Source of the DNA: Escherichia phage ECO71P1
Direction: 5' to 3' (one strand)
DNA length: 64,000 bases
Sequence record: OP172789
The position numbers and the translations under genes were made by a program. Positions 1 through 64,000 of this stretch are shown here, in pieces (the stretch's first letter is position 1; each line of letters begins with the position of its first letter). The notes beneath the pieces were generated by a model. It did not search any database and was not told the origin of the DNA. It saw nothing but the letters and a program-made list of their open reading frames with translations.

Positions 1-97
1 GTATAAATATAAGTTTAGTATAAGTATGAGGATGTAGAAAAAATTAATTTAAATTAATTCAAAATGGAGTTAATTGTTTTTTCAAAGTTGTATAAAG

Positions 98-132
98 TAT
101 AGCGGCGACGCGTATCATCCGTATCATCCGTA
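98..132 (+). repeat. iteron block A: TATAGCGGCGACG followed by CGTATCATC CGTATCATC CGTA
   Basis: Tandem 9-bp unit read directly; 40/42 identical to 52178-52216. Confidence 0.8.
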
Positions 133-289
133 TGAGTGTACCATTGAACCCAGTCGCGGCGCACCATAGAAGTGTGTGGAGTGAACTACGGATAGGTCCA
201 AATCTTACGTCATTATACGCTTAAATTCTATGCGTAAGGTTAGCCAGCTAACTATATCTCCTTTTTAATTTCAAGCGGCAATCCCATAG

Positions 290-510
290 ACGGCGCAGCC
301 TACAGACCCACACACCACGGTACACGCCCCAAAACCTAGTTATTCCCTCTCCAATCCCACAGCACCACAGTACAATATTCTTCCAAATTCGCACACATAT
401 TCAAGACACACAAATCACGTCACAATCCTCACGCCAAACAAACCTCTAATAAATTTACACAAATCAATCGCTTTATCCGATAATAAAGACTCACAAACAA
501 CAAGCAAACA
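290..510 (+). other. G-depleted CA-rich non-coding tract
   Basis: About 220 nt with very few G on the plus strand; no ORF of 60 aa or more in any frame. Confidence 0.6.
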
Positions 511-530
511 AAAAGGGCCAATCGGCCCTC
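508..530 (-). terminator. rho-independent terminator (GGGCC GATT GGCCC plus T5 on minus strand)
   Basis: Hairpin 515-528 followed on the minus strand by UUUUU. Confidence 0.55.
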
Positions 531-546
531 TTAACATTAATCACTA

Positions 547-999
547 TTAAAATATAAAATTCTTCACTCCTAGCCTTTTAAATTCTTTCCTTAAAATTAT
601 ATTAAACTTCTTCAATTTAGTTTTATTCATCCTTAGCGGATTATAGGTGAACACCTTTTCTATTACTTCCTCGCTCATTTTTGAGCGCATATTAGTTGCG
701 TAATAGTTCTTGAACATATTAATAAGGTGATTGGATTCCAGCTTAAGCTCAATCACTTCTTCCGATTCATCAAGCTCAAGCAATCCTTTTTGCGTAAGAA
801 TATCTCTCAATATATTCTGACACTTCTTGCAATCACCTTTGCCTAAAAGCGAGTCGATATAATCGCCGCTGACGCGCTCATCACCGAAATACGTTGCGCG
901 ACCACAAAGGCTTTGCACTTCTCCTTCGTCAAAGTAATGCGCACGATGTCCCCACTTCGGTATGGCCCAACCAGCGGCGATAAGCCGTTTACCCATCAC
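547..999 (-). CDS. hypothetical protein (150 aa)
   Basis: Long ORF at the distal end of the minus-strand early block; hairpin plus T-tract follows on the minus strand at 508-530. Confidence 0.5.
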   Translation of the reverse strand: MMGKRLIAAGWAIPKWGHRAHYFDEGEVQSLCGRATYFGDERVSGDYIDSLLGKGDCKKCQNILRDILTQKGLLELDESEEVIELKLESNHLINMFKNYYATNMRSKMSEEVIEKVFTYNPLRMNKTKLKKFNIILRKEFKRLGVKNFIF

Positions 1000-1592
1000 C
1001 CCTCCTTAACGACCCGATAAGCAATGATGTCTGAACCATAGCCAAGCAATGTTCTATCCCAACCGATGCAGTCAGAAAATATGTCTTTAGTGATAATGCC
1101 ATCTCGATATTTAACGTCTACCCGTTTCCCAGGTGCTGGATTTTCACCACCAAACCAACCGTTCCAAGCAACATTGTCATTGCTCTTAACCACCCGATAA
1201 GCAGCTATGTCACTGCCTTTGAGCGCTCCTATGTGACCCCAGTAAAGATGGTCAGAAAGTCTTGATAAAACTTTATCAACTCCATCGCGCAGCTTGTATT
1301 CAACCATCTTACCAGGCACCGGATTCTCTCCACCAAACCACACGTTCCACGCTTCTTCCTTCGGCGCATCATCCACGCCTATATTAGCAACAACGTCATG
1401 TAACTGCTTAACGAGCGCCGACGCATCACGGACCTGTGAGCGTAATGCAACCAACTCGCGTTGCGCTTCACTATATTTCTCTTCCAGCGCGGCATAGTCC
1501 TCATATTCAACGTAGCCGCCTTCATTATCCTTTACAACTTCGCAAGTGCAAGCGTGCTGCGTGCAATAATCAACATCATAACGTTGTATCAT
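996..1592 (-). CDS. hypothetical protein with two tandem copies of a ~45-aa W-x-GGENP-x-PGK ... (D)IIAYRVV module
   Basis: ORF track; internal duplication visible in translation (WNVWFGGENPVPGK...GSDIAAYRVV and WNGWFGGENPAPGK...GSDIIAYRVV); 4-nt overlap with neighbour. Confidence 0.55.
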   Translation of the reverse strand: MIQRYDVDYCTQHACTCEVVKDNEGGYVEYEDYAALEEKYSEAQRELVALRSQVRDASALVKQLHDVVANIGVDDAPKEEAWNVWFGGENPVPGKMVEYKLRDGVDKVLSRLSDHLYWGHIGALKGSDIAAYRVVKSNDNVAWNGWFGGENPAPGKRVDVKYRDGIITKDIFSDCIGWDRTLLGYGSDIIAYRVVKEG

Positions 1593-2079
1593 TTAACTTC
1601 TCCAAAATTTCGATAGCGATTTGTGTTTGCTTCTCAAGCGCGATACGCAACATGTCAATTTGCAAGTCACGATGGGCCAGTTCAGCGGCGATGTCCGACT
1701 TGCTGTAAAGACCTTCATGCGTCATGGCATAGATGTGGCGCGTATAATAGCCGCCCTCATCGAGTTGCTCGATGTCACGTTGCCCGACTGCATATTGTTT
1801 ATCGGCTGTTTGCGCCGCTTCTTGGATTCTTATTTCTGCCACTTCCTTTAATGAATCGCTTGATGCTGGTCTGTTCTCTTCGAACATATTCCCATCACCA
1901 ATTTGCGCGCACCAAATCGAATCACCAGAAAAGCGCCACTGGCCGCCCAAGTCATCCCATGCAGGCTTTTCTTCATAAGCCCAGATCATCCCGTTAGAAT
2001 CGCGCGCAACGAATCGTGCGCGAGCGTCTATTTCGTATTCTTTACCTTCGAACTTGATGCGCTGTCTATTGTTAGTCAT
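1576..2079 (-). CDS. hypothetical protein (167 aa)
   Basis: ORF track; co-directional compact packing. Confidence 0.5.
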   Translation of the reverse strand: MTNNRQRIKFEGKEYEIDARARFVARDSNGMIWAYEEKPAWDDLGGQWRFSGDSIWCAQIGDGNMFEENRPASSDSLKEVAEIRIQEAAQTADKQYAVGQRDIEQLDEGGYYTRHIYAMTHEGLYSKSDIAAELAHRDLQIDMLRIALEKQTQIAIEILEKLNDTTL

Positions 2080-2408
2080 GATGCATCCTTAGTTGGATAG
2101 AATTTAGGGTTGTTCTTATAGAATGCCTTGAGCCATGCCTTTGCTTCAGCGATGCTGCTGAACTCTTCCTTGGAGAGTCCGGTGCGGTCCTCGCCTGCGA
2201 CCTTGAAATGGATGCGCACCTTGAGCCGAAGGTTGGTTGCTCTCGCGTAGTGGCCTTCATAGCCGTGATGGTCGAGGCTTACGATGGCGGCAAGCAGCTC
2301 GCAATCTTCTTTATCGGGATTGCCGCTGTAACAAGTCGGCCAGCCGCGACGTTGGAATGACCTGTATTGGCCTGTTGGCTCAGGGTCCACGTACCATTTC
2401 AATTTCAT
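2076..2408 (-). CDS. hypothetical protein (110 aa)
   Basis: ORF track; 4-nt overlaps with both neighbours. Confidence 0.5.
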   Translation of the reverse strand: MKLKWYVDPEPTGQYRSFQRRGWPTCYSGNPDKEDCELLAAIVSLDHHGYEGHYARATNLRLKVRIHFKVAGEDRTGLSKEEFSSIAEAKAWLKAFYKNNPKFYPTKDAS

Positions 2409-2746
2409 TTAACCTTCTCCAATTGGAATCTTGCTTCTGGAAAGCCTGCGACAAACATGTCACGACCCTCGACATCACGCTTCACGAACCAACGCATCCC
2501 GTTGACGACCGTGAAGACAATTTGCCTTCCATCAATAATAAGTCCTTTCGCCTCATAAAGCAAATAAGTCTGACCGACTTTGAAGCTTAACATATCCTTG
2601 CTTGTGCTGGTGCACTTGAGCCGCCACTTGGTGAGATTGGATTCGCTTGCCTCAATGTCAACAACCTTACCGCGCAGCGGCGATGTGCGTTGAAGCTCTT
2701 TCATCTGCTCATCGAACGTGAGTTCACGGACTTCTTGCTCTTCCAT
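2405..2746 (-). CDS. hypothetical protein (113 aa)
   Basis: ORF track; overlapping start/stop with neighbours. Confidence 0.5.
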   Translation of the reverse strand: MEEQEVRELTFDEQMKELQRTSPLRGKVVDIEASESNLTKWRLKCTSTSKDMLSFKVGQTYLLYEAKGLIIDGRQIVFTVVNGMRWFVKRDVEGRDMFVAGFPEARFQLEKVK

Positions 2747-3246
2747 TATTCCTCCACGACGCGATAGGCAATGATGTCATCTCCGCTTCCAACGTGCTTC
2801 CATCTTACTGATTGTGAGCCGTAACACCCGACGGACTTTATCCCGCTTCTCATTTTGTACTTGATAATCTTCCCAGGCACCGGATTCTCGCCTCCAGCCC
2901 ATTCAATCCAACCTTCATGAGACTCTTCGGACTTCTTCAAGTGATCGTACTTTTCACCAATGTGGGCAATTGGTTGGTTGCTGTTGTAAAAGAATCCAAG
3001 CGCAACATCGTAGCACGGATGACTATGAGAAAGACAGATGTCATCGCACCAAAGCTCCATGGTGCGCGACTTAAGGGTCATGATATTGGTATACCACTCG
3101 ATGGTGTAGTGGTCGTTAAGGTTGCCGACGATATAGAAGTTGCGACAAAAGTGCGCAGCATCGTCGGACTTCTCGCGGCGATAGCTTTTGATTGCGCCAG
3201 CCTTTACAGCCATTTCCAGTACTGCTTCGAGTTGTTCGATTTTCAT
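2746..3246 (-). CDS. hypothetical protein carrying one copy of the W-x-GGENP-x-PGK ... IIAYRVV module at its C-terminus
   Basis: Translation ends ...WIEWAGGENPVPGKIIKYKMRSG...GSGDDIIAYRVVEE, paralogous to the repeats in 996-1592. Confidence 0.55.
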   Translation of the reverse strand: MKIEQLEAVLEMAVKAGAIKSYRREKSDDAAHFCRNFYIVGNLNDHYTIEWYTNIMTLKSRTMELWCDDICLSHSHPCYDVALGFFYNSNQPIAHIGEKYDHLKKSEESHEGWIEWAGGENPVPGKIIKYKMRSGIKSVGCYGSQSVRWKHVGSGDDIIAYRVVEE

Positions 3247-3479
3247 TTCTTTACTCCGAGTTCAATTTGATAGCCGATTGACAATTCATTTTCGCCGATG
3301 TTGAATGCATCGACTGGCTGCGACATCACCGCTTTTAAATATACCTTCTTGCGTCGCTTCGCCTTGTACAAACAACGGTCGCCGCTGCGGTTGTAAATAT
3401 TAAGCCAGGTGCGTTTGCTAATCTTATACGGCACATGCGGCTTGATGAATAATAAACGGGCCTTAAGATTTGATGTCAT
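3243..3479 (-). CDS. hypothetical protein (78 aa)
   Basis: ORF track; overlaps neighbours by 4 nt. Confidence 0.4.
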   Translation of the reverse strand: MTSNLKARLLFIKPHVPYKISKRTWLNIYNRSGDRCLYKAKRRKKVYLKAVMSQPVDAFNIGENELSIGYQIELGVKK

Positions 3480-3771
3480 AATATTTACCTCCAGCCATAT
3501 TCTCTTTAATTTCTTTTAATGCCGTGCGACCTGCTTTTGTCATCACCACGGATGAATAGCGCGTCGGGTCTTTCTCTCCTGGCACCGCCCAATCAACAAG
3601 GCCCAACCGGAATAAGACAGGGATTGATGGCGCATTGATGTCGTGGAAAAGTGATGGCCGCTTTTCATAAGCCTTCTTGCGGTCGCCGCGCAGCATGTAT
3701 GGCGTTCCATCTCCCATCCTGTACAATGTTTGAATTTGCGCTAGGCTTAGTCTCATTGTTGTCTTCTCCAA
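3463..3771 (-). CDS. hypothetical protein (102 aa)
   Basis: ORF track. Confidence 0.45.
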   Translation of the reverse strand: MEKTTMRLSLAQIQTLYRMGDGTPYMLRGDRKKAYEKRPSLFHDINAPSIPVLFRLGLVDWAVPGEKDPTRYSSVVMTKAGRTALKEIKENMAGGKYYDIKS

Positions 3772-3938
3772 ACTGCGTGTAATGTTTTCTGGTCGAACTT
3801 GGACAGCGTTTCACGCTCCGATGCTTTAAGGAATCGCGTGCCAAAGAACAGCATCCCTTGCGGCGTTTTAACGAGAGACACGCCTTTGTTACGGTAAAAG
3901 CTTACCAAGGCTGATGCGTTGTGGACTTCGGTAATCAT
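3753..3938 (-). CDS. hypothetical small protein (start moved to internal ATG after AAGGAG RBS)
   Basis: The annotated 3998 start lies inside a sigma70-like promoter; AAGGAG at 3947-3952 precedes ATG at 3938. Confidence 0.4.
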   Translation of the reverse strand: MITEVHNASALVSFYRNKGVSLVKTPQGMLFFGTRFLKASERETLSKFDQKTLHAVWRRQQ

Positions 3939-3959
3939 AATCATTTCTCCTTTGCTTGA

Positions 3960-4013
3960 TGAACTAAGTATAATACAGGCAAATAAAAAGGCAAGCATTT
4001 AGCTCACCTTTTT
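3960..4013 (-). promoter_or_regulatory. early promoter: conserved 27-bp element AAAAGGTGAGCTAAATGCTTGCCTTTT (minus-strand sense), then -35 TTGCCT and -10 TATACT
   Basis: -35/-10 hexamers with 16-17 bp spacing read directly; same element repeated at 5221-5274. Confidence 0.55.
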
Positions 4014-4016
4014 GAA

Positions 4017-4277
4017 TCAAATCTTCTTCGCCTCTTCGTGGAGGCCGACTGACCTTAGTTTGCGTCGCAAGTAAGCTTTCTTCTCGCTCTCCCGTCCTGC
4101 TGGAGTGACGCGCCAGCGTAATGTGTTCTCCAAATTCTTGCGTCGGTTGTGCTCGTCGAGTAGCTCTACCAGTGCCTTTGCATCGTCGAGTGTTAACACC
4201 ACTGGCCGCGACCCATTAACGGCTTGTCGAAGCTTCCGCGCGGCAACGGCCAACTTAGTCATCGGACCCTTGTTCAC
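4017..4277 (-). CDS. hypothetical protein (86 aa, basic)
   Basis: ORF track. Confidence 0.45.
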   Translation of the reverse strand: MNKGPMTKLAVAARKLRQAVNGSRPVVLTLDDAKALVELLDEHNRRKNLENTLRWRVTPAGRESEKKAYLRRKLRSVGLHEEAKKI

Positions 4278-4666
4278 GGCAACTCCTTATTCATTGGCGT
4301 AATGGAAAGCACCTTCACTTCAGTGATGTCACGGTTATATTCGCGCTTGATTTGTAGAATCTGGGATTGGATGCGCGCGATAAAGTGCCACGTTATGCCT
4401 TCCTTAACGTTAATCCAGGCCGCAAGCTGCATCGAGTCAATGTCACTTCTCAATGTCATCGGTCTGTAAACAGCACTTGGTGCACCACTAGCACCGTAAG
4501 CCAGTTGCGCGTCATAAGCTGAATACTTGAATGACACCAGGAACATTCTTTCTTCAAGTTGACTCTCGCTATTAGGATTCTTATCACAATTAGCCATATG
4601 CTGCACGAACTCTTCATGCGGAAGATGCATCACATCGTGGCAATACGGACAACGTTTCATTCTCAT
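4274..4666 (-). CDS. hypothetical protein with N-terminal Cys/His cluster (CPYCH...H...H...C), possible zinc-binding
   Basis: ORF track; Cys/His spacing in translation. Confidence 0.45.
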   Translation of the reverse strand: MRMKRCPYCHDVMHLPHEEFVQHMANCDKNPNSESQLEERMFLVSFKYSAYDAQLAYGASGAPSAVYRPMTLRSDIDSMQLAAWINVKEGITWHFIARIQSQILQIKREYNRDITEVKVLSITPMNKELP

Positions 4667-4899
4667 TTTGCATACTCCATAGCATATTGCTGCAGCTTAA
4701 ACGCAGCCTTTTGTAATTGTTTGTGGCGTTCAAATAACGTCTCACGCTTTTCAGCATGGCAATCGGCGCGAAGCATTGTTATGGCAACGCTTGACATAGC
4801 ATTCAATAAAAACTGAAAACGAGACACCATGCGCAGCTCATTGCGCTTGTTGAAAGACAGCTTACCCAGCGCGGCATTCATAATTGCACCTCGACACAC
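4663..4899 (-). CDS. hypothetical protein (78 aa)
   Basis: ORF track. Confidence 0.4.
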   Translation of the reverse strand: MCRGAIMNAALGKLSFNKRNELRMVSRFQFLLNAMSSVAITMLRADCHAEKRETLFERHKQLQKAAFKLQQYAMEYAK

Positions 4900-5195
4900 G
4901 ATTCACTAGCCTTGAATCCCCAGCCTTCCAGACCGACTTCGCCGCAGCAGCGCACCTTTGCCCAACCAGTCATGAGCCATTGGCGATACTTTTCGAAGTA
5001 TGTTGGCTTTTCTGAATAACAATGAACAAGGCCGTCGTCATCAATGGCCACGTAACGCGTCCAAGGCGCAACGGGTACAACTACGTCGGGGTGCGACTCT
5101 GGCCAAGGCTTGATGTGTACAGCTGTGTTCAAGTCTACGTTTAACACGCTGCCTAACCGCTCGTCTTGTTCCTGGTCAATGCCTAAGTAAATCAT
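4878..5195 (-). CDS. hypothetical protein (105 aa)
   Basis: ORF track; GAGGTG RBS and the conserved promoter element upstream. Confidence 0.5.
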   Translation of the reverse strand: MIYLGIDQEQDERLGSVLNVDLNTAVHIKPWPESHPDVVVPVAPWTRYVAIDDDGLVHCYSEKPTYFEKYRQWLMTGWAKVRCCGEVGLEGWGFKASESCVEVQL

Positions 5196-5220
5196 AATTC
5201 ACCTCGCTTGTTAGTCTTGA

Positions 5221-5274
5221 TGAACAGAGTATAAGTATTGATAAAAGAAAAGGCAAGCATTTAGCTCACCTTTT
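5221..5274 (-). promoter_or_regulatory. early promoter, second copy of the conserved 27-bp element with -35 TTGCCT, 17-bp spacer, -10 TATACT
   Basis: Near-identical to 3987-4013; hexamers read directly. Confidence 0.55.
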
Positions 5275-5279
5275 GATAT

Positions 5280-5612
5280 TCATTTTACATAGTGGAGTAG
5301 GTCAATCTCTATCTCGTGCCTTGTCCTTGTTATCTTTGTATCGCCCGTCCGGTGGGTGACTTGAGAGAAGAAAGAGTCTTTGTGAGCACATCTTTCAAAC
5401 ATCACGCTGGCAAATCTGCAGCCGCATATTGCATCAAGTTTTGCTCCGTTAGACAAAAGGTTGAATGTCAATACAGTGTTATCCATCCTTGCATTTTGCT
5501 TGATGCAGGACTTTAAGAAGGCGTAAGAATCGGCAAATGATTTGTGCCTTTTACAAATATCTTTAACCTTTTCACGTTCATACGCGGCGAGTATCTGATC
5601 ACGGGTCATCAC
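5280..5612 (-). CDS. hypothetical protein (110 aa)
   Basis: ORF track. Confidence 0.45.
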   Translation of the reverse strand: MMTRDQILAAYEREKVKDICKRHKSFADSYAFLKSCIKQNARMDNTVLTFNLLSNGAKLDAICGCRFASVMFERCAHKDSFFSQVTHRTGDTKITRTRHEIEIDLLHYVK

Positions 5613-5845
5613 TGCACCTCTGTTATTCCGGTTATACGAACGATGACTGTGTCATCCAAATTAAACTGCTGCCGCGCAACGCGCTTGATGTCGTCCTTAA
5701 GGTCCGCAATCAACTCCCTTGTTAACACTGTACGCTCTGAGACGCCATATTGCACGTCAAAGGTATACTCGCCATAAAACACCGCGCCATTGGGAAGTTG
5801 CACGACATAGAATGCCATATACATGGCGTTGATATAATCTTCCAT
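5609..5845 (-). CDS. hypothetical protein (78 aa; start at internal ATG overlapping upstream stop as TAATG)
   Basis: The longer 5959 start would overlap the upstream gene by >100 nt in another frame; ATG at 5845 is coupled to the upstream stop. Confidence 0.4.
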   Translation of the reverse strand: MEDYINAMYMAFYVVQLPNGAVFYGEYTFDVQYGVSERTVLTRELIADLKDDIKRVARQQFNLDDTVIVRITGITEVQ

Positions 5846-6192
5846 TATACATTCTCCACGGGTCGACGAATGAGTTTGCGTAATCCTTCGGGCCAGACCT
5901 TCTTGATGACGGCCTTTGCTGGGCTGGATGAAAGCTTCTTCAGCTTCAATAGGACACAACCTTCATCATCGTTCGGTTGCACCTGGATAACGACTCGCGC
6001 TTGTCGGTCAATGACCATGACATCCCCAACGCGAATGTCTTTCACCAACACGCCCATCTCCTTCGTGCCGGATACGCCAATCACGTGGTCGCAACGGACT
6101 CGCGACGGTAGCAACGTGCCGCCTTCAGCCATCTCACGCACACGCTTCTTAATCTCTGCGCCATACAGCGTTTCATCTTTAACATGAGCCAT
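5845..6192 (-). CDS. hypothetical protein (start at ATG preceded by AAGGTA)
   Basis: ORF track with start adjusted to avoid overlap with 6179-6673. Confidence 0.4.
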   Translation of the reverse strand: MAHVKDETLYGAEIKKRVREMAEGGTLLPSRVRCDHVIGVSGTKEMGVLVKDIRVGDVMVIDRQARVVIQVQPNDDEGCVLLKLKKLSSSPAKAVIKKVWPEGLRKLIRRPVENV

Positions 6193-6673
6193 GTTCAAGT
6201 ACCTTATAGAATTTAGTGGTGAATCGCTCGTCGCCATAGTAGCGATAATTTCCGCCACCTGTGTGATCAAACCTTACCCATTGAATTAAAGTCTGGTCAG
6301 CGTCATGCGACACGTGAATCACTCGGCCATTAACAGGAATTGCACCCTCTTCCGCGTCCTTGCTTATGATTGAGTCGCCGTTCTTTATGTCAAATATGTC
6401 AATTGGCTTAAGGCGCGGCTTGTTATCAGCATAAGTTTTAATAGGTAAGGCAATGCAGCGAGAATTTGAATGATACACAGGTCTTGTTGCACCCTTGACG
6501 TTGCGCTTCAGCAATTCATCAATGGCATAGTCAACATCATCACTTTCAAACTCCTTCATGATGAAGTCTCTTACCCTTACACGAAGGTTGACATCTGCTT
6601 CTGCACGTCTCAATGCGTGTAAAATTTCTTTAGCTTCTTCTTTGTTTAACATTAAAGGGCGATGAATGATCAT
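6179..6673 (-). CDS. hypothetical protein (164 aa)
   Basis: ORF track. Confidence 0.5.
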   Translation of the reverse strand: MIIHRPLMLNKEEAKEILHALRRAEADVNLRVRVRDFIMKEFESDDVDYAIDELLKRNVKGATRPVYHSNSRCIALPIKTYADNKPRLKPIDIFDIKNGDSIISKDAEEGAIPVNGRVIHVSHDADQTLIQWVRFDHTGGGNYRYYGDERFTTKFYKVLEHGSC

Positions 6674-6827
6674 AATTAACCTCTGATTTGTGACACAAAA
6701 CGTTTATAATGTTCTTTGGCTAAGACGCGTGCACGCTCTTTCGTATGGCCACTGGCTTCGAGTACGCGACGAAGCTGCTTGATTGCGTCCGCTTTACTAA
6801 TCTTGTTATCGCTAAATTGATATTTAT

Positions 6828-7049
6828 TCATGCTTCACAAGCCGCCTTAATTTGACGTGGAGTAACGATGACCACTTCACCAACCAGTGACTTGTCGTCT
6901 TCTTTTACCGTGTCGATTCGAACGCGGTAATGATTGCGACCGCGCGAATCAGTAAGGTATTGATCCAGCTCAAGGATGGTGCCTGCGCGCATATTCTGTC
7001 CTGACATCCAACGGATGCGGTCCCCAGCCTTAAGAGTTTTCTTTCTCAT
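6828..7049 (-). CDS. hypothetical small protein (73 aa; internal start MRKKTLKAGD...)
   Basis: The N-terminal extension in the track overlaps the upstream gene; internal ATG at 7049 abuts the stop of 7057-7335. Confidence 0.4.
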   Translation of the reverse strand: MRKKTLKAGDRIRWMSGQNMRAGTILELDQYLTDSRGRNHYRVRIDTVKEDDKSLVGEVVIVTPRQIKAACEA

Positions 7050-7056
7050 CTTCAAC

Positions 7057-7335
7057 TCACTTATAGTATTTAAACATAGCCGCGCAAAAGTCTTGCATGG
7101 CATTCTTAATCTGCTTCTTGAACAACGGGTCATGCATCGTTTCAACATTCGTCTTAATCCGAACGTGACCGATAACATCAAACGCAGTCGCTGGCATCGG
7201 CTCATAGATTTCATGATCGTTCAAGATTATATCTAGTTTTGACTCAGAAATCACGGGATAATTCTTTCCAGCAGTAAACTGGTCATCAATCGATGACGTG
7301 CACTTGACAAAGAACACTTTGTATGTAGTAATCAT
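7057..7335 (-). CDS. hypothetical protein (92 aa)
   Basis: ORF track. Confidence 0.45.
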   Translation of the reverse strand: MITTYKVFFVKCTSSIDDQFTAGKNYPVISESKLDIILNDHEIYEPMPATAFDVIGHVRIKTNVETMHDPLFKKQIKNAMQDFCAAMFKYYK

Positions 7336-7541
7336 AGTGAGTCCTTCGGGCCGCAGTAGCGCCCGTCCAGGTAGCGGTCATATTGGATTAAGGCGAACGT
7401 TTTCAACGAAAGGTTACGGCGCTTAAACAGGTGACCCGTTGATGGATTCTGCTCGTGCGCCGTTGGATAAAGGCGTGACAGGTAGTGGATGAGGACTTGT
7501 AAAGCTCTACGTTGCTTTGTTATTCTCCCTTGTGTATTCAT
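7332..7541 (-). CDS. hypothetical protein (69 aa)
   Basis: ORF track; 4-nt overlap with downstream gene. Confidence 0.35.
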   Translation of the reverse strand: MNTQGRITKQRRALQVLIHYLSRLYPTAHEQNPSTGHLFKRRNLSLKTFALIQYDRYLDGRYCGPKDSL

Positions 7542-7770
7542 GGCTGAATCTACCCTCTGTCAATATCCGGTCGTGGATGACTATACCAGTGCAGCGCAGT
7601 CGGTTGGCATTGCTTCGCGCCTTTGCTGCTTGATGAGGATTGAACAAGCCAAACAAACTAGCCTTAAAAGCAAACTGGTAATATTTGATTAAGGTACTAA
7701 GTGCTAACTCAATCCTGTCTAAATTAATCATAATATCACCTCGTCAGAAAAGCAAATATTTTGATGATAA

Positions 7771-8418
7771 TTATCCTGTGGCCTGCATATTGCGTACATA
7801 CTTCTGCTCTAATGAATAGATGAAGTCGGCGACCGTCAATCCTTTGGTGTGCCACTCATACATTGTGTAGCCTGTATTCAGGAAATAGCCGCGCACCTTG
7901 TCCATTGCTTCAGATTCCTCCATGGAAGCCATCAGCGCGGCGACGTTATCATAAGAAGGCACAAATCCCTTCTTGCGTAGCGCATTGCGCAAATCTTTAG
8001 TTCTGAATCCAATCTTGCACAGGTCATCACGGCCCGTTGAAGATGCAACCTTCGGCAGCGCAAGGAACTCTTTGAGGAACATTGAGATGTTCAAGTCGCC
8101 TGCGTCATCAAGCTTCTGGAGTCGGTTGCGACCGCGACCCTTGAATTCACTCGCACGAGGGTGAGCACCAAAGCAGTGCGCCCCTTCCAGTTTTGGGTCG
8201 ATGATCATCAAATCTTTGCCTACGCGCAATTCAACATAGTAAAGGTATGTCTCATCGATAAGCTTCGTGCGCTTACAGTTGATGGAGTCCTTATCGTAAC
8301 CAAAACCACGCAACACGGTTGAAATCATCCGGTTCATTTCTTCTCCGTGAACGTCACTCTCTTTGTTCAGTTCACCAAGATGTTGAAAGAATTTAGCGAT
8401 GTTGATTGCTTTATTCAT
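7771..8418 (-). CDS. hypothetical protein (215 aa)
   Basis: ORF track; directly upstream of and overlapping the primase-helicase start. Confidence 0.5.
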   Translation of the reverse strand: MNKAINIAKFFQHLGELNKESDVHGEEMNRMISTVLRGFGYDKDSINCKRTKLIDETYLYYVELRVGKDLMIIDPKLEGAHCFGAHPRASEFKGRGRNRLQKLDDAGDLNISMFLKEFLALPKVASSTGRDDLCKIGFRTKDLRNALRKKGFVPSYDNVAALMASMEESEAMDKVRGYFLNTGYTMYEWHTKGLTVADFIYSLEQKYVRNMQATG

Positions 8419-10088
8419 CAGAATTCATCCTTATCTCTTCCTAAAGAACGTTTGCGTTCAATAACCTTCTTCAAGAATTCAATATCTTCAGGGTCAGATT
8501 CATCGCGGATAAGATACGCCAAAATAGTCATCAGGTCAGAAATGTATTCCCCTGCTTCATTCTTAATCAGCGGCGTAAAGTAACCACGCTGGTTGCGATA
8601 GGTTGCAGGCTCAAATCCAAGCTTCGACATGTGCGGCGCAAGGGTACGTGAGAAAGGCGACTTGCCGCACTTAGCTCTGAAGCCCATAGCGATTGCACCA
8701 CTAGTGATGTGCCAGCGTCCGCTGTGATGTCGGTCATAAGGCGCGGTGATGACGACTTCAACAAGGTCGTTGTCGACCATCTCGTCACGGATAACGCCGC
8801 GAGCACGTTCCATTTCGTTCTTGCTGAACTCAGTAAGCATGCGAGACGTTTCACCAACAAAAGCGTTGTAACCTGCTTCGCCGTGCTTCTCCATCCACGC
8901 AGCACACTCAGCCATCAACTGCCAAACATCTTCTTTCAAAGTGGAAAGGTCAGCTTGGAAGTCTTTCGACCAGTTCGGTTGCCCGTCCTTGTCTGCGAGT
9001 TGGCCAACAAAGATAGGATACACACGACGGTTGCCCGTATCGTCACGCTGCATGCCTGCGTATTCGTTGCCGTCCATGATAGCAATCCACTGGCGCGGTT
9101 TAACCTGCGTATCTTCAAATTTGAAGTCCAGGTCATCTTCCGTCTTAGTCAGGAATGCTTTCATGTTTTCGATGTCGGCCTTTTTAAAGCCTGTCATCTC
9201 GCCAACGTTCGCGATAATTGAGCGACCCGTAATAGCTCGCAAGAACGGGTTGAAGTTCTGCGCGGCCAAGTTCAACGGAATCGGTGTTGCGTGGCGGTCG
9301 TTCATAATAGCTTCGCAAAGCAGCTTACTGAAATAACTCTTCCCTGCGTTCTGGCCGCCGATGAGCGCAATGGAGATTGGCGCTTGACAGCCAGGGTTGG
9401 TCAGGCGGTTATAGAGCGATAGCCAAAAATACACACCGATTTGTCGGTTTAACTCTGTATCGAACGGTCGGAATAGCTCGATAAGGTATTTCTCAATGCG
9501 CGCAGTACCGTCCCATTCAGGCAGCTTCTTGTAGAAGAAGTCCATCAGGTCGTCGCGCTGATAACGCATGGCCCATTCCTTATAGGATTGAGCGACCTGA
9601 CGTGAGTTTGGGTTGGACAGGCCTGCTGCGTCGACAGCGGCAACTATCTCTGTGACTTCCAACGTCCGGTCGGTGAATGTTTCTCCGCGATGGTCGACTA
9701 AGCGTCCACGAAAAGTATCTTTGTGAGGGAATGGGACAATGCCGCTTCCCTTATCAAACAACGCGTCGAAAACCGCATAACGGTTCATGTCACTCGTCCG
9801 GTCCGCCTGAAGAACAAAATCATCTTTCGTCGGTTTGTAGTGAGGGAACTTGATTACCTGAAGTGAGGCGAGCAAACGTGCTCTTTCAACCAAGTCTTCT
9901 TCACCGTAGCACTCCATGCGCTCTGCATCTTTCTCAACAGCCTTATGCTGGAGGCTGATTTTAGCTCTGGTGCCTTGCTGCTCTGCCGCTTGCATCTCTT
10001 CTGAAACACCAGCGTCTTGAATTTCGTCAAAGGTTGCACCAAATTCATCACCTGTATCCTCTGGAAGATTGTCATGTTCAATTGACAT
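8418..10088 (-). CDS. DNA primase-helicase-like P-loop NTPase (VirE/D5 family-like)
   Basis: Walker A GGQNAGKS in the C-terminal half of a 556-aa protein; architecture typical of phage replicative primase-helicases. Confidence 0.7.
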   Translation of the reverse strand: MSIEHDNLPEDTGDEFGATFDEIQDAGVSEEMQAAEQQGTRAKISLQHKAVEKDAERMECYGEEDLVERARLLASLQVIKFPHYKPTKDDFVLQADRTSDMNRYAVFDALFDKGSGIVPFPHKDTFRGRLVDHRGETFTDRTLEVTEIVAAVDAAGLSNPNSRQVAQSYKEWAMRYQRDDLMDFFYKKLPEWDGTARIEKYLIELFRPFDTELNRQIGVYFWLSLYNRLTNPGCQAPISIALIGGQNAGKSYFSKLLCEAIMNDRHATPIPLNLAAQNFNPFLRAITGRSIIANVGEMTGFKKADIENMKAFLTKTEDDLDFKFEDTQVKPRQWIAIMDGNEYAGMQRDDTGNRRVYPIFVGQLADKDGQPNWSKDFQADLSTLKEDVWQLMAECAAWMEKHGEAGYNAFVGETSRMLTEFSKNEMERARGVIRDEMVDNDLVEVVITAPYDRHHSGRWHITSGAIAMGFRAKCGKSPFSRTLAPHMSKLGFEPATYRNQRGYFTPLIKNEAGEYISDLMTILAYLIRDESDPEDIEFLKKVIERKRSLGRDKDEF

Positions 10089-10146
10089 TTAATCCTCCTG
10101 ATACGGCTTTGTTATATTGTTGCATGGATATATCCTTTCAGGGTGC

Positions 10147-10174
10147 GGTAAATAAACGCCAGAAATCTGGCGTT
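10147..10174 (-). terminator. rho-independent terminator (8-bp stem AACGCCAG/CTGGCGTT, 4-nt loop, T-tract on minus strand)
   Basis: Perfect inverted repeat 10155-10174 followed on the minus strand by UAUUUACC. Confidence 0.55.
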
Positions 10175-10224
10175 GTATATTAATATAGTAAAACTCAGTT
10201 TAAAGCAATATAACTGGTGAACTA

Positions 10225-10515
10225 TCAGCAAGGAAATTGGTCAGCGTATGCCTTTCTCAATTTGTTTACTGACTGAACAGAATGAAGGTATTGGCAATCG
10301 GTGAAGATGCGGCGCAAACAATCCATAGAAGACAGGTCATCGTTAGTAACCACCAGAATCTCTTCCGAAGGGCAACCAGCTTCTTTGGCAATCTCATTAA
10401 GATTTGAGCCATTAATTTCTTCAACACGTTTCACCTCATCGATACCGTAAACATCAACGGCAACTTCGATGTCGTCATCGCTGATATTCTCACCATAAAG
10501 AATTACAATATTCAT
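10225..10515 (-). CDS. hypothetical protein (96 aa, acidic)
   Basis: ORF track. Confidence 0.45.
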   Translation of the reverse strand: MNIVILYGENISDDDIEVAVDVYGIDEVKRVEEINGSNLNEIAKEAGCPSEEILVVTNDDLSSMDCLRRIFTDCQYLHSVQSVNKLRKAYADQFPC

Positions 10516-10634
10516 TTACTCACCCCTGCCAAATAATATGCCATATCCAATACATATAATAGCCCCAGGATGATAACAAGGGAAATGATTAATGTGTATT
10601 TCTTTACGGCTTTCATATGTATCTATACCTAAAT

Positions 10635-10898
10635 TTACTGTTGAGGATCACCGATGGAGCCTGTCGCATCCCATTCAACGCGTGCTGAACGGTCTGCTGG
10701 TGGACAACCTTCTCCGGCGTAAAGCTCCACCACGCCTTCGTGAGAGCAGCACTGGCACTCTACAAGGTCGCCGTCCTCCCAGGCACCTTCCTCTGCATTG
10801 CGATGCTGCCGCACCTTGATCACATCGCTTGCACAGTTAGGACAAGTCGAAAGACTGCTTGTGACGTTCCAAACAAACTCGTTGCGGAAAGCACCCAT
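10635..10898 (-). CDS. hypothetical zinc-ribbon protein (CPNC ... CQCC)
   Basis: Internal ATG at 10898 preceded by AGAGGTG; two Cys pairs in translation. Confidence 0.45.
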   Translation of the reverse strand: MGAFRNEFVWNVTSSLSTCPNCASDVIKVRQHRNAEEGAWEDGDLVECQCCSHEGVVELYAGEGCPPADRSARVEWDATGSIGDPQQ

Positions 10899-10899
10899 G

Positions 10900-11190
10900 C
10901 TACACCTCTTGATCTCGCTGTTGTTGAATCGCGGCTGCAGCTTCTTCAAAATTCACTGGCTCAACGGTAAACGTTGCACTGACAGTGAAGTTGTTAATCG
11001 TCAGCAAAGTATTGAAACGCTCTGCATTCAGATTCATCGCCACGTGAGTCGAAACATTAAGGATTGCGCCAACAACTTCTTCAACCGCATAGCCTTTAAA
11101 CAGAGGAAGAATTTCATTGACAAGCTTCAGCTCGTTCTCCACGCGAAGTTTTTGCGCTTCTTCAGTGGTCATCATTTTTGGTTCGTTCAT
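10900..11190 (-). CDS. hypothetical small acidic protein (96 aa)
   Basis: ORF track; Glu-rich. Confidence 0.45.
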   Translation of the reverse strand: MNEPKMMTTEEAQKLRVENELKLVNEILPLFKGYAVEEVVGAILNVSTHVAMNLNAERFNTLLTINNFTVSATFTVEPVNFEEAAAAIQQQRDQEV

Positions 11191-11397
11191 TTTTATTCCT
11201 TAACAAATTCAGAGTAGTGTTTGGCCGCAGCCGATTGGTGGTGAGCCATAACACCTTCAAGGGTGGGAAGCTCTACGTGCTTAGGTTCTGACGAATTTAA
11301 CAGACCTTCAAGCTCGATGTTCAATTCTTCGCTTTGCATAAATCACCTCTGCTTCAGTTCATAAAATGATTATAGTTGCTAGAAAAATAAAAGCAAA

Positions 11398-12480
11398 CTA
11401 TTTTATGCCACCTGCGCGACGATTTATCATATCAAGTTGATTCTCAATATAAGGCATTACTACTGCTTCGACAAAAGCGGTCCATCCTTTCTTGCCTTCC
11501 CCTTTCCGGTGACAGTCGTGAGCGCAACCGAAAACGAATTCATGTTCAGCGCCAGGGATTGGGCCGCGAAAATAAGCGCCGTATGGGTCGCCGTTGGTGT
11601 GCTCTTCACCCCAAGGACAGATGATGCGGCATTTACCTGACATGTTTTCAACCACATCGCCATCGGACCCTTCGCCCATCTTATTGCGCGCAAGGATTTG
11701 CTGGGCTATCTTATACCAAACAGCGTCATATTTGTATTCGTCAACGTCGATTTGAATTTCACGCTTTTGCGGCATAACGACGTGGAAACCGAAGGCTTGG
11801 CAAATCTCTTCGATTGTGTAGCGCAAAGAATAGTCTGCATGAACAAGTCGGCAGCGGAACGGGTCGCCGTTCTCATCGACATATTTATAGGGGCCGTCGT
11901 GAGTCACACGCTTATTGTTGATGCACCCAGGAACACGACCCACGCGTGTCACATCTTTAATCGTATTGTCGCCGCCCTTCTTGAGTACCATGTTTACGAA
12001 AGACCCAAGGAATGCTTTGAACTGAATAAGATGGTCAATCGGTTCTTTAAAGAAGTACCACAGCTGATGGTTGTTCGGTGAAGTCTCAACAATGACGGTG
12101 GGCTTCAGGCGCTCGAAAAAGAATTCCAAATCTAAATCGCCCTTTGACCCTTTACCGTGTCCGATGTCGTCGACCATCATCGCCATGCCATGACCGAAAG
12201 CCGATTCCGTGCGCCAGTATCGCATCTCGCCTGTCTTTGGGTTGGGAGACTTACGCATTGAACTTATGCAGGCGTAACCGTTCTGATGTTGCATCAGCGG
12301 CTTGCCAAGCTTCCAAGGCTTAGGCCAGAAGCTGCTGTTAATCTTTTTGCCGCGCTCGTCGGTCTGCACCGTTGCTTCAGGCGCAAACACTGTCATGACG
12401 CGTTCATCTTCTGGAATGCCTCTTTGGAGTTCCGTCAAAAACTCTTCGATTATTTTTGCTTCTTCTCTTAAACTAGCCAT
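11398..12480 (-). CDS. DNA primase-like protein (possible primase-polymerase type) with C-terminal Cys/His cluster
   Basis: 360-aa protein first in the minus-strand block, divergent from the replication block; VDDIGHGKGSKGD acidic motif and C...C...H...C...C.H cluster; assignment by motif resemblance only. Confidence 0.45.
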   Translation of the reverse strand: MASLREEAKIIEEFLTELQRGIPEDERVMTVFAPEATVQTDERGKKINSSFWPKPWKLGKPLMQHQNGYACISSMRKSPNPKTGEMRYWRTESAFGHGMAMMVDDIGHGKGSKGDLDLEFFFERLKPTVIVETSPNNHQLWYFFKEPIDHLIQFKAFLGSFVNMVLKKGGDNTIKDVTRVGRVPGCINNKRVTHDGPYKYVDENGDPFRCRLVHADYSLRYTIEEICQAFGFHVVMPQKREIQIDVDEYKYDAVWYKIAQQILARNKMGEGSDGDVVENMSGKCRIICPWGEEHTNGDPYGAYFRGPIPGAEHEFVFGCAHDCHRKGEGKKGWTAFVEAVVMPYIENQLDMINRRAGGIK

Positions 12481-12640
12481 CTTTCTTTCCTTCGGTGATC
12501 AATACCTGCAGTATAATATTGAGTGATACAAAGTCAACAATATTTACCATTTAGTTCACAATTTCGATTTACTTTGCTTTATACTATATCTGCAATTATA
12601 CTATCAGAAAATATTTCCGCACTAACAAAGGTCGCCTGAA

Positions 12641-12967
12641 ATGAACGAAAAAGATACGAAGCAACGAGAACGTGCAACACACGTCGGCATCGTTGAGTCC
12701 TTCCTTAATACAAGACTGAATTCAAGTCTTACAATTATGCGATTCCTGGGTCAACCAGACAGAATCAAATTCATCTTTGCCGCAAATCCGGTATCGCTTT
12801 ACATCCCTGTTGAATCCATGGCGTACCTGGTGCGCGACGAGCAAGGGTGGAAGATACCAAACACGACTGTTTTCTTCAGTCACGTTGACGGTGAGATGTT
12901 TGAACGAAAAGAAGATTGCCATTTTATTCCAGTATATCTGGACCTTGAAAGCGTAGTGGAGTTATAA
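12641..12967 (+). CDS. hypothetical protein (108 aa)
   Basis: ORF track; first gene of the plus-strand block after a divergent promoter region. Confidence 0.5.
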   Translation: MNEKDTKQRERATHVGIVESFLNTRLNSSLTIMRFLGQPDRIKFIFAANPVSLYIPVESMAYLVRDEQGWKIPNTTVFFSHVDGEMFERKEDCHFIPVYLDLESVVEL

Positions 12968-14151
12968 TGAACATTCCAGAATTTAATAATGAGCCAGTGA
13001 TTCAGTTCAACGCGCAACAGATTGATGCCATCGAAAAGGCCGTTGCATGGTACAAGCGATTGCAGGACGGTAAAACGACGAAGCGCGTGTTTTTCATCGC
13101 TGGCTATGCAGGAACAGGTAAAACCTCTATTGCGCGTGAGATTGTGCGCCGTTGTGTCGGTGAGTACGGTGCCATTTATATTGCGCCGACCGGAAAGGCA
13201 GCCAGCCGATTGAAGCAGAAAGGGTGTCGTGGCGCGAAGACACTTCACCAGTTCATCTATAACGTGCGCGGCGTAAATGACGACAATGAGCCAATATTTT
13301 CGAGAAAGTCAAAGCTGGACGAAAAGCCGCATCTTGTAGTCCTTGATGAAGCTTCAATGGTTGGCGAGTGGGATACAGAGCGCCTTCTTGATCACCGCAT
13401 CCCTGTGCTGGCATTAGGCGACATTGGACAAGTCCCTCCGGTAAAAGCCGCCGCCTACTTTACTGAAGATGCCGTTGACGTACTGTTAACCGAAATCATG
13501 CGGCAAGGGAAAGAGTCCAACATAATCCGCGCTTCCTTCTTCGTGCGACAGGGCAACCGACTTCCTCCGCGTGAATACGATGACGTCAAGGTGTTGGCTG
13601 AATCGCCGCGCGTTACCGCACTGAAGAAATTCATGGGCGAAGATGATCAGATTATTTGTTCATATAACAGCACCAAAGATAAATGGAATTCATTATTGCG
13701 GCAAGTGAGCGGACGTATAACGCCAATGCCAGGAATCGGTGAGAAAGTTATTTGCACATTCAACCAACACGGTCCAGGATTCTGTAATGGCGAGCAAGGG
13801 ATTGTTATTAGTTATGAGCCAGTACCGGACTTTGAAAGGGATGAAGATGAGTCCAATGAAATAATGTATGTAAATTTGCGCTCGCTTACCGATGGCAAAG
13901 ATATAAAGGTCAAGATAAATCCTCTTTCCTTCTCTACTGATCAGGAAGTGCGCAAAGAGGCTCAACGCGCTGTTGGAGGAATGGACTATGGCTATGTCAT
14001 AACGGTGCACAAATCGCAAGGCAGCGAGTGGGATAATGTGTGCGTTCTGGAAGAAATCTTGCGCGGCGTTCCGTATGCCAAGATGATGTACACAGCCATC
14101 ACCCGTGCTAAGAAGAATCTGACTGTGTACCGTGATTTGAAAGCGCGTTAA
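12967..14151 (+). CDS. SF1 DNA helicase, Dda/RecD-like
   Basis: Walker A GYAGTGKTS, motif II VLDEASMV, C-terminal SQGSEWD motif. Confidence 0.8.
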   Translation: MNIPEFNNEPVIQFNAQQIDAIEKAVAWYKRLQDGKTTKRVFFIAGYAGTGKTSIAREIVRRCVGEYGAIYIAPTGKAASRLKQKGCRGAKTLHQFIYNVRGVNDDNEPIFSRKSKLDEKPHLVVLDEASMVGEWDTERLLDHRIPVLALGDIGQVPPVKAAAYFTEDAVDVLLTEIMRQGKESNIIRASFFVRQGNRLPPREYDDVKVLAESPRVTALKKFMGEDDQIICSYNSTKDKWNSLLRQVSGRITPMPGIGEKVICTFNQHGPGFCNGEQGIVISYEPVPDFERDEDESNEIMYVNLRSLTDGKDIKVKINPLSFSTDQEVRKEAQRAVGGMDYGYVITVHKSQGSEWDNVCVLEEILRGVPYAKMMYTAITRAKKNLTVYRDLKAR

Positions 14152-14225
14152 TGTTGACGTAAATTTACGAAAAATAAAACTGAAAATCAGTTTAATTAAA
14201 GTGGCATTGCCGCCAGAGTTTTTAG

Positions 14226-14254
14226 TTGCTACTGGCGGCGACTGAAGGCATAAT
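14226..14254 (+). promoter_or_regulatory. sigma70-like promoter (-35 TTGCTA, 17 bp, -10 CATAAT) with inverted repeat GCCGCCAG/CTGGCGGC bracketing the -35
   Basis: Hexamers and dyad read directly. Confidence 0.4.
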
Positions 14255-14310
14255 TAAGTTATCCCAAACGGGGAATATAAAATAAACTAATTTATTTAAG
14301 GACTGTGAAT

Positions 14311-15150
14311 ATGGCCGAAGCAATCAAAGTATTATCTAAAGAAGAAAAACAAGCAGCTGCAGCAGAACGTCGTCGCGTGGCTGAAGAAAAACGCCTGGCT
14401 AAAAAGAAAGAAGCCGAAGAAAAACGCCAGAAGCGTGAGCAGGAAAAACAAGCCAAGCGTGAAGAAGCTGCACTGAAACGCAAGCAGGCCGCTGATGAGA
14501 AAGCACAGAAACGTGCTGAAGAAGCAGCGAAGAAAGCCAAAGAGCGTGCAGAAAAAGCTGCTGCTAAGAAAGCAGAGCGTGAAGCCGCTAAAGCAGCAAA
14601 AGAAATCGAAAAGGCAAAGGCTAAAGAAGAAGCCAAGCGCCTGAAAGCTGAACAAGCTGCTGCTAAGAAAGCAGAGCGTGATCAAGCCCGTGCTGCAGCG
14701 AAGGCCGAAAAAGAGAAGGCCAAAGAAGAAGCTAAAGCGAAACGCAAGGCAGAGCGTGAAGCTGCTAAGATTGCGGCTAAAGAAGCTGCAGAAAAGCAGA
14801 AAGAACAGCGTAAGAAAGAAGCTGAAGAACGTCGCAAAGCCATCGCAGAACGTAAGGCTGCTAAAAAGGCAAACGGTCAGCGTCGTGCAAAAGCAACCCA
14901 CTTCATCTACACTGGCAATGGCCTGAGCCAGCCGCAAGAGCATTCCACCCGTGGACGCGTTCTGGCGGCGATCAAAGAAGGCGAAGTTGGCGTGGCGCAG
15001 TCTATCGATGAGCTGGGCGAAAAAGTTAAAGATCAACTGTTTGGCGCTTCCGTTCGCTCCTACCTGAGCAAGCTGGAAGAGATGGGCCACATCGAGTTTG
15101 TCGATGTTGAATCCAACGAAGATGCCGAAGACGGTGATCAAGCGGAATAA
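14311..15150 (+). CDS. Lys/Ala/Glu/Arg-rich low-complexity helical protein with C-terminal globular domain and acidic tail
   Basis: About 200 aa of KAEKAAAKKAEREA-type repeats (DNA-level direct repeats of gctgctaagaaagcagagcgtga), then ~70-aa non-repetitive domain ending EDAEDGDQAE; terminator follows. Confidence 0.7.
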   Translation: MAEAIKVLSKEEKQAAAAERRRVAEEKRLAKKKEAEEKRQKREQEKQAKREEAALKRKQAADEKAQKRAEEAAKKAKERAEKAAAKKAEREAAKAAKEIEKAKAKEEAKRLKAEQAAAKKAERDQARAAAKAEKEKAKEEAKAKRKAEREAAKIAAKEAAEKQKEQRKKEAEERRKAIAERKAAKKANGQRRAKATHFIYTGNGLSQPQEHSTRGRVLAAIKEGEVGVAQSIDELGEKVKDQLFGASVRSYLSKLEEMGHIEFVDVESNEDAEDGDQAE

Positions 15151-15175
15151 CCTTAGGACGGTTATGCAGCGGTAA

Positions 15176-15206
15176 TTGACCCACACTTGTTGTGGGTCTT
15201 TTTTCA
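15176..15206 (+). terminator. rho-independent terminator (GACCCACA/TGTGGGTC stem plus TTTTTT)
   Basis: Perfect 8-bp stem, 5-nt loop, T6 tract. Confidence 0.7.
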
Positions 15207-15229
15207 TCTGTACTAAATAAAATGACTTG

Positions 15230-15258
15230 TTGCTGTAAAATAATTTAGCTATTATACT
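15230..15258 (+). promoter_or_regulatory. sigma70-like promoter (-35 TTGCTG, 17 bp, -10 TATACT)
   Basis: Hexamers read directly upstream of 15283 gene. Confidence 0.5.
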
Positions 15259-15282
15259 TATCATATCACCCACAAAGGACAA

Positions 15283-16278
15283 ATGAACATGAAACAACCT
15301 GTAATGATTATCGGCGGCGGACTGGCAGGACTTATCACCGCTTGTCACTTCCCGAACTCTGTTGTGTACGAAGCAGGGGAACGAGCGCAACAGCACAAGG
15401 CGCTGCTACGCTTTCGCAGCGAAGAAGTAAGCCGTATTACCGGAATCCCTTTTAAGGCTGTGACAGTTGACAAGGCTGTGTATTTTCGCGGCCACTACTA
15501 CCACGACCATTGCCCAATCAACCTTGCCAATATGTATTCCATGAAGGTCACCAATCAATTTGGCAGCCGTTCAATCATGAAGCTTAAGACTGCAACGCGT
15601 TATATTGCGCCTGATGACTTTTATGATCAGCTTGTCGACAAACTGGGTGACCGAATATTCTTTAATACTCCGGTTGATACTCTTTGCGGCTATAGCGAGA
15701 CGCCAATCATCAACACGTCGCCGCTGCCAGTCATGATGAAGCTGGCTGGGATTGATCAAAAGCTTGATTTCTCATTTGATAAAGCAAACATTCGTGTTTA
15801 CCGCTTTAAGATTAAACGTAAGTGTGATTTGTATCAGACAATTTACTTCCCTGACTACTCCGTCAGAACTTACCGCGCATCAATTACTGGTGACACGCTT
15901 ATCATTGAAACAATTCCTTTGGTCAGCGTGAGTGAAGCTGCAGTTGAAGCCGCTGGCGGCATCACTCGTTACCGTGACATGAAGCTGCGCGCAGAAGTCG
16001 ACGAAGTGTTGACAGCCTTTGGCCTCTCATGGAGCGACATCGCTCTTGAAGAAGTTGAAAAGGTCGACCAGAAATATGGCAAGATTGTCGACATTCCGAA
16101 AGACTTGCGACACGCCCTACTCCTGCAGCTGACTATGGATTTGAACGTGTTCAGTGTCGGTCGATTTGCTACCTGGCGCAACATTTTGCTTGATGACGTT
16201 GCCCATGACCTTGTTGAAGTTGAAAAACTCATCAAAGCAAATAACTATCAAAAATTTGCTTATATTGCTAATAAATAA
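15283..16278 (+). CDS. FAD/NAD(P)-binding Rossmann-fold oxidoreductase (flavoprotein-like)
   Basis: N-terminal dinucleotide-binding motif VMIIGGGLAGL...E; 331 aa; exact family unresolved. Confidence 0.55.
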   Translation: MNMKQPVMIIGGGLAGLITACHFPNSVVYEAGERAQQHKALLRFRSEEVSRITGIPFKAVTVDKAVYFRGHYYHDHCPINLANMYSMKVTNQFGSRSIMKLKTATRYIAPDDFYDQLVDKLGDRIFFNTPVDTLCGYSETPIINTSPLPVMMKLAGIDQKLDFSFDKANIRVYRFKIKRKCDLYQTIYFPDYSVRTYRASITGDTLIIETIPLVSVSEAAVEAAGGITRYRDMKLRAEVDEVLTAFGLSWSDIALEEVEKVDQKYGKIVDIPKDLRHALLLQLTMDLNVFSVGRFATWRNILLDDVAHDLVEVEKLIKANNYQKFAYIANK

Positions 16279-16279
16279 T

Positions 16280-16323
16280 TTGCTTTCTGCTTCAATGGGC
16301 GTATACTTTAATCATTGAAGCAG
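16280..16323 (+). promoter_or_regulatory. promoter (-35 TTGCTT, 16 bp, -10 TATACT) with 11-bp inverted repeat CTGCTTCAATG/CATTGAAGCAG bracketing the -10
   Basis: Read directly; perfect dyad. Confidence 0.45.
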
Positions 16324-16343
16324 AACTCATAGAGGAAACGAAA

Positions 16344-16790
16344 ATGAAACGAATCACTGGAATCGCGCTTGCCGCTACTGCTATTCTCGGCACCATGTAT
16401 ATGGAAGCAACTGAAGCTGCCATCCGCACTTCCGATTCAGTCGCTGTTTACGATTGCGAAGCGATGGACGGTAAGACCGCAGCAACGACTGGTGCGAAGA
16501 TTACCACTTACATCGGTGTGAATGAGCAAGAAGGTCTGAATATTCAGATTCAGGGATTCACAGGGAAAGGTGCCAACCGTACTCCGTGGATGCAACGTTT
16601 CACTTTCGTCCAGCCTCGTTCAACTGGCGGCTTTATCAATCTGATTGGTGAAAACCGTTCTGGTGCAGAAATCTTTACATCAATGAGTTCTAATAATGAA
16701 CCAAAGAAAAGTTTTCAGTTGCTTTATAACGCACAATTCGTTTATCATTGCACCTTCTCTGGTGATCAGCAACTAGTGAATTACCGTTAA
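16344..16790 (+). CDS. hypothetical exported protein (N-terminal signal-peptide-like segment, two Cys)
   Basis: MKRITGIALAATAILGTMYMEATEAA hydrophobic N-terminus; good RBS. Confidence 0.5.
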   Translation: MKRITGIALAATAILGTMYMEATEAAIRTSDSVAVYDCEAMDGKTAATTGAKITTYIGVNEQEGLNIQIQGFTGKGANRTPWMQRFTFVQPRSTGGFINLIGENRSGAEIFTSMSSNNEPKKSFQLLYNAQFVYHCTFSGDQQLVNYR

Positions 16791-16803
16791 TAGGACAATT
16801 AAA

Positions 16804-17577
16804 ATGAAAGTTGAATTAATTCGATACACCCAAGATGCACTTGACCTTTTGCTGGAAACAAAGAACACGCGCATGACTGGTAAGCCTGTCTCTGAGATGA
16901 CGGAATCAGAGAAGCAAGAGCATTGGCGCTACATGCTTGATACAATCAAGTCACCTTTTGACTTTGTGGACTATATCTTTGACATAACCGTTGTTTCAAA
17001 GAATATGACTCATCAGATGGTCCGAACACGCGCAGGCGCATATCAAGAACGCACCAGTCGCGCTCAGGAATCTTCTGCATTTGATGCGATTCGCCCTAAA
17101 GCATTTGAGCACCCTGACGGCTCCACAAGCGAGCTTGGCGAGAAGTGGGATGATGCGATGGCGACTATTGATGCCATATATCAAGAGCTTCGCGCGGCTG
17201 GCGCAGAGATTCAGGATGCGCGTGCCGTGTTGCCTTCTAATATGCAAACGCATATCATGGCAAAGTTCAACTTGCGCACGCTGCAGCAGATGGCGTCAAA
17301 CCGCTTGTGCACGCGCACTCAAGGCGAGTATCAAGAAGTATTCCGCGCAATGGTTGCGGAAGTCCTCAAGGTGCACCCGTGGGCTAATCCTTTGCTGCAG
17401 CCGCAATGCATCGGTATGGGTAAGTGTGCGTTTCCTCGTCACGGTAAAGCCCATTGCCCTTGGTATCGTGATTGGATGGATACCACTGCACAGCAGGAAG
17501 AGTTGCGCATTCAGTTTTGGGATGCCGCGCCAATCACCAACAATCCAGTTGCTAAAGATGGAGTATCAAAAGGATGA
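16804..17577 (+). CDS. thyX: ThyX-like flavin-dependent thymidylate synthase homologue with altered signature (RTR...TSR in place of RHR...SQRY)
   Basis: SKNMTHQMVRTRAGAYQERTSRAQ aligns to the ThyX RHRx7S block as recalled; 257 aa; translationally coupled to next gene. Confidence 0.6.
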   Translation: MKVELIRYTQDALDLLLETKNTRMTGKPVSEMTESEKQEHWRYMLDTIKSPFDFVDYIFDITVVSKNMTHQMVRTRAGAYQERTSRAQESSAFDAIRPKAFEHPDGSTSELGEKWDDAMATIDAIYQELRAAGAEIQDARAVLPSNMQTHIMAKFNLRTLQQMASNRLCTRTQGEYQEVFRAMVAEVLKVHPWANPLLQPQCIGMGKCAFPRHGKAHCPWYRDWMDTTAQQEELRIQFWDAAPITNNPVAKDGVSKG

Positions 17578-18446
17578 GTTTTAAAAATAACCAAATCTTG
17601 AACGTATTCGACCTTGACGGAACTCTGTTTGATGACCGTTGGCGCTTAGACCGCATCAAGATTGCAGGTCCGTTGTCAGACTATGATGACTATCACAGCG
17701 GTATTGGTTATGATCAGTTCTATCCTCACATTGCAGCAGCAGTAGAGTCAGCATCTCTTCGCGGTGAGGCGGTTGAATATTGGACTGCAAGGCCAGAAAA
17801 ATACAGACAAGTGACTTTTGAACGTCTGGACAATGTTTTTCCTTTTGATGAATTTACAATCAAGATGAGAGACTCTGGCGACAAACGTCCATCAACTATT
17901 ATGAAATCTGAATGGCTATCGCACGCTTTGCGGCACGGCGATTATCGAATCATCAATATATTCGACGACCGACAAGACGTACTCGCGCGGATGCAAGATG
18001 AAGCCTTGTATTATAATTCCGTTGCTCAAAATAAAATCGCTTTTACGTTTAATCTTTGCAAGGCAGGTGAAGTGGTGCAACAATTAGCAATTGATCCAAG
18101 CGCAACGGGGCAAGAAGAGACTAAGGCTGTGGAAATTGAACAATCTCCGGCAACCGCCGCCGATATTCTTGATGCGATGGCAGCAACCTTCCGTGAGCGC
18201 AACGCTGTCTATGGCGATAACGCTGTGATGGTAGGCCAGGTTATGCAGGTGCTTTTCCCTAATGGCGTAACGTTGAAAACGCCGGAAGACTACCACATGT
18301 GGCATCTGTTCGAGCTTAAGATTGTCAAGCTTACACGCTTTGCAATCAGCGGCCTGAAGCACGAAGACTCTATACACGACGATGGTGTTTACAGCGCCAT
18401 GTGTGAACGTCTTGTCAACACCCATAATATTAATTTCAATAAATAG
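17574..18446 (+). CDS. HAD-superfamily phosphatase domain fused to a C-terminal domain of unknown function
   Basis: N-terminal DLDGTL (HAD motif I); ATGA overlap with the ThyX-like gene. Confidence 0.55.
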   Translation: MSFKNNQILNVFDLDGTLFDDRWRLDRIKIAGPLSDYDDYHSGIGYDQFYPHIAAAVESASLRGEAVEYWTARPEKYRQVTFERLDNVFPFDEFTIKMRDSGDKRPSTIMKSEWLSHALRHGDYRIINIFDDRQDVLARMQDEALYYNSVAQNKIAFTFNLCKAGEVVQQLAIDPSATGQEETKAVEIEQSPATAADILDAMAATFRERNAVYGDNAVMVGQVMQVLFPNGVTLKTPEDYHMWHLFELKIVKLTRFAISGLKHEDSIHDDGVYSAMCERLVNTHNINFNK

Positions 18447-18484
18447 TTTACTTGTGCGTTTCGATGAGTTATATTTATCTCATC
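18447..18484 (+). promoter_or_regulatory. promoter (-35 TTTACT, 17 bp, -10 TATATT) with GATGAG/CTCATC dyad bracketing the -10, followed by CATCGAAACGAA leader
   Basis: Read directly; same architecture at 25423-25460. Confidence 0.45.
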
Positions 18485-18511
18485 GAAACGAAGTCCAAAA
18501 AGGATAAATAA

Positions 18512-19195
18512 ATGAAAAAAGTAATTGTTGTAACTGGCTGCAATTCCGGTCTTGGTAAATCCATTTTTGACACCCTTGGCGCTTACGGTCACGAAGTTGT
18601 CGGTATTGATTTGGACAACGGTTATGACATCCGTAACGCGAAACAGATGAAAGAGCTTCTCTCTCAATACGACGTAGAGGGCTTGATCAACTGCGCTGGC
18701 GTCAACTCCAACAACTGGTTTGAAGACGTTAACTACGAAGAGTTTAATCGCGTTATGCACACCAACGCCTTCTCTTTCGTTAACACGACTCAGGCCGCGC
18801 TGAAAAGTCTTATTGACAACAAAGGTTTTGTGATCAACATCGTTTCCAACGCTGCGCATATTCCTATGACGTCCAGCTTGTGTTATAATGCTTCCAAGGC
18901 CGCTGCGCTTATGATTAGCAAGCAGATGGCTCACGAGCTTACGCCTAAATACGGGATCACGGTCTTCTCTATTAGTCCTAACAAGTTGCGTGGCACTGGT
19001 ATGTCTAAACAGATTGAAGATGCTGTTTGCGCGACTCGCGGCTGGACTCCTGAGTATGCTGCTGAATACCAGAAAAAGGCGTTGATGAATGGATTGGAGA
19101 CTGAGCCGCAAGTAATTGCTGACTTCATTCGCCATATCTTAATTACGGGCGCATGGCGCTTTATGTCTGGTACTGATATTCCATTTGGGAAATAA
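18512..19195 (+). CDS. short-chain dehydrogenase/reductase (SDR) family oxidoreductase
   Basis: TGxxxGxG (VTGCNSGLGKS), NCAG, catalytic YNASK motifs. Confidence 0.75.
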   Translation: MKKVIVVTGCNSGLGKSIFDTLGAYGHEVVGIDLDNGYDIRNAKQMKELLSQYDVEGLINCAGVNSNNWFEDVNYEEFNRVMHTNAFSFVNTTQAALKSLIDNKGFVINIVSNAAHIPMTSSLCYNASKAAALMISKQMAHELTPKYGITVFSISPNKLRGTGMSKQIEDAVCATRGWTPEYAAEYQKKALMNGLETEPQVIADFIRHILITGAWRFMSGTDIPFGK

Positions 19196-19198
19196 ATC

Positions 19199-19414
19199 AT
19201 GAACAAAGCCTGGGTAGCGGTAATCGGTTTAGTGCTTCTTGTTGTATTAGGATACACAATCAAATTTGAAGTTCCAAATCCTGTTGAGCCTGACAAAAAG
19301 ATTGTCGTTGAAGTCCCAGGCGCTAAAGGTGAATTACCAAAACCTAAATTTGAAGTTGTCACACCCGCTCCTGAAAAGCAACAGGACGAAGACAACACAG
19401 TAATTAATCAATAA
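19199..19414 (+). CDS. small membrane-anchored protein with Pro/Lys/Glu-rich tail
   Basis: N-terminal hydrophobic helix WVAVIGLVLLVVLGY; 71 aa. Confidence 0.45.
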   Translation: MNKAWVAVIGLVLLVVLGYTIKFEVPNPVEPDKKIVVEVPGAKGELPKPKFEVVTPAPEKQQDEDNTVINQ

Positions 19415-19434
19415 TATTTAATTAAGGAAACAAA

Positions 19435-19986
19435 ATGCCACACTTTAAAATTGAACAAATCGCCCTGTCAATTCCAGATGCTCAGCGTGCACAGGATTTT
19501 CTGGCTAAAATCGGCCTGACAGAATGGTTCCATGATCATGTTGTTGCTACTGGTCGCGTATTTGAAAATGACGAGTTTAAAGGTCGTCGCGACGATTGCA
19601 CCAACGAAGCTGACTTGCGATTCAACTATCAGGCTGGCAACGGCACCGATGGCGGCGCTGGTAAGCCTCTTGAGCTTGAAATCCTTGACTACACAATGGG
19701 TTGCAACTGGATCAACGAAAACATCGACATGCTTGATGCGCACGATAATCAGGTCAGCCATCTTGGCATGCATGTGACTGCCGCTGAACTTGCTGAATGG
19801 CGTAAGTTCTTTAAAGAAGAAGGCATTCAGGTTGCGCAGGAAGTCGTAACTGACTCTCACACCAACCCAAATATTGCTGGTCAGCGTCGTTACAACTATG
19901 TGATCTTTGATACGCGTGAAATCATCGGTGTCGACCTTAAGTTCATTGTGCGGTTGAATCAAGACGGTACTCCGTACACTGCATAA
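19435..19986 (+). CDS. VOC (glyoxalase/bleomycin-resistance/dioxygenase)-like protein, tentative
   Basis: Size and N-terminal pattern reminiscent of VOC fold; weak assignment. Confidence 0.35.
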   Translation: MPHFKIEQIALSIPDAQRAQDFLAKIGLTEWFHDHVVATGRVFENDEFKGRRDDCTNEADLRFNYQAGNGTDGGAGKPLELEILDYTMGCNWINENIDMLDAHDNQVSHLGMHVTAAELAEWRKFFKEEGIQVAQEVVTDSHTNPNIAGQRRYNYVIFDTREIIGVDLKFIVRLNQDGTPYTA

Positions 19987-20002
19987 CGAATCGTGAATCT
20001 GT

Positions 20003-20027
20003 GGCCGTCCTAATGGGCGGCCTTTTT
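20003..20027 (+). terminator. rho-independent terminator (GGCCGTCC ... GGGCGGCC plus TTTTT)
   Basis: GC-rich hairpin followed by T5. Confidence 0.55.
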
Positions 20028-20040
20028 GTAGGAGGCCAAT

Positions 20041-20583
20041 GTGTTATTTCTTCCTTATGACTTCGAAACAACCGGATTAACCGTGCACCCGAAAGCGCCG
20101 CTTGGGATGCAGCCGCGCCCTATTGAATTTGCAGGCCTGTTGACGGACGGCAAAGAGATTCTTGAAACGTTCGAGTTCATAATCAACCCTGAAATCGTGA
20201 TTGAAGAAATCATCACAAAGATTACCGGATTAACAAATGAAGACCTTGAGTGCAATCCGCCATTCATCAATTTTGTTCCGCAGCTAAAAGAAATCTTCAA
20301 GAAGACTGATGCCACTATCGCGCACAACCATGCGTTCGATAAGAACATTCTTGATTATGCACTACAGCGCGAAGGACTTACACTTGATGATGTTAATTTC
20401 CCAGAAATAAACATCTGTACAGTTGAGCAAACCTTGCCTATTTTTGGCCGAAGAGTTAAGCTTCAAGAGCTGTATGAATTATATTTCGGAAAATATGAAC
20501 AGAAGCACCGTGCATTAGACGACGTAATATTACTGCACAAAGTCTGCCAACAAATTGGCGTATATGACATCTGGAGTAAATAA
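20041..20583 (+). CDS. DnaQ-like 3'-5' exonuclease (DEDDh proofreading subunit)
   Basis: Exo I DFETTG, Exo II HNHAFD, Exo III HRALDDV; AGGAGG RBS; GTG start. Confidence 0.8.
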   Translation: MLFLPYDFETTGLTVHPKAPLGMQPRPIEFAGLLTDGKEILETFEFIINPEIVIEEIITKITGLTNEDLECNPPFINFVPQLKEIFKKTDATIAHNHAFDKNILDYALQREGLTLDDVNFPEINICTVEQTLPIFGRRVKLQELYELYFGKYEQKHRALDDVILLHKVCQQIGVYDIWSK

Positions 20584-23480
20584 TGTTTCCACAATTGAGA
20601 GTTCGCAGCGGTTACACGTTCAAAGAAGTATATGGACGGCATCCTGAAATTATAGCACGGCTCAAAGAGTTGGGCTGCGAAGTCGCGGCATTAGTTGATA
20701 ACAATACATGGGGTCACGTTCGCTGGGAAAAGGAATGTCAGAAGAATGATATCAAGCCTATGTTCGGCATGGAAATTCCAATCATCGACCCTGATGCGGA
20801 CCCGAAAAAGGGATTCAAACCGAAGGCTTGGATATTGGCGCTTGACCTGAAATCTTTTTACAACGCTACGACACTTGCAACACAGCGCGGCGGACTGACC
20901 CGTGCAGAGTTCGGGGCGCTGGATGGCGTCGTTAAATTCTGTGGCGGGGCTGTGGAGTTGCTGCGACCAGAGGACTACGATTATATAGACGTCAACCCAT
21001 CATCGTTCCTTTTGGCCAAGCGCCAGGTATTGGCTCACCGCAACAACGGAAGGCCGCTGGTTTTAACCGGATACAACCACATGCCTTCACCTGAGCACGT
21101 TGACTTTGCTTATGCTTGGGAAGTGCGCGACACGGTCAAGCCGCACTGCATCGTTGACGCGGAAGACTTGTGCAAACAGCTTAAAGGAATCCTGACCGAA
21201 GATGAGTTGAATCAAGCAACGGCCAATGCGGTTGATATTGCAAACGGAATCGTTGGGCTTGGCCTGAAGCTGCGCAAGGCACCGATTATCCACCTTGCTG
21301 GTGACATGGTAAAGCTTGCTCGTGAGGGTATGGAGTACCGCCTTAAGGCAGGTCACATCAAAGAATGGACTCAGGAATACGAGGACCGATTCAACGAAGA
21401 GATTCACCAGATTCAGCTGAAAGACTTTGACTCATACTTTCTGGTGGTAGCGGACCTTGTACGATTCGCAAAAACAAAAATGCTTGTCGGACCCGCTCGC
21501 GGCTCATCGGCTGGTTCACTGGTTTGTTATTGCCTCGGCATCACGGAAGTTGACCCAATCCCGTATAAGCTGCTGTTCGCCCGATTCATCGACGTAAGCC
21601 GCGCCGACCTTCCTGATATTGATATTGACTTTGAGGATACCAAACGCTATATGGTGTTTGATTACCTTAAAGAAAAATACGGCGAAATGAACGTTGCAAA
21701 GCTTGGCAACATCAACACTCTTAAGGCCAACTCAGTAATGGCTCAGGTTGGTAAGAAATTCAACATTGGATATCACGAAACGGCCAACATTAAAAACGCA
21801 TTGCTTGAATACTCATCTGGTGACGCCCGTTATGGTCACGGCCTGGAGGATACCTTTGCAACAACTACCACGGGTCAAGAGTTTGTGGCGAAATATCCTG
21901 ACGCCGCGCGTTGCATGGGTGACCTTGAGATTCACCCGTCCCACACAGGTGTTCACGCAGCGGGAATCATCGTGTGTAATGATCCAATCTCTGATTACTG
22001 TACTGTAACGGCGGAAGGGATTGCGCAAATTGATAAGCCTGACAGCGAATACCTTAACCTTTTGAAGCTTGATGCATTGGGTCTTCGCACCCTCGGAATC
22101 ATTTCTGATACTGGCGTGATAGACGCTGAAACGCTGTACGGAATCAAGCTTGATGATCAAAGCGTCCTTGACATCCTTAACGAAAACAAGATGTCAGGAA
22201 TATTCCAGTTTGAAGGCGACGCTGTACGCTCAGTAACCAACTTTGTGCACGTTGATAACTTTAACAAAATCGATAACCTGACAGCACTTGGCAGACCTGG
22301 CCCGTTGTCATCCGGTATGGCCCAGAAATACATCGAACGCGCGGCAGGACGTGCGCCGATTGAGTACGACGTGCCGCAGCTTGAGCCGTACTTAAAAGAG
22401 ACTTACGGCGTGTTTCTTTACCAAGAGCAAATCATGGCCGTGGTTAAAGAGATTGGTTCATTCGACTGGGCGAAAACATCAGCTGTACGTAAGGCAATGT
22501 CAGGTCGTAAGGGTGAAGAATACTTTAACAAGCTTGGCGAAGACTTCGTTGCAGGCGCAATAAATAACGGCGTACCGGAAGCGGATGCAAGAAAGCTTTG
22601 GCAGGCGATGGCGACGTTCGGGTCATGGGGCTTTAACAAGTCACACTCCGTGTCATACGCGGTCGTGACTTACTGGACCTTGTGGCTTAAACGACACTAC
22701 CCGCTGGAATTTGCCGCTGCTTGCTTACGCGCTGCTAAGGACGAAGACCAGACGATTGCGATATTACGTGAACTTGCAAAGGAAGGCGTGGATTATGTGC
22801 CAATCGACCCTGATCACTCTTCAATGAACTGGACCATCGCTAACGGAAAGCTAATCGGCGGCATCATGAACGCTAAAGGGTACGGAATGGTAAAAGCGAT
22901 GAAGTACATCGAAGCACGTGAAGCCGGAACCTTAACGCAAAAACAAAAGGACGCATTGGCCAATGCTGAAGTCAAATACGGCGACCTTACAGAGATGCAC
23001 ACCAAGTTCGGTTGGGCGTATAATGACCCCTATCTGATTGGCGTTACTTCCGGTGCTTCAATACGCCAGATGAAGGAAGTCGGTGATGACGAGCGTGCAA
23101 TAGTGATCGGCAAGCTGACCAAGAAAGTGCTGGCTGACGAGAACGAAGCAACACGCATCCGTAAACGTCTTGAGCGCGGCATTTATACAAAGCACGGCAA
23201 ACTTAAAAAGGGTCTTCAAGCTGATGGTCGCTACGCAGAGTTTGACCAGTATGGAAACAAGCTTGAGACTCAGTTCATTGACCTTATGTGCAAGGACGAT
23301 TCGACCGACTCGCCAATGCGCTTCAGGATTCGCCCAGAGAAGTTCCAGAAATACGGTAAATACATTGCAGAGAACGTCGGGAACGGCGCATTCTTCCTGA
23401 TGAAAGGCCGCAAGCTTGAAGGTATTGACATGTTTATCGTCGACGTGATCAAACAGGTGTATCCAGATGGCAACAAATAA
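20583..23480 (+). CDS. dnaE: DNA polymerase III alpha (DnaE)-like replicative polymerase
   Basis: N-terminal PHP-like LRVRSGYTF and core motif GPARGSSAGSLVCYCLGITEVDPI; 965 aa. Confidence 0.85.
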   Translation: MFPQLRVRSGYTFKEVYGRHPEIIARLKELGCEVAALVDNNTWGHVRWEKECQKNDIKPMFGMEIPIIDPDADPKKGFKPKAWILALDLKSFYNATTLATQRGGLTRAEFGALDGVVKFCGGAVELLRPEDYDYIDVNPSSFLLAKRQVLAHRNNGRPLVLTGYNHMPSPEHVDFAYAWEVRDTVKPHCIVDAEDLCKQLKGILTEDELNQATANAVDIANGIVGLGLKLRKAPIIHLAGDMVKLAREGMEYRLKAGHIKEWTQEYEDRFNEEIHQIQLKDFDSYFLVVADLVRFAKTKMLVGPARGSSAGSLVCYCLGITEVDPIPYKLLFARFIDVSRADLPDIDIDFEDTKRYMVFDYLKEKYGEMNVAKLGNINTLKANSVMAQVGKKFNIGYHETANIKNALLEYSSGDARYGHGLEDTFATTTTGQEFVAKYPDAARCMGDLEIHPSHTGVHAAGIIVCNDPISDYCTVTAEGIAQIDKPDSEYLNLLKLDALGLRTLGIISDTGVIDAETLYGIKLDDQSVLDILNENKMSGIFQFEGDAVRSVTNFVHVDNFNKIDNLTALGRPGPLSSGMAQKYIERAAGRAPIEYDVPQLEPYLKETYGVFLYQEQIMAVVKEIGSFDWAKTSAVRKAMSGRKGEEYFNKLGEDFVAGAINNGVPEADARKLWQAMATFGSWGFNKSHSVSYAVVTYWTLWLKRHYPLEFAAACLRAAKDEDQTIAILRELAKEGVDYVPIDPDHSSMNWTIANGKLIGGIMNAKGYGMVKAMKYIEAREAGTLTQKQKDALANAEVKYGDLTEMHTKFGWAYNDPYLIGVTSGASIRQMKEVGDDERAIVIGKLTKKVLADENEATRIRKRLERGIYTKHGKLKKGLQADGRYAEFDQYGNKLETQFIDLMCKDDSTDSPMRFRIRPEKFQKYGKYIAENVGNGAFFLMKGRKLEGIDMFIVDVIKQVYPDGNK

Positions 23481-23889
23481 CCGTGAACAGAAATACATAT
23501 TCGTGCCTTTGAAGAAGCATTCAGAATCAATATTGAAGCTTCAACGAATCGAATCGATGACTGGTGATGGCGTGCCGGACGTAATCGGCACCAACCGGAA
23601 AGGTCGCGGCTTTTGGCTTGAAATGAAGTTCTTTGAATCGTGGCCTGCAAGGGCCAACACTGCACCTTTCAGAAATGCATTTGAGAAAGGTCAGTGCAGC
23701 TTTCTTTCTTCGTGGAATGATTGGAAATACCCATCATTTGTTTTGCTTAAAGTCGATTCTGAGAAGATGTTTTATTTAGTCCACCCTTCGATTGAATTAA
23801 AGCGTTATAATATTGCAGACGTTCAACGTGAGATAATCGTGAAGGGAACTATTCATCACATCATCAAGTATTTAGAGGAATTGTCATGA
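23467..23889 (+). CDS. VRR-NUC-like nuclease
   Basis: PDVIGT ... LEMK pattern; conserved pairing with the downstream SNF2 helicase. Confidence 0.5.
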   Translation: MATNNREQKYIFVPLKKHSESILKLQRIESMTGDGVPDVIGTNRKGRGFWLEMKFFESWPARANTAPFRNAFEKGQCSFLSSWNDWKYPSFVLLKVDSEKMFYLVHPSIELKRYNIADVQREIIVKGTIHHIIKYLEELS

Positions 23890-25409
23890 AAACACAAGGG
23901 ATGCGCCACCAGCTTCTGGCGCTTGATAAAGCAGGCCGCAGAAAATACTTTGCCTATTTCATGGAACAGGGTCTTGGTAAAACTTGGACCGCTTTGGCAG
24001 AGTTTGAAAAGCACTTCGCCGCTGGCGCGTTCGATGCCATGGTCGTCATCGCTCCAAACGGTGTCCACTCAAACTGGATTCGTCGTGAAGCACCAGAACA
24101 CCTTTCCATCAAGTGGATTGGGCACTACTGGCGCGGCAATGACAAGATGAAGACTAAAAAGGGCAAGGCGCTTTGGGAGAAGATGTTTGCTGATCACTAC
24201 CCTGAAGGCGAAGTGCCTGCGCGCATCTTCTCATTCAACATTGATACCGTCAACACACCAGTCGGTTATCAACACATAGAGTCGGTCTTGAAGAAATACC
24301 GCTGCCTGATGATCATCGACGAATCAACGCGCATCAAGAATAACACAGCCAAACGCTCCATCAAGGTTGTGGAATTGGGACGGCTGGCAAAGGCCCGTCG
24401 AATCCTTTCCGGTACGCCGTTGCCGCGCTCGCCTGCGGATATTTACATGCAATACCACTTCCTTGAAGCAGGATTGCTCGGCACCAAATCATTCCGTGCC
24501 TTTAACTCTGAATTCACGGTGCTACTTGAAGCGCACGACCCAGAGATGCAAGCCATCCTCAAGAAAATCGGCGGCAATGGCTATGGGATTCCGCAAGTGC
24601 CGCGCAAAGACCAGTTTGGCCGACCGATGTACAAGAACCTTGACAAGCTTATCCGGCTGATGGAACCGCACTATTTTCGTGCAACAAAAGCAGAATACTT
24701 GCCTGACCTTCCAGAGAAGGTGTATAAGTTTATCGACTTCGAGTTGTCGCCTAAACAACGCGATGTTTACGATGAACTCAAGAATGAGTACAACTATTTG
24801 ATGGAATACAAGGGCGAAGAAGAAAACGTCAAGTTTGAGATGATCGCATCGCGCACCAAGATGAAGCAGGTTACATCCGGCTTTGTCAAGGTGTATGATG
24901 AGATGGTCTACATGGAAGACAACCCACGCTTCACGGCCTTTAAGGATTATGTGGAAGGGGTGTTGGAAGACGACCCAGAGCGCAAATTCATCGTTTGGGC
25001 CATCTTTAAGGAAGAGATGAACCAGATTAAGGAATGGCTTGAGTCTGAAGGCGTGGTCACTGGTGTATACAACGGTGAAACATCAAAAGAGCAGCGCGAG
25101 TTCTTGATTGATGACTTCCAGAAAAACACAGTCGCGAATGGTGGAACACAGGTATTGGTTTGCCACGCTGCAGCGGCAGGCATCGGCATCACACTTACCG
25201 CCGCTGACTTGGCAATCTATTATTCTTGCAACTATGACAATGAGTTGCGCAAGCAATCCGAAGACCGAAATCACCGCATCGGCACCAAATCAAGCGTGTT
25301 GTATGTTGATTTTATTGGTGTTGATACCATCGACGAAGAAATTCAGCGTTCACTCAGTATGAAGTCAATGCTTGCTGATCACATCCTCGACGGCAAAAAG
25401 ATGAATTAA
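23886..25409 (+). CDS. SNF2-family (SF2) helicase/ATPase
   Basis: Motif I GLGKTWTA, motif II IIDESTRIKN, C-terminal helicase domain. Confidence 0.8.
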   Translation: MKTQGMRHQLLALDKAGRRKYFAYFMEQGLGKTWTALAEFEKHFAAGAFDAMVVIAPNGVHSNWIRREAPEHLSIKWIGHYWRGNDKMKTKKGKALWEKMFADHYPEGEVPARIFSFNIDTVNTPVGYQHIESVLKKYRCLMIIDESTRIKNNTAKRSIKVVELGRLAKARRILSGTPLPRSPADIYMQYHFLEAGLLGTKSFRAFNSEFTVLLEAHDPEMQAILKKIGGNGYGIPQVPRKDQFGRPMYKNLDKLIRLMEPHYFRATKAEYLPDLPEKVYKFIDFELSPKQRDVYDELKNEYNYLMEYKGEEENVKFEMIASRTKMKQVTSGFVKVYDEMVYMEDNPRFTAFKDYVEGVLEDDPERKFIVWAIFKEEMNQIKEWLESEGVVTGVYNGETSKEQREFLIDDFQKNTVANGGTQVLVCHAAAAGIGITLTAADLAIYYSCNYDNELRKQSEDRNHRIGTKSSVLYVDFIGVDTIDEEIQRSLSMKSMLADHILDGKKMN

Positions 25410-25422
25410 TATCAAAAATAAT

Positions 25423-25460
25423 TTGACTTGTCAGGTAAGATGAGTCATAATTATTTCATC
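25423..25460 (+). promoter_or_regulatory. promoter (-35 TTGACT, 17 bp, -10 CATAAT) with GATGAG/TTCATC dyad around the -10 and CATCGAAACGAA leader
   Basis: Read directly. Confidence 0.5.
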
Positions 25461-25483
25461 GAAACGAAACAGAGGAATACAAA

Positions 25484-25747
25484 ATGGTACGCATCCTTGA
25501 ACGTTACAAAAATGAAGCTACTGGCGCAATCGCGTTCAAACGTCTTTTGGTCAAAGAAATTGACGGCATGTTCCGCGTTGTAAAAGAGTTTGATTATGGA
25601 AACGGTGCTGGGGTGAATACCGTCATTATGCCTGGCATCAAGGCATATAAAACTTTGAAAGGCGCTGAGAAGGCTTTGGCGGCTTGGAAACCTGAACGTT
25701 ATCAAATGACCCGTGTTGAAGGGCTAATGCAAGAAGGTAAAATATGA
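25484..25747 (+). CDS. hypothetical protein (87 aa)
   Basis: ORF track; good RBS. Confidence 0.5.
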   Translation: MVRILERYKNEATGAIAFKRLLVKEIDGMFRVVKEFDYGNGAGVNTVIMPGIKAYKTLKGAEKALAAWKPERYQMTRVEGLMQEGKI

Positions 25748-26301
25748 GCAATATTAATTGGGAAGATGATTTGCCGCAGGTCGCTCCTGAGAGCATCCAA
25801 GAGCGCCTTGCGCGCTTAGTATCGGAATTGGCAGAACGCCAAGAAGCTTTGACAGAGCTTGAAGATGAAGCTGATATGCAAAAGCAGCGCATCAGTGAAA
25901 TCAAAACTGTTTTGCTTCCTGGCGTTATGGATGAGCTTGGCGTGTCCGAAATCAAGCTTGAAGACAAGACCAAGATCAAGGTCGAGTCAAAAGTTAATGC
26001 TTCAATTAAGAAAGAAAATGAATTGAAGGTATTCGATTGGCTTGTCAACAACGGTTACGGCGGCTTGATCAAGTCCAGCGTCACGGCTGAGTTCGGTCGC
26101 GAAGAAATCGAACAAGCGCAAGAGATTGTTGCCGCGCTGCGTGAAGACGGTGTTGAAGCCACGTTGAAACAAGGTGTTCATTCTGCTACACTGAAGTCAT
26201 TTGTAAAAGAACAGCTGGAAGCGGGTAATCCAGTTAGTGAAGATATTAGCGTTTTTGAGTATAAAGAAGCTAAAATAACCTTGCCTAAAAGCAAAAAGTA
26301 A
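25744..26301 (+). CDS. hypothetical protein (185 aa, coiled-coil N-terminus)
   Basis: ORF track; overlap coupling. Confidence 0.5.
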   Translation: MSNINWEDDLPQVAPESIQERLARLVSELAERQEALTELEDEADMQKQRISEIKTVLLPGVMDELGVSEIKLEDKTKIKVESKVNASIKKENELKVFDWLVNNGYGGLIKSSVTAEFGREEIEQAQEIVAALREDGVEATLKQGVHSATLKSFVKEQLEAGNPVSEDISVFEYKEAKITLPKSKK

Positions 26302-26360
26302 TTTAACCTTTATCTTGAAATCAGGTTGCCACGAAACTTGATACTATAGGAAAACATCAA

Positions 26361-27221
26361 ATGTCTAAGAAAGAAACTACCGAAGTTGCAGTGAAAAACA
26401 CCCAGATGTCCGCTATGGCTGATTTTGTCGATATGACCGATTTTGGCGCTGGTTTTGAAGGTGCCGATGCCGACGCTTATGCCATTCCTTTTATCGTCGT
26501 ACTGCAAAAGATGTCTCCGATGGTCGACGAAGATGATCCAAAACACGTTCCTGGCGCAAAAGCTGGCATGTTGTACAACACCGTTACTGGTGAGTTGTAT
26601 GACGGCAAGAAAGGCGTGCAGATCATCCCTTGCGCATTCAAACGCACCTTCATCCTTTGGGGCGGTCGCGAGTCCGACGATAAAGGCTTTAAAGGTGAAT
26701 TCACCAAAGAGCACGTTGATGCAGAAGTCGCGGCAGGCCGCGCTGTTGAAATCAACGGTAAGGTATTCGTGCCAGACGAAAACGGCAAAGTGCACGAGAA
26801 GAAATCACCTTACTACGCAGATACACGTAACCACTTTGTGATCCTGTTAAACGAAGAGACTGGTGAATTTGGTAGCGCAATGCTGTCTCTGACTTCTTCC
26901 ATGATCAAGCCGTCTCGCATGCTGATGACCGCTCTGCAGCAGAAGAAAGTTCAGACTCCGCAGGGCCTGAAAACTCCGCCGACCTTCATGAACATCGTTC
27001 GCATGGGTACTGCGTCTCAGTCCAAAGATGGCAACACCTGGTCAGTTCTGAAGTTTGAGCTGGAAGGTCTGGTGCAGGATAAAGGTCTGTATGAAGTCGC
27101 CAAAGCATTCCACAACGACGTAGTTGGCGGCAACGTTAACATCGACCGCAGCAAGCAGGAAGAAGCAAGCGGTGCCGCTGGTCCTGTCAATGAAACTCCG
27201 ACCGACGCAGAAGAGTTTTAA
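26361..27221 (+). CDS. candidate single-stranded DNA-binding/annealing protein (acidic C-terminal tail ending in Phe)
   Basis: C-terminus ...ETPTDAEEF resembles acidic F-terminated tails of SSBs (T7 gp2.5, bacterial SSB); location in replication block; inference. Confidence 0.4.
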   Translation: MSKKETTEVAVKNTQMSAMADFVDMTDFGAGFEGADADAYAIPFIVVLQKMSPMVDEDDPKHVPGAKAGMLYNTVTGELYDGKKGVQIIPCAFKRTFILWGGRESDDKGFKGEFTKEHVDAEVAAGRAVEINGKVFVPDENGKVHEKKSPYYADTRNHFVILLNEETGEFGSAMLSLTSSMIKPSRMLMTALQQKKVQTPQGLKTPPTFMNIVRMGTASQSKDGNTWSVLKFELEGLVQDKGLYEVAKAFHNDVVGGNVNIDRSKQEEASGAAGPVNETPTDAEEF

Positions 27222-27238
27222 TCGACAATCAAATCAAC

Positions 27239-27268
27239 AAGGCTGCCGATTGGCGGCCTTTTATTTAT
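27239..27268 (+). terminator. rho-independent terminator (AAGGCTGCC ... GGCGGCCTT plus T-rich tract)
   Basis: Hairpin followed by TTTATTTAT. Confidence 0.5.
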
Positions 27269-27278
27269 CTGGTGCATC

Positions 27279-27797
27279 ATGATAGAAAGAATTGTACCGT
27301 TACTGAAGATTCTTGCCCTTGTTGGCGCGTTCGCCGCTGGGTCATACGTTGAAGACCTTAAGCAAACCAACGCATCACTGGCCAAGGATAATCAATATCT
27401 TACATCGCTTAATGAGCGTAAGGACAAGATAAATGTACTCGAAGAGCAAATTGCATCTTTACAGGTTGAATCGGCATCGGCATATGAGAAGGGTCGCCAG
27501 GAAGCGCAACTGGTTGCTGATGACACTATTGCTCGTTACAAGTCTGGGAATATCAAGCTGCGCGAGCAACTCAGCTGCTCCCGTGAATTACTCAGGAGTG
27601 TGCCCGACTCTGCGACCACTGGACGCCTCTCTATCCCAGAAGGAAACTGTGGACTATCAGAAGAGGATGTCAGATTTCTTGTTCAGTTCGCCGCAGAAAC
27701 AAACCGATTAAAAGAGAAGGTTAATAGCTTGATTGATACTTATAATCAGGCTAAAATTAAAATCGACCAATTCAACGCATCAAAGGAAAATAAATGA
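27279..27797 (+). CDS. i-spanin (Rz-like): N-terminal TM helix plus coiled-coil periplasmic domain
   Basis: TM segment IVPLLKILALVGAFAAGSYV, coiled-coil remainder, embedded out-of-frame lipoprotein ORF. Confidence 0.65.
   Translation: MIERIVPLLKILALVGAFAAGSYVEDLKQTNASLAKDNQYLTSLNERKDKINVLEEQIASLQVESASAYEKGRQEAQLVADDTIARYKSGNIKLREQLSCSRELLRSVPDSATTGRLSIPEGNCGLSEEDVRFLVQFAAETNRLKEKVNSLIDTYNQAKIKIDQFNASKENK
27484..27711 (+). CDS. o-spanin (Rz1-like) lipoprotein embedded in the +1 frame of the i-spanin gene
   Basis: MRRVARKRNWLLMTLLLVTSLGISSC: basic n-region, hydrophobic core, lipobox-like ISSC; short mature peptide; entirely within 27279-27797. Confidence 0.6.
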   Translation: MRRVARKRNWLLMTLLLVTSLGISSCASNSAAPVNYSGVCPTLRPLDASLSQKETVDYQKRMSDFLFSSPQKQTD

Positions 27798-28387
27798 ACC
27801 AGATTTATGCAAACATTCGCCAGTGGGCTTCTGACCGTAACATCATCAAAGGTTGCGACCTTAAGGACCAATACCCGAAGCTTATTAGCGAGTTTGGGGA
27901 GTTGACCGACCACGTGGATCAACTCCATGACCTTGTGTTCTTTGACCCTGAAATCGGATATACAGAGCAGGCCATCTGTGATTTACAAGCCGCAATCAAG
28001 GACGACATCGGCGATTGCCTTGTTGTGTTAACTATCCTTGCCGCGCAAAATGGTGCAAAAATCGAAGACATCAACGGCGGCGGTTGCGCCGACAAAGGTG
28101 CCCACCCTCACTCGTTTATCCTTCGCTTGGCAAAGACTCTCGGACGGCTTGGTGATGCCATTGCTAAAAATCAGAGTATGGATATTGATGTCACCATCAT
28201 GGCCGCAGTCGATTACCTTTCCGGCGTAGCACATGATTATGGACTTCGACTGTCTGATTGCGCTCAGGCCGCCTATGAAGACATCAAGGACCGTAAAGGC
28301 GTGATGTACAACGGAACGTTCATCAAATCGACTGATCAGGCTTACGCCTATGCGCTGGAACAAGTGATGAATAAGGAGTTTGAGTGA
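27794..28387 (+). CDS. MazG-like nucleoside triphosphate pyrophosphohydrolase
   Basis: LISEFGELTDHV (E-x-x-E-x-GEL-type motif) and downstream acidic DDIGD; ATGA overlap with spanin gene. Confidence 0.65.
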   Translation: MNQIYANIRQWASDRNIIKGCDLKDQYPKLISEFGELTDHVDQLHDLVFFDPEIGYTEQAICDLQAAIKDDIGDCLVVLTILAAQNGAKIEDINGGGCADKGAHPHSFILRLAKTLGRLGDAIAKNQSMDIDVTIMAAVDYLSGVAHDYGLRLSDCAQAAYEDIKDRKGVMYNGTFIKSTDQAYAYALEQVMNKEFE

Positions 28388-29361
28388 TGGCAGGAGAAAT
28401 CAAAGCACTAAAACCGATGAAAGGTTGCCAGCGTAAACAAATCATTGAGCGCGGCGAAGACGTGCCGCTGCCTTGCGGGTTGTCATTCAAGGTCGATGGC
28501 ATACGCGCGATGGCGTATGACAACTTGCCAATGGGTACGTCCGGCATGGCGTTGCGAAACGTTCAGATTAAAAAAGAGTTCCTCTTTTTGGGTGAATTGA
28601 TTCACGGCCTTGATGGAGAGCTTATTGACGGCAATCCGAATGATAAGAACGTCATGCAGCAAGCCTATACCGCATGCATGAATACCGATGCTATAACAAA
28701 CTTCACATGGTGGGTGTTTGATGACTTTAGCGACCCTGATTTGCCTTTCTCGGCACGTTATGAGCAATACAATCGACGCGTTGCTGAGGTCAATCAATAC
28801 CTCATTGACCATGGCCGACGTCCATTCCTTCGCGCTCTCGAATATCGCAACATCGAAAATATGGAACAGTACGCGGCAATGCAAATCGAAGCAGACCAGC
28901 TTGGCTATGAAGGCTTGTATGGCAAGTCTTGGACGGGCAAATACAAGCATGGCCGCGCGACGCCAAAGTCACGTGATGTGTGGAAGGACAAGCCGTGGAC
29001 CGATGAAGAAGGACTGATCATAGACTTCGTTGAGATGATGGAGAACAACAACGAAGCGTTCATTGATGAGTTGGGTCGCACTAAGCGTTCAAAAGAGGCT
29101 GAAGGCTTAGTCGCAAAAGGATACCTTGGCTCATTCGTAGTTGTCAATCCAAAGTATGTGGATGAGAAAGGTGAAATGATTCCTTTCCGCGTCTCCGCTG
29201 GTTCAATGCCTATGGCAGAGAGAAAAATGCTTTGGGAGAATCGCGAGAATTATCGCAACAAATATCTGACATATAAATTCTTTAACTTTGGCATCGTTGA
29301 CGTGCCGCGCTCTGCCTTGTATAAGTGCTTCCGTGATATTACCGATATGGAGTATTTTTAA
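28384..29361 (+). CDS. ATP-dependent DNA ligase
   Basis: Adenylation motif I KVDGIR; 325 aa. Confidence 0.75.
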   Translation: MMAGEIKALKPMKGCQRKQIIERGEDVPLPCGLSFKVDGIRAMAYDNLPMGTSGMALRNVQIKKEFLFLGELIHGLDGELIDGNPNDKNVMQQAYTACMNTDAITNFTWWVFDDFSDPDLPFSARYEQYNRRVAEVNQYLIDHGRRPFLRALEYRNIENMEQYAAMQIEADQLGYEGLYGKSWTGKYKHGRATPKSRDVWKDKPWTDEEGLIIDFVEMMENNNEAFIDELGRTKRSKEAEGLVAKGYLGSFVVVNPKYVDEKGEMIPFRVSAGSMPMAERKMLWENRENYRNKYLTYKFFNFGIVDVPRSALYKCFRDITDMEYF

Positions 29362-29433
29362 CACACTGGATAAATAATTGGTGCGTATAATCTATCGCGC
29401 CGTTTTCTAGAATTTAATATACAGTGTATACAT

Positions 29434-29464
29434 AAAGCCGGAAATTTCCGGCTTTTCTTTTATT
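29434..29464 (+). terminator. rho-independent terminator (perfect palindrome AGCCGGAAATTTCCGGCT plus T-tract)
   Basis: Read directly. Confidence 0.7.
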
Positions 29465-29477
29465 TACTTTCGGCGTA

Positions 29478-29505
29478 TTTACTTTCAAAACCTTGAGCCT
29501 ATACT
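29478..29505 (+). promoter_or_regulatory. sigma70-like promoter (-35 TTTACT, 16 bp, -10 TATACT)
   Basis: Read directly. Confidence 0.5.
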
Positions 29506-29536
29506 ATTAATATTCATAATCAAAAGGTGAATTATA

Positions 29537-30079
29537 ATGAAAGCGAACAAATTAAAGATTGTTTTGATCATCATCATGGCTATGCTGACAGTTATATTCT
29601 TCACCAAGACTGCATCGGCTGAAAATATGTTTGCGCCGCCGAATGGAAGTGCAAAAGTTTTGACAAGATATTTCAACAATGGGCAATCCTTTGAGTTCTG
29701 CTGGAGCAAATACGACGTAATAAAAGAAAGATTTGACAAAGAAAAGATGTGCGTAATGAATGATCGCGGTCGACAAGTCGTGTCGTTTGTGTTCGGAATG
29801 TCAATGGCAAAAGTTGATGCCCCTGAAATCGTTGTCAGGTATAATACATTGGACAGCGGCCTTGTCGACAAGACATACCCTGTTGCAGTAGACAGCAGGA
29901 CAGGCGGCGCACTAATACTCACTCCAGAAGATAAATCAGATGTCGTTAACATGCTCATCAACAGCAAAGACGTAATCGTGTTTTATCACATTGAAGGCGT
30001 ATCAGACTACCAAATGGCCTACTATCCACTGCCCTTGAGAGATGCTTCAGGTAATGTTAAGACACAGGAAGTGCGTTGA
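29537..30079 (+). CDS. hypothetical exported protein (signal peptide, ASA-E cleavage-like site)
   Basis: MKANKLKIVLIIIMAMLTVIFFTKTASAEN N-terminus. Confidence 0.5.
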   Translation: MKANKLKIVLIIIMAMLTVIFFTKTASAENMFAPPNGSAKVLTRYFNNGQSFEFCWSKYDVIKERFDKEKMCVMNDRGRQVVSFVFGMSMAKVDAPEIVVRYNTLDSGLVDKTYPVAVDSRTGGALILTPEDKSDVVNMLINSKDVIVFYHIEGVSDYQMAYYPLPLRDASGNVKTQEVR

Positions 30080-30306
30080 CATGGGTGGTAGTTATGCAGA
30101 AAGATTTGGAAGAAAACAAAAGGCTGAAAAAGGCTTTGACGTCTCAAATCTTATCCCTGTTGGTAAAGCTTATTGGGGAGTCAATTAGCAGCAAGGTGGC
30201 ACGGGCCGCGATTGTAGGCGTGATTGGCATGGCGGGGTATTACTTCGACTTGCCAGACATTGATACAAGTTCCGCTCCGCCCGTCCAAGTTGAAGCCGTA
30301 AAATAA
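30076..30306 (+). CDS. small membrane protein (one TM helix); holin candidate not established
   Basis: AAIVGVIGMAGYYF hydrophobic segment; ATGA overlap with preceding gene. Confidence 0.4.
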   Translation: MTWVVVMQKDLEENKRLKKALTSQILSLLVKLIGESISSKVARAAIVGVIGMAGYYFDLPDIDTSSAPPVQVEAVK

Positions 30307-30331
30307 ACAAAGGCCCATATGGGCCTTTTTC
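30307..30331. terminator. bidirectional terminator between convergent blocks (AAAGGCCCATATGGGCCTTTTT)
   Basis: Perfect palindrome flanked by A- and T-tracts at the strand switch. Confidence 0.7.
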
Positions 30332-30976
30332 TTACATAACTGCTAATGCATCCTTGTAACGCTTTCTTCGCAACTCACCGTGGTTTGCTGCGTTCGGCGC
30401 GGCCCCGTTAATCCGCTTAACGGTTGAATCAAAATTACCTGCGTCAGCAAGAGGAATACATCCGCTATTCTTGAAGAACCATGCCGCGCTGTCTGCAATA
30501 TATTTTGGTTCAGTCAGAATATCAGGGTTGTTCAATGCGTCATAGCCTGATTGGCGTGTATATTCCGCATAGTTTGCCTTGCCAGTCAGCTGAATGGCAC
30601 CACGGCCACGGTACTTCCAACCGTCGCCAGATGCTACCGAACCGTTGCCCATGCGGTTTGCATATGTATTATTGGCGATTTCCATAGGTTTACGTGCAAT
30701 CGACAGGGCCAATGAGTTCGGGGCGCTTCCAGAACGACCGTTGACGCTGTAACGACTAGGCCATGTATTGGCAAGACCTTGAGCAGAGTAGTTGAGATTT
30801 TCCACAAATGTTTTCAAGCTGCCTGTCTCCACTCCTACGTTTGCAAGGAATGCCGCGATGGCATTCTTGCTTTTGATTCCGTAGTGCTCACACGCCTGCT
30901 TGAAAGGGTCCACCCATTTCTCTGCGACATCCATGCTGCATCCGGTCCCTTTAGATATTACGTTTGCGTTAATCAT
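30332..30976 (-). CDS. endolysin, glycoside hydrolase family 19 (chitinase-like lysozyme)
   Basis: AAFLANVGVETGSL and YRGRGAIQLTGKANY motifs typical of GH19. Confidence 0.8.
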   Translation of the reverse strand: MINANVISKGTGCSMDVAEKWVDPFKQACEHYGIKSKNAIAAFLANVGVETGSLKTFVENLNYSAQGLANTWPSRYSVNGRSGSAPNSLALSIARKPMEIANNTYANRMGNGSVASGDGWKYRGRGAIQLTGKANYAEYTRQSGYDALNNPDILTEPKYIADSAAWFFKNSGCIPLADAGNFDSTVKRINGAAPNAANHGELRRKRYKDALAVM

Positions 30977-30984
30977 AAATCACC

Positions 30985-32772
30985 TTATGCGCTTCTGTAC
31001 CAGCCATTCAAAACAACGTATCGCGGCAAAGTCGCAACAGCCGTTGGCACCGACTGCCCTGCGTTGCCAGTGTTACCGACCACATCGTGAGTGTGAGCGG
31101 GAAGGGTATAACTGTGGCTGTGATTGCCAGCGTAATTTATATTCAACCCATGGGTGTGTGATCCAGAAGATTGAATATTATGTACGTGATTGCCATTAGT
31201 TGAAGTGTTGTATTTGTAGTTATCCCAGTCGCCGCCTTTGCGACTTCCGAAGTTGTTGTGTGTCCCATCATAAACGCCGTACCGCGCATCACTAATATTG
31301 GATTCACCCCAGCTGCTGTCATGGTGGTGGTTGCCTGCCGTGCTCATTCCGTGCACGTGAGCGCCGTTTTGGCTGGTATCGCCTGTGTGGTTGTGGTTGC
31401 CTGCGTCTCCAGTGGTATTGGACCATGGACCGCTTTGTCGCGTGGTAATGTTCACGCTGTGATTGTGGAGAGGAAGCATAGCGGCGGTAAGAGTAACAGA
31501 GTCCGCGCCACCAGTGGCAAGACCGTTTCGTGCCGTGCCGGACGTGCGAATAACCATGTTATCAGGCAGCCGTGTCCAAACCTGACCGTAAGCACCCAGC
31601 TTGGTATTTGGGTTGGTCCCGTTTGTCAAGAATCGAGTCTCACCTACTTCGAATACATCACCCATAGTGATCAACTTCGCAGCCAAAGCATCGAGTTGGC
31701 GCTTTGTAACAAAATGTTGCGGCTCAGTAGCGTCAACGCCGATTTGCGCCGCGCCAAACGCCTGAAGGAGACGCCAAACAGTGCCGTCATAAATGATGGT
31801 GAATGGCAACAAGCCTACGATAGCGCCAGCTGGTAACTCGCCGCCGTCGAATCCAAGAACGGCAACTTTGTTTACACCAATGGTCACGGTGACAGGTCCG
31901 GTAGTAGTCAAGTCATTGACGATTGTCAAACGACTACCCGCAGAAGGTGGCCATGAATACCCTGCTGGAACGGTAAGGATTATATCTTGCGCTCCTTTAC
32001 CAGATGCAAGGTTTGGAGTTCCGATTTGCACGTCTTGAACAGTGGCATTTTGAATCCAAGCACTCCAAGCACCAGAAGTGTAAGAGCGAGTAAACAAATA
32101 GCCATTCATTGATGTATATTGCTGCAGCGCAAACGTTTGTGCATCGACCTGCCAAGCGCAAACCTGAAGGCGACCTGCAACCTTCGTCGCGCCAACCGCA
32201 TTCGGGATGTTAGAACACAGAGCGGCGACGGCATCGGACTGGATGACGATAGTTGTGGAAGTCGTAATATTATCGAAGTCCACAAAGCTTGAAATCAATC
32301 CGCGAACGAAGTACGGGTTTTGCGCATCGCCGCCAGCAGGCATTGGAATGTATTTTCGCGCTTCGCTGGGCAGTGTTAATTCCTGCCAAGATTCCGTTTC
32401 TCCGTTGGCTGGCACGGCACTTGTGTTGCCGTCGACCACGCTTTGAAAAATGCGCCACTCAGGCGCTGAAGGCGTTCCAGAGTTGCTGACAACAATGGCG
32501 TTTTTCGGGTATCCATCCGGCTTCAAGTCAGAAGAGAAATATTGTTGAGCGCCATGATCTTGAATAAACATAAGGTTGTCTGTAATCAAATTCAGCAACC
32601 AGTTCATTGATTCGCGCTCAACAGCTTTCGCGGCGACGTTTCCGGCCTCCAGAGCAAGCGCATAGTCAGGAGTGTAGCCGCGCTGGAAGTTCACATAACC
32701 GCTTGGGCTTGCATCCGGCACCACGGATACATCACCGCTTTGCGCGAAAGGTCTGTTAATAAGTGTTGGCAT
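30985..32772 (-). CDS. tail fibre protein with C-terminal His-x-His repeat (putative metal-binding) tip
   Basis: Eight HxH motifs (LHNHS, NHNHT, AHVHG, NHHHD, NHVHN, SHTHG, NHSHS, AHTHD) in the last ~150 aa; position downstream of baseplate genes. Confidence 0.75.
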   Translation of the reverse strand: MPTLINRPFAQSGDVSVVPDASPSGYVNFQRGYTPDYALALEAGNVAAKAVERESMNWLLNLITDNLMFIQDHGAQQYFSSDLKPDGYPKNAIVVSNSGTPSAPEWRIFQSVVDGNTSAVPANGETESWQELTLPSEARKYIPMPAGGDAQNPYFVRGLISSFVDFDNITTSTTIVIQSDAVAALCSNIPNAVGATKVAGRLQVCAWQVDAQTFALQQYTSMNGYLFTRSYTSGAWSAWIQNATVQDVQIGTPNLASGKGAQDIILTVPAGYSWPPSAGSRLTIVNDLTTTGPVTVTIGVNKVAVLGFDGGELPAGAIVGLLPFTIIYDGTVWRLLQAFGAAQIGVDATEPQHFVTKRQLDALAAKLITMGDVFEVGETRFLTNGTNPNTKLGAYGQVWTRLPDNMVIRTSGTARNGLATGGADSVTLTAAMLPLHNHSVNITTRQSGPWSNTTGDAGNHNHTGDTSQNGAHVHGMSTAGNHHHDSSWGESNISDARYGVYDGTHNNFGSRKGGDWDNYKYNTSTNGNHVHNIQSSGSHTHGLNINYAGNHSHSYTLPAHTHDVVGNTGNAGQSVPTAVATLPRYVVLNGWYRSA

Positions 32773-32782
32773 TGCCGTTCCT

Positions 32783-35521
32783 CTACACGATGTATTTAAT
32801 TTTTGATAAAAGGGTTGATGCCCAATCACCAGTTAAGTCAGTTATATTCATGCTTGAAACATAACCACCAGCAGCACTTCTTGGAAAGTTTACTGTCGCT
32901 ACAACATCCCCATTCGAAGCTATCAATTGAACTCCAGTAGCCAGTGACCCTGGGTTTTTGATGTATATAGAAGTTGCAGTTTTCTTTGCAAAATCTTCGC
33001 TTGTTGAAATAGCAAGCGCATTCATCGTATCACCAGACACAAGCATCAAGCTTAAAATGTCAAGTTCAAGAGTTGTGCCAACTTCGGTCGGCAAGTCTTT
33101 CCCTGATATCAAGCCAATACTGATTCCACCTGTCGACCCGTCCCAAGTCGCTCCTTCAACAATCTCAGCGGCAAGGTCAATTTCGATACGCTGCAAATCG
33201 CCTACGCCTATGTTGTAGAATTTAGGAATATAGCCGCCCATCCCATCCGGTACAGTCACAAAAAGTTTTTGACCGTTAACCGTGTTGTTTTTGACTATTG
33301 CGATAAACGACAAAGGGCCAGTCAGGGTGCCAGTGTATTTAGTGGCCAGTACGGCGCGTGCATAACCGGATGCTGGCACAGTCCCTATTGTAGCGGAAAG
33401 CTTGAATGATGGGAACTGGTTGGGAACACCGCTGATTGGCGTTGCCGTTACCGTGTTAGCTCCGTCCTTGACGATATTGCCAAAAGATGTGCCGTCATTG
33501 GGCTGTGTGTATCGCCAGTAGTTTGTGATTGCGGCACGTGGGATTTCACGACCAAAGTCATCTCTTGATGCTTTTGAGATTGAATAATCGTTGACAAGTG
33601 CGCCGTCGATGACTTGGTTTACACCTTTCAAAGATTCAAGCTGTCTTATGACACCGTTAAAGTTGTTCAACGGCCACTCGTTAATGCCGCCAACTCTGAT
33701 TATCCCGTCAGTGTTAATCCATGCAACACCTTCCGTTTCAAATCCGATTCTGGTGTCTGTGATGTCGCTTACTGTCAAGTCAATATCTGAAAGGTCTGCT
33801 TCTTCCTGGTAAAGTTGCCAACGTATCCCAGCGTTTGCTGGCAAGAATCCTTCACTCCTGTCGCCAACTAGCGTCTTAAAGTTATCAGACAAGTTGTTGG
33901 CAAAATAAGGCCCGATGACATATTCCATGTAATAGGCAGCGGTCGGCGGCGGCGGTACTCCGTCCAATCGGCTAACGTTCCATGAGCGTCTGATGCCGTC
34001 TGTTTCTGCGATCAGAGTGGCGTTGCCTGGGTACGGATAGCCGCCGATTGAACCAGAGTACGCAAGCGATGAGCCAGGCTGCATGAATGACTCGCCTACC
34101 ACGCCATCTCTTGTTGTCAACGGCCCGTTCGCGCAAGAGATGTTGTTGAGCGTTCCTGCCGTAACAGACAAGATTGCCGTTCCATCTGCAGGAGGATTTT
34201 GAGTCCCATAGAAATAAGGCTCAGGCCCATTAGGATTCTGAACAGGGTCGCAAACGCAAATGGAGTATCCAAAAAGAAGTGCATCAGACCCTTCAGGCAA
34301 TTCGCGAGTCTGGGTTGATCCAGCGGCAGTTGCTTTCAACTCAATTGAAAAGCTTGTTTTCACCCCAGCTGTCGCGTTTGCAGTTTGCTCTACAATCCAG
34401 ATTCTGTACCAATCGCCGCCGATGGCCTTGATGCCACCACGGCTTGATTCCCTTCTCACACCGTCGAACTTTCCTGTGATGAAATAACTCAAAGAAGGGT
34501 CAAGGTTGAATTGACCAGTAACTGGGTCGAAAAGCTTGCCATTACTCGATGCATCACTGTTCTCTGTTACGGAAACAGAAGCCACGTTTTCAGAAAGCAC
34601 TTTTATGTAGAAGCTATAGCAAACGTTGACACCAGCCTGAGAAGGAAGCGCAATAGATTGGGCGCTTGGATTATTGGCCAAAGAATACACAGGCTCGCCG
34701 CTGGAAGCGGTCTTGATGACCCGTACTGCGTTGGCGAAATTCTCTATGGCCTCTCCTGGGTAATCACCGCACAGTTGGCCGTAATAGTCAGGGCCGCCAT
34801 ATTGTCGTGTATCACCGCCGACAATGCCAGCGTCGGAACCATTGCCCCATGAATACCAGTCTGGGTGTGCCATTCGCGAAACGGTCCCTGCCACCCCACT
34901 TATGGTAAGTCCTGCGTTGTTGCCGTGACTCAAAAGAACTTGTTTATAATCGTGCTGAATCTCAGTTGACCCCTGCCAGTCGTACAGAAGGAATGAACCG
35001 TTTGTTGATTCAGAAGAAGACACTGCGCCTTGAGTATTGTCTGTCACGTATGCGTAGCGCGATGAAGAGTAATCCCAATCTTCTCCACGGTTAAAAATCC
35101 ACTTAAGCATACGGTTGATGCTTTCTATGCGGCCATCGCTTGTGAGCGTCAAATAACGAAGCTTAAGAAGGATTCGCGCTTCTTCAATGTTTTTCACAAC
35201 CTTTCCGCCAGCACCAAAGAAGTTGCCGCCGATGTTGTCCGGCCCTTCGAAGTTGTCGCGTGTGGGTCCAAATGCCCAGTTGTGCTCATAGTTGCTTAAG
35301 TCAACAAAATCCCTTGGTATGCATAGGATGTCACACCAAATATAGATGCCCATTGCATCGCAAGTATCAATGTTGAATATGTTTTTGTACCAGTCAATCC
35401 AAAACTGATCTTGATATCGCTCATACCAGTCACTTTTCTTTTGAACCAAAGATGTGATGTTTGGCGCGTTGTTCTGCATCCACTTAAGGTTTTGCAACAG
35501 GTTTGTGTCAAACTTTTGCAT
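32783..35521 (-). CDS. large baseplate/tail fibre-associated structural protein (912 aa)
   Basis: Position between baseplate J-like gene and tail fibre; Gly/Ser/Thr-rich beta-type sequence. Confidence 0.55.
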   Translation of the reverse strand: MQKFDTNLLQNLKWMQNNAPNITSLVQKKSDWYERYQDQFWIDWYKNIFNIDTCDAMGIYIWCDILCIPRDFVDLSNYEHNWAFGPTRDNFEGPDNIGGNFFGAGGKVVKNIEEARILLKLRYLTLTSDGRIESINRMLKWIFNRGEDWDYSSSRYAYVTDNTQGAVSSSESTNGSFLLYDWQGSTEIQHDYKQVLLSHGNNAGLTISGVAGTVSRMAHPDWYSWGNGSDAGIVGGDTRQYGGPDYYGQLCGDYPGEAIENFANAVRVIKTASSGEPVYSLANNPSAQSIALPSQAGVNVCYSFYIKVLSENVASVSVTENSDASSNGKLFDPVTGQFNLDPSLSYFITGKFDGVRRESSRGGIKAIGGDWYRIWIVEQTANATAGVKTSFSIELKATAAGSTQTRELPEGSDALLFGYSICVCDPVQNPNGPEPYFYGTQNPPADGTAILSVTAGTLNNISCANGPLTTRDGVVGESFMQPGSSLAYSGSIGGYPYPGNATLIAETDGIRRSWNVSRLDGVPPPPTAAYYMEYVIGPYFANNLSDNFKTLVGDRSEGFLPANAGIRWQLYQEEADLSDIDLTVSDITDTRIGFETEGVAWINTDGIIRVGGINEWPLNNFNGVIRQLESLKGVNQVIDGALVNDYSISKASRDDFGREIPRAAITNYWRYTQPNDGTSFGNIVKDGANTVTATPISGVPNQFPSFKLSATIGTVPASGYARAVLATKYTGTLTGPLSFIAIVKNNTVNGQKLFVTVPDGMGGYIPKFYNIGVGDLQRIEIDLAAEIVEGATWDGSTGGISIGLISGKDLPTEVGTTLELDILSLMLVSGDTMNALAISTSEDFAKKTATSIYIKNPGSLATGVQLIASNGDVVATVNFPRSAAGGYVSSMNITDLTGDWASTLLSKIKYIV

Positions 35522-35527
35522 AGTTCC

Positions 35528-36799
35528 TCACACAAATTTAACGTTGATGAAGCCGCGCATGGTATTGGCCTTATCCCAAGGATTTGCAATCCACTCGCTG
35601 CCATAATCGGAAGGATAAGTTGGCGCTGCCTGTCCGCTTTTAACTGCTGCAATTTTGCAATCTTTGATATAAAGTCCTGGATATTCGCATGATACTGCTG
35701 AAGCAATTTCAAAAGAAGATTGAGATTGACCTACTGCATACCCCTGCTCACCGTTGAAATTGCCATTGCCGTAATTCAGTACAGCGGCAATAATAGACTC
35801 TGCATCAGCGGTCGCCGTTCCTCTTGAAACGGTTATGTCAACATACAAATCATATATCACTGCAGTGTTAAATTTGACGAAATAAGACAGTTGTGATTCT
35901 GAATCAACCACTTCGATTCCATCAGGCGAGTTTACCGGATTGCCTTGATTAGTAGCGCCAAAGTCCCAAGGTTGACCGCCCATCTTCGCCTTGAATATCG
36001 TCTCCGCAAACACTTGCTTGTCAAATGTTCCGCTTGCGCATACCCAAACACCGTTAGGCGTTGAGAAGGTGATGCCGCGCACCGTTCCAGGGACTCCCGT
36101 GTCATTCTCCACGACCATCACAGACTCTACACCGTCGACCGACATGGCGCGAGCGCGTATGGCACCAAGCGATGCGATGCCCTGCTGGTAAAGACGCTTA
36201 ACGCGAGCGGCCTTTAATGCTCCGTCGCCCATGTATTGTGTTCCTGGCACGGTTGTCGTTGCCGACGTTGAATAAGTTCTTGACCATCCGATGACGTCAT
36301 AACCTTGCACCACTGTGAACTCTTCATCAGGTGCAACAGTGAATGATCCATAGTCTTTTGACGCAAGAGTCATGTTGCTTGTCTTGCCAGTCGAAGTGAT
36401 TTGAACGTCTTCCAGCACATACCAGTATGTGCCATTTGAATCAGTAAGAAGACTTCCAGCAGGAATTTCCAACAGCGGCGTTCCCTCTGCAGTCACACCT
36501 TTCAGCATCGTGCTTACGTTCTTTGTTCGCTCGATACCAAGAAGCGCCGCGATTGCATCAAGATATACTCCATATGAGTAGTTAGGGTTGATGAGGCTTC
36601 CCAATTCGGCATTGTTCTTCATCACTGAAGTTCTTGCCAACGTCTCTGTTGCGATTAGCGTGCCTTGCGGCGTCGAAGCATCAACATCAAGCCCGACCCC
36701 TAAAGACTCAATCCATTCACCTTGAACATCAGCCAATAAATCTGCCGTGTCAATGGTGATCACACCAGTGCTTACTATGTAAGAATATTGTGCACTCAT
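35528..36799 (-). CDS. baseplate J-like protein
   Basis: 423 aa; position and N-terminal sequence character; family assignment by resemblance. Confidence 0.55.
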   Translation of the reverse strand: MSAQYSYIVSTGVITIDTADLLADVQGEWIESLGVGLDVDASTPQGTLIATETLARTSVMKNNAELGSLINPNYSYGVYLDAIAALLGIERTKNVSTMLKGVTAEGTPLLEIPAGSLLTDSNGTYWYVLEDVQITSTGKTSNMTLASKDYGSFTVAPDEEFTVVQGYDVIGWSRTYSTSATTTVPGTQYMGDGALKAARVKRLYQQGIASLGAIRARAMSVDGVESVMVVENDTGVPGTVRGITFSTPNGVWVCASGTFDKQVFAETIFKAKMGGQPWDFGATNQGNPVNSPDGIEVVDSESQLSYFVKFNTAVIYDLYVDITVSRGTATADAESIIAAVLNYGNGNFNGEQGYAVGQSQSSFEIASAVSCEYPGLYIKDCKIAAVKSGQAAPTYPSDYGSEWIANPWDKANTMRGFINVKFV

Positions 36800-37521
36800 T
36801 CTATCATATTCCCAGTTCTGTTTCCAGGCCCGTTACCGATATGCCCGTGAGTGGATACATCAATGCCGCCGACCGTTGTGCCAGTCGGAAGCGTTGCCGT
36901 CGTTCCTTCTTTGCCTTCTATCCCGCCATTGAATGTTGCCTTTCCATTTACTATCAATTGTTGATCGATAGTGGTTATCGGGGTCTTGACGTTTACTCCA
37001 GCAGATGCAGTAATGTTTATTGAGTCATCACTTAGTGCAATTCTCACAGCGCCGCTGAGGGACTGGATTACCATTGACCCTGCATCCTCTCCGCTTATGG
37101 TGTATTTTCGGAATACATCCGGTATGAACAGCCCATCAGCGAAAGTTTTTACACGGCCATTGGTAGGCGCTGTCGGCTTCAATTCTTCAAGGAATGTCGA
37201 CAACTCGCGGTCGCCAGCGAATATCCAGCCCAAGTCGCCTTCCTTCAAAGGGAAGTTGATCACGAATCCGCCGCCGCCGATTGCCAATACCGGAATTGAC
37301 ACCAAAGGTTGACGCTCCACTGGCTTATCATCAAGACTTACGAAATGAATAACAGGTTTTATGACTGCTAAATTTTTCTTGCGGTCATAAGATATTACTT
37401 GCGCAGGAATCATGCCATCAGTGGTATACTTGCCACGGTCCAGCATTCCCTGAAGCGCGGCAAACATACTTGATTTGTCAGTTTGGTTGGGGCTTGTAAG
37501 TTGGGTTAACTTTTCTGCCAT
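36796..37521 (-). CDS. baseplate protein (spike/gp25-like candidate)
   Basis: Position in baseplate cluster; start adjusted to ATG after AAGGAG. Confidence 0.45.
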   Translation of the reverse strand: MAEKLTQLTSPNQTDKSSMFAALQGMLDRGKYTTDGMIPAQVISYDRKKNLAVIKPVIHFVSLDDKPVERQPLVSIPVLAIGGGGFVINFPLKEGDLGWIFAGDRELSTFLEELKPTAPTNGRVKTFADGLFIPDVFRKYTISGEDAGSMVIQSLSGAVRIALSDDSINITASAGVNVKTPITTIDQQLIVNGKATFNGGIEGKEGTTATLPTGTTVGGIDVSTHGHIGNGPGNRTGNMIE

Positions 37522-37581
37522 CATAGACTCCTTATATCTGATCAACAAATTATAATCTATAAGGAGTCTATAAGCAATATT

Positions 37582-38103
37582 TTAGCGATTTGACTTTGAT
37601 TCTTTAATGGCAGCTTCGTTTGAGTAGGCTTCATTAAGTGATTTTGCTATTAAACCATCAAACATAGCAAATGCATCACGCAGTGAATAGTATTCTTCCA
37701 ACTCCTTTAAAGATGCAAGGCCGTTATTTATTAGACTTGCAACCATTGGCTCAAGATAATTAGGCTCTACTGTCGGTGCATCCGCCAAGAATCTATTTGG
37801 AATTTTGGTGCTTTTCCAATCGCTAAGGAATCCAAAGTTGTGCTTTTTAACGGCTTCCATTAACACTTTCAACACAAGATTAGGCGGCAAGTGATTAGGA
37901 ATACTTTTCACTTCTTCACTAATTACTTTTTCAGAATTAAGCCTTACTTTGGACCCGTCGTATTTTATTACATAACATTCACTCAATAATTCAAGTGGGG
38001 TTAATATACTTATGTCATCGACCATTTCAAATGCATCTATTGCGCTGAATTGATGAATTTCATAAGTTACGCCAAACAAGTCGATTATTTTATTCTTTCT
38101 CAT
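37582..38103 (-). CDS. hypothetical tail/baseplate-region protein (173 aa)
   Basis: ORF track; within baseplate cluster. Confidence 0.45.
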   Translation of the reverse strand: MRKNKIIDLFGVTYEIHQFSAIDAFEMVDDISILTPLELLSECYVIKYDGSKVRLNSEKVISEEVKSIPNHLPPNLVLKVLMEAVKKHNFGFLSDWKSTKIPNRFLADAPTVEPNYLEPMVASLINNGLASLKELEEYYSLRDAFAMFDGLIAKSLNEAYSNEAAIKESKSNR

Positions 38104-38105
38104 AT

Positions 38106-38978
38106 TTATGCCGATGGTGCAACGCCGCCCGTCACCGTAAATATGTCATCACGACTCGCTAAATCATATTCAAGTTGCATGATGACAAATGTGGTGTCGT
38201 TCAAGCTTGGGTTTAAGACTGATTTGAATTTAACACCTTGTGCAAGCTTCAAATCTGCGTTATACATACAAGTGAAGTCTGCACCCCACTCGTTCCACAT
38301 CGGTATTCCGACAAATTCCTCAATGACCGTAATCTGGTCTGGATTTAGAATTTTGTCTTTATCCTTAACAATTAACGTATCGTCATCAATGTATGCCGCG
38401 ATGGAGTTGCGTTGATAGTTCTGGATCTCAAGCAGCAGCGCAGCAGCAACATATGTCGTTCTTCCTGGGTTTACAAGGCGCTGATTGTTAATCGACGTGT
38501 CGCAAATAACAGTATCAATGTCCATTTGCTTTGCAGACCATTCCACAAACTCTTTGAAAGTCGGGTTGGATGGCGCGGCTTGAGTTATGAACTTCGTTCT
38601 GTTTATTTGGTTTGTATAACACGTGATTCTGATGACGATATTCGGCGGCGGCGCTGTTATCTCCACCGTAGTCACCTGTCCCTTGTATACCAAGTTGCTG
38701 CTGATTACGCTCCCCTCTCTGTATCCAGCTTCAATAGTCACGTTAACGTAGTTCGCCGCCAACTGACCTTGGTCACGCAGACGTTTGTTGAATGCCGTGA
38801 AGTTGGAAAGCAGATACTCTCTCAAGTACCCTGTCAATCCTGCGACTTCAATCGTGGCCTTATTCTGAACGGAAAGTGCTGCCTTTTTGATTCGGCATCT
38901 GAGCATCAATCCTTCATCAAGAACTTGGCTTGTGCCATCCGGCATAGATAAGGTGACCTTAAGGATTCTCTTTTTCAA
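38106..38978 (-). CDS. tail/baseplate hub candidate (290 aa)
   Basis: Immediately downstream of tape measure gene. Confidence 0.45.
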   Translation of the reverse strand: MKKRILKVTLSMPDGTSQVLDEGLMLRCRIKKAALSVQNKATIEVAGLTGYLREYLLSNFTAFNKRLRDQGQLAANYVNVTIEAGYREGSVISSNLVYKGQVTTVEITAPPPNIVIRITCYTNQINRTKFITQAAPSNPTFKEFVEWSAKQMDIDTVICDTSINNQRLVNPGRTTYVAAALLLEIQNYQRNSIAAYIDDDTLIVKDKDKILNPDQITVIEEFVGIPMWNEWGADFTCMYNADLKLAQGVKFKSVLNPSLNDTTFVIMQLEYDLASRDDIFTVTGGVAPSA

Positions 38979-38982
38979 ATTA

Positions 38983-41163
38983 TCACCACTTCAAAGGTGT
39001 AGCAGTAAGGTTGTTTATGTCGTTGATATCATCTTGTTCAAGCACACGCTTAGTCTCAATCGCCGTGCTTCTTGGGTCTTGAGCGCCGTTGACGTTGATG
39101 ACAACGTTTTTCTGACCCATAGTAATATCACGCCCACCAGGTCGACTATTCGCGGAAAGGTCGCCGCCGTATTTCTGGAATGCTTCAAGCTGGAATGCCG
39201 CAAGACGAGCATTCTTCATGGCTTCGGCCTGAATGTTCGGCCTTACACCTGGAGTTGAAGCCAGCTGCATGTTTTTAATATAATCCCTTTGCGTTCCAAG
39301 TTTAAGGTAAGTTTGAGCAAAGTCAATATCACCTTTGTTGACTTGTCCTTGCATCAGCTGCTCAACTGGCACGTTGAGGTATCCTGCAATAGCTTCTTGC
39401 AGCTGTCTATATTGCACCGTTTGGCGGGATTGGCCCTGTACTGGAGCGTAGCTGCCTTTTGGCGCTTCTACTCCGCTACCGCTAAGCACTGGAGTAACTG
39501 GTGCACCTTGCGGCGCTCCCGTGGCGTATTCTCCATTCGCCTGTCGTTCGAGAGCGGCCATCACCTTGCCAGGGTATGCACGGGTGTTCTTTCCCCATCC
39601 GCTGCGGTCATATCCGCCGTGATACATAGTCAGTGCAAGATTCCAATCGCCATTGGCAGCAGTTAAATATTCCTTGAGAAGTTGAGCGCCGCCCATAATG
39701 TTTTGTCTTGGGTCATTACCGTCTGTGATACCAAGTCCCTTGAAGTTGGAAGGCATTATTTGCATCAGTCCGGTCGCGCCTGCTCCGCTTACGGCATTAG
39801 GGTTGAATCCAGATTCGACTTCTGTGACGGCCTTCATCATCGCAACAGGGATTCCATAACGCTTGGAGGCTTCCTCATAGATTGAGTCATATGCAGTCGG
39901 ATTTCCTGACCCCAAGTTGTTGCCTACGGTCGCACCAGTGCTTAGTGCTGGCGTGCCAGGCATTGCGGATTGGCCTGCGCTTCGTCCTATCTCACCAGCC
40001 CATGCAGCCCACGCTTGTCGCTCATCAATAACACCAGCAAAGGTTGAAACGGCGCTTGAAAACAGGTTTATATCGCGAGTGAAAAGTGCTTGCGCAGAAC
40101 GTTGTTCAGCCGCGTTTTGCTCCTGATTCCTCTGGCGTTTCACATCGCCGTCAGCCATCTGGGTGATCCATCTATCAACGGCACGCTCGTGGCGCTCGTT
40201 GACAGCCGCCTGTTTATCAAACGGGTGCTTCAAGTCAGCAATGAAATTGTCGACAAATTCGGACCATCCATCAGACATTCTTTGGAACATCATCTGGAAT
40301 CCTTCGACTGTATCGGCGGTTTTGCTGACAAGCGTCGAGAATGCAGGCATCACGTTCTCACCGATTACCAGTTCAATGCGTCGCCAGTCTTCTTGAATTT
40401 GGCCCATGCTGTTTCGTATCGTTTCAAGAGCGGCCTGCTGTCTTTGCAGCTTCGCGGTTTCTTCGTCGCTTATACGGGTGCTTTCTTTGACTGATTGATT
40501 TCGCTCACGAAGCGCACGGACTTCATCGGCGGTAAAACCTGCCAGAGCACCAATAGCACGAGCGGTTTGCTCATTCACACTTCTCAGCTTTGTGCCAATT
40601 TCATCAAGAAGCTGGTTTGTGTCTTTGATGCCGCCGTTACTGTTGAAAGGACTAGTGCCCATCTTGTTCAGCAACAAGTTGTCCTTGTTCATCACATCTG
40701 GGTTGGTGTATGCGTTGAATGCGAGATTAGAAGCTTTGCTGATCAAATCCCTTGACCCCTGCGCACCAAGAATGCCACCTGAACTTTCATTCAATTGTCG
40801 CTGTAATTGCTCCACGCCAATTGGTGAAAGACCTGCTTCAAATCCCAGCTTCCTTTGCGCTTCATATTCTTTTCGAACATCAACAATGGATTTGACGACG
40901 ACGGCCAATCCTGCGACAACAGGAACGAGCGCGGCAAAGCGGTAAGTAAGCCGCGCAAGGATTCCGTCAATGGACCCCAGTTCAGCTGTGAGAGGCTTCA
41001 GCTCACCAAACACATCTTTGAATGCTCCGGTGAAGTCCTTACCAGCGGCCTTTGCCTTTTTGTTTGTCTGATCAACCTTATCTTGCAATTGCTCAAGACG
41101 ATTGATGGACTCTTTCAAGTCCACCGTATATTGAAGAACAAATTTTTCTAATGAGTCAGACAC
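38983..41163 (-). CDS. tail tape measure protein with C-terminal lytic transglycosylase (SLT) domain
   Basis: Coiled-coil N-terminal region; SLT catalytic motif TEVESGFNP...GLMQIMP; 726 aa. Confidence 0.8.
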   Translation of the reverse strand: MSDSLEKFVLQYTVDLKESINRLEQLQDKVDQTNKKAKAAGKDFTGAFKDVFGELKPLTAELGSIDGILARLTYRFAALVPVVAGLAVVVKSIVDVRKEYEAQRKLGFEAGLSPIGVEQLQRQLNESSGGILGAQGSRDLISKASNLAFNAYTNPDVMNKDNLLLNKMGTSPFNSNGGIKDTNQLLDEIGTKLRSVNEQTARAIGALAGFTADEVRALRERNQSVKESTRISDEETAKLQRQQAALETIRNSMGQIQEDWRRIELVIGENVMPAFSTLVSKTADTVEGFQMMFQRMSDGWSEFVDNFIADLKHPFDKQAAVNERHERAVDRWITQMADGDVKRQRNQEQNAAEQRSAQALFTRDINLFSSAVSTFAGVIDERQAWAAWAGEIGRSAGQSAMPGTPALSTGATVGNNLGSGNPTAYDSIYEEASKRYGIPVAMMKAVTEVESGFNPNAVSGAGATGLMQIMPSNFKGLGITDGNDPRQNIMGGAQLLKEYLTAANGDWNLALTMYHGGYDRSGWGKNTRAYPGKVMAALERQANGEYATGAPQGAPVTPVLSGSGVEAPKGSYAPVQGQSRQTVQYRQLQEAIAGYLNVPVEQLMQGQVNKGDIDFAQTYLKLGTQRDYIKNMQLASTPGVRPNIQAEAMKNARLAAFQLEAFQKYGGDLSANSRPGGRDITMGQKNVVINVNGAQDPRSTAIETKRVLEQDDINDINNLTATPLKW

Positions 41164-41166
41164 AGT

Positions 41167-41583
41167 TTACCCCTTGTTTGGAGTCTCGCCGCTGAGGAAT
41201 GGCGCGATTAATCGCATCGATTCGCCAATAAATGCTGCAGCCATTTCGCCGCCAGCTTGTTCCCAGTATCCTTCACGTTCAGCGTGAGTCTCTGGGTTTA
41301 TTCCGTTTTCCATCAACACTGCTTCGAAAACCAATTTTAAGTTTTCCCAGTCGCCAAGATGGTTGTCAATAAGTGCGCCAGTGCTCAGAGGAATTTCTTG
41401 CCCGACATCAAGTTCAACCTTCGCAAAGCTTAATACTTCCATTGTGTATTCTGAACGAAAGGCAGGGTCTTTTGACATCGCAAATTCGATGAATCGGCGC
41501 TGTATGTTCCAACCTTCCATCGCAGTCATTTTGCTGATTTTAATTTCTACTTTACGACCAGTTTGTTTATTGGTGATCTTCAT
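41167..41583 (-). CDS. tail assembly chaperone candidate
   Basis: Small gene directly upstream of tape measure gene. Confidence 0.4.
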   Translation of the reverse strand: MKITNKQTGRKVEIKISKMTAMEGWNIQRRFIEFAMSKDPAFRSEYTMEVLSFAKVELDVGQEIPLSTGALIDNHLGDWENLKLVFEAVLMENGINPETHAEREGYWEQAGGEMAAAFIGESMRLIAPFLSGETPNKG

Positions 41584-41584
41584 T

Positions 41585-42145
41585 TTATATTCCTACTGTT
41601 GATTTTATTTTATTATATAACGAACTCACAGTTGTAGTCAAACTGACTGGCTCTTTAATAGCCACGCCATTTGACGATTCATCTGCGGACTGTTTAGGGT
41701 CAAAGCTTCCCTGAATACTAAATGACGTCTGTTCAAATGTTATTACAATTGAGACTCCATTCAGGTTTTCTTCTGACTGAGTTATTTCGACATCAGACAT
41801 CGACATTTTGCTTGCAATTATGCTTCGAGAAGTTATTGAAAATGTAACTTCATCATTGTCGAATGTATTAATTATGTTTTCAATAGTCGATTGGTCGTTG
41901 CAAATTACGTTTAGCGCCATGTGCGCTGGCATTATTACTTTTGCCGCCTGTAGATTGCTTACTGAGGATGTGCTTGATACTTCCACCACCTGCATCGCCG
42001 TTCCAGCAAGTGGAAATTGAGTAGTTTCTGCTGGTGATGTTATTTCTGCAGATACTGGAGAAAGCTTTGTCCATACAGGAATCCCTGTTGACTCATTCGT
42101 TATGGTCAGAGATTGACCAGAGAGCAGAATCGAAACAAAGTCCAT
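41585..42145 (-). CDS. hypothetical tail protein (186 aa)
   Basis: ORF track; structural block. Confidence 0.45.
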   Translation of the reverse strand: MDFVSILLSGQSLTITNESTGIPVWTKLSPVSAEITSPAETTQFPLAGTAMQVVEVSSTSSVSNLQAAKVIMPAHMALNVICNDQSTIENIINTFDNDEVTFSITSRSIIASKMSMSDVEITQSEENLNGVSIVITFEQTSFSIQGSFDPKQSADESSNGVAIKEPVSLTTTVSSLYNKIKSTVGI

Positions 42146-42678
42146 CAGAACATCCCCTTGATGCCATTCATCACCTTTGTTGCAACGCCAGTGACGCTGG
42201 CAGTAGTCTCTTTTATATAAGCGATGCCGCGCTCAATGACAGTGGAGTCGGCTGCTTGCGCTGTTTGAATAGACACATCCTGCTGTGTTAATATCTCATG
42301 GAAGACCAGTTGTATGGGTTGTGAGGTTATATTGTCAGCATCTTGGCTGAAATTGTTATTTTGCAGCACCATACGTTCAAAGATTAGCCCACGAGAATTT
42401 ATTGTGTATATCGTGGACCTGTTCTGCAACATCTTTGCGATTGCGTCGGACGCGCTTTTTGTCTGTGCTATTACAGTCACAGTCAATATTCTAGGCATTT
42501 TGACTCTGCCATCGACGATATAGCTTCCGTCTTCCCTTTGGTTTTTGAATATCTTTGCTTGGAGTCTTATTTTTACGTTAACAATAGCCCAACCAAGCGT
42601 TGACACTTCCCCAAGGTTGAAGCTTCTTATTTTGAAGCTTCTGTTTGAAAGACTATATGACAATAAATCGATAGCCAT
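42145..42678 (-). CDS. hypothetical tail protein (177 aa)
   Basis: ORF track; structural block. Confidence 0.45.
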   Translation of the reverse strand: MAIDLLSYSLSNRSFKIRSFNLGEVSTLGWAIVNVKIRLQAKIFKNQREDGSYIVDGRVKMPRILTVTVIAQTKSASDAIAKMLQNRSTIYTINSRGLIFERMVLQNNNFSQDADNITSQPIQLVFHEILTQQDVSIQTAQAADSTVIERGIAYIKETTASVTGVATKVMNGIKGMF

Positions 42679-43175
42679 TAAATTGACCCCAATATGCTCT
42701 GCACCACGCCTTTTGCAATTTGCGATGTGCTCTGTGCGCCGCCGTAGCTGGCAAACACGAATGTGTATCTGTTTGTCTTGCGACGACCTGATTGCTCAAT
42801 GGAGTCGCCAAGCGGACCGCTGATGATGGTCCCGTTCGAAAATGCTACTCTGCCGCCGTCAGGATATGTAATAAGCATTGATGTGACATCCTGGATAGGA
42901 AGCCACTTGAATCCGCCTTTACGAGCGGAAAGCAAAAGCTTTAGGTTTATGTCGTCTTCAGTGTTTGGGATCACTGCAATGGATACGCGAACGACGGCGG
43001 CCTTGTCATAAATACAAATGCCGCCGTCGTAAGTAAGTTGATAGCCTACTGATTCAACTTCCTCAATAATTAGCGAATCCTGGTCATCAGACAAAGAACT
43101 GATATTCAGCCCAACAGGAAAAGATTGGAGAGCGACAATTCTAATGCTTGTGCCAAATCCACTAATATTGACCAT
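42678..43175 (-). CDS. tail tube-like protein, paralogue B
   Basis: N-terminus MVNISGFGTSIRIVA... paralogous to 44126-44593; size about 165 aa. Confidence 0.5.
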   Translation of the reverse strand: MVNISGFGTSIRIVALQSFPVGLNISSLSDDQDSLIIEEVESVGYQLTYDGGICIYDKAAVVRVSIAVIPNTEDDINLKLLLSARKGGFKWLPIQDVTSMLITYPDGGRVAFSNGTIISGPLGDSIEQSGRRKTNRYTFVFASYGGAQSTSQIAKGVVQSILGSI

Positions 43176-43177
43176 GT

Positions 43178-43444
43178 TTACTCCGCAGATGCAGATTTAA
43201 CTGCTGCAAGAATTTCATCCTTATAAGAAAGACCTTTGATGTCAATCTCATGTTCCTTTGCATAAGCCTTCAATGCAGAGACGCTCATTGAATCAAAATC
43301 AACTTTCGATTCTACTGCCCTCTCTTCAACCTGTTCTTTCTTCTCCGCAACAGGGTTTGAAGTCTTTTTGAATAATTCCGATGCGTCTTCAAATTTTTCG
43401 CCAAATTTCATGACGCCATTAGCAAAATGAATTACTTGTGCCAT
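43178..43444 (-). CDS. hypothetical protein (88 aa)
   Basis: ORF track. Confidence 0.4.
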   Translation of the reverse strand: MAQVIHFANGVMKFGEKFEDASELFKKTSNPVAEKKEQVEERAVESKVDFDSMSVSALKAYAKEHEIDIKGLSYKDEILAAVKSASAE

Positions 43445-43800
43445 TATTGATTACTCACCTTTATACGTTCGCCATAAATAGTCACCACTTCAGCGGTGAA
43501 TCCAAGAATACCGTTTTGGATGGTGACAGTCAATGAGTCGATTCCGGCAACGTCTGCTTTCTTCAGAATAGCATCTGCAATCGACTTTCTCGCACCGTCT
43601 TCATCAACGGGCGATTTGAAAACAGTGCCTAAATAATCGACTCCGTTTTCAACATCGTACAAGTCTTCACCAAGTCGCATTTGATGCGCTGCCTTGATAA
43701 CTTGTACCATGGCCTTTTCTCCTGACAGAATATTCAAATTTCTTCCATCAGGCAGAAACAGGTCGTTGTTATCATTAACTTCAATCGTTAGAGTTGTCAA
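43444..43800 (-). CDS. hypothetical protein (118 aa)
   Basis: ORF track. Confidence 0.4.
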   Translation of the reverse strand: MTTLTIEVNDNNDLFLPDGRNLNILSGEKAMVQVIKAAHQMRLGEDLYDVENGVDYLGTVFKSPVDEDGARKSIADAILKKADVAGIDSLTVTIQNGILGFTAEVVTIYGERIKVSNQ

Positions 43801-44126
43801 ATTGCAAACTCCGCTTCAGCAGTTTTCTGGAATTCAGCCAACTCAGATTCTGACATGTAATATAAATTACAGCCACCAGAGTTAAAATTCTCATAATCGG
43901 GTGCGCTGTCAAAAATAAAATTGCCGTACCCAATCATGAGATATTTATAAGGCACCATTGGTATACCACCAAAACAGCGCACCCCTTGAATCAACAATTC
44001 GCCATTGCGGTAAACATCTGCGCACATGTGCTCAATTGCGGCGAATATGTGCAGCTGCCAATAAGCCCCGTCAACGTTAAAGCTGATATTCTGGTTAGGT
44101 ACGCTGTCAAGTGGTATTTGATACAT
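43797..44126 (-). CDS. hypothetical protein (109 aa)
   Basis: ORF track. Confidence 0.4.
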   Translation of the reverse strand: MYQIPLDSVPNQNISFNVDGAYWQLHIFAAIEHMCADVYRNGELLIQGVRCFGGIPMVPYKYLMIGYGNFIFDSAPDYENFNSGGCNLYYMSESELAEFQKTAEAEFAI

Positions 44127-44593
44127 TATAAAATCTCTTGGTTGCTCACGCCAGTTTTGACTACGTTCTCAAACTTAAAGCGATATTGACGTGTTTTTAC
44201 ACGACCCTGAGACTGGATGCCAGGAATTACTGAACCAGTCGTCAAAGTGCCCTTGTTCAGTGTAATGACCATGCCAGAAGGGTAGGTCAGAATAAGGGTG
44301 ATCACGTCTTTCGCAGAGTTCTTGCGCTTGCCTACACGGTTAGCCGCAGCCAGAACATCTAAGTTCACATCGCTTTCAGAAGTAGGGATGATGTTGACGC
44401 CTACTTCAAGAGGGTTGGCACGGTTCCAGACTACCAGGTCACCGTTCAATCCCATTGCCGCTTCAGAGATTTGAAGATCAGGCGCGTCAATCGGATCAGC
44501 ATCATCTGCGAAATCAGAAAGAGTTACACCATTTGGAAAAGTGCTTGATGCCACTAAACGAATCGAAGCGCCAAAACCGGAAACGTTAATCAT
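44126..44593 (-). CDS. tail tube-like protein, paralogue A
   Basis: Directly downstream of sheath gene; N-terminus MINVSGFGASIRLVA... Confidence 0.55.
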   Translation of the reverse strand: MINVSGFGASIRLVASSTFPNGVTLSDFADDADPIDAPDLQISEAAMGLNGDLVVWNRANPLEVGVNIIPTSESDVNLDVLAAANRVGKRKNSAKDVITLILTYPSGMVITLNKGTLTTGSVIPGIQSQGRVKTRQYRFKFENVVKTGVSNQEIL

Positions 44594-44640
44594 TACAGAT
44601 TCCTCTCAGAGAGATGGCCGCCAGTTACGGCGGCAATTAT

Positions 44641-46179
44641 TTAGATAAGAACGTCACGACCTTCAACGCGACGCACAGCATCATCTTTAGAGTAGATTAG
44701 CGTGTATGTTGCATAGTATTCGGTGCGCCCATCGGAAGTGGTTTCAGTATCAAAATCTACAGTCAGCCAGTAACCGATAGTTTCAACCTGCCGCCAAGCG
44801 GTGTTGTCACCGGAAGTTTGCGTGATGTATTGTTTCTGAATCTCAGTCAGCGCCTTGCCAACAGAGATGGTGCCGTTAACCTTCGCATTGTCAACAGCAA
44901 CTTGAATCATGGCTTGTACAGTCGCTTTACCTTCTTCGTTTGCAGGCACGCGACCAAGATTCAAGAACATGCTGAACAGCTGAGAAGTGATAGCAGATTT
45001 AAGCCACATCTCGTTGGCATAAGTGTTCATGTCAACTGCTGCGGTAGACCCGCCCATCAATACGCCGCGCTGGAAGAATGCCAAGGTTTGTCCGGCCTGC
45101 TGAGTAGCACCGATGTAGTTCGCACGGTTTTGATCAGCAGTATCTGCGCGAGAGTCAGTTGAAACAGTCACGTTGCGAGTATCAAACTGATAATACATGT
45201 AGTTTTGAGTCGCATTCACAGTATTATAGTTTGTTGCCGCGAGGATTTCAGCAGGTGCTTGGTCGATGTAATCGTTTGCAAGGTTAGTTGCGCGAATCAT
45301 CATGCCAACGCCTGAGTACCCTTTCAGAGCGGTGTAGTATGACCCGATATTAGCGAACGAAGTCGAGAATAAATACATGTACATATTATTCTGCGAATGA
45401 GTCCACGCTGCCACAGCGGTAATTTCTTCCAGAGTTCGGTCAGCCCCAGCAAAAAGGAATGAGCCAAAGTTGTTGGAGATTTCCACAGATGCCGCGATGG
45501 CTTCTACCGGACTTGAAACGCCCTGGCCTGCAACGGTTACGGTGCCAGTGGTGGTCCAACCCAATGCCTGAGACGGGTCGGTCGGTTGGCCTGTGACGTT
45601 GATAGACAGATTGCCTGCACCAGCGGTCGACGGCGCTGCTTCCAGCGTGAACTGCTGAGTATTAGCGTTCCAATACACTTCTGCATCAGCAAGTGCAGGC
45701 ACCGACGTGCCACCTTCTGCTGCAAATTTAGTATTGATTGCCGTTTCCAGAAGTTCAGCCACATTTGCCAGGCTTGTTGCCGCTGAAAGGTTAATTGCGT
45801 CAGTCAGGTAGTCTGTGCCATCATAAGTGATGCTTAAGATAGCGCCAGTGAATGCTTGAAACGTAGCAAGCACTTTAGGCTCAGTATCACCGATGACCAT
45901 TGCTGGAATCGCAGTTGAAACAATACGCGAGAAGCTGATTGAATCAGGCGAGTTAATTTGCTTGCTGATGAATCCAAAATATAATGCTGCGCGCTTATAT
46001 TCTTCGGAAGAATAACCGAAATATGATCCAACAGCATCAGCCGTTGAAAATTCTGCTACAATGCCTGGCGGCAGAACTGTATTAGAAGTCATGACGCGAA
46101 GCGACAGTTTGCGAACTGCAACAGCCGCGCCTGCTCCGACCCCTGATACAATTTTAATATAACGAGATTGACTGATCAC
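44641..46179 (-). CDS. tail sheath protein
   Basis: 512 aa; precedes tube-like gene; GTG start with AAGAGGA RBS; assignment by position and size. Confidence 0.6.
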   Translation of the reverse strand: MISQSRYIKIVSGVGAGAAVAVRKLSLRVMTSNTVLPPGIVAEFSTADAVGSYFGYSSEEYKRAALYFGFISKQINSPDSISFSRIVSTAIPAMVIGDTEPKVLATFQAFTGAILSITYDGTDYLTDAINLSAATSLANVAELLETAINTKFAAEGGTSVPALADAEVYWNANTQQFTLEAAPSTAGAGNLSINVTGQPTDPSQALGWTTTGTVTVAGQGVSSPVEAIAASVEISNNFGSFLFAGADRTLEEITAVAAWTHSQNNMYMYLFSTSFANIGSYYTALKGYSGVGMMIRATNLANDYIDQAPAEILAATNYNTVNATQNYMYYQFDTRNVTVSTDSRADTADQNRANYIGATQQAGQTLAFFQRGVLMGGSTAAVDMNTYANEMWLKSAITSQLFSMFLNLGRVPANEEGKATVQAMIQVAVDNAKVNGTISVGKALTEIQKQYITQTSGDNTAWRQVETIGYWLTVDFDTETTSDGRTEYYATYTLIYSKDDAVRRVEGRDVLI

Positions 46180-46191
46180 GTCGGTGTCCTC

Positions 46192-46677
46192 TTATTTAAT
46201 GACTTGGCTGCTGACAGATTGCCACATGAGGCTAGTGTGAATCAAAGGCTTGTCGAATCCCTTCACACGTACAGTATATCTGGCGTTTGGTTGCCACGGT
46301 CCGTTTTTAATTGATTCGACAATCTTTGCTTCCATCGCAAGCCCAATTTGACCCAATGCCTGTCTAGCGTCTATTTTACCGGAAAAAATCTTTTTAGCAA
46401 TTTTATTCTCTATTTCACTGCGCTCACTAACGAATAATTCATAGGCATATCTCATGAATGGTCTGGGTGGCACTTCTACCCTGACTGGGCCTTGTCCAAA
46501 GTTCAAAACGGCTATGTGACCAAACTCGTTAAGCCGCGCGACTTCTGACACCAGCATGCCTTCTCCACCAGTTTCTGAAGGGTATCTGGTAGAATCAAAC
46601 CATCCTGCCTCAACAGTAAGACCCTTCATAGATTGAAGTGCCTTAATCTGTTTTTCTATCATTTTTGATTTTGTCAT
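46192..46677 (-). CDS. head-tail joining/completion protein candidate
   Basis: Between capsid and sheath genes; start adjusted to TAATATG coupling. Confidence 0.4.
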   Translation of the reverse strand: MTKSKMIEKQIKALQSMKGLTVEAGWFDSTRYPSETGGEGMLVSEVARLNEFGHIAVLNFGQGPVRVEVPPRPFMRYAYELFVSERSEIENKIAKKIFSGKIDARQALGQIGLAMEAKIVESIKNGPWQPNARYTVRVKGFDKPLIHTSLMWQSVSSQVIK

Positions 46678-46678
46678 A

Positions 46679-47260
46679 TTACACCGGAACGTCACCCAAA
46701 TCATTATTAACAGCTCTTGCCACTGCAGGAGTATCAATTGAAATTGCGTTTCTGTGAAGTATTACTAAATCAAAAGAAGGGAATGATTCGAATTGTGACA
46801 TGTCATCATAAAACTTTTCATTATTATTCATGTCGATTCGATATACTGATGCCTGATGCTTTTTGAACCAATCTCTCAGATTAGCTTTATGAGTTATGAA
46901 TCTTGCCAAATAAGTCAATACGTCATTAGCAGTAGGCTTTTCTGGGTCGCCAGGGACTTCTGGAAATAAGCCACTAATTTGAAAACGTGTTGCGTATATC
47001 TGATCTTCAATGTCTTTAAATTTGCCGTTTACAAATTGAGACTCATCATTGACAAATTCACTTTTCCTCATGGACCATCCAAAAGGAACTGAGAATAAAA
47101 GGTTAAACCAAATTTGATCACCAGTCGGAATGCCCTGTTGAGTCGGTTGATACTTTTTCTGGACCGGAACAGCAGAAAGGTCTGCACGACTATACGCCGC
47201 CAGACCTTCTTCAATTCGCGTTGCCAGCATGTCAATCAGGTCGACATCTGTCATATACAC
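46679..47260 (-). CDS. head-tail joining protein candidate (193 aa)
   Basis: Position. Confidence 0.4.
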   Translation of the reverse strand: MYMTDVDLIDMLATRIEEGLAAYSRADLSAVPVQKKYQPTQQGIPTGDQIWFNLLFSVPFGWSMRKSEFVNDESQFVNGKFKDIEDQIYATRFQISGLFPEVPGDPEKPTANDVLTYLARFITHKANLRDWFKKHQASVYRIDMNNNEKFYDDMSQFESFPSFDLVILHRNAISIDTPAVARAVNNDLGDVPV

Positions 47261-47261
47261 C

Positions 47262-47648
47262 TCAAGTAGACACTGGAAAGCTTTGTTTTACTTCCACGGC
47301 AAGGCAAGACGTCCAACCATCTTGGTCAAACCATGTCGTTTCATCTTCCATTTTATACGTTTTCCCACCAAACACAAAATAGTCGCCGGAAGCGTCGCGG
47401 TCAAGGTCAACAATGTCTTTGTCTACCCAGATTTTGACATAGTTCTTTTGAAGCTCTAATCCAAGCTCGACGTATTGATTTCGAAGAACAGCCTGCACCG
47501 AAGCAAGTAGCGTGATTGGTTCTTCATAAGTGGTAACGTAGTTGCGCATTTTATCAAGAGTGCGCCCCTTGTACATGTAATATTGAATCGGTTGGCGACC
47601 GATGACCTTTGTCGCAACTCGATATAAGTTTACGCCAGGAATCCTCAC
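47262..47648 (-). CDS. head-tail joining protein candidate (128 aa)
   Basis: Position. Confidence 0.4.
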   Translation of the reverse strand: MRIPGVNLYRVATKVIGRQPIQYYMYKGRTLDKMRNYVTTYEEPITLLASVQAVLRNQYVELGLELQKNYVKIWVDKDIVDLDRDASGDYFVFGGKTYKMEDETTWFDQDGWTSCLAVEVKQSFPVST

Positions 47649-48109
47649 CAGAATACCCCACCAATTTTACGAAATCCTTCGCGCTCTGGAAGCCCACCGA
47701 ATGACAAGCCGCCAACGGCCAGTGCTTGAAGAAGCGCCCACAGCGCCATGCCATAAGGAGTGCTTGACAGCCAGTATTCCCAACCATCACTCGCAGGCGG
47801 CGCTACCTTATTCACAGTGATGTCACCGATTGTTGCACCAGTTACGAAGCCGCCTTGTTCAACTCCGTCACCAGAAGACACAGACACCTGTTGGTCTGCG
47901 GCTATGCATAAAAGATGAGCCGTCATATATTCCAATGCCAGCTCCAATTTACTGCCATTCAAAACACGACAAGGACTGTCTTGTGATTCAATAAATTCAC
48001 ATGCCATGTCATAGAATACTTGAAGCGTTGTGTCAGGGAATTTTACCTGATCGGCAAACTGTGGAAATTTTATTCTGAACTTTTCGTAATCTAATGACAT
48101 GGCATTCAC
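47645..48109 (-). CDS. head-tail connector/adaptor candidate (154 aa)
   Basis: Position. Confidence 0.4.
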   Translation of the reverse strand: MNAMSLDYEKFRIKFPQFADQVKFPDTTLQVFYDMACEFIESQDSPCRVLNGSKLELALEYMTAHLLCIAADQQVSVSSGDGVEQGGFVTGATIGDITVNKVAPPASDGWEYWLSSTPYGMALWALLQALAVGGLSFGGLPEREGFRKIGGVFW

Positions 48110-48114
48110 CTTAT

Positions 48115-48579
48115 TTAAACGCGGAACAAATCATCTTCTTGTTCGCCGCTCAATTTAACCTTGATGCGCTTGTCAGCCGTCTCACGCGTCATAGGTGCGA
48201 ACGGGTCATCTGACATGCCGCGCACCTCTTTAGCGACAGCTTTGTGATTGCCAACAATGTCGTGGTTTACGACTTTAACCAGACCTTTTTCAAGGTGTTG
48301 CTTGAATACGTGATGATCTTTTAAATGTTCAAAATCAGCATCGCTTACAACGGTGACGATTCCTTCAGGAGTCCACAAAGGTGCACCATCAGCGCCTTTT
48401 GCCATTTCACCAAAGCCGGAAGTTGCAGAAGTAAGACCCGCGCCGCCCTTAATCAGAATCTGTTTGCGAATATTTGGAAGAGCGCCTGAACCAGCTTTTG
48501 CGTTCGGGTTTTCTTTCACTTCCGTATAGAAAGTGTAGTTGACTGACATAGACATAGTTGAAACGATGTATTTTGGCAT
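48115..48579 (-). CDS. hypothetical head protein (154 aa)
   Basis: Position after capsid gene. Confidence 0.4.
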   Translation of the reverse strand: MPKYIVSTMSMSVNYTFYTEVKENPNAKAGSGALPNIRKQILIKGGAGLTSATSGFGEMAKGADGAPLWTPEGIVTVVSDADFEHLKDHHVFKQHLEKGLVKVVNHDIVGNHKAVAKEVRGMSDDPFAPMTRETADKRIKVKLSGEQEDDLFRV

Positions 48580-48694
48580 TTTGTAGTCCTATTTATATAA
48601 GCCTCAGATAAGCCCCTACAGCCCTTGAGGTCTATTGATATGGGGCGAAGCCTTTCGACCACGCCCCATGTGTTTTACTGTGTAATCACAGCAA

Positions 48695-49834
48695 TTAGAT
48701 ACCAGTCATACGGACGACTGCGAAAGGACGCTTAAGCAGAACGCCTGCTGTTGCGTTTGCGTAGTCTTCAACGTAGCTCTTAGCACGTTTCTCAACGCCC
48801 AGAGTCATGAACTTAGTCTGAACCAGCTGGCTGAATACGGAACCATCATCGCTTGAGCCATCAATTGAGGAATCGATGTGATCAGCGTACAGATATGCCA
48901 CGTTCAGGAAAGTCGGGTCACTGCCAAGTGCGCCGTTGAGTTCCGGTGCAGATTTGATCTTCATCTTCGGATAAGTCTGGGTGATCCAGTCACGTACAGA
49001 AATACCGAAGTCGGTGGTGTTTGACAGCCAATCAATAGAGTTGGTCGGCAGCGCCAGAGTCATATCAACCTTCTCTGGATCAATCTGGTCCTGAGAGTTG
49101 ACACGGATTTGACGAACCATCAAACGGATGTCTGCAGTCACCTGTTGGAAGGTCGCAGTAGCCCAGCCGGAAGTGGTGTTTGAAGTCATTGCCGCTGGCA
49201 GGTTTGGATCATTCAGGAAGCCGAACGTGCGGTTGTTCCCGTTATACCAACCATAGAAGCCGATTGCGTTACGCATGATTTCCAGAGATACAGCAGCCTG
49301 CTGGCGCTTGGTCTCTGCAGAGTTCAGACGCATCGCAGACGCGCGGCCTTCTTCCAGCATGCCGACTGCCATGCCCATTTCACCGCGAACGATGGAACGG
49401 CGTTCAAAGTTCACGTTCCAGCTTGCCAGAGGAATAGAGGTGAAATCACCATATTCAACTGCGGTGCCAGCTGGTTCAACGATGCCCTGAACGATTTCTG
49501 CATCTTCCCACTGACCAACGGTGTCAATACCAACCAGCTCGTCAATTTTACGGGCAGCGGTCATGATTTTGACGAAGCCAGGCAGCCACTGTTGCAGGAA
49601 CTGCAGCGGGGTCGGGATTGATGGCGTGGTCTGCGGCGCAGTAAATGCGGCGTCACCTACGCGGAAAGCGCCTGCACGGTTTAAGTGCTCAATCTGATCA
49701 CGCACAATCGCGGAATCAAACACAATACCGATACGCGCAAGCTGGGAAACAGCCGCGTCGGTCACGGATTGCATATCAAAAGGGCGCACCTTGCTCGCTG
49801 GGAGGCGAGAGTGTGTTTGGCTAATGCGAGTCAT
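48695..49834 (-). CDS. major capsid protein
   Basis: 379 aa gene following protease/scaffold and a 212-aa gene; assignment by position and size. Confidence 0.6.
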
Positions 49835-49848
49835 TATTCACCTGCCTA

Positions 49849-50487
49849 TTAACGAGTCAATTGTACAATGGTATAAGTGGAAGACTGGACGCTTGGGCCG
49901 GAAAGGGCAATAGTCGTCGGGTCAATCACAATACCGCCTGGGATGGCAACCATGCCAGTTGGCAATGAGCCAGTATAGGCGATAATTGCACCAATAGGCA
50001 AGTTGTTCGGGTTGTTACCGCTGGAAATGCCTTTAGGTACATAAGCAAGCAGGTCGCCATAGTTAAGCGTCTGCGGACTGGTGCTTGGGTTGAATACTTC
50101 AACTACGAGGCCCGTGCACATATCATAGAACTCGCCTTCGCTATATTGAGGCAGAACCATGCTGGCACCCAAAGGACCAGTAGAGTTGCCATACAGCGCG
50201 TAACGCTTGCTATTGCCGAGGATGCCGTAGTAGTTAGTGCCGCCCAGCTCAACTTCAAAGTCCTGCGCGCCCAAAGTTTTGGTTTGACCAGTACCCATTA
50301 AGGATACGTCAGTCTTAAAACCGAACACACGGCTGATGGCGTTTACGTTTGCGCCTTCGTTAGCGTTGGCAATTCGGCCTGGCTTCCCACGCTGTGGGCC
50401 GTCGCGAACGATGTCGCCAGGAAAGCCAGTTGTATATTGACGGCCTACACTAGTTTGGAAAGTCATGTTTATTCCCCTTTCAACCAA
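49849..50487 (-). CDS. head decoration/auxiliary capsid protein candidate
   Basis: Between scaffold-protease and major capsid genes. Confidence 0.4.
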   Translation of the reverse strand: MVERGINMTFQTSVGRQYTTGFPGDIVRDGPQRGKPGRIANANEGANVNAISRVFGFKTDVSLMGTGQTKTLGAQDFEVELGGTNYYGILGNSKRYALYGNSTGPLGASMVLPQYSEGEFYDMCTGLVVEVFNPSTSPQTLNYGDLLAYVPKGISSGNNPNNLPIGAIIAYTGSLPTGMVAIPGGIVIDPTTIALSGPSVQSSTYTIVQLTR

Positions 50488-51887
50488 GCTTCAAATGCTT
50501 CGTCAGTTGCTGCAGAATCCGCAGCGGCCTTTTGTTTTGCGACTACACGCTGTTTTTGACCGTGTTCAACGCCGCGCAGATAATTATCCACCACGTCAAA
50601 CTCAGCACCATCAACGCACTTCAAGCCTAACTTTTTAGCGCCATATTTCGCTACGGACTTGGAGTCCATAGTTGCATGATCAAAGGCACCAACAACTTTA
50701 GACAGGCGCTGGTAGAGGCTATTCTTACGAGCAGAATCAGCGTAGAAAGCAGCAACTGCTGAATCAGATGCCATTGAGTGTTCCCCTTTTGCTGGACCTG
50801 GCGACGCTTTCGCCGCTTTTGTCGGTTTGTCATCTTTTTCGACCGAAGCCCCCTTTACGTTGCTGTTTTGCAGGCCGCTAACCACATCTTCAGCTTTGTC
50901 GCAAGGTGATACATCTTCAGCCTTGACTTCAACTTCTTCGTCTTTGACTTCGGCTTCAACTTCTTCTTCATCACCTACCGCGCCACCTTTAAGTTTTGCA
51001 ATAAGTGCTTCGATTTGGCTGATCAGTTGCGGAAGCTCGCCGCCAGCGTGAGATTCAGTTTCAACTTCAAACTTCTCTTCACCTTCTGGAGTCTCTTCAG
51101 CTTCTGCTTTAACTTCTGGATCAACCATCACTTCTTCACGTTCTTCGGTTGAATCCTTCTCTTCTGCTTTCACTTCAACTTCGTCCTGATGAGCAGCTTC
51201 GGTGCTCTCTTCATTCAGAAATTGTTCGAGCGCAGGGATCAGTGATTTCAGCTGTTCAACAGCATTATCACGCGCTTTACCTTTTAACGGTTTTGGCATG
51301 TCTAAATCCTCGTTGGATGGTGTTACAGTCGTCAAACAAAGATGGTCAAAGCAACGACCATCCAGCACCCGTGCACCTGGTACTCGACCAACGTCCACGA
51401 GAGCAATGTGGTTGCCGCGAAGAGTTGTCTGTACCACTTCATACGGCTGCCCGTCAAACTCTCCAGACTGTATGATGAATTCACAGTCATAGCCCAAAGA
51501 CAAGTCAACCTTTCCAGAATCGATGGCCTTCTTCAGACGACGGCTAAAAACTTTAAGGTCGCCGCGCATCCATGGCTTGTCATAATAAACATTGCCAGTT
51601 AGAACGCCATCAACGCCATACTCTTCGGGTGCTGTGTTATCCTCATCACCTTCGAATCCAGAAAGCATTTCGTGATTGTCGATGAAAGGGATATTTTTGA
51701 ATGAATCTATCGCTTCGGGGTCTTTCACCGCTGACTCTGGGCGATAAACTTTTACGATGCGATTCGGATCACCATCAAGTCCAACCTGACCTGCAGAATA
51801 ATCAAAAATGCCAAATGACGAAATGGGACAACCCACAATCGTCAAGAATCCATTTTTGTCAATTTCGCGTGCCGTTTGCATTCGCAT
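50469..51887 (-). CDS. prohead protease-scaffold fusion protein candidate
   Basis: N-terminal ~200-aa globular domain followed by a long Glu/Lys-rich repetitive helical region (EVEVKAEEK ...) typical of scaffolds; immediately upstream of capsid genes. Confidence 0.55.
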   Translation of the reverse strand: MRMQTAREIDKNGFLTIVGCPISSFGIFDYSAGQVGLDGDPNRIVKVYRPESAVKDPEAIDSFKNIPFIDNHEMLSGFEGDEDNTAPEEYGVDGVLTGNVYYDKPWMRGDLKVFSRRLKKAIDSGKVDLSLGYDCEFIIQSGEFDGQPYEVVQTTLRGNHIALVDVGRVPGARVLDGRCFDHLCLTTVTPSNEDLDMPKPLKGKARDNAVEQLKSLIPALEQFLNEESTEAAHQDEVEVKAEEKDSTEEREEVMVDPEVKAEAEETPEGEEKFEVETESHAGGELPQLISQIEALIAKLKGGAVGDEEEVEAEVKDEEVEVKAEDVSPCDKAEDVVSGLQNSNVKGASVEKDDKPTKAAKASPGPAKGEHSMASDSAVAAFYADSARKNSLYQRLSKVVGAFDHATMDSKSVAKYGAKKLGLKCVDGAEFDVVDNYLRGVEHGQKQRVVAKQKAAADSAATDEAFEAWLKGE

Positions 51888-51994
51888 CCACCCTCAAATA
51901 AGTATTGTGTATTATATCTAATGAAAAAAACTTAGGCAAACAATAATTATGGTTTGAATATGTATAACAACCGATATAGCCGCGCCTTAATTAG

Positions 51995-52300
51995 TGTGAT
52001 ACGGATGATACGGATAAAATGAGGCGTATTTTTATCCGTATCGGTGTATAAGCCGCGCTATCACTGGTGTGCTACGGATGATACGGATGATACGGATACT
52101 TTTCATATATAAGAGTTTATAAAAAAATAAAATTAAATTAGATATATAATTTTAAATTAATTTATTTGAATTCCTATAAAGTATCGCGGCAACGCGTATC
52201 ATCCGTATCATCCGTAAGATTCTTTTGAAAACAACTACTTACTTGATACGGATGATACGTCATTATACGCGTAAAATCCTGCGGCAATCCATTGCCAGGC
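51995..52300. repeat. iteron region B: five clusters of the 9-bp unit CGTATCATC/GATGATACG in both orientations plus GCCGCG-containing boxes and an AT-rich tract
   Basis: Copies at 51998-52016 (inverted), 52033-52044, 52073-52100 (inverted, three units), 52195-52216 (direct), 52245-52261 (inverted). Confidence 0.8.
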
Positions 52301-52303
52301 GAT

Positions 52304-52441
52304 TCAGTGAATATTAAAAAGCACTCCAGCAACTAAAACGCCAATCAGCATCGAGTCGTAAACAGCCCATTTCCAAGAAAGCAAAGAGTTGCAATTAATA
52401 TTTCGCACTTTAACGTAACGTGACTGAATAATCTTTTGCAT
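52304..52441 (-). CDS. small membrane peptide (45 aa)
   Basis: AGAGGAAG RBS 8 nt upstream; C-terminal hydrophobic segment; abuts the iteron region; below the size cut-off of the ORF track. Confidence 0.35.
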   Translation of the reverse strand: MQKIIQSRYVKVRNINCNSLLSWKWAVYDSMLIGVLVAGVLFNIH

Positions 52442-52451
52442 AACTTCCTCT

Positions 52452-53372
52452 TTAGTTCAACTTAATTGCGGTGATCTGTCCGTAAACGGTAGATGTCAAT
52501 TCGTCTGTGCATTGATAGTTTAGATACACGTTGCCAGGCGCGGCAAGAGTAATTATCTTTGTTGGAATATTGCCGCCGAAACGACCTGCAGCCCGAATGC
52601 CAGCAGACATCGTGAATGCATCATCCGTAATATCTGAATTACTTGTTGACAATTTTACTGTAATTCCGGTATTCGCTTGAACTCCTTCTGTTGCGACAGT
52701 CAACTGACTTGCTGTCACAAGCCATTTCCCTGCAGGCAGGTTTAATGTTGCCAGATTCACCAGAGTTGTCGGAGGATTGCTTACACTATTGCTTGTGTTT
52801 TGCACATTGCTTGCAGCAGCATTAAGAACTCCAGAACCATCAATTGATAGTGTCGCTCCTACTTTTACGCCACCCAAGGTTGATGCTGATGCAATCGGTA
52901 ACGAGTATTGAGTAACACTAATTGTACCGTCACCTGCAACACTTATGCCACTTCCTATCTTGACGCCGCCGAGAACAGAAGCCGTTGCCGCTGGTAACGT
53001 GTATTGGTTGCCGCTGGATTTGACTACCTTAACGGCGACAGCATTCTTGGACCCTCCAGACTCCATGCCTATAATCACCGCTTCTCCAAAAGCGATGGTG
53101 ATTGTAGATGCAGTTAAACCAGTCTGCACGTCTGTTATGTCCATTTTGGGAACTGAAAGTGTCAGATTCGGCTTGCTGGTAGAATCGCCATCATTACCGA
53201 TCATAAAGAATTGGCCGACTGAATTGTATCCAGATGCCAATGGCGGACTCAATGGAACAATCAAATTTTTATCGGATGTAAATTCTGAAACAATCGCCAA
53301 ACCGTTCGCATATACAGCAGGTAATACTGGCGTTTGTCCAGATATAGGAAACGTGCTGATTGGTATCGTCAT
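52452..53372 (-). CDS. fibre-like protein with tail-fibre-type repeats, located inside the head module
   Basis: Repeats ATASVLGGVKIGSGISVAGDGTISV and STLGGVKVGATLSIDGSGVLN; start adjusted to ATG with GAGGT RBS. Confidence 0.55.
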   Translation of the reverse strand: MTIPISTFPISGQTPVLPAVYANGLAIVSEFTSDKNLIVPLSPPLASGYNSVGQFFMIGNDGDSTSKPNLTLSVPKMDITDVQTGLTASTITIAFGEAVIIGMESGGSKNAVAVKVVKSSGNQYTLPAATASVLGGVKIGSGISVAGDGTISVTQYSLPIASASTLGGVKVGATLSIDGSGVLNAAASNVQNTSNSVSNPPTTLVNLATLNLPAGKWLVTASQLTVATEGVQANTGITVKLSTSNSDITDDAFTMSAGIRAAGRFGGNIPTKIITLAAPGNVYLNYQCTDELTSTVYGQITAIKLN

Positions 53373-53379
53373 AATGACC

Positions 53380-54231
53380 TCAAATGATTGGTATTTTCCT
53401 GCACTTGCAGTGTATTGCCCATCCAGGAGGACCGATGTCACCCTTTTTGAACTTCAATTCTCCGCCAACTTCCCATAGGCGCTTGTCATCAAGTTTAAAT
53501 CTCATTCCGTCGACGTGTTCATGAGAGATTCGCGGCTCCTTTCCTGCTCCTGAGTGCGCCCATTCAAATTCTTCAACTCCATTCTGGCGCATCCTTTCAT
53601 CGCTTAGAACGCAATACAATTTGCTTGTCTGGTCTTTAGCGATTAAGTCGACTCTCTTTGCAGAGAAGTGTTTTACGTTTCGCAGCGCCGCCTGAATGCC
53701 TGACGTGCCTTGCTGGGCTGGGTCGGGCGAAGTCAGCGAAAGCATTACTGCTTCGTACACTCTGTTGTGAATATCCTCGCCGACCTTAGTCACTAGAGTC
53801 GTGTTAAACGTCTCGCTTGTTCTAAGAGTGTTCTCAACGAATTTGTTATATGTGGCCTTTGGCGCTTCTATGCCTGCGGACTTAAGGCTGGCGAATGTAG
53901 CAGAAGTAGCACCCTTTTCGACCGATTTGATAAAATCAGCGGCAATCTTTGACCCAACACGAGCAAACGCCCTTGCCCATTTCAGCTGCAGACGTTTCAT
54001 AAGAGTTTGGAATGTTGAATCAGCAGAGTCTTGCGCAAAGAACTTCTGCACCTGCTTCTTTTCAAGCCACTCTGAAATTCCTGCCTGATAGTCATCAATC
54101 ATCGCATAGCAAAGACCTTTCATCTCACGACGGTAGGCCATTGCAATAGCGTTTGATGGGATTATCGGACTGCCGCGCCCGATTCTATCGGGTGAGCGGC
54201 GTTCACGTTTTTTCGAAGCTTTAAAAGCCAT
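53380..54231 (-). CDS. head morphogenesis protein, Mu F / SPP1 gp7-like
   Basis: C-terminal HEHVDGMRF ... GPPGWAIHCKCR motif; directly after portal gene. Confidence 0.65.
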   Translation of the reverse strand: MAFKASKKRERRSPDRIGRGSPIIPSNAIAMAYRREMKGLCYAMIDDYQAGISEWLEKKQVQKFFAQDSADSTFQTLMKRLQLKWARAFARVGSKIAADFIKSVEKGATSATFASLKSAGIEAPKATYNKFVENTLRTSETFNTTLVTKVGEDIHNRVYEAVMLSLTSPDPAQQGTSGIQAALRNVKHFSAKRVDLIAKDQTSKLYCVLSDERMRQNGVEEFEWAHSGAGKEPRISHEHVDGMRFKLDDKRLWEVGGELKFKKGDIGPPGWAIHCKCRKIPII

Positions 54232-54232
54232 A

Positions 54233-56608
54233 TCAACCTTGCTTCGGTGAATTAGTAGGATTATTGAGTGCTCCGTATGCTTGAGAGCAATCACCCTTCA
54301 ACCACTCCTTGAATGAGTTCACATCTAATTCGTGGATTGAGTCGAATCCATTCCAACCGTTACCAAATGATGCTTGATAAGCTTCTTTCGCTTCTTCTGC
54401 TGAATCGAATCCAAGCATACACTTGTGTTCATCAAACTCGCCAGAGTAGTTATCGTTTTGGTTCACGATAAAGACTTTCGGCGACTTCAGATTTGGACCC
54501 ACAAAGCAGTCTACTTCATCACCGTCTGCACCCTTGGTGCCCTTGATGAATCCGTAGTGGTGCGGCATCTTCACGGCCCATTCACCGTCAAGGCTGTTTC
54601 CTCTACGAATGCTGTTGCGCGGATTCTCAATGCCAAGAATCATTCCGTGCAACTTCATCTTAGGTAATGATGCTGCGTCCATTTTACCAACGTTGTGGCG
54701 TAAGTTGACGACGTGTCCTTTAACGCTTGGAAGGGTAGACGGTTGCACCGACCGTGAATCTTTTTGAGGGTCAAAATCCACATCCTGACCTTCTTTCAGG
54801 TAGTAATCCGCAATACCCTCCAGACCTTCTTTCAACTGCGTTAGGACATCAACCTGATGGCTTGATTCATCATCGGTGTCGTCCATGTTGATTTCGACAG
54901 GTGCTCTGTCAGGGTTTTCTGCCAACTCACCACGCGCGGCACCCTCTGGCATAATACCTGTTTCGCTATAGAACTGGCCGCCCATCTTGACAACATCAGC
55001 TTTCGCCTGTTCAATATCGGCCTTACCTTGCAGGACTTCACCAGCAGACTTGCCAAGCAATGCCATATTCTCTGGAGACATCCCTGGGGTTTCTTCTGCT
55101 GCGTCTTCCGGCAGACGGTTGTAGCCGCTGTTTTTGTCGTCTTTGATGCGGTCGCGCTCTTCATCAGGAGAAATGACGCCAGCATCAATAAGAGTTTTGC
55201 CAGTGTTGGCTCGCTTATCATTGATTTCTGCAAGTTGAGTAGCAGTAAGTGAGCCAACTGGTTCCCATGCAACCTTAACATCGACATCCACCCCTTCTGA
55301 TTTGAGAAGGATTTTGTAATGGCGGTCGAGAATTTTTGTCAGGTCATGCTGCTGGCACGTTTCCAACTCTTCGTGATAGCTGACCATCTCGAATTCACCA
55401 GTAGCGTTAAAGCCTTTCGGCGAAGTCCCAAGTAGTTTGGTTGACGGAACTTTTGCGATTGCGGCCACCAGCTGGTACTGGTTCATGATGATGCTGTCGA
55501 AGTCTGACAAGTTGATGTCGAACTGGTCCATCTCTTCTTTTTGGCCAAGCACTTTGACTGCATAGTTATCGCGGTACTTGATCCACATCATCAGACGTTC
55601 TGCAAAAGACCGCTCATTGGCAATCGCCTTGTCAACGTCGGTCCGCAGCGTGGTTGTACGCTTGGACATCGCCAGCAATGGCGCTTCGTTAGCGGTACGT
55701 TCAGCGGCATAGATGCGTTCATAAATCTGCTGAGTCAGAGGAATGCCGCCGTAAATATAAGTTGGCTTGAGAATATCAGCTGGCTCATCATTGCGCAAGA
55801 TGATGAGGTGACTGCGATGATAACGTTGTCCGCTGATCACCCAGTATTCTGGATCATAGAAGTGCTGTGATGCAGGGTCGGCGGTGTTTTCAGACGTTAA
55901 AAATGGCATCATCCAATAAGGGTCAACCTGAATGATTCCCTTATAAGACCCCTTTGTCACACCATCAATGTTAAAAGGCTTGCTGTAATATTCTGGATCA
56001 TCGCTACGCACATCAAATATGATGACGCGGATACCAAAAATATTTTTGAATCGTTCGGCTTCAACTAAGTGCTCTTTGATATTAAATTCTTTATCAATTT
56101 GCTTTAGGCGTTCGCTTGCCTGCACTGACAATTCTGACTCAGAACTGGATTTGACTTCCCAACCTTTACGGACCGCATCGCGTCCTACCATGGAACACGC
56201 CTTGTTCACCAGCCAATGCTGTGCGATGATGGCACAAGCTTGATAGCCGATGAATGACTGTGACAAATACCAGTTTTGAAGTTGAATAGGTACTGTGTAT
56301 GGGTTGACCTGCCCTTCTGAACTGATGTTCTTCAAGGCATTATCCATGACTTTTTTGGATACTGTTGCGGAATCGACTGAACGGCCTTTTATGATAGCAA
56401 CACCGTCGCCATTAATATCAGGCTCATATAAAGGGAAGTCATCAACCGTTTTAAAGGTCGGTCGATTGCTTTCAGTCTTTTCCCAGCGTTGACCGCTGCC
56501 GCGCCTTTCAAGGCGTTCAAACGGTGCCAATGGGTCGCCTGGCGGCATCTCCGCTGGTTCGGCTTCTGGTTGCGTCTTCTCCCAGAGTTTTATGCCAAGA
56601 ATTTTCAT
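54233..56608 (-). CDS. portal protein with C-terminal ~140-aa extension matching the family I inorganic pyrophosphatase signature
   Basis: Large gene between terminase and Mu F-like gene; C-terminal YGFIKGTKGADGDEVDCFV and AEEAKEAYQASF segments. Confidence 0.6.
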   Translation of the reverse strand: MKILGIKLWEKTQPEAEPAEMPPGDPLAPFERLERRGSGQRWEKTESNRPTFKTVDDFPLYEPDINGDGVAIIKGRSVDSATVSKKVMDNALKNISSEGQVNPYTVPIQLQNWYLSQSFIGYQACAIIAQHWLVNKACSMVGRDAVRKGWEVKSSSESELSVQASERLKQIDKEFNIKEHLVEAERFKNIFGIRVIIFDVRSDDPEYYSKPFNIDGVTKGSYKGIIQVDPYWMMPFLTSENTADPASQHFYDPEYWVISGQRYHRSHLIILRNDEPADILKPTYIYGGIPLTQQIYERIYAAERTANEAPLLAMSKRTTTLRTDVDKAIANERSFAERLMMWIKYRDNYAVKVLGQKEEMDQFDINLSDFDSIIMNQYQLVAAIAKVPSTKLLGTSPKGFNATGEFEMVSYHEELETCQQHDLTKILDRHYKILLKSEGVDVDVKVAWEPVGSLTATQLAEINDKRANTGKTLIDAGVISPDEERDRIKDDKNSGYNRLPEDAAEETPGMSPENMALLGKSAGEVLQGKADIEQAKADVVKMGGQFYSETGIMPEGAARGELAENPDRAPVEINMDDTDDESSHQVDVLTQLKEGLEGIADYYLKEGQDVDFDPQKDSRSVQPSTLPSVKGHVVNLRHNVGKMDAASLPKMKLHGMILGIENPRNSIRRGNSLDGEWAVKMPHHYGFIKGTKGADGDEVDCFVGPNLKSPKVFIVNQNDNYSGEFDEHKCMLGFDSAEEAKEAYQASFGNGWNGFDSIHELDVNSFKEWLKGDCSQAYGALNNPTNSPKQG

Positions 56609-56770
56609 TGTTAACGCCACCTGACAGTGAAAGGGAATCAATCTATATTATAAATATTCATGTGTTTGTAAGCAAATGATATGTATGGTGATCATAAATA
56701 GTTCATAAAATATTTTGCTTTTGTATCATTTTGAGTTATATTTTAGTTAACCAAACGAAAGGAGATTGAA

Positions 56771-57187
56771 ATGAGCACAACAATTGTATTTGTCGTCCTG
56801 CACAACGGCGAAGTCGTTAACGTATGTGAATGTGAAGAACTGGCAAAGGCCACTGCCGCGCGATACGAAGGTGCTACTATTGACCCGTGGATTTTAGATG
56901 CGCGAAACGTCTTGCAGGCGACTTTGGATGAGTGGCTGTTGGGTCGCAAAGTCTATCCAGTAGACAATATCGACTCCATTCAAGGTGAAACAGTATACTT
57001 TGAAGATGAATGCGTTCGCGGAATCGGCAAATTCATGGGATTGTGCCCATCTTCATCCAAAAACAAATTTTATCGTATTCAAGTTGAAGAAAACGATATG
57101 TTTGACAAAGTCACGCGCTCGATTGTTCCTGGCGGCGGCACTCCAATTTTTATGGCAGAATCAGACATCAAGGGGATTATCAAATGA
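56771..57187 (+). CDS. hypothetical protein (138 aa), plus-strand gene between portal and terminase
   Basis: Strong RBS AAAGGAG; opposite strand to flanking morphogenesis genes. Confidence 0.55.
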   Translation: MSTTIVFVVLHNGEVVNVCECEELAKATAARYEGATIDPWILDARNVLQATLDEWLLGRKVYPVDNIDSIQGETVYFEDECVRGIGKFMGLCPSSSKNKFYRIQVEENDMFDKVTRSIVPGGGTPIFMAESDIKGIIK

Positions 57188-57423
57188 GAACTTTAACCGA
57201 ACTCGATGTTCTGAAAGATGTTGCAGCCGCGCTGGGCGTTGAAGTCTCCGAAAAGTCGACACTGGGCGCGCTGCGTCGCGATTTACTCGAAGCCGTCGAC
57301 CGCAACGATTTTGACCGTAAGTGTTTGCAAAAGAAGATTCGACAGGCAGTAAGGGCGGGTAAGCGATTCCGTGCCAGGTCGTTTGCCGCGAGAAAACTCG
57401 ACCTTCAGCACGGAATGCTTTAA
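57184..57423 (+). CDS. hypothetical basic protein (79 aa)
   Basis: ATGA overlap with the preceding gene. Confidence 0.5.
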   Translation: MRTLTELDVLKDVAAALGVEVSEKSTLGALRRDLLEAVDRNDFDRKCLQKKIRQAVRAGKRFRARSFAARKLDLQHGML

Positions 57424-57426
57424 TTG

Positions 57427-58887
57427 TTAAAGGTTAGAGAAGAAGCCGGATGCTGCAACAATTGGTTTCATCAATGCCATGATTGCTGCGTCCGCTTTGT
57501 TAGGCGATTTGACTCCACGCTTTGCCATATCCTTTTTCGATTCAACTTTGAACTTGCCAAGTACAGACGTGTCTTTGCGCGGCGCTGACATTTCAAAAAG
57601 AAACGTCTCAATTTCTTCCGCAGACCAAGCAGGAATCCCAAGTTCTGGGATGCCGTCTGTGTCGATGGAAATCAACTCATCAGTCGGGTATACGGCCTGC
57701 CCTGTTGCATACTCATATGTCTTCCTGAATCGTTCGGCAATCTCAGTCCATTTTTGCGCTTTTATGTTTGCGAAATGGTCTTTATTGAGTATTTCAACGT
57801 GTGGTAACTCAAGGAAAACGTCATCAGGATCATCAACAGCACCTTGCGCGTTGAACGCATTAAATTCGATTCTTGGGAATGTTGGATTTTCATGGATTGC
57901 ATACTCATTGAGCTCATCAAATTTTGAACCAGCAAATGCACCAACACCGATTGCGTCATAGGTAATTGATGCGCCGAATGTCAATGCGTCTTTCCAAACT
58001 CCGCTTGCGGACTTAAGCAATTCATCTTCCAGACCTTCCCATGTCTTGATGCCGCGCAATACGTTGCCCGTGACAAATGCTGTGGCGTTTAAGTCGTCGC
58101 CGTCGTCCGCCACGTCAAAGCCTATACGGTTAGACCCTGACAAGCTCCATCCCAGCGTAGGGTGTTTGTGGAGGTTTAGCGCGGCCTTGACGAATGCACG
58201 GTTAATGACCGACTTGTCGCCGCCTGTCTTCGGTACTCCGCCATAAACGTGCTCTGCCTTTTTCGGGTCGCGCTCATACATGCCAGCAATAACGTCCAGC
58301 ATTGTTTGCGACAAGAATGGGTTGTCTTGCCAGTTGATCTTCTTAACGATGGCATTCTTCGGCGGTCGCATGACAAAGTTCTGGTAAACGAAATCGGCCT
58401 CTTCATCAGGGTTAAATATGATCCATATTTCGGACCCTTCCTTACGAATTGTCGGCTCAATAATGTCCCACTGCTCTTCAGTCAGTGCGTGCGCTTCCTC
58501 AAGCCAAAGAACATCAACGCCTTCGGTTGATTTGATTTCGTCAACGTTGCGTGCGATACCGTAAAATAAGAATTCAGATTTTGTTCTTTTATGCTCAATG
58601 GAGTTTTTTAATAAGTTGAACTCGTCTTTAAAATCAGAAATCTCTATCTTATCTTTTAATAGCGTATATACTGATTCAGAAATCTTGTTCTGGAATTGTC
58701 GAACGCAAAGGAATTTTAATTTAAAGTTTGCCGCCAAATAAATAGCAAAACCAGCGGCATCATGCGATTTGGAAGATGCACGACCGCCGTATATAACTTT
58801 GTATCGCGCTTTCGTCTTCCAGACTTCTCTTAAAGCAGGATTCAACTGGTACATGACTTTCCAATTATGTGTTAATATTTTATTCAT
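57427..58887 (-). CDS. terminase large subunit
   Basis: Walker A YGGRASSKS near the N-terminus; 486 aa; C-terminal nuclease-like acidic residues. Confidence 0.8.
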   Translation of the reverse strand: MNKILTHNWKVMYQLNPALREVWKTKARYKVIYGGRASSKSHDAAGFAIYLAANFKLKFLCVRQFQNKISESVYTLLKDKIEISDFKDEFNLLKNSIEHKRTKSEFLFYGIARNVDEIKSTEGVDVLWLEEAHALTEEQWDIIEPTIRKEGSEIWIIFNPDEEADFVYQNFVMRPPKNAIVKKINWQDNPFLSQTMLDVIAGMYERDPKKAEHVYGGVPKTGGDKSVINRAFVKAALNLHKHPTLGWSLSGSNRIGFDVADDGDDLNATAFVTGNVLRGIKTWEGLEDELLKSASGVWKDALTFGASITYDAIGVGAFAGSKFDELNEYAIHENPTFPRIEFNAFNAQGAVDDPDDVFLELPHVEILNKDHFANIKAQKWTEIAERFRKTYEYATGQAVYPTDELISIDTDGIPELGIPAWSAEEIETFLFEMSAPRKDTSVLGKFKVESKKDMAKRGVKSPNKADAAIMALMKPIVAASGFFSNL

Positions 58888-58953
58888 ATTATAGTTTGCT
58901 TGAGACAGCTATATCAAGTAAAATTATGATTCCAGCTTAGTAGTGGATAAAGG

Positions 58954-58982
58954 GTGATCTTTTTGGCCAGATTATTTCTGGC
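58954..58982 (+). terminator. hairpin plus T7 tract (TGGCCAG ATTATTTC CTGGCCA TTTTTTT)
   Basis: Read directly; orientation favours plus strand. Confidence 0.45.
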
Positions 58983-59001
58983 CATTTTTTTAATTTAAAT
59001 T

Positions 59002-59029
59002 CACAAAAAGTTTGCCTTTCTGAAATTCT
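59002..59029 (+). promoter_or_regulatory. sigma70-like promoter (-35 TTGCCT, 16 bp, -10 TATAAT)
   Basis: Consensus -10 read directly upstream of 59066 gene. Confidence 0.55.
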
Positions 59030-59065
59030 GCATTATAATCATATTAACTCAAAACCGGAGGTAAT

Positions 59066-59281
59066 ATGAAACTCATCGACCGTGCCATCAAAGCCATTGA
59101 TAACCACTCCACCGCGCTTGCTTTCGTGATGGGATTTTGTTTTACTGCTGCGTTTGGCGACGTTCACACATTCAAGTCTGTCATCTTGTGCTGGTCCATT
59201 TGGTCACTTATTTCTCTGGTTTTGATTCTTCCGATGACGTGGCTTGTTCTTACTTGTCTGGAATCTCAAGGTGAAGACTGA
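59066..59281 (+). CDS. small membrane protein (two predicted TM helices)
   Basis: Two hydrophobic segments in 71 aa; GGAGG RBS. Confidence 0.5.
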   Translation: MKLIDRAIKAIDNHSTALAFVMGFCFTAAFGDVHTFKSVILCWSIWSLISLVLILPMTWLVLTCLESQGED

Positions 59282-59502
59282 TGAGACTATCAATCAAAGA
59301 GCGGGCGAAGCGGCCCAAAAGGAGTGAGCCAAAGGCCAAATACGCATGCATCGGCGGACCATTCGACGGTCAAGCGATGTGGCTTTCAAAATCTAATCCA
59401 TCGACGGTTGAGTTTAGCCTTCATGGAATGCGCGGCAGATACCTGCTAAATAGAGAAACAAGTGGCAGTACATTTGTGGAGTGGAAAGAAAATGGCAAAT
59501 GA
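59281..59502 (+). CDS. hypothetical basic protein (73 aa)
   Basis: ORF track; overlap coupling. Confidence 0.45.
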   Translation: MRLSIKERAKRPKRSEPKAKYACIGGPFDGQAMWLSKSNPSTVEFSLHGMRGRYLLNRETSGSTFVEWKENGK

Positions 59503-59725
59503 ATTGACTTTAACAGTACCAAAAGAAGTGCTAGACAAGGCATATGCAGATTCTGTAAAAGAATTAGCTGGAGTGCTTGGAATTGAAAATGAATTCAACG
59601 TTCAGCTGCAATTCCTTAAGGATACTCTTCAAATCAAAGAGAATAGAGAAGCTGGAAGTGGTGCGCCTTTAGCTTTAGCAATCCTCTATGCGGGACTTGT
59701 TTTGCAATCTGGAGATGAACTGTGA
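59492..59725 (+). CDS. hypothetical protein (about 77 aa)
   Basis: ORF track, start adjusted to internal ATG. Confidence 0.4.
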   Translation: MANELTLTVPKEVLDKAYADSVKELAGVLGIENEFNVQLQFLKDTLQIKENREAGSGAPLALAILYAGLVLQSGDEL

Positions 59726-59920
59726 ATCGTTGGTGCAGTTGGAAGCTTAAACGACTCGCCTGGGCCAATGCCGCCAATTCTGCTGGACCAATCGCTGCTG
59801 GTGTTGGGTCGATATGGGATGGTGAGGGCCGTTGGGACTCGCTGTGTGGCACGCGCCTATTCTTTCGCGTAAAATAATATTTGCCCTTCCCGATATGGGA
59901 AGGGAATTAAAGAGGTTATC

Positions 59921-60262
59921 ATGAACAACACTTTATCACAACTGCTAATCTGGACAATCGCTGCTATCATTGGCACCGTTATTATGATGTCAAGCGCAAA
60001 GGCTGAAACGGATATTTGCGGCAGGCTTATTTCTGAGAATGGCGAGATTTATTATGGCAACTCAAAAGGCGATTATATATCACCTGAAGTCTGCGCTCAG
60101 AAGAAAGCAGAAATGCAAAAGCAGTATCATGAAGATCAATCCATATCTCAAGCCGCGCTGATTGAATTAAGTATATCAGCCATCATCTTTCTAATCGTTT
60201 TTATGCTCATTATTAAACCAAATAATGACAGCAACCGTCATATTCCTCTCAAAAGAAATTAA
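59921..60262 (+). CDS. exported/membrane protein (N-terminal signal-like and C-terminal TM segment)
   Basis: Hydrophobic N-terminus ending SSAKAE and C-terminal IIFLIVFMLII segment. Confidence 0.5.
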   Translation: MNNTLSQLLIWTIAAIIGTVIMMSSAKAETDICGRLISENGEIYYGNSKGDYISPEVCAQKKAEMQKQYHEDQSISQAALIELSISAIIFLIVFMLIIKPNNDSNRHIPLKRN

Positions 60263-60300
60263 GGTTATAATACGGTTGTCGACAAAACGAGGACCGTAAA

Positions 60301-62616
60301 ATGCCAAGGCTAATATTCAAAAACAACTTTGAGGTCGCGCTGGCTCAACCAACGACGACTTCAGACACCACAATCACAATTCGCTCAGGGTCGGGCTTTC
60401 CGACCTTGGGCGCAAACGAGCGTGTAGTGGCGACAATCGTCGATGCTGCAACAGGCCTCCAATTCGAAATCGTCACAGTAACAGCCGTTGTTGGAAACGT
60501 CCTGACCGTGCAGCGTGCACAAGAAGGAACTGCAGCGCGTGCGTGGTCGGCTGGTGACATGCTTTCCATTCGAACTACTGCTGCGACACTGACAAATTCT
60601 TTTCGAAACTTCGGGGAAATTCCTAGCGGAATAAATCTTAATGCTTTGACTGGCACTTGGTTTGGCATATATTATCAAACTCAAGATTCAAACGCATCAA
60701 CGACTCTAAATTACCCCATTGCAGTTGGTGGATCACTTGAGGTGTTTACAAGTGGTGCAGGGCAAGAAGGTTGCATCCAAGTTTATAAAGTAAGGAACTC
60801 GGCCAGGTCTTATACCAGGACTTACAATCCACAATCAGGATGGACTAGTTGGAATTCATACAGGATGACTGATGACACCGTGCCTATTCAATTTGGCGGA
60901 ACGGGGCAAACCACAATTCAGGGAATGAAAACAGCTTTTGGATTCGGAACGGTTGCTGATCAGAACATCGTTCCAACTTCAATGGGCGGCACCGGATCAG
61001 GGGATAATGCTCAGGCTTGGCTAAACATCCGTCCACAAGGATCAACACCGCTGGCTGGTGACCCAGTAAACGATTATGATGCCGCGACTAAGCGTTGGGT
61101 TGAGAACTTGGTGAATACAGGCACCGTTGGTCCAAGTATGAACGGTGTTATGAACTATGGCGTCGGTGATTTCCACTTACGGGACAGCCGTGCTTATATT
61201 CAACCTTATGAAGTCGTTTCTGACGGACAATTGTTAAATCGTGCAGACTGGCCTGAGCTTTGGGCTTATGCGCAAATGCTTACCCCTATTGCTGATGCTG
61301 ACTGGCTTGCCGATGCATCCAAGCGCGGCAAATATTCTTTGGGCAACGGAACGACAACATTCCGCGTGCCAGACCGTAACGGCGTCCAAGCAGGGTCCAT
61401 TCCTGGCCTATTTGGTCGAGGTGATGGTGGAGTGTCTTCTTTTGACGGTCGCGTAAGACAAAACGCAGCGCCAAACATAACCGGTTCAGTTGGCACTTCA
61501 ATATCAACGCAATATAACACGGCAGGTAACACAGGGACAGGGGCAATAGTTCCAGCACCTGTTGTTATTCCAGGCCTAAGAGTTGGTCCAGAAGGAGGTA
61601 CAACAAGCCTTAACTATAGGAACGGATTGAACATTGATGCAAGCCTTTCCAATGCTGCTTATGGTCGAGATGGCTCCGCAGAGGTTCGACCTAATGCTTT
61701 TGAAGGCGTTTGGGTGATTCGTGCATCTGGTGGATTTGTCGCGGCGAATACGCAGTGGAGTGTAATTACTGGTGACTCATCCCGTCCATCAACAGGGGTG
61801 ACAACGGATGGCGGTGAAATAATTTCAAGATACAATATTGGAACGGCACAGGAAGCCCAAATGAGCTGGCGCGTTCGCGCTTTAATTGGAGGTACATATT
61901 ATGCTCGCCTTAATGTGTCAAACGCCACAAAAGGCACAACTACTGTATTTGATTTTGATGATACTGGTGCAATGGCTGCTCCTGGCCCAATTTCTGCTGG
62001 TGCTGCTGGTTCAAATTTCAAAAGCACAATAGAAGTAAATAATGTCTCTTATCCAGGACTTTTGTTCAAGCCTACGTACACCAATGGAAACGTGATACCT
62101 GATACTGTTGTTGGAGGGAATACATTCTTTGAGTGCTCATTCATCCAGGGGCAGATATCAGGTGTTCAATTGTATCGTAGGAGGAAAGACGGAAATGCCA
62201 CAGGACAAATAGCGATTTCCTTCCCGACTACTGCCGGAACGATTGCGCTTCAAGGTACATCAGGCATTGAATATAAAAAGGACGTTGTAGATGCAGATGC
62301 CAAGGAAGCGATGGATAGAATCAATTCACAGCGCCTTGTCAATTTCGTTTATAAGGATGATGAGCAAGAGCGTGTGAGATTTGGTATAATCGCTGAAGAA
62401 GCGGAATTGATTGCGCCACAATATATCAAGCACAATCAAGAAAACATTTCTGACATTCTTGATGAAGAAGGAAACAAGATAGGTGAAGAGACTCGTGACA
62501 GACCTTCAGTTGACACAAACCCAATCGTCATGGACTTGATGGGCTGTGTGCAGTATCTCAATAAGCAAATTGAAGATTTGAAGGCAGAGATAGCCGCGCT
62601 AAAGGCAGCAAAATAA
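60301..62616 (+). CDS. tail fibre/tailspike protein with collar-like domain and C-terminal intramolecular chaperone (S74-like) domain
   Basis: Collar-like block DWPELWAYAQ ... TTFRVPDRNG; C-terminal LVNFVYKDDEQERVRFGIIAEEAEL followed by coiled coil. Confidence 0.7.
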   Translation: MPRLIFKNNFEVALAQPTTTSDTTITIRSGSGFPTLGANERVVATIVDAATGLQFEIVTVTAVVGNVLTVQRAQEGTAARAWSAGDMLSIRTTAATLTNSFRNFGEIPSGINLNALTGTWFGIYYQTQDSNASTTLNYPIAVGGSLEVFTSGAGQEGCIQVYKVRNSARSYTRTYNPQSGWTSWNSYRMTDDTVPIQFGGTGQTTIQGMKTAFGFGTVADQNIVPTSMGGTGSGDNAQAWLNIRPQGSTPLAGDPVNDYDAATKRWVENLVNTGTVGPSMNGVMNYGVGDFHLRDSRAYIQPYEVVSDGQLLNRADWPELWAYAQMLTPIADADWLADASKRGKYSLGNGTTTFRVPDRNGVQAGSIPGLFGRGDGGVSSFDGRVRQNAAPNITGSVGTSISTQYNTAGNTGTGAIVPAPVVIPGLRVGPEGGTTSLNYRNGLNIDASLSNAAYGRDGSAEVRPNAFEGVWVIRASGGFVAANTQWSVITGDSSRPSTGVTTDGGEIISRYNIGTAQEAQMSWRVRALIGGTYYARLNVSNATKGTTTVFDFDDTGAMAAPGPISAGAAGSNFKSTIEVNNVSYPGLLFKPTYTNGNVIPDTVVGGNTFFECSFIQGQISGVQLYRRRKDGNATGQIAISFPTTAGTIALQGTSGIEYKKDVVDADAKEAMDRINSQRLVNFVYKDDEQERVRFGIIAEEAELIAPQYIKHNQENISDILDEEGNKIGEETRDRPSVDTNPIVMDLMGCVQYLNKQIEDLKAEIAALKAAK

Positions 62617-62623
62617 TTCACTC

Positions 62624-62650
62624 AAGGCGCTGAAAAGCGCCTTTACTTTA
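62624..62650 (+). terminator. rho-independent terminator (AAGGCGCT GAAA AGCGCCTT plus T-rich tract)
   Basis: Read directly. Confidence 0.6.
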
Positions 62651-62670
62651 TGCGCTATTAAGTTATACTC
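62643..62670 (+). promoter_or_regulatory. sigma70-like promoter (-35 TTTACT, 16 bp, -10 TATACT)
   Basis: Read directly. Confidence 0.45.
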
Positions 62671-62697
62671 ATTATACGTTAACAAGTGAGGTGTATT

Positions 62698-62907
62698 ATG
62701 GAAATTAAATTGTTGTCCGATTTCGTAAAAAGTATTGAAGCCAAAGGCATGACAATCAAGGCTAAGAAAGGCGGCATTGTCTGCATTGACAAACAACAAA
62801 GCGATCAAGGCATATCACTTGATGATATCAAAACTATGCAAAAGCTTAATAAGAAAGGCGACTTGCACAAGTTCTTGAAGGATATTGGGGCGGTGGACAA
62901 TGGATAA
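62698..62907 (+). CDS. hypothetical protein (about 69 aa)
   Basis: ATG with GAGGTG RBS. Confidence 0.45.
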   Translation: MEIKLLSDFVKSIEAKGMTIKAKKGGIVCIDKQQSDQGISLDDIKTMQKLNKKGDLHKFLKDIGAVDNG

Positions 62908-63000
62908 AGAGTCACGACGCTTTGCATTTTGGGGCACGGTATGCATTGCCGCGCTGTTTGGAATTGCTTATGCAATTGTTTACGCTGCAGCGGCATAATT

Positions 63001-63396
63001 ATGATCATCGATATTGAAAAGGCACTCAAGCGAGAATTGACGCCAGGTGCGACTCCTGGCGAAGAAGCCTACTACCGACCGAAAGCGCAGCGCACCAATG
63101 AGATTCCGGTCGTTAAGCGGACAGTGAATAAGAACGGTCAGCGGTCGCGACTGCGCTCTATCCGGTCCGGTGAAAGGATTAAAACGATTCGCCAGTGTCT
63201 ACAACGACTCGAAATCATGGGTTGTCGCGCTTATATCGACCCTGATGGAAAGGTCATGGTGAGAATTGGCAATAGTACACAACTACAAGACGGATTGCCT
63301 TGCGGAGAATCCAGACCCATAGCAAAGACCGACCGTGTGGCTACTGGCCGCGAGGTTGAGGAAAGTTGGTTGGGTGCTTTCTTATTAAAATATTGA
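63001..63396 (+). CDS. hypothetical protein (about 131 aa)
   Basis: Internal ATG chosen; N-terminal part of track ORF is Cys-rich and lacks an RBS. Confidence 0.4.
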   Translation: MIIDIEKALKRELTPGATPGEEAYYRPKAQRTNEIPVVKRTVNKNGQRSRLRSIRSGERIKTIRQCLQRLEIMGCRAYIDPDGKVMVRIGNSTQLQDGLPCGESRPIAKTDRVATGREVEESWLGAFLLKY

Positions 63397-63403
63397 GGTT
63401 AAT

Positions 63404-63598
63404 ATGAATAAAAATGAATCAGTAGCATTCTTACAATGGCTGGAAGGTGTGGTGGAGTATCGCGCGGCAAGCGACCGTTTCATCTTTCAAGGCAAAAGCT
63501 TCAAGCGCAAAGGACAAGCCCAGAAAGCAGCCCGTAAATACTGGAAGGAAGTTTATTCAGAGTTCTTTCAGCACATCGGCTCAGTTGGTATCGATTGA
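63404..63598 (+). CDS. hypothetical protein (64 aa)
   Basis: ORF track; RBS-like GAGG upstream. Confidence 0.4.
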   Translation: MNKNESVAFLQWLEGVVEYRAASDRFIFQGKSFKRKGQAQKAARKYWKEVYSEFFQHIGSVGID

Positions 63599-63633
63599 TG
63601 AATCCAATCGTTACAATTAACAAACCGATTTGA

Positions 63634-63657
63634 ATGCCGCGCTATGCGGCTTTATTA
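63634..63657 (+). terminator. rho-independent terminator (GCCGCG CTAT GCGGC plus TTTATT)
   Basis: Read directly. Confidence 0.5.
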
Positions 63658-63695
63658 TAGTTATTGTTAATCACCCAAATATTGAAGGTAATGAT

Positions 63696-64000
63696 ATGCC
63701 AAATAAAAATGATTCTATTCACAATACATATACTAAAGGCAGCGGAATGGCCTTTGGTGGCAGCATCAAAATTGACGCTCCTGGGATTCACATCCATAAT
63801 GTTGATGCAAGTTCTGATGTAAGCAGTCGTGATTTGTCCTTGGTCCTCAAGAATCAACTCGCTTTGGAATCGCGGTTGGATAGCATCGAGAAATCTCTCG
63901 AAAGTCTGCGCGACCAGCTTTATGGGCCTTGCCCCGTTGCGGATGAGTCTAAGACTGTTAATGTCAACTACGGTCTGATTGACAATATGCTTGGTGCTAC
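63696..64000 (+). CDS. hypothetical protein, 5' partial view (ORF continues past window end)
   Basis: ATG at 63696 after GAAGG; open frame to the end of the window. Confidence 0.45.
   Translation, partial: MPNKNDSIHNTYTKGSGMAFGGSIKIDAPGIHIHNVDASSDVSSRDLSLVLKNQLALESRLDSIEKSLESLRDQLYGPCPVADESKTVNVNYGLIDNMLGA

Follow-up and report, generated by a model that had tools for sequence, protein, structure and literature searches.

Near its left edge, the 64,000-nucleotide stretch of Escherichia phage ECO71P1 analyzed here (sequence record OP172789; hereafter, the window) carries an AT-rich, repeat-bearing module that recurs inside the same stretch, which raises the question of what a phage does with two such modules. 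We refer to the terminus-associated module at the left edge as the T-site and to the internal module, at about 51978-52290, as the I-site. Between 28 and 29 Wifcevirus records, among them FEC19, WFH, WFC, ECML-117, Mansfield, and Bas98-101, matched the first 3 kb of the window and the segment from 51.6 to 52.7 kb at 90-99% identity, and this sequence evidence assigns phage ECO71P1 to Wifcevirus, a genus of PB1-like myoviruses with E. coli as host. Its members have genomes of about 68 kb and are distant kin of the Pseudomonas PB1-like phages (10.1101/2024.09.12.612763). The relatives compared were wifceviruses, the Pantoea phages PA1 and Kyle, Pseudomonas phage PaGU11, a Burkholderia phage, and metagenomic viral contigs from IMG/VR.

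The T-site and its surroundings are composed as follows.
1-65: last 65 bp of the direct terminal repeat (DTR), forming the DTR-side half of the T-site AT-rich core, placed by homology to WFH and Mansfield.
2-90: AT-rich core of the T-site, 15-18% GC, a candidate DNA-unwinding element.
66-75, plus strand: GGAGTTAATT, the first unique bases beside the DTR boundary, a candidate cut-site determinant.
91-110, plus strand: a TATAAAGTAT box followed by a GCGGCGACG box, common to 52175-52194.
111-132, plus strand: 2.4 tandem copies of the 9-bp unit CGTATCATC, on the unique-sequence side of the T-site.
187-194 and 207-220, minus strand: inverted units, namely TACGGATA and a degenerate unit inside ACGTCATTATACGC, in the same arrangement as at 52245-52270.
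275-284, plus strand: GCGGCAATCC box closing the module, with exact copies starting at 275 and 52281.
511-532: early-operon terminator, which exceeded the shuffled background in the terminator scan.

The corresponding features of the I-site and its neighborhood are these.
50469-51887, minus strand: head-protease gene.
51911-51939, minus strand: sigma-70-like promoter (TTGCCT, 17-nt spacer, TATAAT), called by consensus match only and situated between the head-protease gene and the I-site.
51978-52099, minus strand: left arm, with GCCGCG boxes at 51978-51986 and 52050-52058.
51998-52015 (minus strand), 52034-52042 (plus strand), and 52073-52099 (minus strand): left-arm repeat units, numbering two, one, and three in tandem, respectively.
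52100-52174: AT-rich core of 75 bp, 5-9% GC.
52175-52290, plus strand: right arm, with TATAAAGTAT at 52175-52184, CGCGGCAACG at 52185-52194, and 2.4 units at 52195-52216 (plus strand).
52245-52270, minus strand: end of the right arm, where a gap of about 30 bp is followed by two to three inverted units ending in ACGTCATTATACGC, with GCGGCAATCC at 52281-52290.

A 22-mer, CGTATCATCCGTATCATCCGTA, is common to 111-132 and 52195-52216 and consists of a 9-bp unit repeated 2.4 times in tandem. The 9-mer CGTATCATC was found in exact form eight times in the 64 kb, against an expectation of 0.33 and a maximum of two in any of 100 shuffles, and all eight copies fall in 111-128 or 52004-52259; its core, ATCCGTA, has 12 of its 17 window copies inside the two sites. 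Exact copies of TATAAAGTAT occur in the window only at 91 and 52175, those of ACGTCATTATACGC only at 207 and 52257, and those of TTTAAATTAATT on the plus strand only at 48 and 52151, and GCGGCAATCC, present at 275 and 52281, has one more exact copy at 2317 on the minus strand. When the 22-bp core was removed, local alignment of the upstream flanks scored 42, a value reached by 4 of 1000 Markov resamples, and that of the downstream flanks scored 36, which none of 1000 resamples reached. Between the T-site and the I-site, similarity amounts to about 74%, with several indels, and the order of elements from the AT core of the T-site rightwards (window 2-284) is the same as in the I-site. The module boxes were found at no other intergenic or promoter region of the 64-kb window.

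These results confirm the proposal of a first-pass annotation that a diverged second copy of the internal module lies at the left edge, since both the repeat counts and the flank alignments exceed chance; the outcome that it had named as refuting, namely chance similarity outside the 22-bp core, was absent. Its judgment that the copies are too diverged for simple terminal redundancy likewise stands. The description of the repeat as a 22-bp iteron does not, because the actual unit is 9 bp long and is arranged in opposed orientations around an AT-rich core. The limits of the module required adjustment: the left copy is present, as claimed, but is clipped by the window edge, and the I-site spans about 51978-52290 rather than 52128-52296. 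The picture of two copies 52 kb apart that flank most genes is a product of the window frame; on the circular or concatemer map, the sites are about 16 kb apart, with the DTR, terS, terL, and the portal gene between them.

In both sites, the repeat units face opposite ways on the two sides of the AT-rich core. Nearest-neighbor free energies computed over 60, 80, and 100 bp ranked the AT core of the I-site as the least stable duplex of the whole window and that of the T-site as the second least stable. The I-site contains about 9-11 units, either CGTATCATC or its core ATCCGTA, in both orientations. For the T-site, relatives show that the module runs about 135 bp past window base 1, with terS beyond; left of this base, these genomes, including WFH, carry an inverted unit TACGGATAATACG on the minus strand (that is, TACGGAT(A/G)ATACG), a GCCGC box, and two direct units, giving the T-site about eight units when the part beyond the window edge is counted. 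Within Wifcevirus, the non-coding I-site DNA is 98-100% identical, reaching 100% over about 300 bp, and the adjacent genes are about 92-95% identical; this conservation goes far beyond the needs of repeats and AT-richness and suggests further functions. The I-site of Bas101 has lost exactly one 9-bp unit. The T-site is more variable than the I-site within the genus, yet its repeats are kept, and the units at 111-132 persist across Wifcevirus where their flanks diverge.

Searches for other known elements were largely negative. Neither module contains DnaA boxes (TTWTNCACA), IHF core sites, or GATC, and DnaA and IHF sites were also not found nearby; such sites are not expected anyway with a self-loading helicase of the kind described below. 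Rfam scans of both regions returned sub-threshold matches only, and those to miRNA precursors merely reflect a long inverted repeat at 52071-52218. Inspection by eye for ssiA/ssiB-type hairpins around the GCGGC boxes found only a 3-4-bp CGCG-GCAA-CGCG stem, which was dropped as an ssi-type candidate since it is not conserved in PA1. GC and AT skew followed gene orientation and marked no origin, which speaks neither for nor against one.

The position of the T-site was examined through the genome ends of relatives. The WFH record was deposited with both terminal repeats, given as 'about 3.7 kb' (PMC6563267); the DTR measured 3701 bp, with 0 mismatches between its copies. Base 1 of WFH (equal to base 67583) maps to the junction of window positions 65 and 66, and the WFH junction on the plus strand consists of AATTAACTCC at the end of the unique sequence followed directly by ATTTTGAATT at the start of the DTR. 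The Mansfield record was opened where PhageTerm had predicted a DTR boundary, and its end corresponds to window position 66. By transfer from WFH and Mansfield, to which the window is 95-96% identical, the DTR boundary of phage ECO71P1 would fall between positions 65 and 66, inside the AT core of the T-site. The location of the left copy on a terminal-repeat boundary was absent from the first-pass annotation. The right-hand DTR boundary (between WFH positions 3701 and 3702) lies about 280 bp beyond the right end of the window, and none of the T-site or I-site repeats was found in that region. The T-site and I-site are not themselves the two DTR copies: they are about 74% alike with indels, and the I-site is internal.

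The boundary is marked by further features. The sequence GGAGTTAATT was invariant in all eight aligned wifceviruses, where the neighboring sequence varies, and it sits in a stretch of about 16-19 bp that is present in the T-site and missing from the I-site. In the Pantoea phage Kyle (MN038177, 73,168 bp), whose terminal repeat is 3603 bp long, the left terminal-repeat boundary also lies inside the AT core of the T-site, between repeat sets of a different sequence. The first gene past the boundary, WFH_00001, located outside the window about 200 bp downstream of the T-site, encodes a homologue of the E217 terminase small subunit TerS (PDB 7UXE, E 1.6e-32; 39% identical to PaGU11 gp74); Pfam searches of the WFH DTR genes gave no match, and TerS was recognized through PDB 7UXE only. 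This placement agrees with E217, whose terS is reported to be about 58 kb away from terL (PMC9611059). The I-site is near neither terS nor terL.

Comparison of lineages revealed both sites, in syntenic positions, in at least four genera, with Pantoea, Pseudomonas, and Burkholderia relatives and IMG/VR contigs among their carriers, and each lineage has its own repeat, common to its two sites. Pantoea phage PA1 (Kylevirus) has a syntenic I-site of the same layout built from the 9-mer AACCGTTAT, with a second cluster 17.6 kb away. Two homologous modules built on TGGTAATT(TGG) occur in Pseudomonas phage PaGU11 (Pbunavirus): the first lies upstream of the gene for the protease, and the second begins about 250 bp after the helicase gene gp73. 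The I-site repeat of the Burkholderia phage is TTAGTTAC. For IMG/VR, the Rep and protease loci were paired by contig name (16 contig pairs). In 10 of about 13 lineages, 8-mers repeated in the I-site clustered in the rep locus of the same genome, with 11-40 matches in the best 400-bp interval compared with 1-9 for unrelated lineages; four lineages showed no matched signal in this k-mer test. About nine different repeat sequences are represented among the lineages, and a GCGGCA(A)-type box, inverted on the two sides of the AT core, was common to all lineages examined.

The T-site also keeps company with particular genes. In most relatives tested, it begins 110-420 bp after the rep stop codon, most clearly in seven contigs from five lineages (including Pbunavirus and BcepF1). 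The adjacency of rep and the T-site is probably ancestral, with the order pri, rep, T-site, terS, because it was seen in most of the related lineages tested. Where rep has moved off, by about 8 kb in Wifcevirus and 5.8 kb in Kyle, the T-site stays beside terS, and judged by gene order, the T-site is linked to terS as tightly as to rep. In the window itself, the distance to the rep stop codon is about 8.1 kb for the T-site and about 42 kb for the I-site, so that neither site adjoins rep.

Two proteins encoded in the window are relevant to the function of such sites.
8418-10088, minus strand: Rep, a 556-aa VapE-like SF3 self-loading helicase with a C-terminal winged helix, the candidate repeat binder.
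11398-12480, minus strand: RepB'-type primase of 360 aa (Pfam PF16793, E 1.6e-36), a putative partner of Rep.
Rep matched Pfam PF05272 (E 1.6e-28) and, by sequence, Rep1 of the staphylococcal pathogenicity island SaPI1 (PDB 7PDS, E 4e-11). Its AlphaFold model (pLDDT 88, pTM 0.81) showed, at residues 436-504, the order helix-strand-helix-helix-strand-strand, which is that of a winged helix, and in a Foldseek search with the model, 7PDS chains were the best PDB matches (E 1e-16), with about 479 aligned columns covering nearly the full length. The winged helix was thus called from the order of secondary structures together with a full-length match in a whole-protein search. The primase is 64-70% identical in the PA1 and PaGU11 relatives.

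Kyle and PA1, which belong to one genus and have different repeats, allowed the variable parts of the candidate binders to be compared. Between their Rep proteins, the ATPase domain is 80-92% identical and the winged-helix block 18% identical; across genera, too, no part of Rep diverges more than this block. Their TerS proteins are 60% identical, with evenly distributed divergence, in contrast to the sharply localized divergence of Rep. Repeats differ from lineage to lineage, with the two sites of a genome changing in step, and the winged-helix block of Rep is hypervariable, but TerS diverges as well, so that a pairing of repeat and winged helix is only a candidate. A 2025 paper on the Pbunavirus Banzai independently proposed the Rep homologue as the likely initiator and placed origins by GC skew elsewhere in the genome, with no origin site identified (PMC12390725).

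The explanation we favor, at somewhat better than even confidence, is that the modules are two origins of the SaPI/P4 type and that the T-site doubles as the packaging cut site. This reading is suggested by the opposed repeats, the unwinding elements, the homology and fold of Rep, the co-variation of the two sites, the pri-rep-ori order, the hypervariable winged helix, and, for the cut, the DTR boundary in the T-site core of WFH, Mansfield, and Kyle. Both modules would be binding arrays for one phage-encoded, lineage-specific DNA-binding protein, and the repeats are most probably read by the C-terminal winged helix of Rep. Rep would open the AT core and load itself onto the DNA at that point, after which the RepB'-type primase and a Pol III alpha-like polymerase would begin synthesis. 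Either both sites would act as origins, or one would do so and the other would be an auxiliary site resembling crr of P4. The I-site origin would lie upstream of the head-protease operon and the T-site origin between the early/replication genes and terS, and as its second job, the T-site would be where the concatemer is cut or nicked, inside the AT core between positions 65 and 66 and beside the T-specific GGAGTTAATT. We infer that Rep rather than TerS reads the repeats and that either site fires as an origin. Several observations speak against this reading: the T-site is tied to terS as closely as to rep, the cut falls between the repeat sets, neither site of the window adjoins rep, the I-site is conserved beyond what an origin would need, and four lineages gave no k-mer signal. 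The alternatives offered by the first-pass annotation, two origins or paired regulatory sites, are accordingly borne out in part: two origins are favored, and paired regulatory sites are less well supported.

The origins of SaPIs such as SaPI1 and SaPIbov1 are among the closest known systems. A SaPI ori has 6-12 short iterons around an AT-rich centre, with at least two oppositely pointing iterons per side, which are read by the winged helix of Rep; the SaPI Reps are self-loading helicases, and the iterons lie just after rep, divided in halves by the centre (PMC9371898). Both phage sites share the opposed short repeats around an AT-rich centre and match the count of 6-12. Further likenesses to SaPIs and PICIs are an SF3 Rep with a C-terminal winged helix, whose specificity may vary along with the repeats, the separate primase gene, the match to 7PDS in sequence and fold, and the pri-rep-ori order in most of the phage relatives. 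The phage system differs in its unit length (9 bp compared with 5-6 bp in SaPIs), in the presence of a pair of modules in each genome (separated by 16 kb one way round and by 52 kb the other), in the distance of about 8 kb between the Wifcevirus site and rep, and in a T-site that holds the terminal-repeat boundary and abuts terS. Moreover, the element that carries it is a 68-kb virulent myovirus instead of a satellite, and the primase is of the RepB' type.

For the occurrence of two sites, the closest precedents by analogy are P4 ori/crr and SPP1 oriL/oriR. In P4, ori and crr are distant cis sites with type I iterons bound by the alpha primase-helicase; they are 4.5 kb apart, and only ori is known to fire. 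In SPP1, oriL and oriR are bound by G38P and lie next to AT-rich DNA. The likeness consists in two distant sites with the same short repeats, although the phage proteins are not homologous to G38P, and neither P4 nor SPP1 is known to place such a site at the chromosome end. The oriV of RSF1010 and other IncQ plasmids combines 20-bp iterons, an AT-rich region, the initiator RepC, and the sites ssiA and ssiB, which are primed by RepB'. The phage resembles it in its RepB'-family primase, in the repeats beside an AT-rich segment, and in GCGGCA boxes inverted like paired ssi sites, but it has neither a RepC-type initiator nor 20-bp iterons. An iteron origin of the plasmid or lambda type, with iterons of about 19-22 bp and DnaA boxes, was considered and set aside, as the tandem units are 9 bp long and DnaA boxes are absent.

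We also considered that the repeats are recognition boxes of the terminase (TerS/TerL), with the T-site acting as a pac- or cos-like site and the I-site as a further place of terminase binding, such as an auxiliary or regulatory site in the head-gene cluster; we regard this as unlikely. Terminase sites with repeats flanking the cut are known from SPP1 (pacL-pacC-pacR), P1 (pac), and lambda (cosB), and the T-site is like them in having its cut point in AT-rich DNA between repeated boxes, adjoining terS. The DTR boundary lies between repeat sets in both Wifcevirus and Kyle, the next gene past it is the E217 TerS homologue, the T-site remains with terS where rep has moved away, and TerS, too, diverges between lineages (60% between Kyle and PA1). 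However, the pac and cos sites differ from the phage arrangement in that the latter has a fuller second copy, the I-site, at which no genome end has been reported despite its having more units than the T-site, and in that the ends are a fixed 3.7-kb DTR and neither headful nor cohesive. What a further pac site amid the head operon would do is not obvious. Pbunaviruses keep both modules, although they were most recently reported to be circularly permuted headful packagers and their termini are disputed. The TerS of E217 is reported to have shown no appreciable DNA binding in vitro (PMC9611059). The divergence of Rep is localized in the winged helix, but that of TerS is even. Lastly, the presence of GGAGTTAATT at the cut only in the T-site suggests that the signal for cutting was added to a module which the two sites have in common.

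A control of transcription by the modules, in which they would be operator or activator sites for a phage regulator at the late head/tail operon (I-site) and at the DTR/terS genes (T-site), appears to us quite improbable. In its favor, the I-site immediately precedes the long structural operon of the minus strand and lies beside the sigma-70-like promoter at 51939-51911, TATA-like boxes occur in both modules (TATAAAGTAT, and GCGTATAATGACGT on the minus strand), and the nearly 100% conservation of the I-site suggests a dense regulatory content. Non-sigma-70 promoters of the Pbunavirus 14-1 may also need a phage factor (PMC10914365). However, scans for sigma-70 promoters and terminators gave no excess over shuffled sequence, save for the terminator at 511-532 and the promoter at 51939-51911, and elsewhere in the window the module boxes are absent from intergenic and promoter regions. 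A regulatory role also leaves unexplained the symmetric, opposed repeats around the two most meltable segments and the fact that in most lineages the site follows rep. We also sought a phage RNA polymerase for which the boxes could be promoters; the candidate, a 771-aa protein encoded at 60301-62616, was rejected as a tail fibre that carries an S74 chaperone domain. Origins often overlap promoters, and the origin and transcription readings are not mutually exclusive.

That the similarity is incidental (chance, low-complexity AT sequence, an assembly artefact, or decaying terminal redundancy) can be dismissed: the AT-richness of both regions inflates alignment scores and the left copy does touch a real terminal repeat, but the repeat counts are far above the shuffled expectation, the flanks align significantly, genuine DTR copies match at 100% compared with about 74% for the T-site and I-site, and the comparative data, with both copies syntenic in at least four genera and each with its own repeat, refute chance or redundancy.

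Returning to the two SaPI/P4-type origins, what is unusual is that a DTR boundary is linked with an origin-like unwinding element in two genera with different repeats. One tentative extension, which we hold to be improbable as matters stand, would couple the firing of an origin at the DTR boundary mechanically to end formation, such that a replisome loaded by Rep duplicates the 3.7-kb repeat on the concatemer and the terminase then cuts or nicks the melted core; the I-site would then be a general origin or a Rep-bound partner site. We found no paper on these repeats or origins in Wifcevirus or Pbunavirus in our literature search. The PB1-like phages (Pbunavirus, Wifcevirus, Kylevirus, and their kin) are among the most used therapeutic phages, and their origins and packaging signals are undefined in the literature searched. 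The modules offer testable candidates for the origins, for a Rep recognition code (about nine natural repeat variants and their accompanying winged-helix variants), and for the site of the packaging cut, which would be of use in engineering and rebooting PB1-like genomes. The finding bears on the making of long direct terminal repeats, which is still poorly understood, and it may relate to the very fast replication reported for wifceviruses. If the coupling were true, replication initiation and terminal-repeat formation would share one cis element in a whole myovirus family.

The non-coding I-site, the internal module of repeats around an AT core, was identical (100%) over 51880-52175 in five wifceviruses, although the protease and head-fibre genes flanking it were only ~92-95% identical in the same five genomes. 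The constraint on this site exceeds what repeats and AT-richness alone would account for. Its unit number can vary, since the wifcevirus Bas101 (L010) was short of exactly one 9-bp unit in the right arm, aligned to window positions 52195-52203, and the missing unit looks like the product of slippage within the tandem repeat. Because the repeat sets are opposed, the site forms a long, imperfect inverted repeat that encloses the AT core (52071-52218), which accounts for the weak matches to Rfam miRNA precursors obtained there and could permit cruciform extrusion.

Across 1-600 and 51850-52350, neither the I-site nor the T-site, the corresponding module at the left edge, contained GATC, a DnaA box, or an IHF core sequence; the whole window contains 212 GATC sites. 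When exact 8-mers were compared in the IMG/VR contigs, four lineages (L068, L069, L048, and L055, paired with L116, L126, L147, and L112) shared none between the I-site and their rep locus. Possible explanations in these lineages are a T-site located over 10 kb away from rep, the absence of a T-site, or repeats too degenerate to be matched by exact 8-mers.

The T-site is adjoined by a strongly G-poor, C/A-rich tract (290-480; GC skew -0.56 to -0.75), which separates it from the early-operon terminator (511-532). Such a tract was also present in the Pantoea phage Kyle, and the T-site of the Pseudomonas phage PaGU11 was flanked by two tracts, one C/A-rich and the opposite one its G/T-rich mirror (~57750-57940 and 58350-58650 in record coordinates). 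Reading the tract at 290-480 as Rho-utilisation-like, or as a leader, would be no more than a guess. The unique sequence adjoining the other boundary of the direct terminal repeat (DTR) lies just beyond the right end of the window and was read from the wifcevirus WFH (L002, 3702-3840); it carries two copies of a different direct repeat, GTGTACTGCAAATTT, while the DTR side in WFH carries AATGATTCG-type repeats. Both are possible signals for the second cut.

Besides the VapE-like helicase Rep and the RepB'-type primase, the replication set includes a Pol III alpha-like polymerase, a Dda/PIF1-like SF1 helicase, and an SNF2-family translocase. A polymerase identity was rejected for the 771-aa protein, which is a tail fibre:

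20583-23480, 12967-14151, 23886-25409; all +; these further replication genes
60301-62616; +; tail fibre of 771 aa, Peptidase_S74 intramolecular chaperone domain at the C-terminus

In addition to lineage-specific repeats, a GCGGCA(A) box was kept in all genera examined, in inverted orientation to the left and right of the AT core:

102-110, GCGGCA(A) box, T-site
275-284, GCGGCA(A) box, T-site
51978-86, GCGGCA(A) box, I-site
52050-58, GCGGCA(A) box, I-site
52185-94, GCGGCA(A) box, I-site
52281-90, GCGGCA(A) box, I-site

Some conserved protein may recognise this box; between genera, the primase shows 64-70% identity.

Follow-up and report, generated by a model that had tools for sequence, protein, structure and literature searches.

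That non-coding DNA next to the terminal repeats of phages can be strand-biased has been recognised since T7 was sequenced, from its SRL and SRR regions, and from the 'injection stop signal' (iss) of T5. In T7, the short-repeat region SRL lies beside the left terminal repeat (TR). The composition of T7 positions 161-400, as computed here, is A37 C28 T24 G11 %, close to that of the tract described below. In T5, about 1 kb of non-coding DNA at the inner end of the 10.2-kb terminal repeat carries repeated boxes TGTGCAAATCCGACA on either side of the boundary, together with a tract of about 200 nt that is depleted of one base (C 6-8%). In SPP1 (pacL-pacC-pacR) and lambda (cosQ-cosN-cosB), the cleavage site lies near the small-terminase gene and is flanked on both sides by recognition elements. 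Here we describe a G-depleted, A+C-rich tract at positions 290-510 (plus strand) in a 64,000-nt stretch of Escherichia phage ECO71P1 DNA (hereafter the window), the phage being a Wifcevirus (an ECML-117/WFH-like E. coli myovirus). From its composition, folding and repeats, the tract was classified as the outer arm of the terminus dyad. It very probably belongs to the non-coding packaging/terminus region of Wifcevirus, in which a terminase cut at 65|66 centres a set of inverted repeats, the small-terminase (TerS) gene lies beyond the cut, and the strand leaving the cut 5' to 3' is kept almost free of G from about 300 to 511 (in this lineage it is also T-poor and A+C-rich), the composition being maintained and the sequence not.

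The direct terminal repeat (DTR) boundary, and with it the terminase cut, was placed at 65|66 with the agreement of three independent records (WFH, Ro157lw and Mansfield). In the WFH record the first 3701 nt recur exactly at the right end, and the start of the repeat is the base equivalent to window position 65; the first base of the Ro157lw record maps onto the DTR boundary of the window; and the Mansfield record, which carries a PhageTerm DTR annotation, ends at window position 66. A repeat of about 3.7 kb has been described (Korf 2019). Positions 1-65 of the window are thus the last 65 bp of the 3.7-kb DTR, an AT-rich segment that is free of C over 59 nt and includes the palindrome AATTAATTT/AAATTAATT at 42-59. 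The TerS gene is on the other side of the cut, with its start about 360 nt away. Its 157-aa product (L001 2868-3341, minus strand) was identified by PDB sequence search, with a phmmer E-value of 9e-33 to the E217 TerS decamer (PDB 7UXE); a Pfam search of TerS and its neighbouring genes gave no matches.

On the side of the tract, the whole of 66-546 is non-coding. It starts with an AT-rich segment (66-105, plus strand, delimited by sequence), in which the box TATAAAGTAT (91-100, plus strand) is -10-like and faces the tract, as at most a candidate promoter, since the sigma70 consensus scan gave no match in this segment; the box has one other occurrence in the window, at 52175. The repeat region that follows (103-289, delimited by pi and repeat finding) is strongly conserved and holds GCGGCGACG, 9-nt iterons CGTATCATC in 2.6 copies (111-133), the box CCCAGTCGCGGCGCACCATAG (149-169), an inverted iteron (187-193) and TACGTCATTATACGC (207-221); the box at 149-170 is identical in Serratia phage MyoSmar. 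Four nested inverted repeats carry the iterons and CGCGGC-type boxes (66-322), and their centres lie within 17 nt of the cut. The right-hand arms of three are at 119-141, 207-226 and 264-280, whose partners in WFH lie across the cut, towards TerS, and the outermost arm, CCACACACCACGGT (309-322), forms the first part (14 nt) of the tract. A near-identical iteron/AT module is also found at 52 kb in the window, where it stands without an arm. The terminase cut 225 nt away, the dyad-symmetric packaging region and the small-terminase gene had been absent from an earlier note on this DNA, which was confined to the tract itself.

The tract begins 225 nt from the DTR boundary, and the biased stretch spans from about 300 to a terminator at 511. 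Two pairs of repeats with a period of about 50 nt are found inside it, CACCACRGTACA at 313 and 363 and ACACAAATCA at 408 and 457. The best-conserved block in an alignment of 9 close relatives is at 457-495; it includes the 5-1-5 palindrome TTATCCGATAA (473-483), and a promoter scan gave a weak sigma70-like match, TACACA-17-GATAAT, at 456-484 (plus strand). Beyond the tract lies the intrinsic terminator of the converging operon (511-532, minus strand), which consists of AAGAGGGCCGATTGGCCCTTTT followed by a T/G-rich tail and is annotated as a terminator in WFH. Equivalent terminators are present in Ro157lw and RCIP0319, and the hairpin at 511-532, when read on the plus strand, carries no more than a poor U tract. 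The last gene of the converging cluster (547-999, minus strand; 150 aa, phrog_2358) sets the outer limit of the non-coding region; G-poor sequence goes on to about 620, being from 547 onward the antisense of this gene.

The base counts of 290-510 are A86 C76 T40 G19 (A39 C34 T18 G9 %; G 8.6%). The earlier note had drawn attention to the paucity of G and the dominance of C and A, and had called the strand bias unusual; sliding-window analysis agrees well with both statements, as this is the most C+A-rich and G-poorest 221-nt stretch in the 64 kb. The best window (294-514) contains 164 C+A, where all windows across the 64 kb average 110.5 +/- 8.2 (z=6.5 within this genome; runner-up 142), and G drops as low as 13 in 221 nt, where the mean is 50.3 +/- 8.5 and the second-lowest non-overlapping window has 25. 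For 301-500 the GC skew is -0.66 and the AT skew +0.32, and the skew in the tract is of the keto/amino type only (purines 47.5%). Reiteration of CACA and ACAA, likewise noticed before, was confirmed against mononucleotide shuffles: CACA is present in 11 copies against 3.8 +/- 2.0 (P=0.003), about threefold over composition, and ACAA in 8 copies against an expected 4.4 (P=0.045). Within the tract, TRF and a repeat finder turned up no family of more than two copies (11-12 nt in length at a period of about 50, plus an 11-nt x2 unit at 494-515), and no many-copy array of a CCTAAAG-like unit. The plus-strand RNA of the tract is the least foldable among all 221-nt windows of both strands (rank 1 of 3190), with an MFE of -10.4 against -56.2 +/- 9.4 kcal/mol. 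In the putative plus-strand transcript the C/G ratio is about 4, and YC dinucleotides are mildly enriched (36 against 24.8 +/- 6.6).

The statement that the tract holds no ORF was upheld. The plus strand has zero ORFs, zero ATG, GTG or TTG triplets and zero GGAG, GAGG or AGGA motifs, and the two ORFs of the minus strand were rejected as genes: the one at 415-537 starts within the terminator hairpin, is frameshifted in two relatives (Mansfield and FEC19) and has no PHROG match, while the one at 248-394 has no Shine-Dalgarno sequence, nearly all its substitutions change the amino acid, and it too is without PHROG match. Minus-strand ORFs over the tract are annotated as genes in some records; automatic annotators are prone to spurious gene calls on a stop-poor, GT-rich strand. 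An Rfam scan of 1-3000 gave a sole match, to mcrA at 156-194, whose 16 bits (gathering score 57.6) are at chance level and which lies outside the tract. In sigma70 consensus scans of four Wifcevirus lineages, no promoter conserved among them was seen in the tract or pointing into it, and in none of the lineages did a tract-facing candidate pass the consensus; the scans did recover the TerS promoters, which are in tandem, and the terminator of the minus strand. The canonical Chi sequence (GCTGGTGG) has no match in window positions 1-600 or in any Wifcevirus arm, even with one mismatch, and matches were limited to the arms of Pa193 (2), 14-1 (1) and Gekk3-15 (2). A Chi-site cluster or RecBCD decoy was therefore rejected as a general explanation: its orientation would fit, but every E. 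coli Wifcevirus arm is without Chi, and the Pbunaviruses have a Gam-like RecBCD blocker.

The sequence of the tract turns over rapidly. In the alignment of 9 close relatives, pi is 0.086 for the tract, 0.018 for the adjacent repeats (103-289) and 0.047 for the adjacent gene. Ro157lw, CWP003, RCIP0319 and Bas98 are unalignable across the tract and still have 6-10% G, and in the AT-rich Wifcevirus lineages G is depleted and C is not enriched. Motifs of the CACCACGG type are common to Wifcevirus lineages that are otherwise unalignable in the arm. The ratio of transitions to transversions (ts/tv) is 0.84 in the tract against 2.4 in the gene, and the most frequent change is between A and C (18 of 57), which indicates that changes keeping A+C are tolerated. 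The earlier note had regarded a lack of conservation in relatives as speaking against the tract; on this point the outcome is divided, as the composition is conserved and the primary sequence poorly so. Its proposal of a protein-binding enhancer fits the conserved iteron and box region at 66-322 better than the fast-evolving tract itself.

A search for similar tracts in related phages, suggested in the earlier note, was successful not only in the Wifcevirus lineages but also in Serratia phage MyoSmar (3700-3890), Aeromonas phage Gekk3-15, and the Pbunavirus members 14-1, Pa193, Ab27 and Gallinipper, all of which carry a G-poor arm by the packaging site. In MyoSmar, the Pbunaviruses and the Aeromonas phage, mirror-image arms flank the cut, and the G-poor strand always runs 5' to 3' away from it. 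In Wifcevirus the skewed arm is found only on the non-packaged side, the virion end beside TerS having none. A switch from positive to negative skew upstream of TerS was detected in 6 lineages among 26 IMG/VR loci. The arms of Pbunavirus carry an additional 10-point purine skew, and that of MyoSmar a 27-nt repeat with a period of 51 nt. In Ab27, the first nucleotide, which was set from fixed-end reads, is 18 nt from the centre of a 25-nt inverted repeat, the homologous centre. Within one TerS family, phages that package by DTR and phages that package by headful both carry the arms. Since a feature defined by composition only recurs beside the packaging sites of relatives, the tract is probably functional, as judged from the genomes of the related Pseudomonas, Serratia and Aeromonas phages. 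Selection for avoidance of restriction sites, also raised in the earlier note, was dismissed, because such avoidance follows trivially from G depletion and accounts for neither the mirror symmetry nor the place of the tract.

The closest functional information comes from the homologous region of Pseudomonas phage 14-1, where TerS is 39% identical and an AT-rich centre, CGCGGC boxes and a G-poor arm are likewise found. According to Putzeys et al. 2024 (Table S3/S5), transcription from promoter P040 of 14-1 begins within the AT-rich centre, at TSS 59399(+), and TU045 (59399-60626) passes the G-poor terminase-side arm to TerS, so that this arm is the 5' leader of the TerS mRNA (P040 to TU045). 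Only in this relative, and for its terminase-side arm, is it thus demonstrated that a sigma70 promoter at the dyad centre drives transcription in the G-poor sense. The leader of 14-1 is the terminase-proximal arm, followed by the gene, whereas the window tract, adjoining the terminator of the converging operon, is by synteny the distal arm; unlike in 14-1, the proximal arm of Wifcevirus was lost or never present. In the ONT-cappable-seq of 14-1 (Putzeys et al.), no TSS is listed into the terminase-distal arm, which is syntenic with the window tract. By local alignment of the Wifcevirus centre with P040, both orientations score alike (z 2.8 and 2.5), and hence homology of a tract-facing promoter could not be established.

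Comparison with the systems described above shows both agreement and difference. Like the tract, T7 SRL is non-coding, internal to the direct terminal repeat, G-poor and A+C-rich when read away from the repeat, and near a promoter-rich, AT-rich region. SRL differs in having about 12 clear CCTAAAG heptamers that abut the 160-bp TR, whereas the tract has no clear unit repeats, is separated from the boundary by 225 bp of conserved boxes, and has in relatives a mirror-image second arm, the right-end counterpart in T7 being unskewed (A70 T63 C56 G50). T7 and the window phage share no sequence homology, and their families and terminases are unrelated. With T5 the locus has in common a non-coding region at a long-DTR boundary and small early genes held within the DTR; the T5 tract differs in lying inside the repeat, in being G+A-rich instead of the complement of an A+C-rich strand, and in its opposite polarity relative to the presumed direction of DNA entry. 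A T5-like injection stop was rejected as the general role, because the headful Pbunaviruses share the element without a DTR or fixed entry end and a function in two-step transfer cannot therefore be general. The arrangement of cut and flanking elements near the small-terminase gene is also that of SPP1 and lambda, but the elements there are sequence-specific and 100-300 bp in size, and strand-asymmetric outer arms recognisable by composition only have not been described for them. In the window, the cut at 65|66, the adjacent TerS and the sequence-conserved boxes at 66-322 are as expected of a terminase region, while the tract is mostly not conserved in sequence. The tract also resembles rut sites (e.g. 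lambda tR1), which have more C than G and are G-poor, unstructured, untranslated, at least 80 nt long, and maintained in composition without a sequence consensus: C is 34% and G 8.6% across 221 unstructured nucleotides with no start codon or Shine-Dalgarno sequence. In contrast to rut sites, A is as enriched as C, some lineages (the AT-rich ones, which have no C enrichment) keep G depletion alone, and YC density is 1.7 sd above the mean.

As the property preserved is that of a single strand unable to pair or to be translated, we tentatively propose that the tract acts as RNA, in the form of an unstructured, untranslatable and Rho-sensitive outward transcript. Plus-strand transcription would exit the AT-rich terminus region into the tract, from a promoter that is predicted to face the arm in Wifcevirus. 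The transcript, having no start codon, no Shine-Dalgarno sequence and hardly any secondary structure, would be an ideal loading zone for host Rho, on which the process may depend; outward transcription would then be halted short of the converging operon, into which it would otherwise run antisense, leaving the packaging site insulated from its neighbours, with the hairpin at 511-532 as a possible pause or stop point. The hairpins of Ro157lw and RCIP0319 are without a plus-strand U tract, so that any stop to a plus-strand transcript at these sites would have to be factor-dependent. In 14-1, TU045 reads through the proximal arm, which is therefore not a strong terminator. An unstructured leader or antisense RNA, put forward in the earlier note, is still the leading candidate: the low structure of the RNA and the G-poor-sense transcription of the equivalent terminase-side arm in 14-1 speak for it, but a promoter facing the arm of the window is no more than predicted.

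Also counting against the RNA/Rho model are the lack of a listed TSS into the distal arm of 14-1, the mildness of the YC enrichment, the AT-rich lineages in which C is not enriched, and the mirror symmetry about a DNA cleavage site, which is at least as naturally explained at the DNA level. Nearly as likely is that the arm, like T7 SRL or T5 iss, serves at the DNA level in packaging or in the processing of ends. One such possibility, to which we give serious though well less than even weight, is an end-processing arm, in which the 3'-ended strand at a cut or resected end is G/T-rich and C-depleted, with the polarity of a telomere; it may be a substrate for RecA or a phage recombinase (in recombination-dependent replication or in re-joining the leftover concatemer end), or serve in priming, in regeneration of the DTR, or in protection of the unpackaged end. 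The arms are indeed mirror-symmetric about an experimentally placed cut (the Wifcevirus DTR boundary and the Ab27 read ends), and their presence in DTR as well as headful packagers of one TerS family is in agreement with this role. Comparable polarity is found in the last ~200 nt of the T5 repeat (6-8% C on the strand whose 3' end is the right terminus), in the GT-rich last 80 nt of the T7 TR together with the G-poor SRL reading away from the left TR, and in the last 50 nt of the WFH DTR (C6 G16 T21). The established preference of RecA and Rad51 for GT-rich DNA would fit as well. Several observations are difficult to reconcile with it: the one-sided position of the Wifcevirus arm, leaving the TerS-side virion end unskewed; the start of the arms 150-300 nt off the cut rather than at the cut; the lack of canonical Chi in any Wifcevirus arm despite the E. 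coli host; the Gam(Mu)-like end-binding protein of Pbunavirus, which already blocks RecBCD; and the opposite polarity at the SP6 left end, for which reason no universal rule is claimed. Also at the DNA level, but unlikely in our view, is a low-specificity scaffold for the packaging complex as in T7 SRL, in which degenerate CA-rich sites (CACCACRGTACA and ACACAAATCA, period about 50 bp) would allow TerS, terminase or another phage DNA-binding protein to spread or wrap from the boxes at 66-322. The threefold excess of CACA, the repeat pairs about 50 nt apart together with the 51-nt period of the 27-nt repeat in MyoSmar, the CACCACGG-type motifs in otherwise unalignable lineages, the overlap of the first 14 nt of the arm with the outermost inverted-repeat arm, the adjoining gene for TerS (a decameric ring) and the T7 CCTAAAG arrays of almost the same composition beside the TR are all compatible with a scaffold. 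Double-stranded binding, however, needs no G-free strand across 200 nt; the repeats are weak, two-copy families often being chance matches; the tract sequence turns over faster than the neighbouring gene; and E217 TerS, according to a review, shows no appreciable DNA binding in vitro.

Two further explanations appear improbable. The bias could be a functionless by-product of mutation, in which one strand near the cut is repeatedly single-stranded and C to T and A to G deamination shifts unconstrained spacer DNA towards G+T on one strand and A+C on its complement. The polarity is as expected of 3'-ended strands laid bare when resection proceeds 5' to 3' from the cut, the skew in the tract is purely keto/amino as from transitions alone, and the tract evolves fast; but an excess of transitions is predicted, and the ts/tv of 0.84 (gene 2.4), with A-C changes dominant, disfavours pure deamination bias, although patchy recombination of diverged alleles could inflate transversions. 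Neither the 10-point purine skew of the Pbunavirus arms, nor the retention of 200-400 nt of dispensable DNA in at least 5 lineages of compact genomes, nor the enrichment of CACA and the conservation of the internal block 457-495 is expected from such a process, to which we ascribe a slight chance. About as improbable is the flank of a replication origin, in which the iterons and AT-rich centre would be ori and the arms zones of helicase loading and priming. Iterons are present in both orientations around an AT-rich core, and the region abuts a primase-helicase gene in Pbunavirus, MyoSmar, BcepF1 and Gekk3-15; in the window phage the primase-helicase homologue is 8 kb off (8487-10088) and the arm stays with the terminus, which weakens a primase-adjacent origin. 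In favour of an origin flank, the primase recognition triplets CTG and GTC are barred from both strands of the arm, one being without G and the other without C. Against it, the skew polarity is terminus-like, with the G-rich strand pointing inward, a published cumulative-skew analysis of Pbunavirus puts candidate origins elsewhere, and the near-identical module at 52 kb has no arm.

In this study, a feature defined by composition alone is placed precisely with respect to a terminase cut that has experimental support and to a TerS family of characterised structure, and it recurs, as mirror images, in phages of four host genera with DTR or headful packaging. For the engineering and rebooting of therapeutic phages of Wifcevirus or Pbunavirus, the region of about 0.5-1 kb should be treated as a functional unit. 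As BASEL Wifceviruses infecting E. coli K-12 now exist, a tractable comparative system is at hand for the role of the arm. A wider speculation, for which we see a small chance, is that telomere-like arms flank the terminase cuts of unrelated tailed phages (the Wifcevirus/Pbunavirus/Myosmarvirus/Aeromonas group, T5 and partly T7), being 150-400 nt in length, without sequence conservation, with a G/T-rich and nearly C-free 3'-ended strand, and selected because the cut or resected end is handled as single-stranded DNA (recombination-dependent replication, priming or end protection). If true, the ends of phage genomes would follow a general design rule that had not been recognised before.

Within window 290-510 the plus strand contains 86 A, 76 C, 40 T and 19 G. 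In a sliding comparison along the 64 kb, C+A peaked at 164 in the 221-nt window 294-514 (z=6.5 against a mean of 110.5 +/- 8.2; second-best window, 142), and G fell to a minimum of 13 per 221 nt (50.3 +/- 8.5 in the background; next independent window, 25), while the skews at 301-500 were -0.66 for GC and +0.32 for AT. CACA was found 11 times against 3.8 +/- 2.0 predicted from base composition (threefold, P=0.003) and ACAA was mildly enriched, so that the G-depleted, CA-rich composition and the reiterated CACA/ACAA motifs reported in an earlier note were both confirmed. The plus strand of the tract lacks the codons ATG, GTG and TTG as well as any Shine-Dalgarno-like tetramer, and its RNA, with a minimum free energy of -10.4 kcal/mol, ranks first as the least folded of 3190 221-nt windows on both strands (-56.2 +/- 9.4 kcal/mol), the minus-strand RNA being ordinary (-40.8). 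A search of Rfam matched no family, nor does the tract belong to any protein family. Small CDSs annotated as hypothetical proteins are present in MyoSmar (gp007, 3497..3862 of locus L020) and, in the gap that corresponds to window 50-540, in kaset, Bas98, Bas99 and Bas101; they occupy the G/T-rich strand of the arm, which has few stop codons, and extend across the terminator, match no family, are in some cases frameshifted in close relatives, and are probably annotation artefacts of the skewed composition.

The first kilobase of the window is 94-96% identical to the E. coli Wifcevirus myoviruses ECML-117, WFH, FEC19, kaset, Mansfield and BASEL Bas101. WFH repeats the initial 3701 nt of its record exactly at the right end, the repeat starting at the counterpart of window base 65; a terminal repeat of about 3.7 kb is reported for WFC and WFH (Korf et al. 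2019, PMC6563267). The first base of Ro157lw falls there too, and the record of Mansfield, which has one repeat copy and is annotated with a 3673-bp direct terminal repeat (DTR) predicted by PhageTerm, ends at window 66; together these place a terminase-defined boundary between window 65 and 66. Beyond the DTR, which reaches 65, come an AT-rich stretch carrying TATAAAGTAT (66-105), iterons (CGTATCATC) with GC-rich boxes (103-322) and then the G-poor tract, which extends to 510; an intrinsic terminator on the minus strand (511-532) and a long minus-strand gene cluster (first gene 547..999) follow. The boundary sits within a small symmetric AT-rich element (33-84) with arms TGTAGAAAAAATTAA (33-47) and TTAATTGTTTTTTCA (70-84) and, at 42-59, a perfect palindrome, AATTAATTT/AAATTAATT; the Pbunavirus region has a comparable AAAATTAAT..AAATTAAT motif at its centre. 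Four inverted repeats are nested in WFH, of 23 nt (87% complementary), 20 nt (90%), 17 nt (76%) and 14 nt (93%); their midpoints fall at 3697-3718 of the locus and the cut at 3701, and the outermost right arm, CCACACACCACGGT (window 309-322), is the start of the tract. In the Serratia phage MyoSmar, an inverted repeat of 26 nt (92%) surrounds the PhageTerm boundary, and Pbunavirus 14-1 has a 25-nt inverted repeat centred 18 nt from the start position of the Ab27 record, the first nucleotide of which was set by Essoh et al. from reads with a fixed end. The cut is thus the centre of a dyad.

Across the cut, inside the DTR, lies a 157-aa gene starting about 360 nt from the cut, annotated as the small terminase (TerS) in Mansfield; its product matches PDB 7UXE (E=9e-33), the small terminase of Pbunavirus E217, which is a decamer (PMC9611059). 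Its tandem sigma70-like promoters, the near-consensus TTGAAC-17-TATAAT and TTGAAT-17-TATAAT, are located inside the DTR at 3376-3422 of the WFH locus, some 280-320 nt to the left of the window start, and are kept in all Wifcevirus lineages examined. This location of TerS, inside the terminal repeat behind strong host-type promoters and far from the large terminase gene, is unusual. On the other side, early-cluster proteins (996-1592 and 2746-3246, minus strand) share a C-terminal motif, (W)FGGENPxPGK...D(I/D)IAYRVV, with 1-2 copies per protein in several of them, suggesting that the genes adjoining the terminus region encode a family of paralogous small domains.

A second non-coding dyad was detected at 51890-52300, between the head-protease and head-fibre genes. 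Of the 17 ATCCGTA iteron matches along the 64 kb, 9 are grouped there in both orientations and surround an AT tract of 68 nt that lacks C (52105-52172). A 45-nt sequence at this dyad, TATAAAGTAT-GCGGCRACG-CGTATCATCCGTATCATCCGTA, nearly duplicates window 91-135; the dyad carries no G-poor arm and is 99.8-100% identical in 28 Wifcevirus records, a conservation far above that of the terminus region. This site may serve as a shared platform for an iteron-binding regulator, perhaps one that controls late promoters, or be another site of the ori/pac type.

Across nine close relatives, the iteron/box block (66-289) has a nucleotide diversity of 0.018, the adjacent gene 0.047 and the tract 0.086. The megablast match of Ro157lw, CWP003, TH35 and RCIP0319 is limited to window 1-135, and that of Bas98/99 is partial; the diverged lineages carry, at the same place between terminus and terminator, 200-350 nt at 6-10% G with recurring CACCACGG-type motifs. 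Conservation in relatives, the check set by the earlier note, therefore holds for the composition of the tract but not for its sequence. Substitutions in the tract include 31 transversions and 26 transitions, A<->C being the commonest class (18), against a ts/tv of 2.4 in the neighbouring gene; this pattern is expected from selection for A+C content, or from exchange of alleles sharing such content, and is not expected from a deamination-driven transition bias. Since the property kept is a strand that barely pairs with itself and cannot start translation, its importance should lie in a single-stranded form, whether RNA or DNA, and not in duplex binding. Inside the sole well-conserved block of the tract (457-495) lies a perfect 5-1-5 palindrome, TTATCCGATAA (473-483), similar to the ATCCGTA iterons and matching the DnaA box at 7 of 9 positions, which may be a separate site of protein binding within the arm.

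TerS homologues were identified by tblastn in 358 phage records, and a switch of GC skew from positive to negative upstream of TerS was observed in six distinct lineages (26 IMG/VR loci). In MyoSmar, a box identical to window 149-170 is followed by a G-poor arm (3700-3890; G 3-8 and C 17-23, all arm compositions being counts per 50 nt) and a hairpin, with a mirror-image C-poor arm on the TerS side. The order in 14-1, a genome of about 54% GC, is C-poor arm (C 4-6), boxes, AT-rich centre, boxes and G-poor arm (G 1-7); Gallinipper, also a Pbunavirus, follows the same plan with C down to 1-2, and Aeromonas phage Gekk3-15 has a C-poor arm of about 370 nt, an AT-rich centre and a G-poor arm of about 390 nt. 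Similar tracts are therefore present in related phages, in the Wifcevirus lineages and in these genera; in Burkholderia phage BcepF1 and the most distant metagenomic relatives the pattern is slight or absent. On both sides, the G-poor strand runs 5'->3' away from the centre. Between Pbunavirus species the TerS-proximal arm aligns and the distal arm does not. The window tract is the distal arm by synteny, because it abuts the terminator of a converging operon, and, as its TerS promoters are placed at the dyad edge, Wifcevirus has no proximal arm. The primase-helicase gene, a neighbour of the region in other genera, is 8 kb away in the window, indicating that the arm travels with the terminus and not with the primase. 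Canonical E. coli Chi octamers (GCTGGTGG) occur in the G-poor arms of Pa193 (340 and 379 of L021), 14-1 (3175 of L022) and Gekk3-15 (2030 and 2042 of L024, as part of a tandem 12-nt repeat), on the 3'-ended strand and in the orientation readable by RecBCD entering at the terminase cut; they are absent from the arms of E. coli Wifcevirus, and elsewhere may thus be a by-product of composition.

For 14-1, ONT-cappable-seq (Putzeys et al. 2024, bioRxiv supplementary tables) placed a sigma70-type start site, P040, at 59399(+), the 50 nt upstream of which are the AT-rich centre, and a second, P041, at 59807, the arm end. The transcription unit TU045 (59399-60626) of the same study crosses the boxes and then the G-poor arm before it enters gp76, the TerS gene, indicating that the proximal arm is transcribed in the G-poor sense within a leader of about 500 nt. 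With this precedent, and with the composition and folding of the tract, we tentatively rank first the reading that an outward transcript, untranslated, unstructured and richer in C than in G, would load Rho, so that transcription directed out of the packaging site would stop short of entering the converging operon in antisense; the hairpin of Ro157lw and RCIP0319, lacking a plus-strand U tract, is in line with it. However, the promoter for such a transcript is putative, no start site facing the distal arm of 14-1 was reported by ONT-cappable-seq, TU045 reads through the 14-1 arm, and AT-rich lineages have no C enrichment.

Ranked second, and rather doubtful, is a role of the arm in end processing at the DNA level, which would directly explain the mirror symmetry, as the 3'-ended strand on each side after the cut is G/T-rich and C-poor, and which has a parallel in T5, where the final 200 nt of the repeat have 6-8% C, and partly in T7; yet the Wifcevirus arm is on the non-packaged side only and is devoid of Chi. 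A low-specificity protein scaffold like the T7 SRL, placed third, is unlikely. A mutational by-product, in fourth place, is improbable, and so, in fifth, is the flank of an origin.

The nearest known elements are the T7 SRL, T5 iss, rut sites and pac/cos regions. The SRL equals the tract in composition and in its position beside the terminal repeat, but is a heptamer array. The annotated injection-stop-signal region of T5 (L054) closes with a tract of about 200 nt (10000-10200) in which C is 6-8% and G 32-43%; this tract ends shortly before the repeat boundary (10219), on both sides of which there are TGTGCAAATCCGACA boxes; this architecture, boxes and a single-base-depleted tract at the DTR boundary, resembles the Wifcevirus terminus region. 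The tract agrees with the T7 and T5 elements in position and composition but not in having a repeat array, and with rut sites in sequence, a rut function being putative. As composition-only, mirror-symmetric arms around a terminase site are not described in the literature searched, we consider the tract a novel form of a known, poorly understood type of element, the interest of which would rise if the polarity rule proves general.

Follow-up and report, generated by a model that had tools for sequence, protein, structure and literature searches.

The gene at positions 14311-15150 of the window (the whole 64 000-nucleotide stretch of Escherichia phage ECO71P1 DNA that was analysed) encodes a 279-residue protein in which a predicted long charged helix with a conserved basic stripe precedes a predicted winged-helix-like domain and an acidic tail. 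It may be an abundant, histone-like DNA-coating protein that is carried into virions with the phage DNA, a reading that is preferred here tentatively and at somewhat less than an even chance. A DNA-coating or nucleoid-type role had been one of several candidates in a preliminary description of this DNA; the predicted winged helix with its invariant polar residues, the stripe, the codon usage and the mass spectrometry of virions now favour it indirectly. The gene belongs to the conserved core of a large lineage (Wifcevirus, Pbunavirus, Carpasinavirus, Myosmarvirus and relatives) which includes, in Pbunavirus, phages that are among the Pseudomonas phages most used therapeutically. Despite capsid-level codon optimization and abundance in virions, its product carries only the labels 'TolA', 'structural protein' and 'hypothetical'.

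Gene, transcription signals and family

The gene and its surrounding signals are as follows.

14311-15150, + strand: coding sequence, 279 amino acids plus stop, ATG start (from the list of open reading frames, the 840-nt orthologues and PHROG 4765)
14298-14302, + strand: ribosome-binding site AAGGA, 8 nt before the ATG (direct reading)
14226-14254, + strand: sigma-70-like promoter match TTGCTA-17-CATAAT (9 of 12 consensus positions)
14209-14239, + strand: perfect 8-bp inverted repeat GCCGCCAG-15 nt-CTGGCGGC, between the stop codon of the Dda helicase gene and the gene
14551-14732, + strand: the sole real internal DNA repeat, a 99-nt (33-codon) unit in 1.8 copies with 77% identity (Tandem Repeats Finder)
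15178-15205, + strand: intrinsic terminator GACCCACA-CTTGT-TGTGGGTC followed by TTTTTTC, an 8-bp stem and T run (stem-loop 15178-15198)

The window is Wifcevirus DNA with 97-99.6% identity to FEC19, ECML-117 and WFC, and the same 840-nt coding sequence is annotated in FEC19, Bas99, Bas101, vB_Eco4M-7 and WFC. As the preliminary description had stated, the gene sits in the replication block: the operon runs in the order Dda helicase, the gene for the 279-residue protein, ThyX, PNK, DNA polymerase and ligase. Synteny with the Dda helicase and nucleotide-metabolism genes is observed in Wifcevirus, Pbunavirus, Carpasinavirus and Myosmarvirus.

The promoter match, which is a match to the consensus only, ends 57 nt 5' of the ATG. 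Equivalents are found in Serratia phage MTx (TTGCCT-17-GATAAT, 58 nt 5' of the orthologue start) and Xanthomonas phage Carpasina (TTGCCG-17-AATAAT, 50 nt 5' of the orthologue start). The strong terminator 3' of the gene is also annotated as such in the WFC record, and MTx and E217 have equivalent terminators 3' of their orthologues. The position of the promoter match and of the terminator thus appears to be kept across genera, including distant relatives, and the gene appears to form a transcription unit of its own, separate from that of Dda, in agreement with an earlier assignment of its own promoter and terminator.

The loop of the inverted repeat contains the -35 hexamer of the promoter match. 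The repeat is unique in the window, with none expected from shuffled sequences, and in MTx and E217 the corresponding intergenic site also carries a hairpin, of unrelated sequence. The repeat may act as a hairpin that closes the upstream transcript at its 3' end, or as an operator. The octamer CTGGCGGC itself occurs 13 times (1.7 expected), but was rejected as a signal because its occurrences are mostly sense-strand Leu-Ala-Ala codons. A search of Rfam identified no RNA family in the gene region.

The protein matches PHROG 4765, a family of unknown function, over its full length (E = 6.6e-84, 282.8 bits; residues 1-279 against profile positions 14-271 of 294). An exhaustive HMMER search of 1.84 billion representatives produced only 28 homologues, all of identical architecture, so that no informative domain fusions are available. 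A homologue search with the full-length query produced eight homologues; a word-indexed search with the C-terminal 99 residues, which include the C-terminal 80 singled out earlier for a homology search, produced only four. Neither Pfam (E <= 0.1) nor NCBIfam gave a usable family match for the full protein.

Six Wifcevirus orthologues are all 840 nt long, and their polymorphic codons comprise 30 synonymous changes against two that alter an amino acid; the gene is under strong purifying selection. In view of this equal length and codon pattern, the suggestion that internal repeats make the gene recombination-prone was rejected. The repeats themselves had been described as near-perfect, but Tandem Repeats Finder gives a single 33-residue duplication only, and the other direct repeats in the gene are 14-35 nt long with 66-94% identity. 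The repetitive look is compositional bias and not a repeat array.

Helix, C-terminal domain and acidic tail

Three regions of the protein can be distinguished.

14338-14865, + strand: residues 10-185, one predicted continuous alpha-helix, K/A/E/R-rich, about 26 nm long (AlphaFold2)
14866-15102, + strand: residues 186-264, conserved C-terminal domain
15103-15147, + strand: residues 265-279, acidic tail DVESNEDAEDGDQAE, predicted to be disordered (pLDDT below 50)

AlphaFold2 predicts residues 10-185 as a single helix (pLDDT 85-98; A 30%, K+R 36%, D+E 21%) with a small alpha/beta domain after it. The first 195 residues (A 30%, K 25%, E 20%, R 11%) have a net charge of about +29 and include only 11 large hydrophobic residues. 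Pairs of opposite charge at i/i+3 and i/i+4 number 74, against 58 +/- 6 in shuffled sequences (z = 2.7). The sequence features of the single alpha-helix (ER/K) class, namely a long E/K/R helix, an excess of ion pairs and no hydrophobic heptad seam, are all present in the predicted helix, and composition, ion-pair excess, the AlphaFold2 model and periodicity bear out the preliminary view of the N-terminal 185 residues as highly charged and single-alpha-helix-like.

Lysine and arginine recur in the helix with a period of 3.65-3.7 residues (spectral power 3.2, compared with a 95th percentile of 1.8 in shuffles), which places a basic stripe along it. Hendecad positions 0, 3, 7 and 10 hold 42 K/R and two D/E among 64 residues, whereas the remaining positions hold 23 K/R and 38 D/E among 112. 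The K/R period is shared by 22 of 24 family members, in 20 of which it is significant, and the stripe is thus conserved although the helix sequence itself is not; the length of the helix ranges from 77 to 184 residues across the family. Spectral analysis detected no significant apolar periodicity in the window protein, and a classical coiled coil, for which a prediction had been proposed, is thus not supported in this protein. Some relatives show an apolar 3.7-residue periodicity in the helix, and the protein may form a dimer or trimer through an Ala-rich hendecad seam of the kind seen in these relatives.

The C-terminal domain contains the motifs RRxKATH, PQxxSxRG and LYGxSVRS[YF]LSKLEExGH, and residues 196-262 are of ordinary composition. 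Residues 197-264 are predicted to adopt a winged-helix-like fold with a three-stranded sheet: the predicted order of elements (strand, helix 1, strand, helix 2, helix 3, strand) contains the series helix 1, strand, helix 2, turn, helix 3, strand that characterizes the wHTH topology. Six polar residues (four Arg/Lys, one Gln and one Ser) are invariant among the 28 family members. The invariant Arg249 and Lys254 lie on helix 3, in the position of the recognition helix of winged-helix proteins, and the invariant Ser212 and Arg214 lie at the start of helix 1; this conservation does no more than suggest that helix 3 contacts DNA in the major groove. None of the 28 members gave an above-threshold match to curated families of wHTH DNA-binding proteins, and the sub-threshold Pfam matches, which were in register, were restricted to one member each (HTH_24, E = 0.26; RPA_C, 0.24; PBP2, 0.079; HTH_6, 0.17). 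Foldseek found nothing significant in the PDB and only the protein's own family in BFVD.

Residues 263-279 have a net charge of -8, and most relatives carry an acidic tail of 2-42 residues with a net charge of 0 to -18. The intact C-terminal peptide has been observed by mass spectrometry in vB_Eco4M-7. The shift in composition, the AlphaFold2 model and the low pLDDT of the tail all agree with the earlier division of this region into a distinct domain and an acidic tail. The overall charge of the protein is not conserved (+18 here, -4 in E217 and -23 in one relative), since the acidic tails vary.

Expression, virion content and proposed function

Codon usage points to very high expression. Among 53 genes of FEC19 this gene has the highest fraction of host-optimal codons (0.747; major capsid protein 0.746, tail sheath 0.644), with 25 of 25 Arg codons being CGY and nine of ten Leu codons CTG. 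In the window gene the fraction is 0.755, compared with 0.615 expected from amino-acid composition (z = 5.1), and the excess extends over the helix and the C-terminal domain alike. In E217 the orthologue shows adaptation to Pseudomonas instead (Arg CGY 96%, Leu CTG 100%, Lys AAG 89%, Ala GCC 80%), while the same measures for neighbouring E217 genes are 35-71%.

Published mass spectrometry of CsCl-purified vB_Eco4M-7 virions assigned 422 PSMs to the protein (area 3.1e9; rank 5 of 33 by score), compared with 333 for the capsid protein and 559 for the portal. The same data contain other abundant proteins from genes outside the virion structural cluster (a glyoxalase-like protein, a Pam3_Gp34-like protein and a helicase), and carry-over of abundant proteins or of nucleoprotein is thus possible. 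In ECML-117 virions only two peptides of the orthologue were detected. The orthologue is not listed among the 31 proteins of DNA-free SCUT-S1 ghost particles, where the neighbouring Dda helicase is listed; this absence fits a DNA-bound cargo. The KTN6/KT28 paper contains no virion proteome, and the 'gp66' of a Gabija preprint, considered as the 14-1 orthologue, was discarded as it refers to phage D3. In 14-1 the corresponding gene is ORF66 (NC_011703, about 50389-51273), and in Pa193 the corresponding product is gp84.

If the protein does coat DNA, the winged-helix domain would anchor it there, with Arg249 and Lys254 in the position of the recognition helix, Ser212 and Arg214 opening helix 1 and the RRxKATH arm preceding the anchoring domain. 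The 26 nm helix would lie with its K/R stripe on the phosphates of the backbone, or in the space between adjacent duplexes, and neutralize charge there. The acidic tail could fold back on the basic stripe until displaced by DNA, or could recruit a partner; fold-back and partner recruitment are the ways in which the tails of HMGB1, T7 gp2.5 and SSB work. Protein sitting on replicating DNA would be co-packaged with it, which would explain its presence in virion preparations. The coated nucleic acid would most likely be the phage's own double-stranded DNA.

Known scaffolds such as P22 gp8, which ends in a small C-terminal helix-turn-helix, are elongated, helical and charged, and this likeness favours a different function, that of a dedicated virion component (internal head, ejection or scaffold-like) in which the helix is a rod or ruler, the C-terminal domain docks on a virion protein and any binding of nucleic acid is incidental. 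Its rank in the vB_Eco4M-7 virions, codon optimization equal to that of the capsid protein and the annotation of Pbunavirus orthologues as 'putative structural protein' are also in its favour. However, the gene is part of the replication operon, has a sigma-70-like promoter in front of it and is well separated from the head and tail genes, and a helix that varies by more than a factor of two in length across the family would make a strange ruler, since the phages are of similar size. The protein is neither modelled in the E217 and Pa193 virion structures nor mentioned in the main text of the cryo-EM papers, which give the scaffold role to another protein, Pa193 gp24, and its absence from the list of SCUT-S1 ghost proteins also argues against a virion component, which is considered unlikely. 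An adaptor of the replication or transcription machinery has a still smaller, but appreciable, chance of being correct. Here the winged helix and tail would bind a partner, for example Dda helicase, the polymerase or RNA polymerase of the host, while the helix would serve as a spacer or keep the protein soluble and the virion signal would be carry-over. The conserved adjacency to Dda is consistent with this, as are the acidic tails through which SSB, T7 gp2.5 and T4 gp32 recruit partners. Codon optimization at the level of a capsid protein and high abundance would nevertheless be unusual for an adaptor, transcription is separate from that of Dda, no second domain is conserved at the N-terminus and the conserved basic stripe requires an acidic or polyanionic partner over 26 nm. 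The lack of a conserved N-terminal domain that could be held at a distance also makes the earlier suggestion of a pure molecular spacer unlikely, and the suggestion of a mimic that titrates a host protein found no support.

Binding to RNA or the ribosome, with modulation of translation, is very improbable. The C-terminal domain would act at the tunnel exit like the insert domain of MetAP2, Ebp1 and Arx1, with the Lys-rich helix lying on rRNA, and MetAP2 and Ebp1 do contain Lys-rich segments. However, the Foldseek matches are not significant (E at least 0.67), the matched domains share 5-18% sequence identity, the neighbouring genes belong to DNA metabolism and co-purification with virions fits DNA better than ribosomes. 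That this insert domain, a ribosome contact, is the closest structural match is nonetheless a point against DNA coating. Further points against coating are the overall charge, which is not conserved in the family, the possible carry-over into the virion preparations and the silence of the E217 and Pa193 cryo-EM papers in their main text. Homology to TolA, the envelope-spanning Tol-Pal component named in several GenBank records, can be virtually dismissed. Wifcevirus records call the gene product 'TolA protein' or 'hypothetical protein', and all that favours the former is a K/A/E-rich helical composition like that of TolA domain II; the label probably arose from low-complexity BLAST matches to this composition. 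The C-terminal domain PF06519 is absent according to Pfam, whereas E. coli TolA scores 2e-38 in the same library; the best BLASTP match to E. coli TolA, with compositional adjustment, has E = 0.22 over a 28-residue low-complexity stretch, and NCBIfam gives no TolA match. Judged by composition, the N-terminus (MAEAIKVLSKEEK; MAEAIKVLSKEEKQ) lacks a hydrophobic anchor: the 11 large hydrophobic residues among the first 195 stand alone or two together at most. The 'TolA-like' character noted in the preliminary description is therefore one of composition only, and the public records that call it 'TolA protein' are in error and should drop the name.

Wifcevirus phages resist restriction systems in an unexplained way and replicate unusually fast, and a DNA-coating protein would be a candidate for both. 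It is conceivable, as a long shot, that the protein binds to phage DNA as this replicates, enters the capsid with it and is injected as a sheath on the genome, where it shields the incoming and replicating DNA from restriction enzymes and other DNA-targeting defences. Such a sheath would be the 'genome protection mechanism' that is missing for Wifcevirus phages, and a virion-borne, non-enzymatic DNA coat made of a winged helix and a basic-stripe helix would be a new anti-restriction strategy, common to the therapeutic Pbunavirus phages.

Comparison with known systems

Of the named families, that of the 37-kDa nucleoid-associated protein YejK/NdpA (NA37, PF04245; PDB entry 9be2) alone came up repeatedly in sequence searches. 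Positions 214-264 of NA37 are matched by five of the 28 members in constant register, with a sub-threshold best E value of 0.0046 and a best score of 16.8 bits against the Pfam cut-off of 24.6. YejK (9be2_A) is also the top hit of the PDB profile search (E = 0.26), and hhalign gives a probability of 54% with E. coli YejK as the target, which rises only to 60% with a YejK alignment, over 39-41 columns; this alignment is shallow, the homologues listed being all at least 81% identical and the 29 aligned showing 80-96% identity. The match spans helix 1 to helix 2 only and omits the most conserved helix, SVRSYLSKLEE, and the overall architecture differs from that of YejK. The MetAP2/Ebp1/Arx1 domain, the closest match by structure, is an insertion in a pita-bread enzyme fold, whereas the phage domain is free-standing.

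Like the ER/K helices of myosin VI/X and caldesmon, the phage helix has excess ion pairs and no hydrophobic seam and is predicted as an isolated straight helix. It differs in its alanine content (30%) and net charge (+27 to +29, ER/K helices being near neutral), in the sorting of its charges into a basic stripe with an 11/3 period and, as no N-terminal domain is conserved, in linking nothing to the C-terminal domain. Domain II of E. coli TolA has a similar K/A/E/D-rich helical composition, but the phage protein lacks a membrane anchor and the TolA C-terminal domain and does not align significantly with TolA. Linker histones H1/H5 likewise join a winged-helix globular domain to a long stretch rich in Lys and Ala; in the phage protein the two come in the opposite order, and its charged segment is helical and 21% acidic, whereas that of H1 is disordered and K/A/P-rich. 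The matches that Foldseek gave to linker-histone globular domains were not significant (1uss, E = 3.6, probability 0.09; 7dbp_K, E = 9.7), and Pfam gave no linker-histone match.

Abundant histone-like DNA-coating proteins include phi29 p6, which has an acidic C-terminus, SPO1 TF1, bacterial HU/H-NS, chlamydial Hc1 and the Lys/Ala-tailed HU of actinobacteria. The protein described here resembles them in its very high expression, its early or replication-module gene, its basic Lys/Ala-rich segments and the proposed stoichiometric coating of DNA that is not site-specific. Neither sequence nor fold relates it to the HU, H-NS, p6 or Hc1 families, and its DNA binding is putative. In place of their folds it combines a predicted winged helix, a 176-residue basic-stripe helix and an acidic tail, which, if it does coat DNA, would be a new architecture among phage chromatin-like proteins.

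Genomic context and transcription signals

The open reading frame lies exactly where it was first noted, with an ATG at 14311, a stop codon at 15148–15150 and 279 encoded residues, and is preceded by an AAGGA ribosome-binding site 8 nt 5′ of the ATG. A GTG at window position 14305, two codons further 5′, lengthens the mechanically called frame to 281 residues; the ATG at 14311 is the start that agrees with the spacing to the ribosome-binding site and with every database annotation. An antisense frame of 354 residues (window 14332–15396, − strand) was rejected as a gene and is an artefact of the low-complexity sense strand, being an F/S/L/C-rich mirror of its GAA/GCT/AAA-rich sequence. No Rfam family matches the region. 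A megablast search with window 14100–15300 identified 28 phage genomes at 97–99.6% identity, all of them E. coli or Shigella myoviruses of the genus Wifcevirus (e.g. FEC19, ECML-117, WFC/WFH, vB_Eco4M-7 and the BASEL phages Bas98–101), and Wifcevirus records label the gene 'TolA protein' or 'hypothetical protein'.

On the map of FEC19 the gene is the third in an operon for replication and nucleotide metabolism that runs rightward from a divergent region facing the primase genes, so its original placement in the replication block is correct. The order is:

gp30, Dda-like helicase, the present gene, 331-residue protein, 148-residue protein, ThyX, PNK, FabG-like reductase, DNA polymerase, helicases, ligase

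The order Dda, present gene, ∼320-residue PHROG-4828 protein and ThyX is kept in Pbunavirus, Carpasinavirus and Myosmarvirus. The downstream neighbor (15283–16278, +; 331 residues) matches PHROG 4828 (E = 1e-150) and no Pfam family, carries an N-terminal GGGLAG dinucleotide-binding motif and always stands between the present gene and ThyX in Wifcevirus, Pbunavirus, Carpasina and MTx. It is labelled 'UDP-galactopyranose mutase' in some records and could be a flavoenzyme that modifies nucleotides or DNA. The 148-residue frame in the middle of the operon (16344–16790, +) has a signal-peptide-like N-terminus (MKRITGIALAATAILGTMY...) and neither a Pfam nor a PHROG match.

Three features flank the gene:

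14209–14239: perfect inverted repeat GCCGCCAG-15-CTGGCGGC, bracketing the −35 hexamer of the putative promoter; unique in the window
14226–14254, +: sigma-70-like promoter match TTGCTA-17-CATAAT, ending 57 nt 5′ of the ATG
15178–15198, +: strong intrinsic terminator, 8 bp stem and T run, annotated in WFC

Equivalent promoter matches precede the orthologues in MTx (TTGCCT-17-GATAAT, 58 nt 5′) and Carpasina (TTGCCG-17-AATAAT, 50 nt 5′), and terminators follow those in MTx and E217. Because the promoter match recurs at a like distance in two distant relatives and terminators follow orthologues as well, the gene is very probably an independent unit driven by host RNA polymerase, in keeping with the promoter and terminator of its own proposed in the preliminary description. 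MTx and E217 have hairpins of unrelated sequence at the position equivalent to the inverted repeat, which could be the 3′ hairpin of the upstream transcript or an operator. The octamer CTGGCGGC occurs 13 times in the whole window (e.g. at 14962, 15953, 16624, 32329 and 41248) where dinucleotide shuffles predict 1.7; the majority are in sense orientation within genes and encode Leu-Ala-Ala or Leu-Ala-Gly, and the excess is probably a codon or amino-acid effect and not a signal.

Charged helix and C-terminal domain

Residues 1–195 consist of 30% Ala, 25% Lys, 20% Glu and 11% Arg (net charge +29) with just 11 large hydrophobic residues, the composition of residues 196–262 is ordinary and residues 263–279 are acidic (net charge −8). 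There are more opposite-charge pairs at i/i+3 and i/i+4 than in shuffled sequences (74 versus 58 ± 6). AlphaFold2, using an 11-sequence alignment, predicts residues 10–185 to be a single unbroken helix (pLDDT 85–98) of ∼26 nm at 1.5 Å per residue, followed by a small α/β domain and a disordered tail. The charged composition and helix of the preliminary description are thus upheld, whereas its 'near-perfect repeats' were overstated: Tandem Repeats Finder detects one 99 nt unit (1.8 copies, 77% identity, window 14551–14732), and the remaining direct repeats in the gene are short and imperfect.

Lysine and arginine residues in the helix show a strong 3.7-residue periodicity (spectral power 3.2 versus a 95th-percentile shuffle maximum of 1.8; 3.3 in the E217 orthologue). 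Hendecad positions 0, 3, 7 and 10 contain 42 K/R and just two D/E in 64 residues, compared with 23 K/R and 38 D/E in 112 residues at the other seven positions; about one third of the surface of the predicted helix is therefore a continuous, nearly acid-free basic stripe. The K/R peak at 3.65–3.7 recurs in 22 of 24 family members, significantly in 20, despite their non-alignable sequences. Apolar residues form no significant seam in the helix of the window protein, so a classical coiled coil is unsupported; since some relatives have an apolar 3.7-residue period, an Ala-based hendecad oligomer could still form.

All six Wifcevirus orthologues compared (97–99% DNA identity) are 840 nt long, and small indels between genomes fall in the intergenic region 3′ of the gene; this absence of length polymorphism does not bear out the idea that its repeats are recombination-prone. 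The six differ by 30 synonymous-only polymorphic codons (20 in the helix) versus two amino-acid changes, K162Q and E270D; strong purifying selection therefore acts on the low-complexity helix. Between genera the helix differs in length and the protein in total charge (+18 for the window protein, −4 for that of E217 and −23 for one relative), the latter because of the differing tails.

A tblastn search with the C-terminal 90 residues found orthologues in 356 phage records, of which 293 are from Pseudomonas phages, overwhelmingly Pbunavirus or PB1-like (48 of 48 Pseudomonas records among the matches listed, e.g. E217, JG024 and 14-1); the remainder are Serratia, Pantoea, Burkholderia, Xanthomonas, Luteibacter and Vibrio phages. 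The protein matches PHROG 4765 (6.6e-84), and when 1.84 billion representative proteins were scanned exhaustively with HMMER, just 28 clusters emerged, with a single common architecture. The N-terminal end varies and in several members is His-rich; next come a K/A/E/R helix, 77–184 residues long and not conserved in sequence, a conserved domain marked by G-x-RR-x-KATH, PQ-x-x-S-x-RG and LYG-x-SVRS[YF]LSKLEE-x-GH and, in most cases, an acidic tail. The His-rich start (family members P0008–P0011, P0013 and P0023–P0025; e.g. MSHGHHHHTQDAGHTHG) precedes the charged helix, is absent from Wifcevirus and Pbunavirus proteins and may bind metal.

Modelled alone, the C-terminal domain comprises a strand, helix 1, a strand, helices 2 and 3 and a final strand (pLDDT ∼90 over the fold, pTM 0.69). 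Foldseek searches gave nothing significant against the PDB and, against viral models, matches confined to the protein's own family. Residues Arg192, Gln209, Ser212, Arg214, Arg249, Lys254 and Leu255 are invariant in all 28 members; in the model, Arg249 and Lys254 lie on helix 3, which stands where a winged helix has its recognition helix, and we take the helix 3 motif SVRSYLSKLEExGH[IL] to resemble helix 3 of MarR/ArsR-type regulators. Sequence-profile searches gave only sub-threshold matches, with NA37/YejK, a nucleoid-associated protein family, as the sole recurring one: NA37 positions 214–264 are matched in constant register by five of 28 members (best E 0.0046, 16.8 bits versus a cut-off of 24.6), and YejK is the top PDB profile match (E = 0.26); hhalign gives a probability of 54–60%. 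This similarity is a lead, not a finding.

Expression level and detection in purified virions

The fraction of E. coli-optimal codons, 0.747, is the highest among 53 FEC19 genes (major capsid protein 0.746, tail sheath 0.644), with CGT/CGC for 25 of 25 Arg and CTG for nine of ten Leu codons. For the gene in the window the fraction is 0.755, where its amino-acid composition and the codon choice across the genome would predict 0.615 (z = 5.1); helix and C-terminal domain both show the excess. The codons of the E217 orthologue instead suit Pseudomonas (Lys AAG 89%, Ala GCC 80%, Arg CGY 96%, Leu CTG 100%), and its neighbor genes are far lower on the preferred codons. The gene has adapted to its host independently in two genera, which indicates that the protein is made in capsid-like amounts.

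In CsCl-purified vB_Eco4M-7, the orthologous 'TolA protein' (vB_Eco4M-7_83) ranked fifth of 33 proteins (score 1197.6, 422 PSMs, area 3.1e9; capsid protein 333, portal 559 and sheath 358 PSMs), and its confident peptides, the intact C-terminal peptide among them, all derive from the C-terminal domain (Necel et al., 2020; PMC7048862). Trypsin cuts the helix into pieces below detectable size. Just two peptides of the orthologue were found in ECML-117 purified likewise, and the proteins detected also included other abundant ones whose genes lie away from the virion structural-gene cluster, namely a glyoxalase-like protein, a Pam3_Gp34-like protein and a helicase (PMC7048862). The first two are likewise high in codon optimality in FEC19. 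The Pam3_Gp34-like protein (gp45; window 26361–27221, +; 286 residues; PF23977, 4e-86) ranks third in the genome (0.716), represents a second abundant product of the replication block and has a counterpart, vB_Eco4M-7_70, with 12 peptides in CsCl-purified virions. The glyoxalase/bleomycin-resistance-like protein (gp38; window 19435–19986, +; weak Pfam Glyoxalase_4 match) is fourth (0.657), and its counterpart in the virion data is vB_Eco4M-7_77.

Possible function and related systems

The high rank in vB_Eco4M-7 stands beside the two ECML-117 peptides. For 'ghost' particles obtained with LiCl/DNase from the Pbunavirus SCUT-S1, the 31 proteins listed include the Dda helicase and not the orthologue, and the main texts of the E217 and Pa193 cryo-EM papers do not mention the orthologue. 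This pattern fits a protein travelling with DNA and co-banding nucleoprotein contamination alike. A true structural or internal virion protein is unlikely, a replisome or transcription adaptor quite unlikely and an RNA or ribosome binder highly improbable.

We tentatively favor, at somewhat less than even confidence, an abundant nucleic-acid-coating protein, most likely acting on phage dsDNA. The winged-helix-like domain would anchor it on DNA, the basic stripe would neutralize backbone charge along or between duplexes and the acidic tail would serve in autoinhibition or in recruitment; the protein would then reach virions because it sits on packaged DNA. Expression level, build, conservation and detection by mass spectrometry are shown here, and binding to DNA and the mode of action are inferred. 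The BASEL preprint describes, in its section 15, Wifcevirus phages as unaffected by every defence and restriction system tested apart from EcoP1_I, with no genome protection mechanism known; it also notes impairment by K-12 cryptic prophages and reports of exceptionally fast replication, with an infection cycle said to take 3–5 min. A co-packaged DNA sheath is very unlikely to account for the restriction insensitivity; if true, it would be a testable candidate for it.

The identity implied by the label 'TolA protein' is refuted, as every defining feature of TolA membership fails. The protein superficially resembles a reversed linker histone, of which it is not a member; closest to its proposed working are the phage and bacterial histone-like proteins, and it belongs to none of those families.
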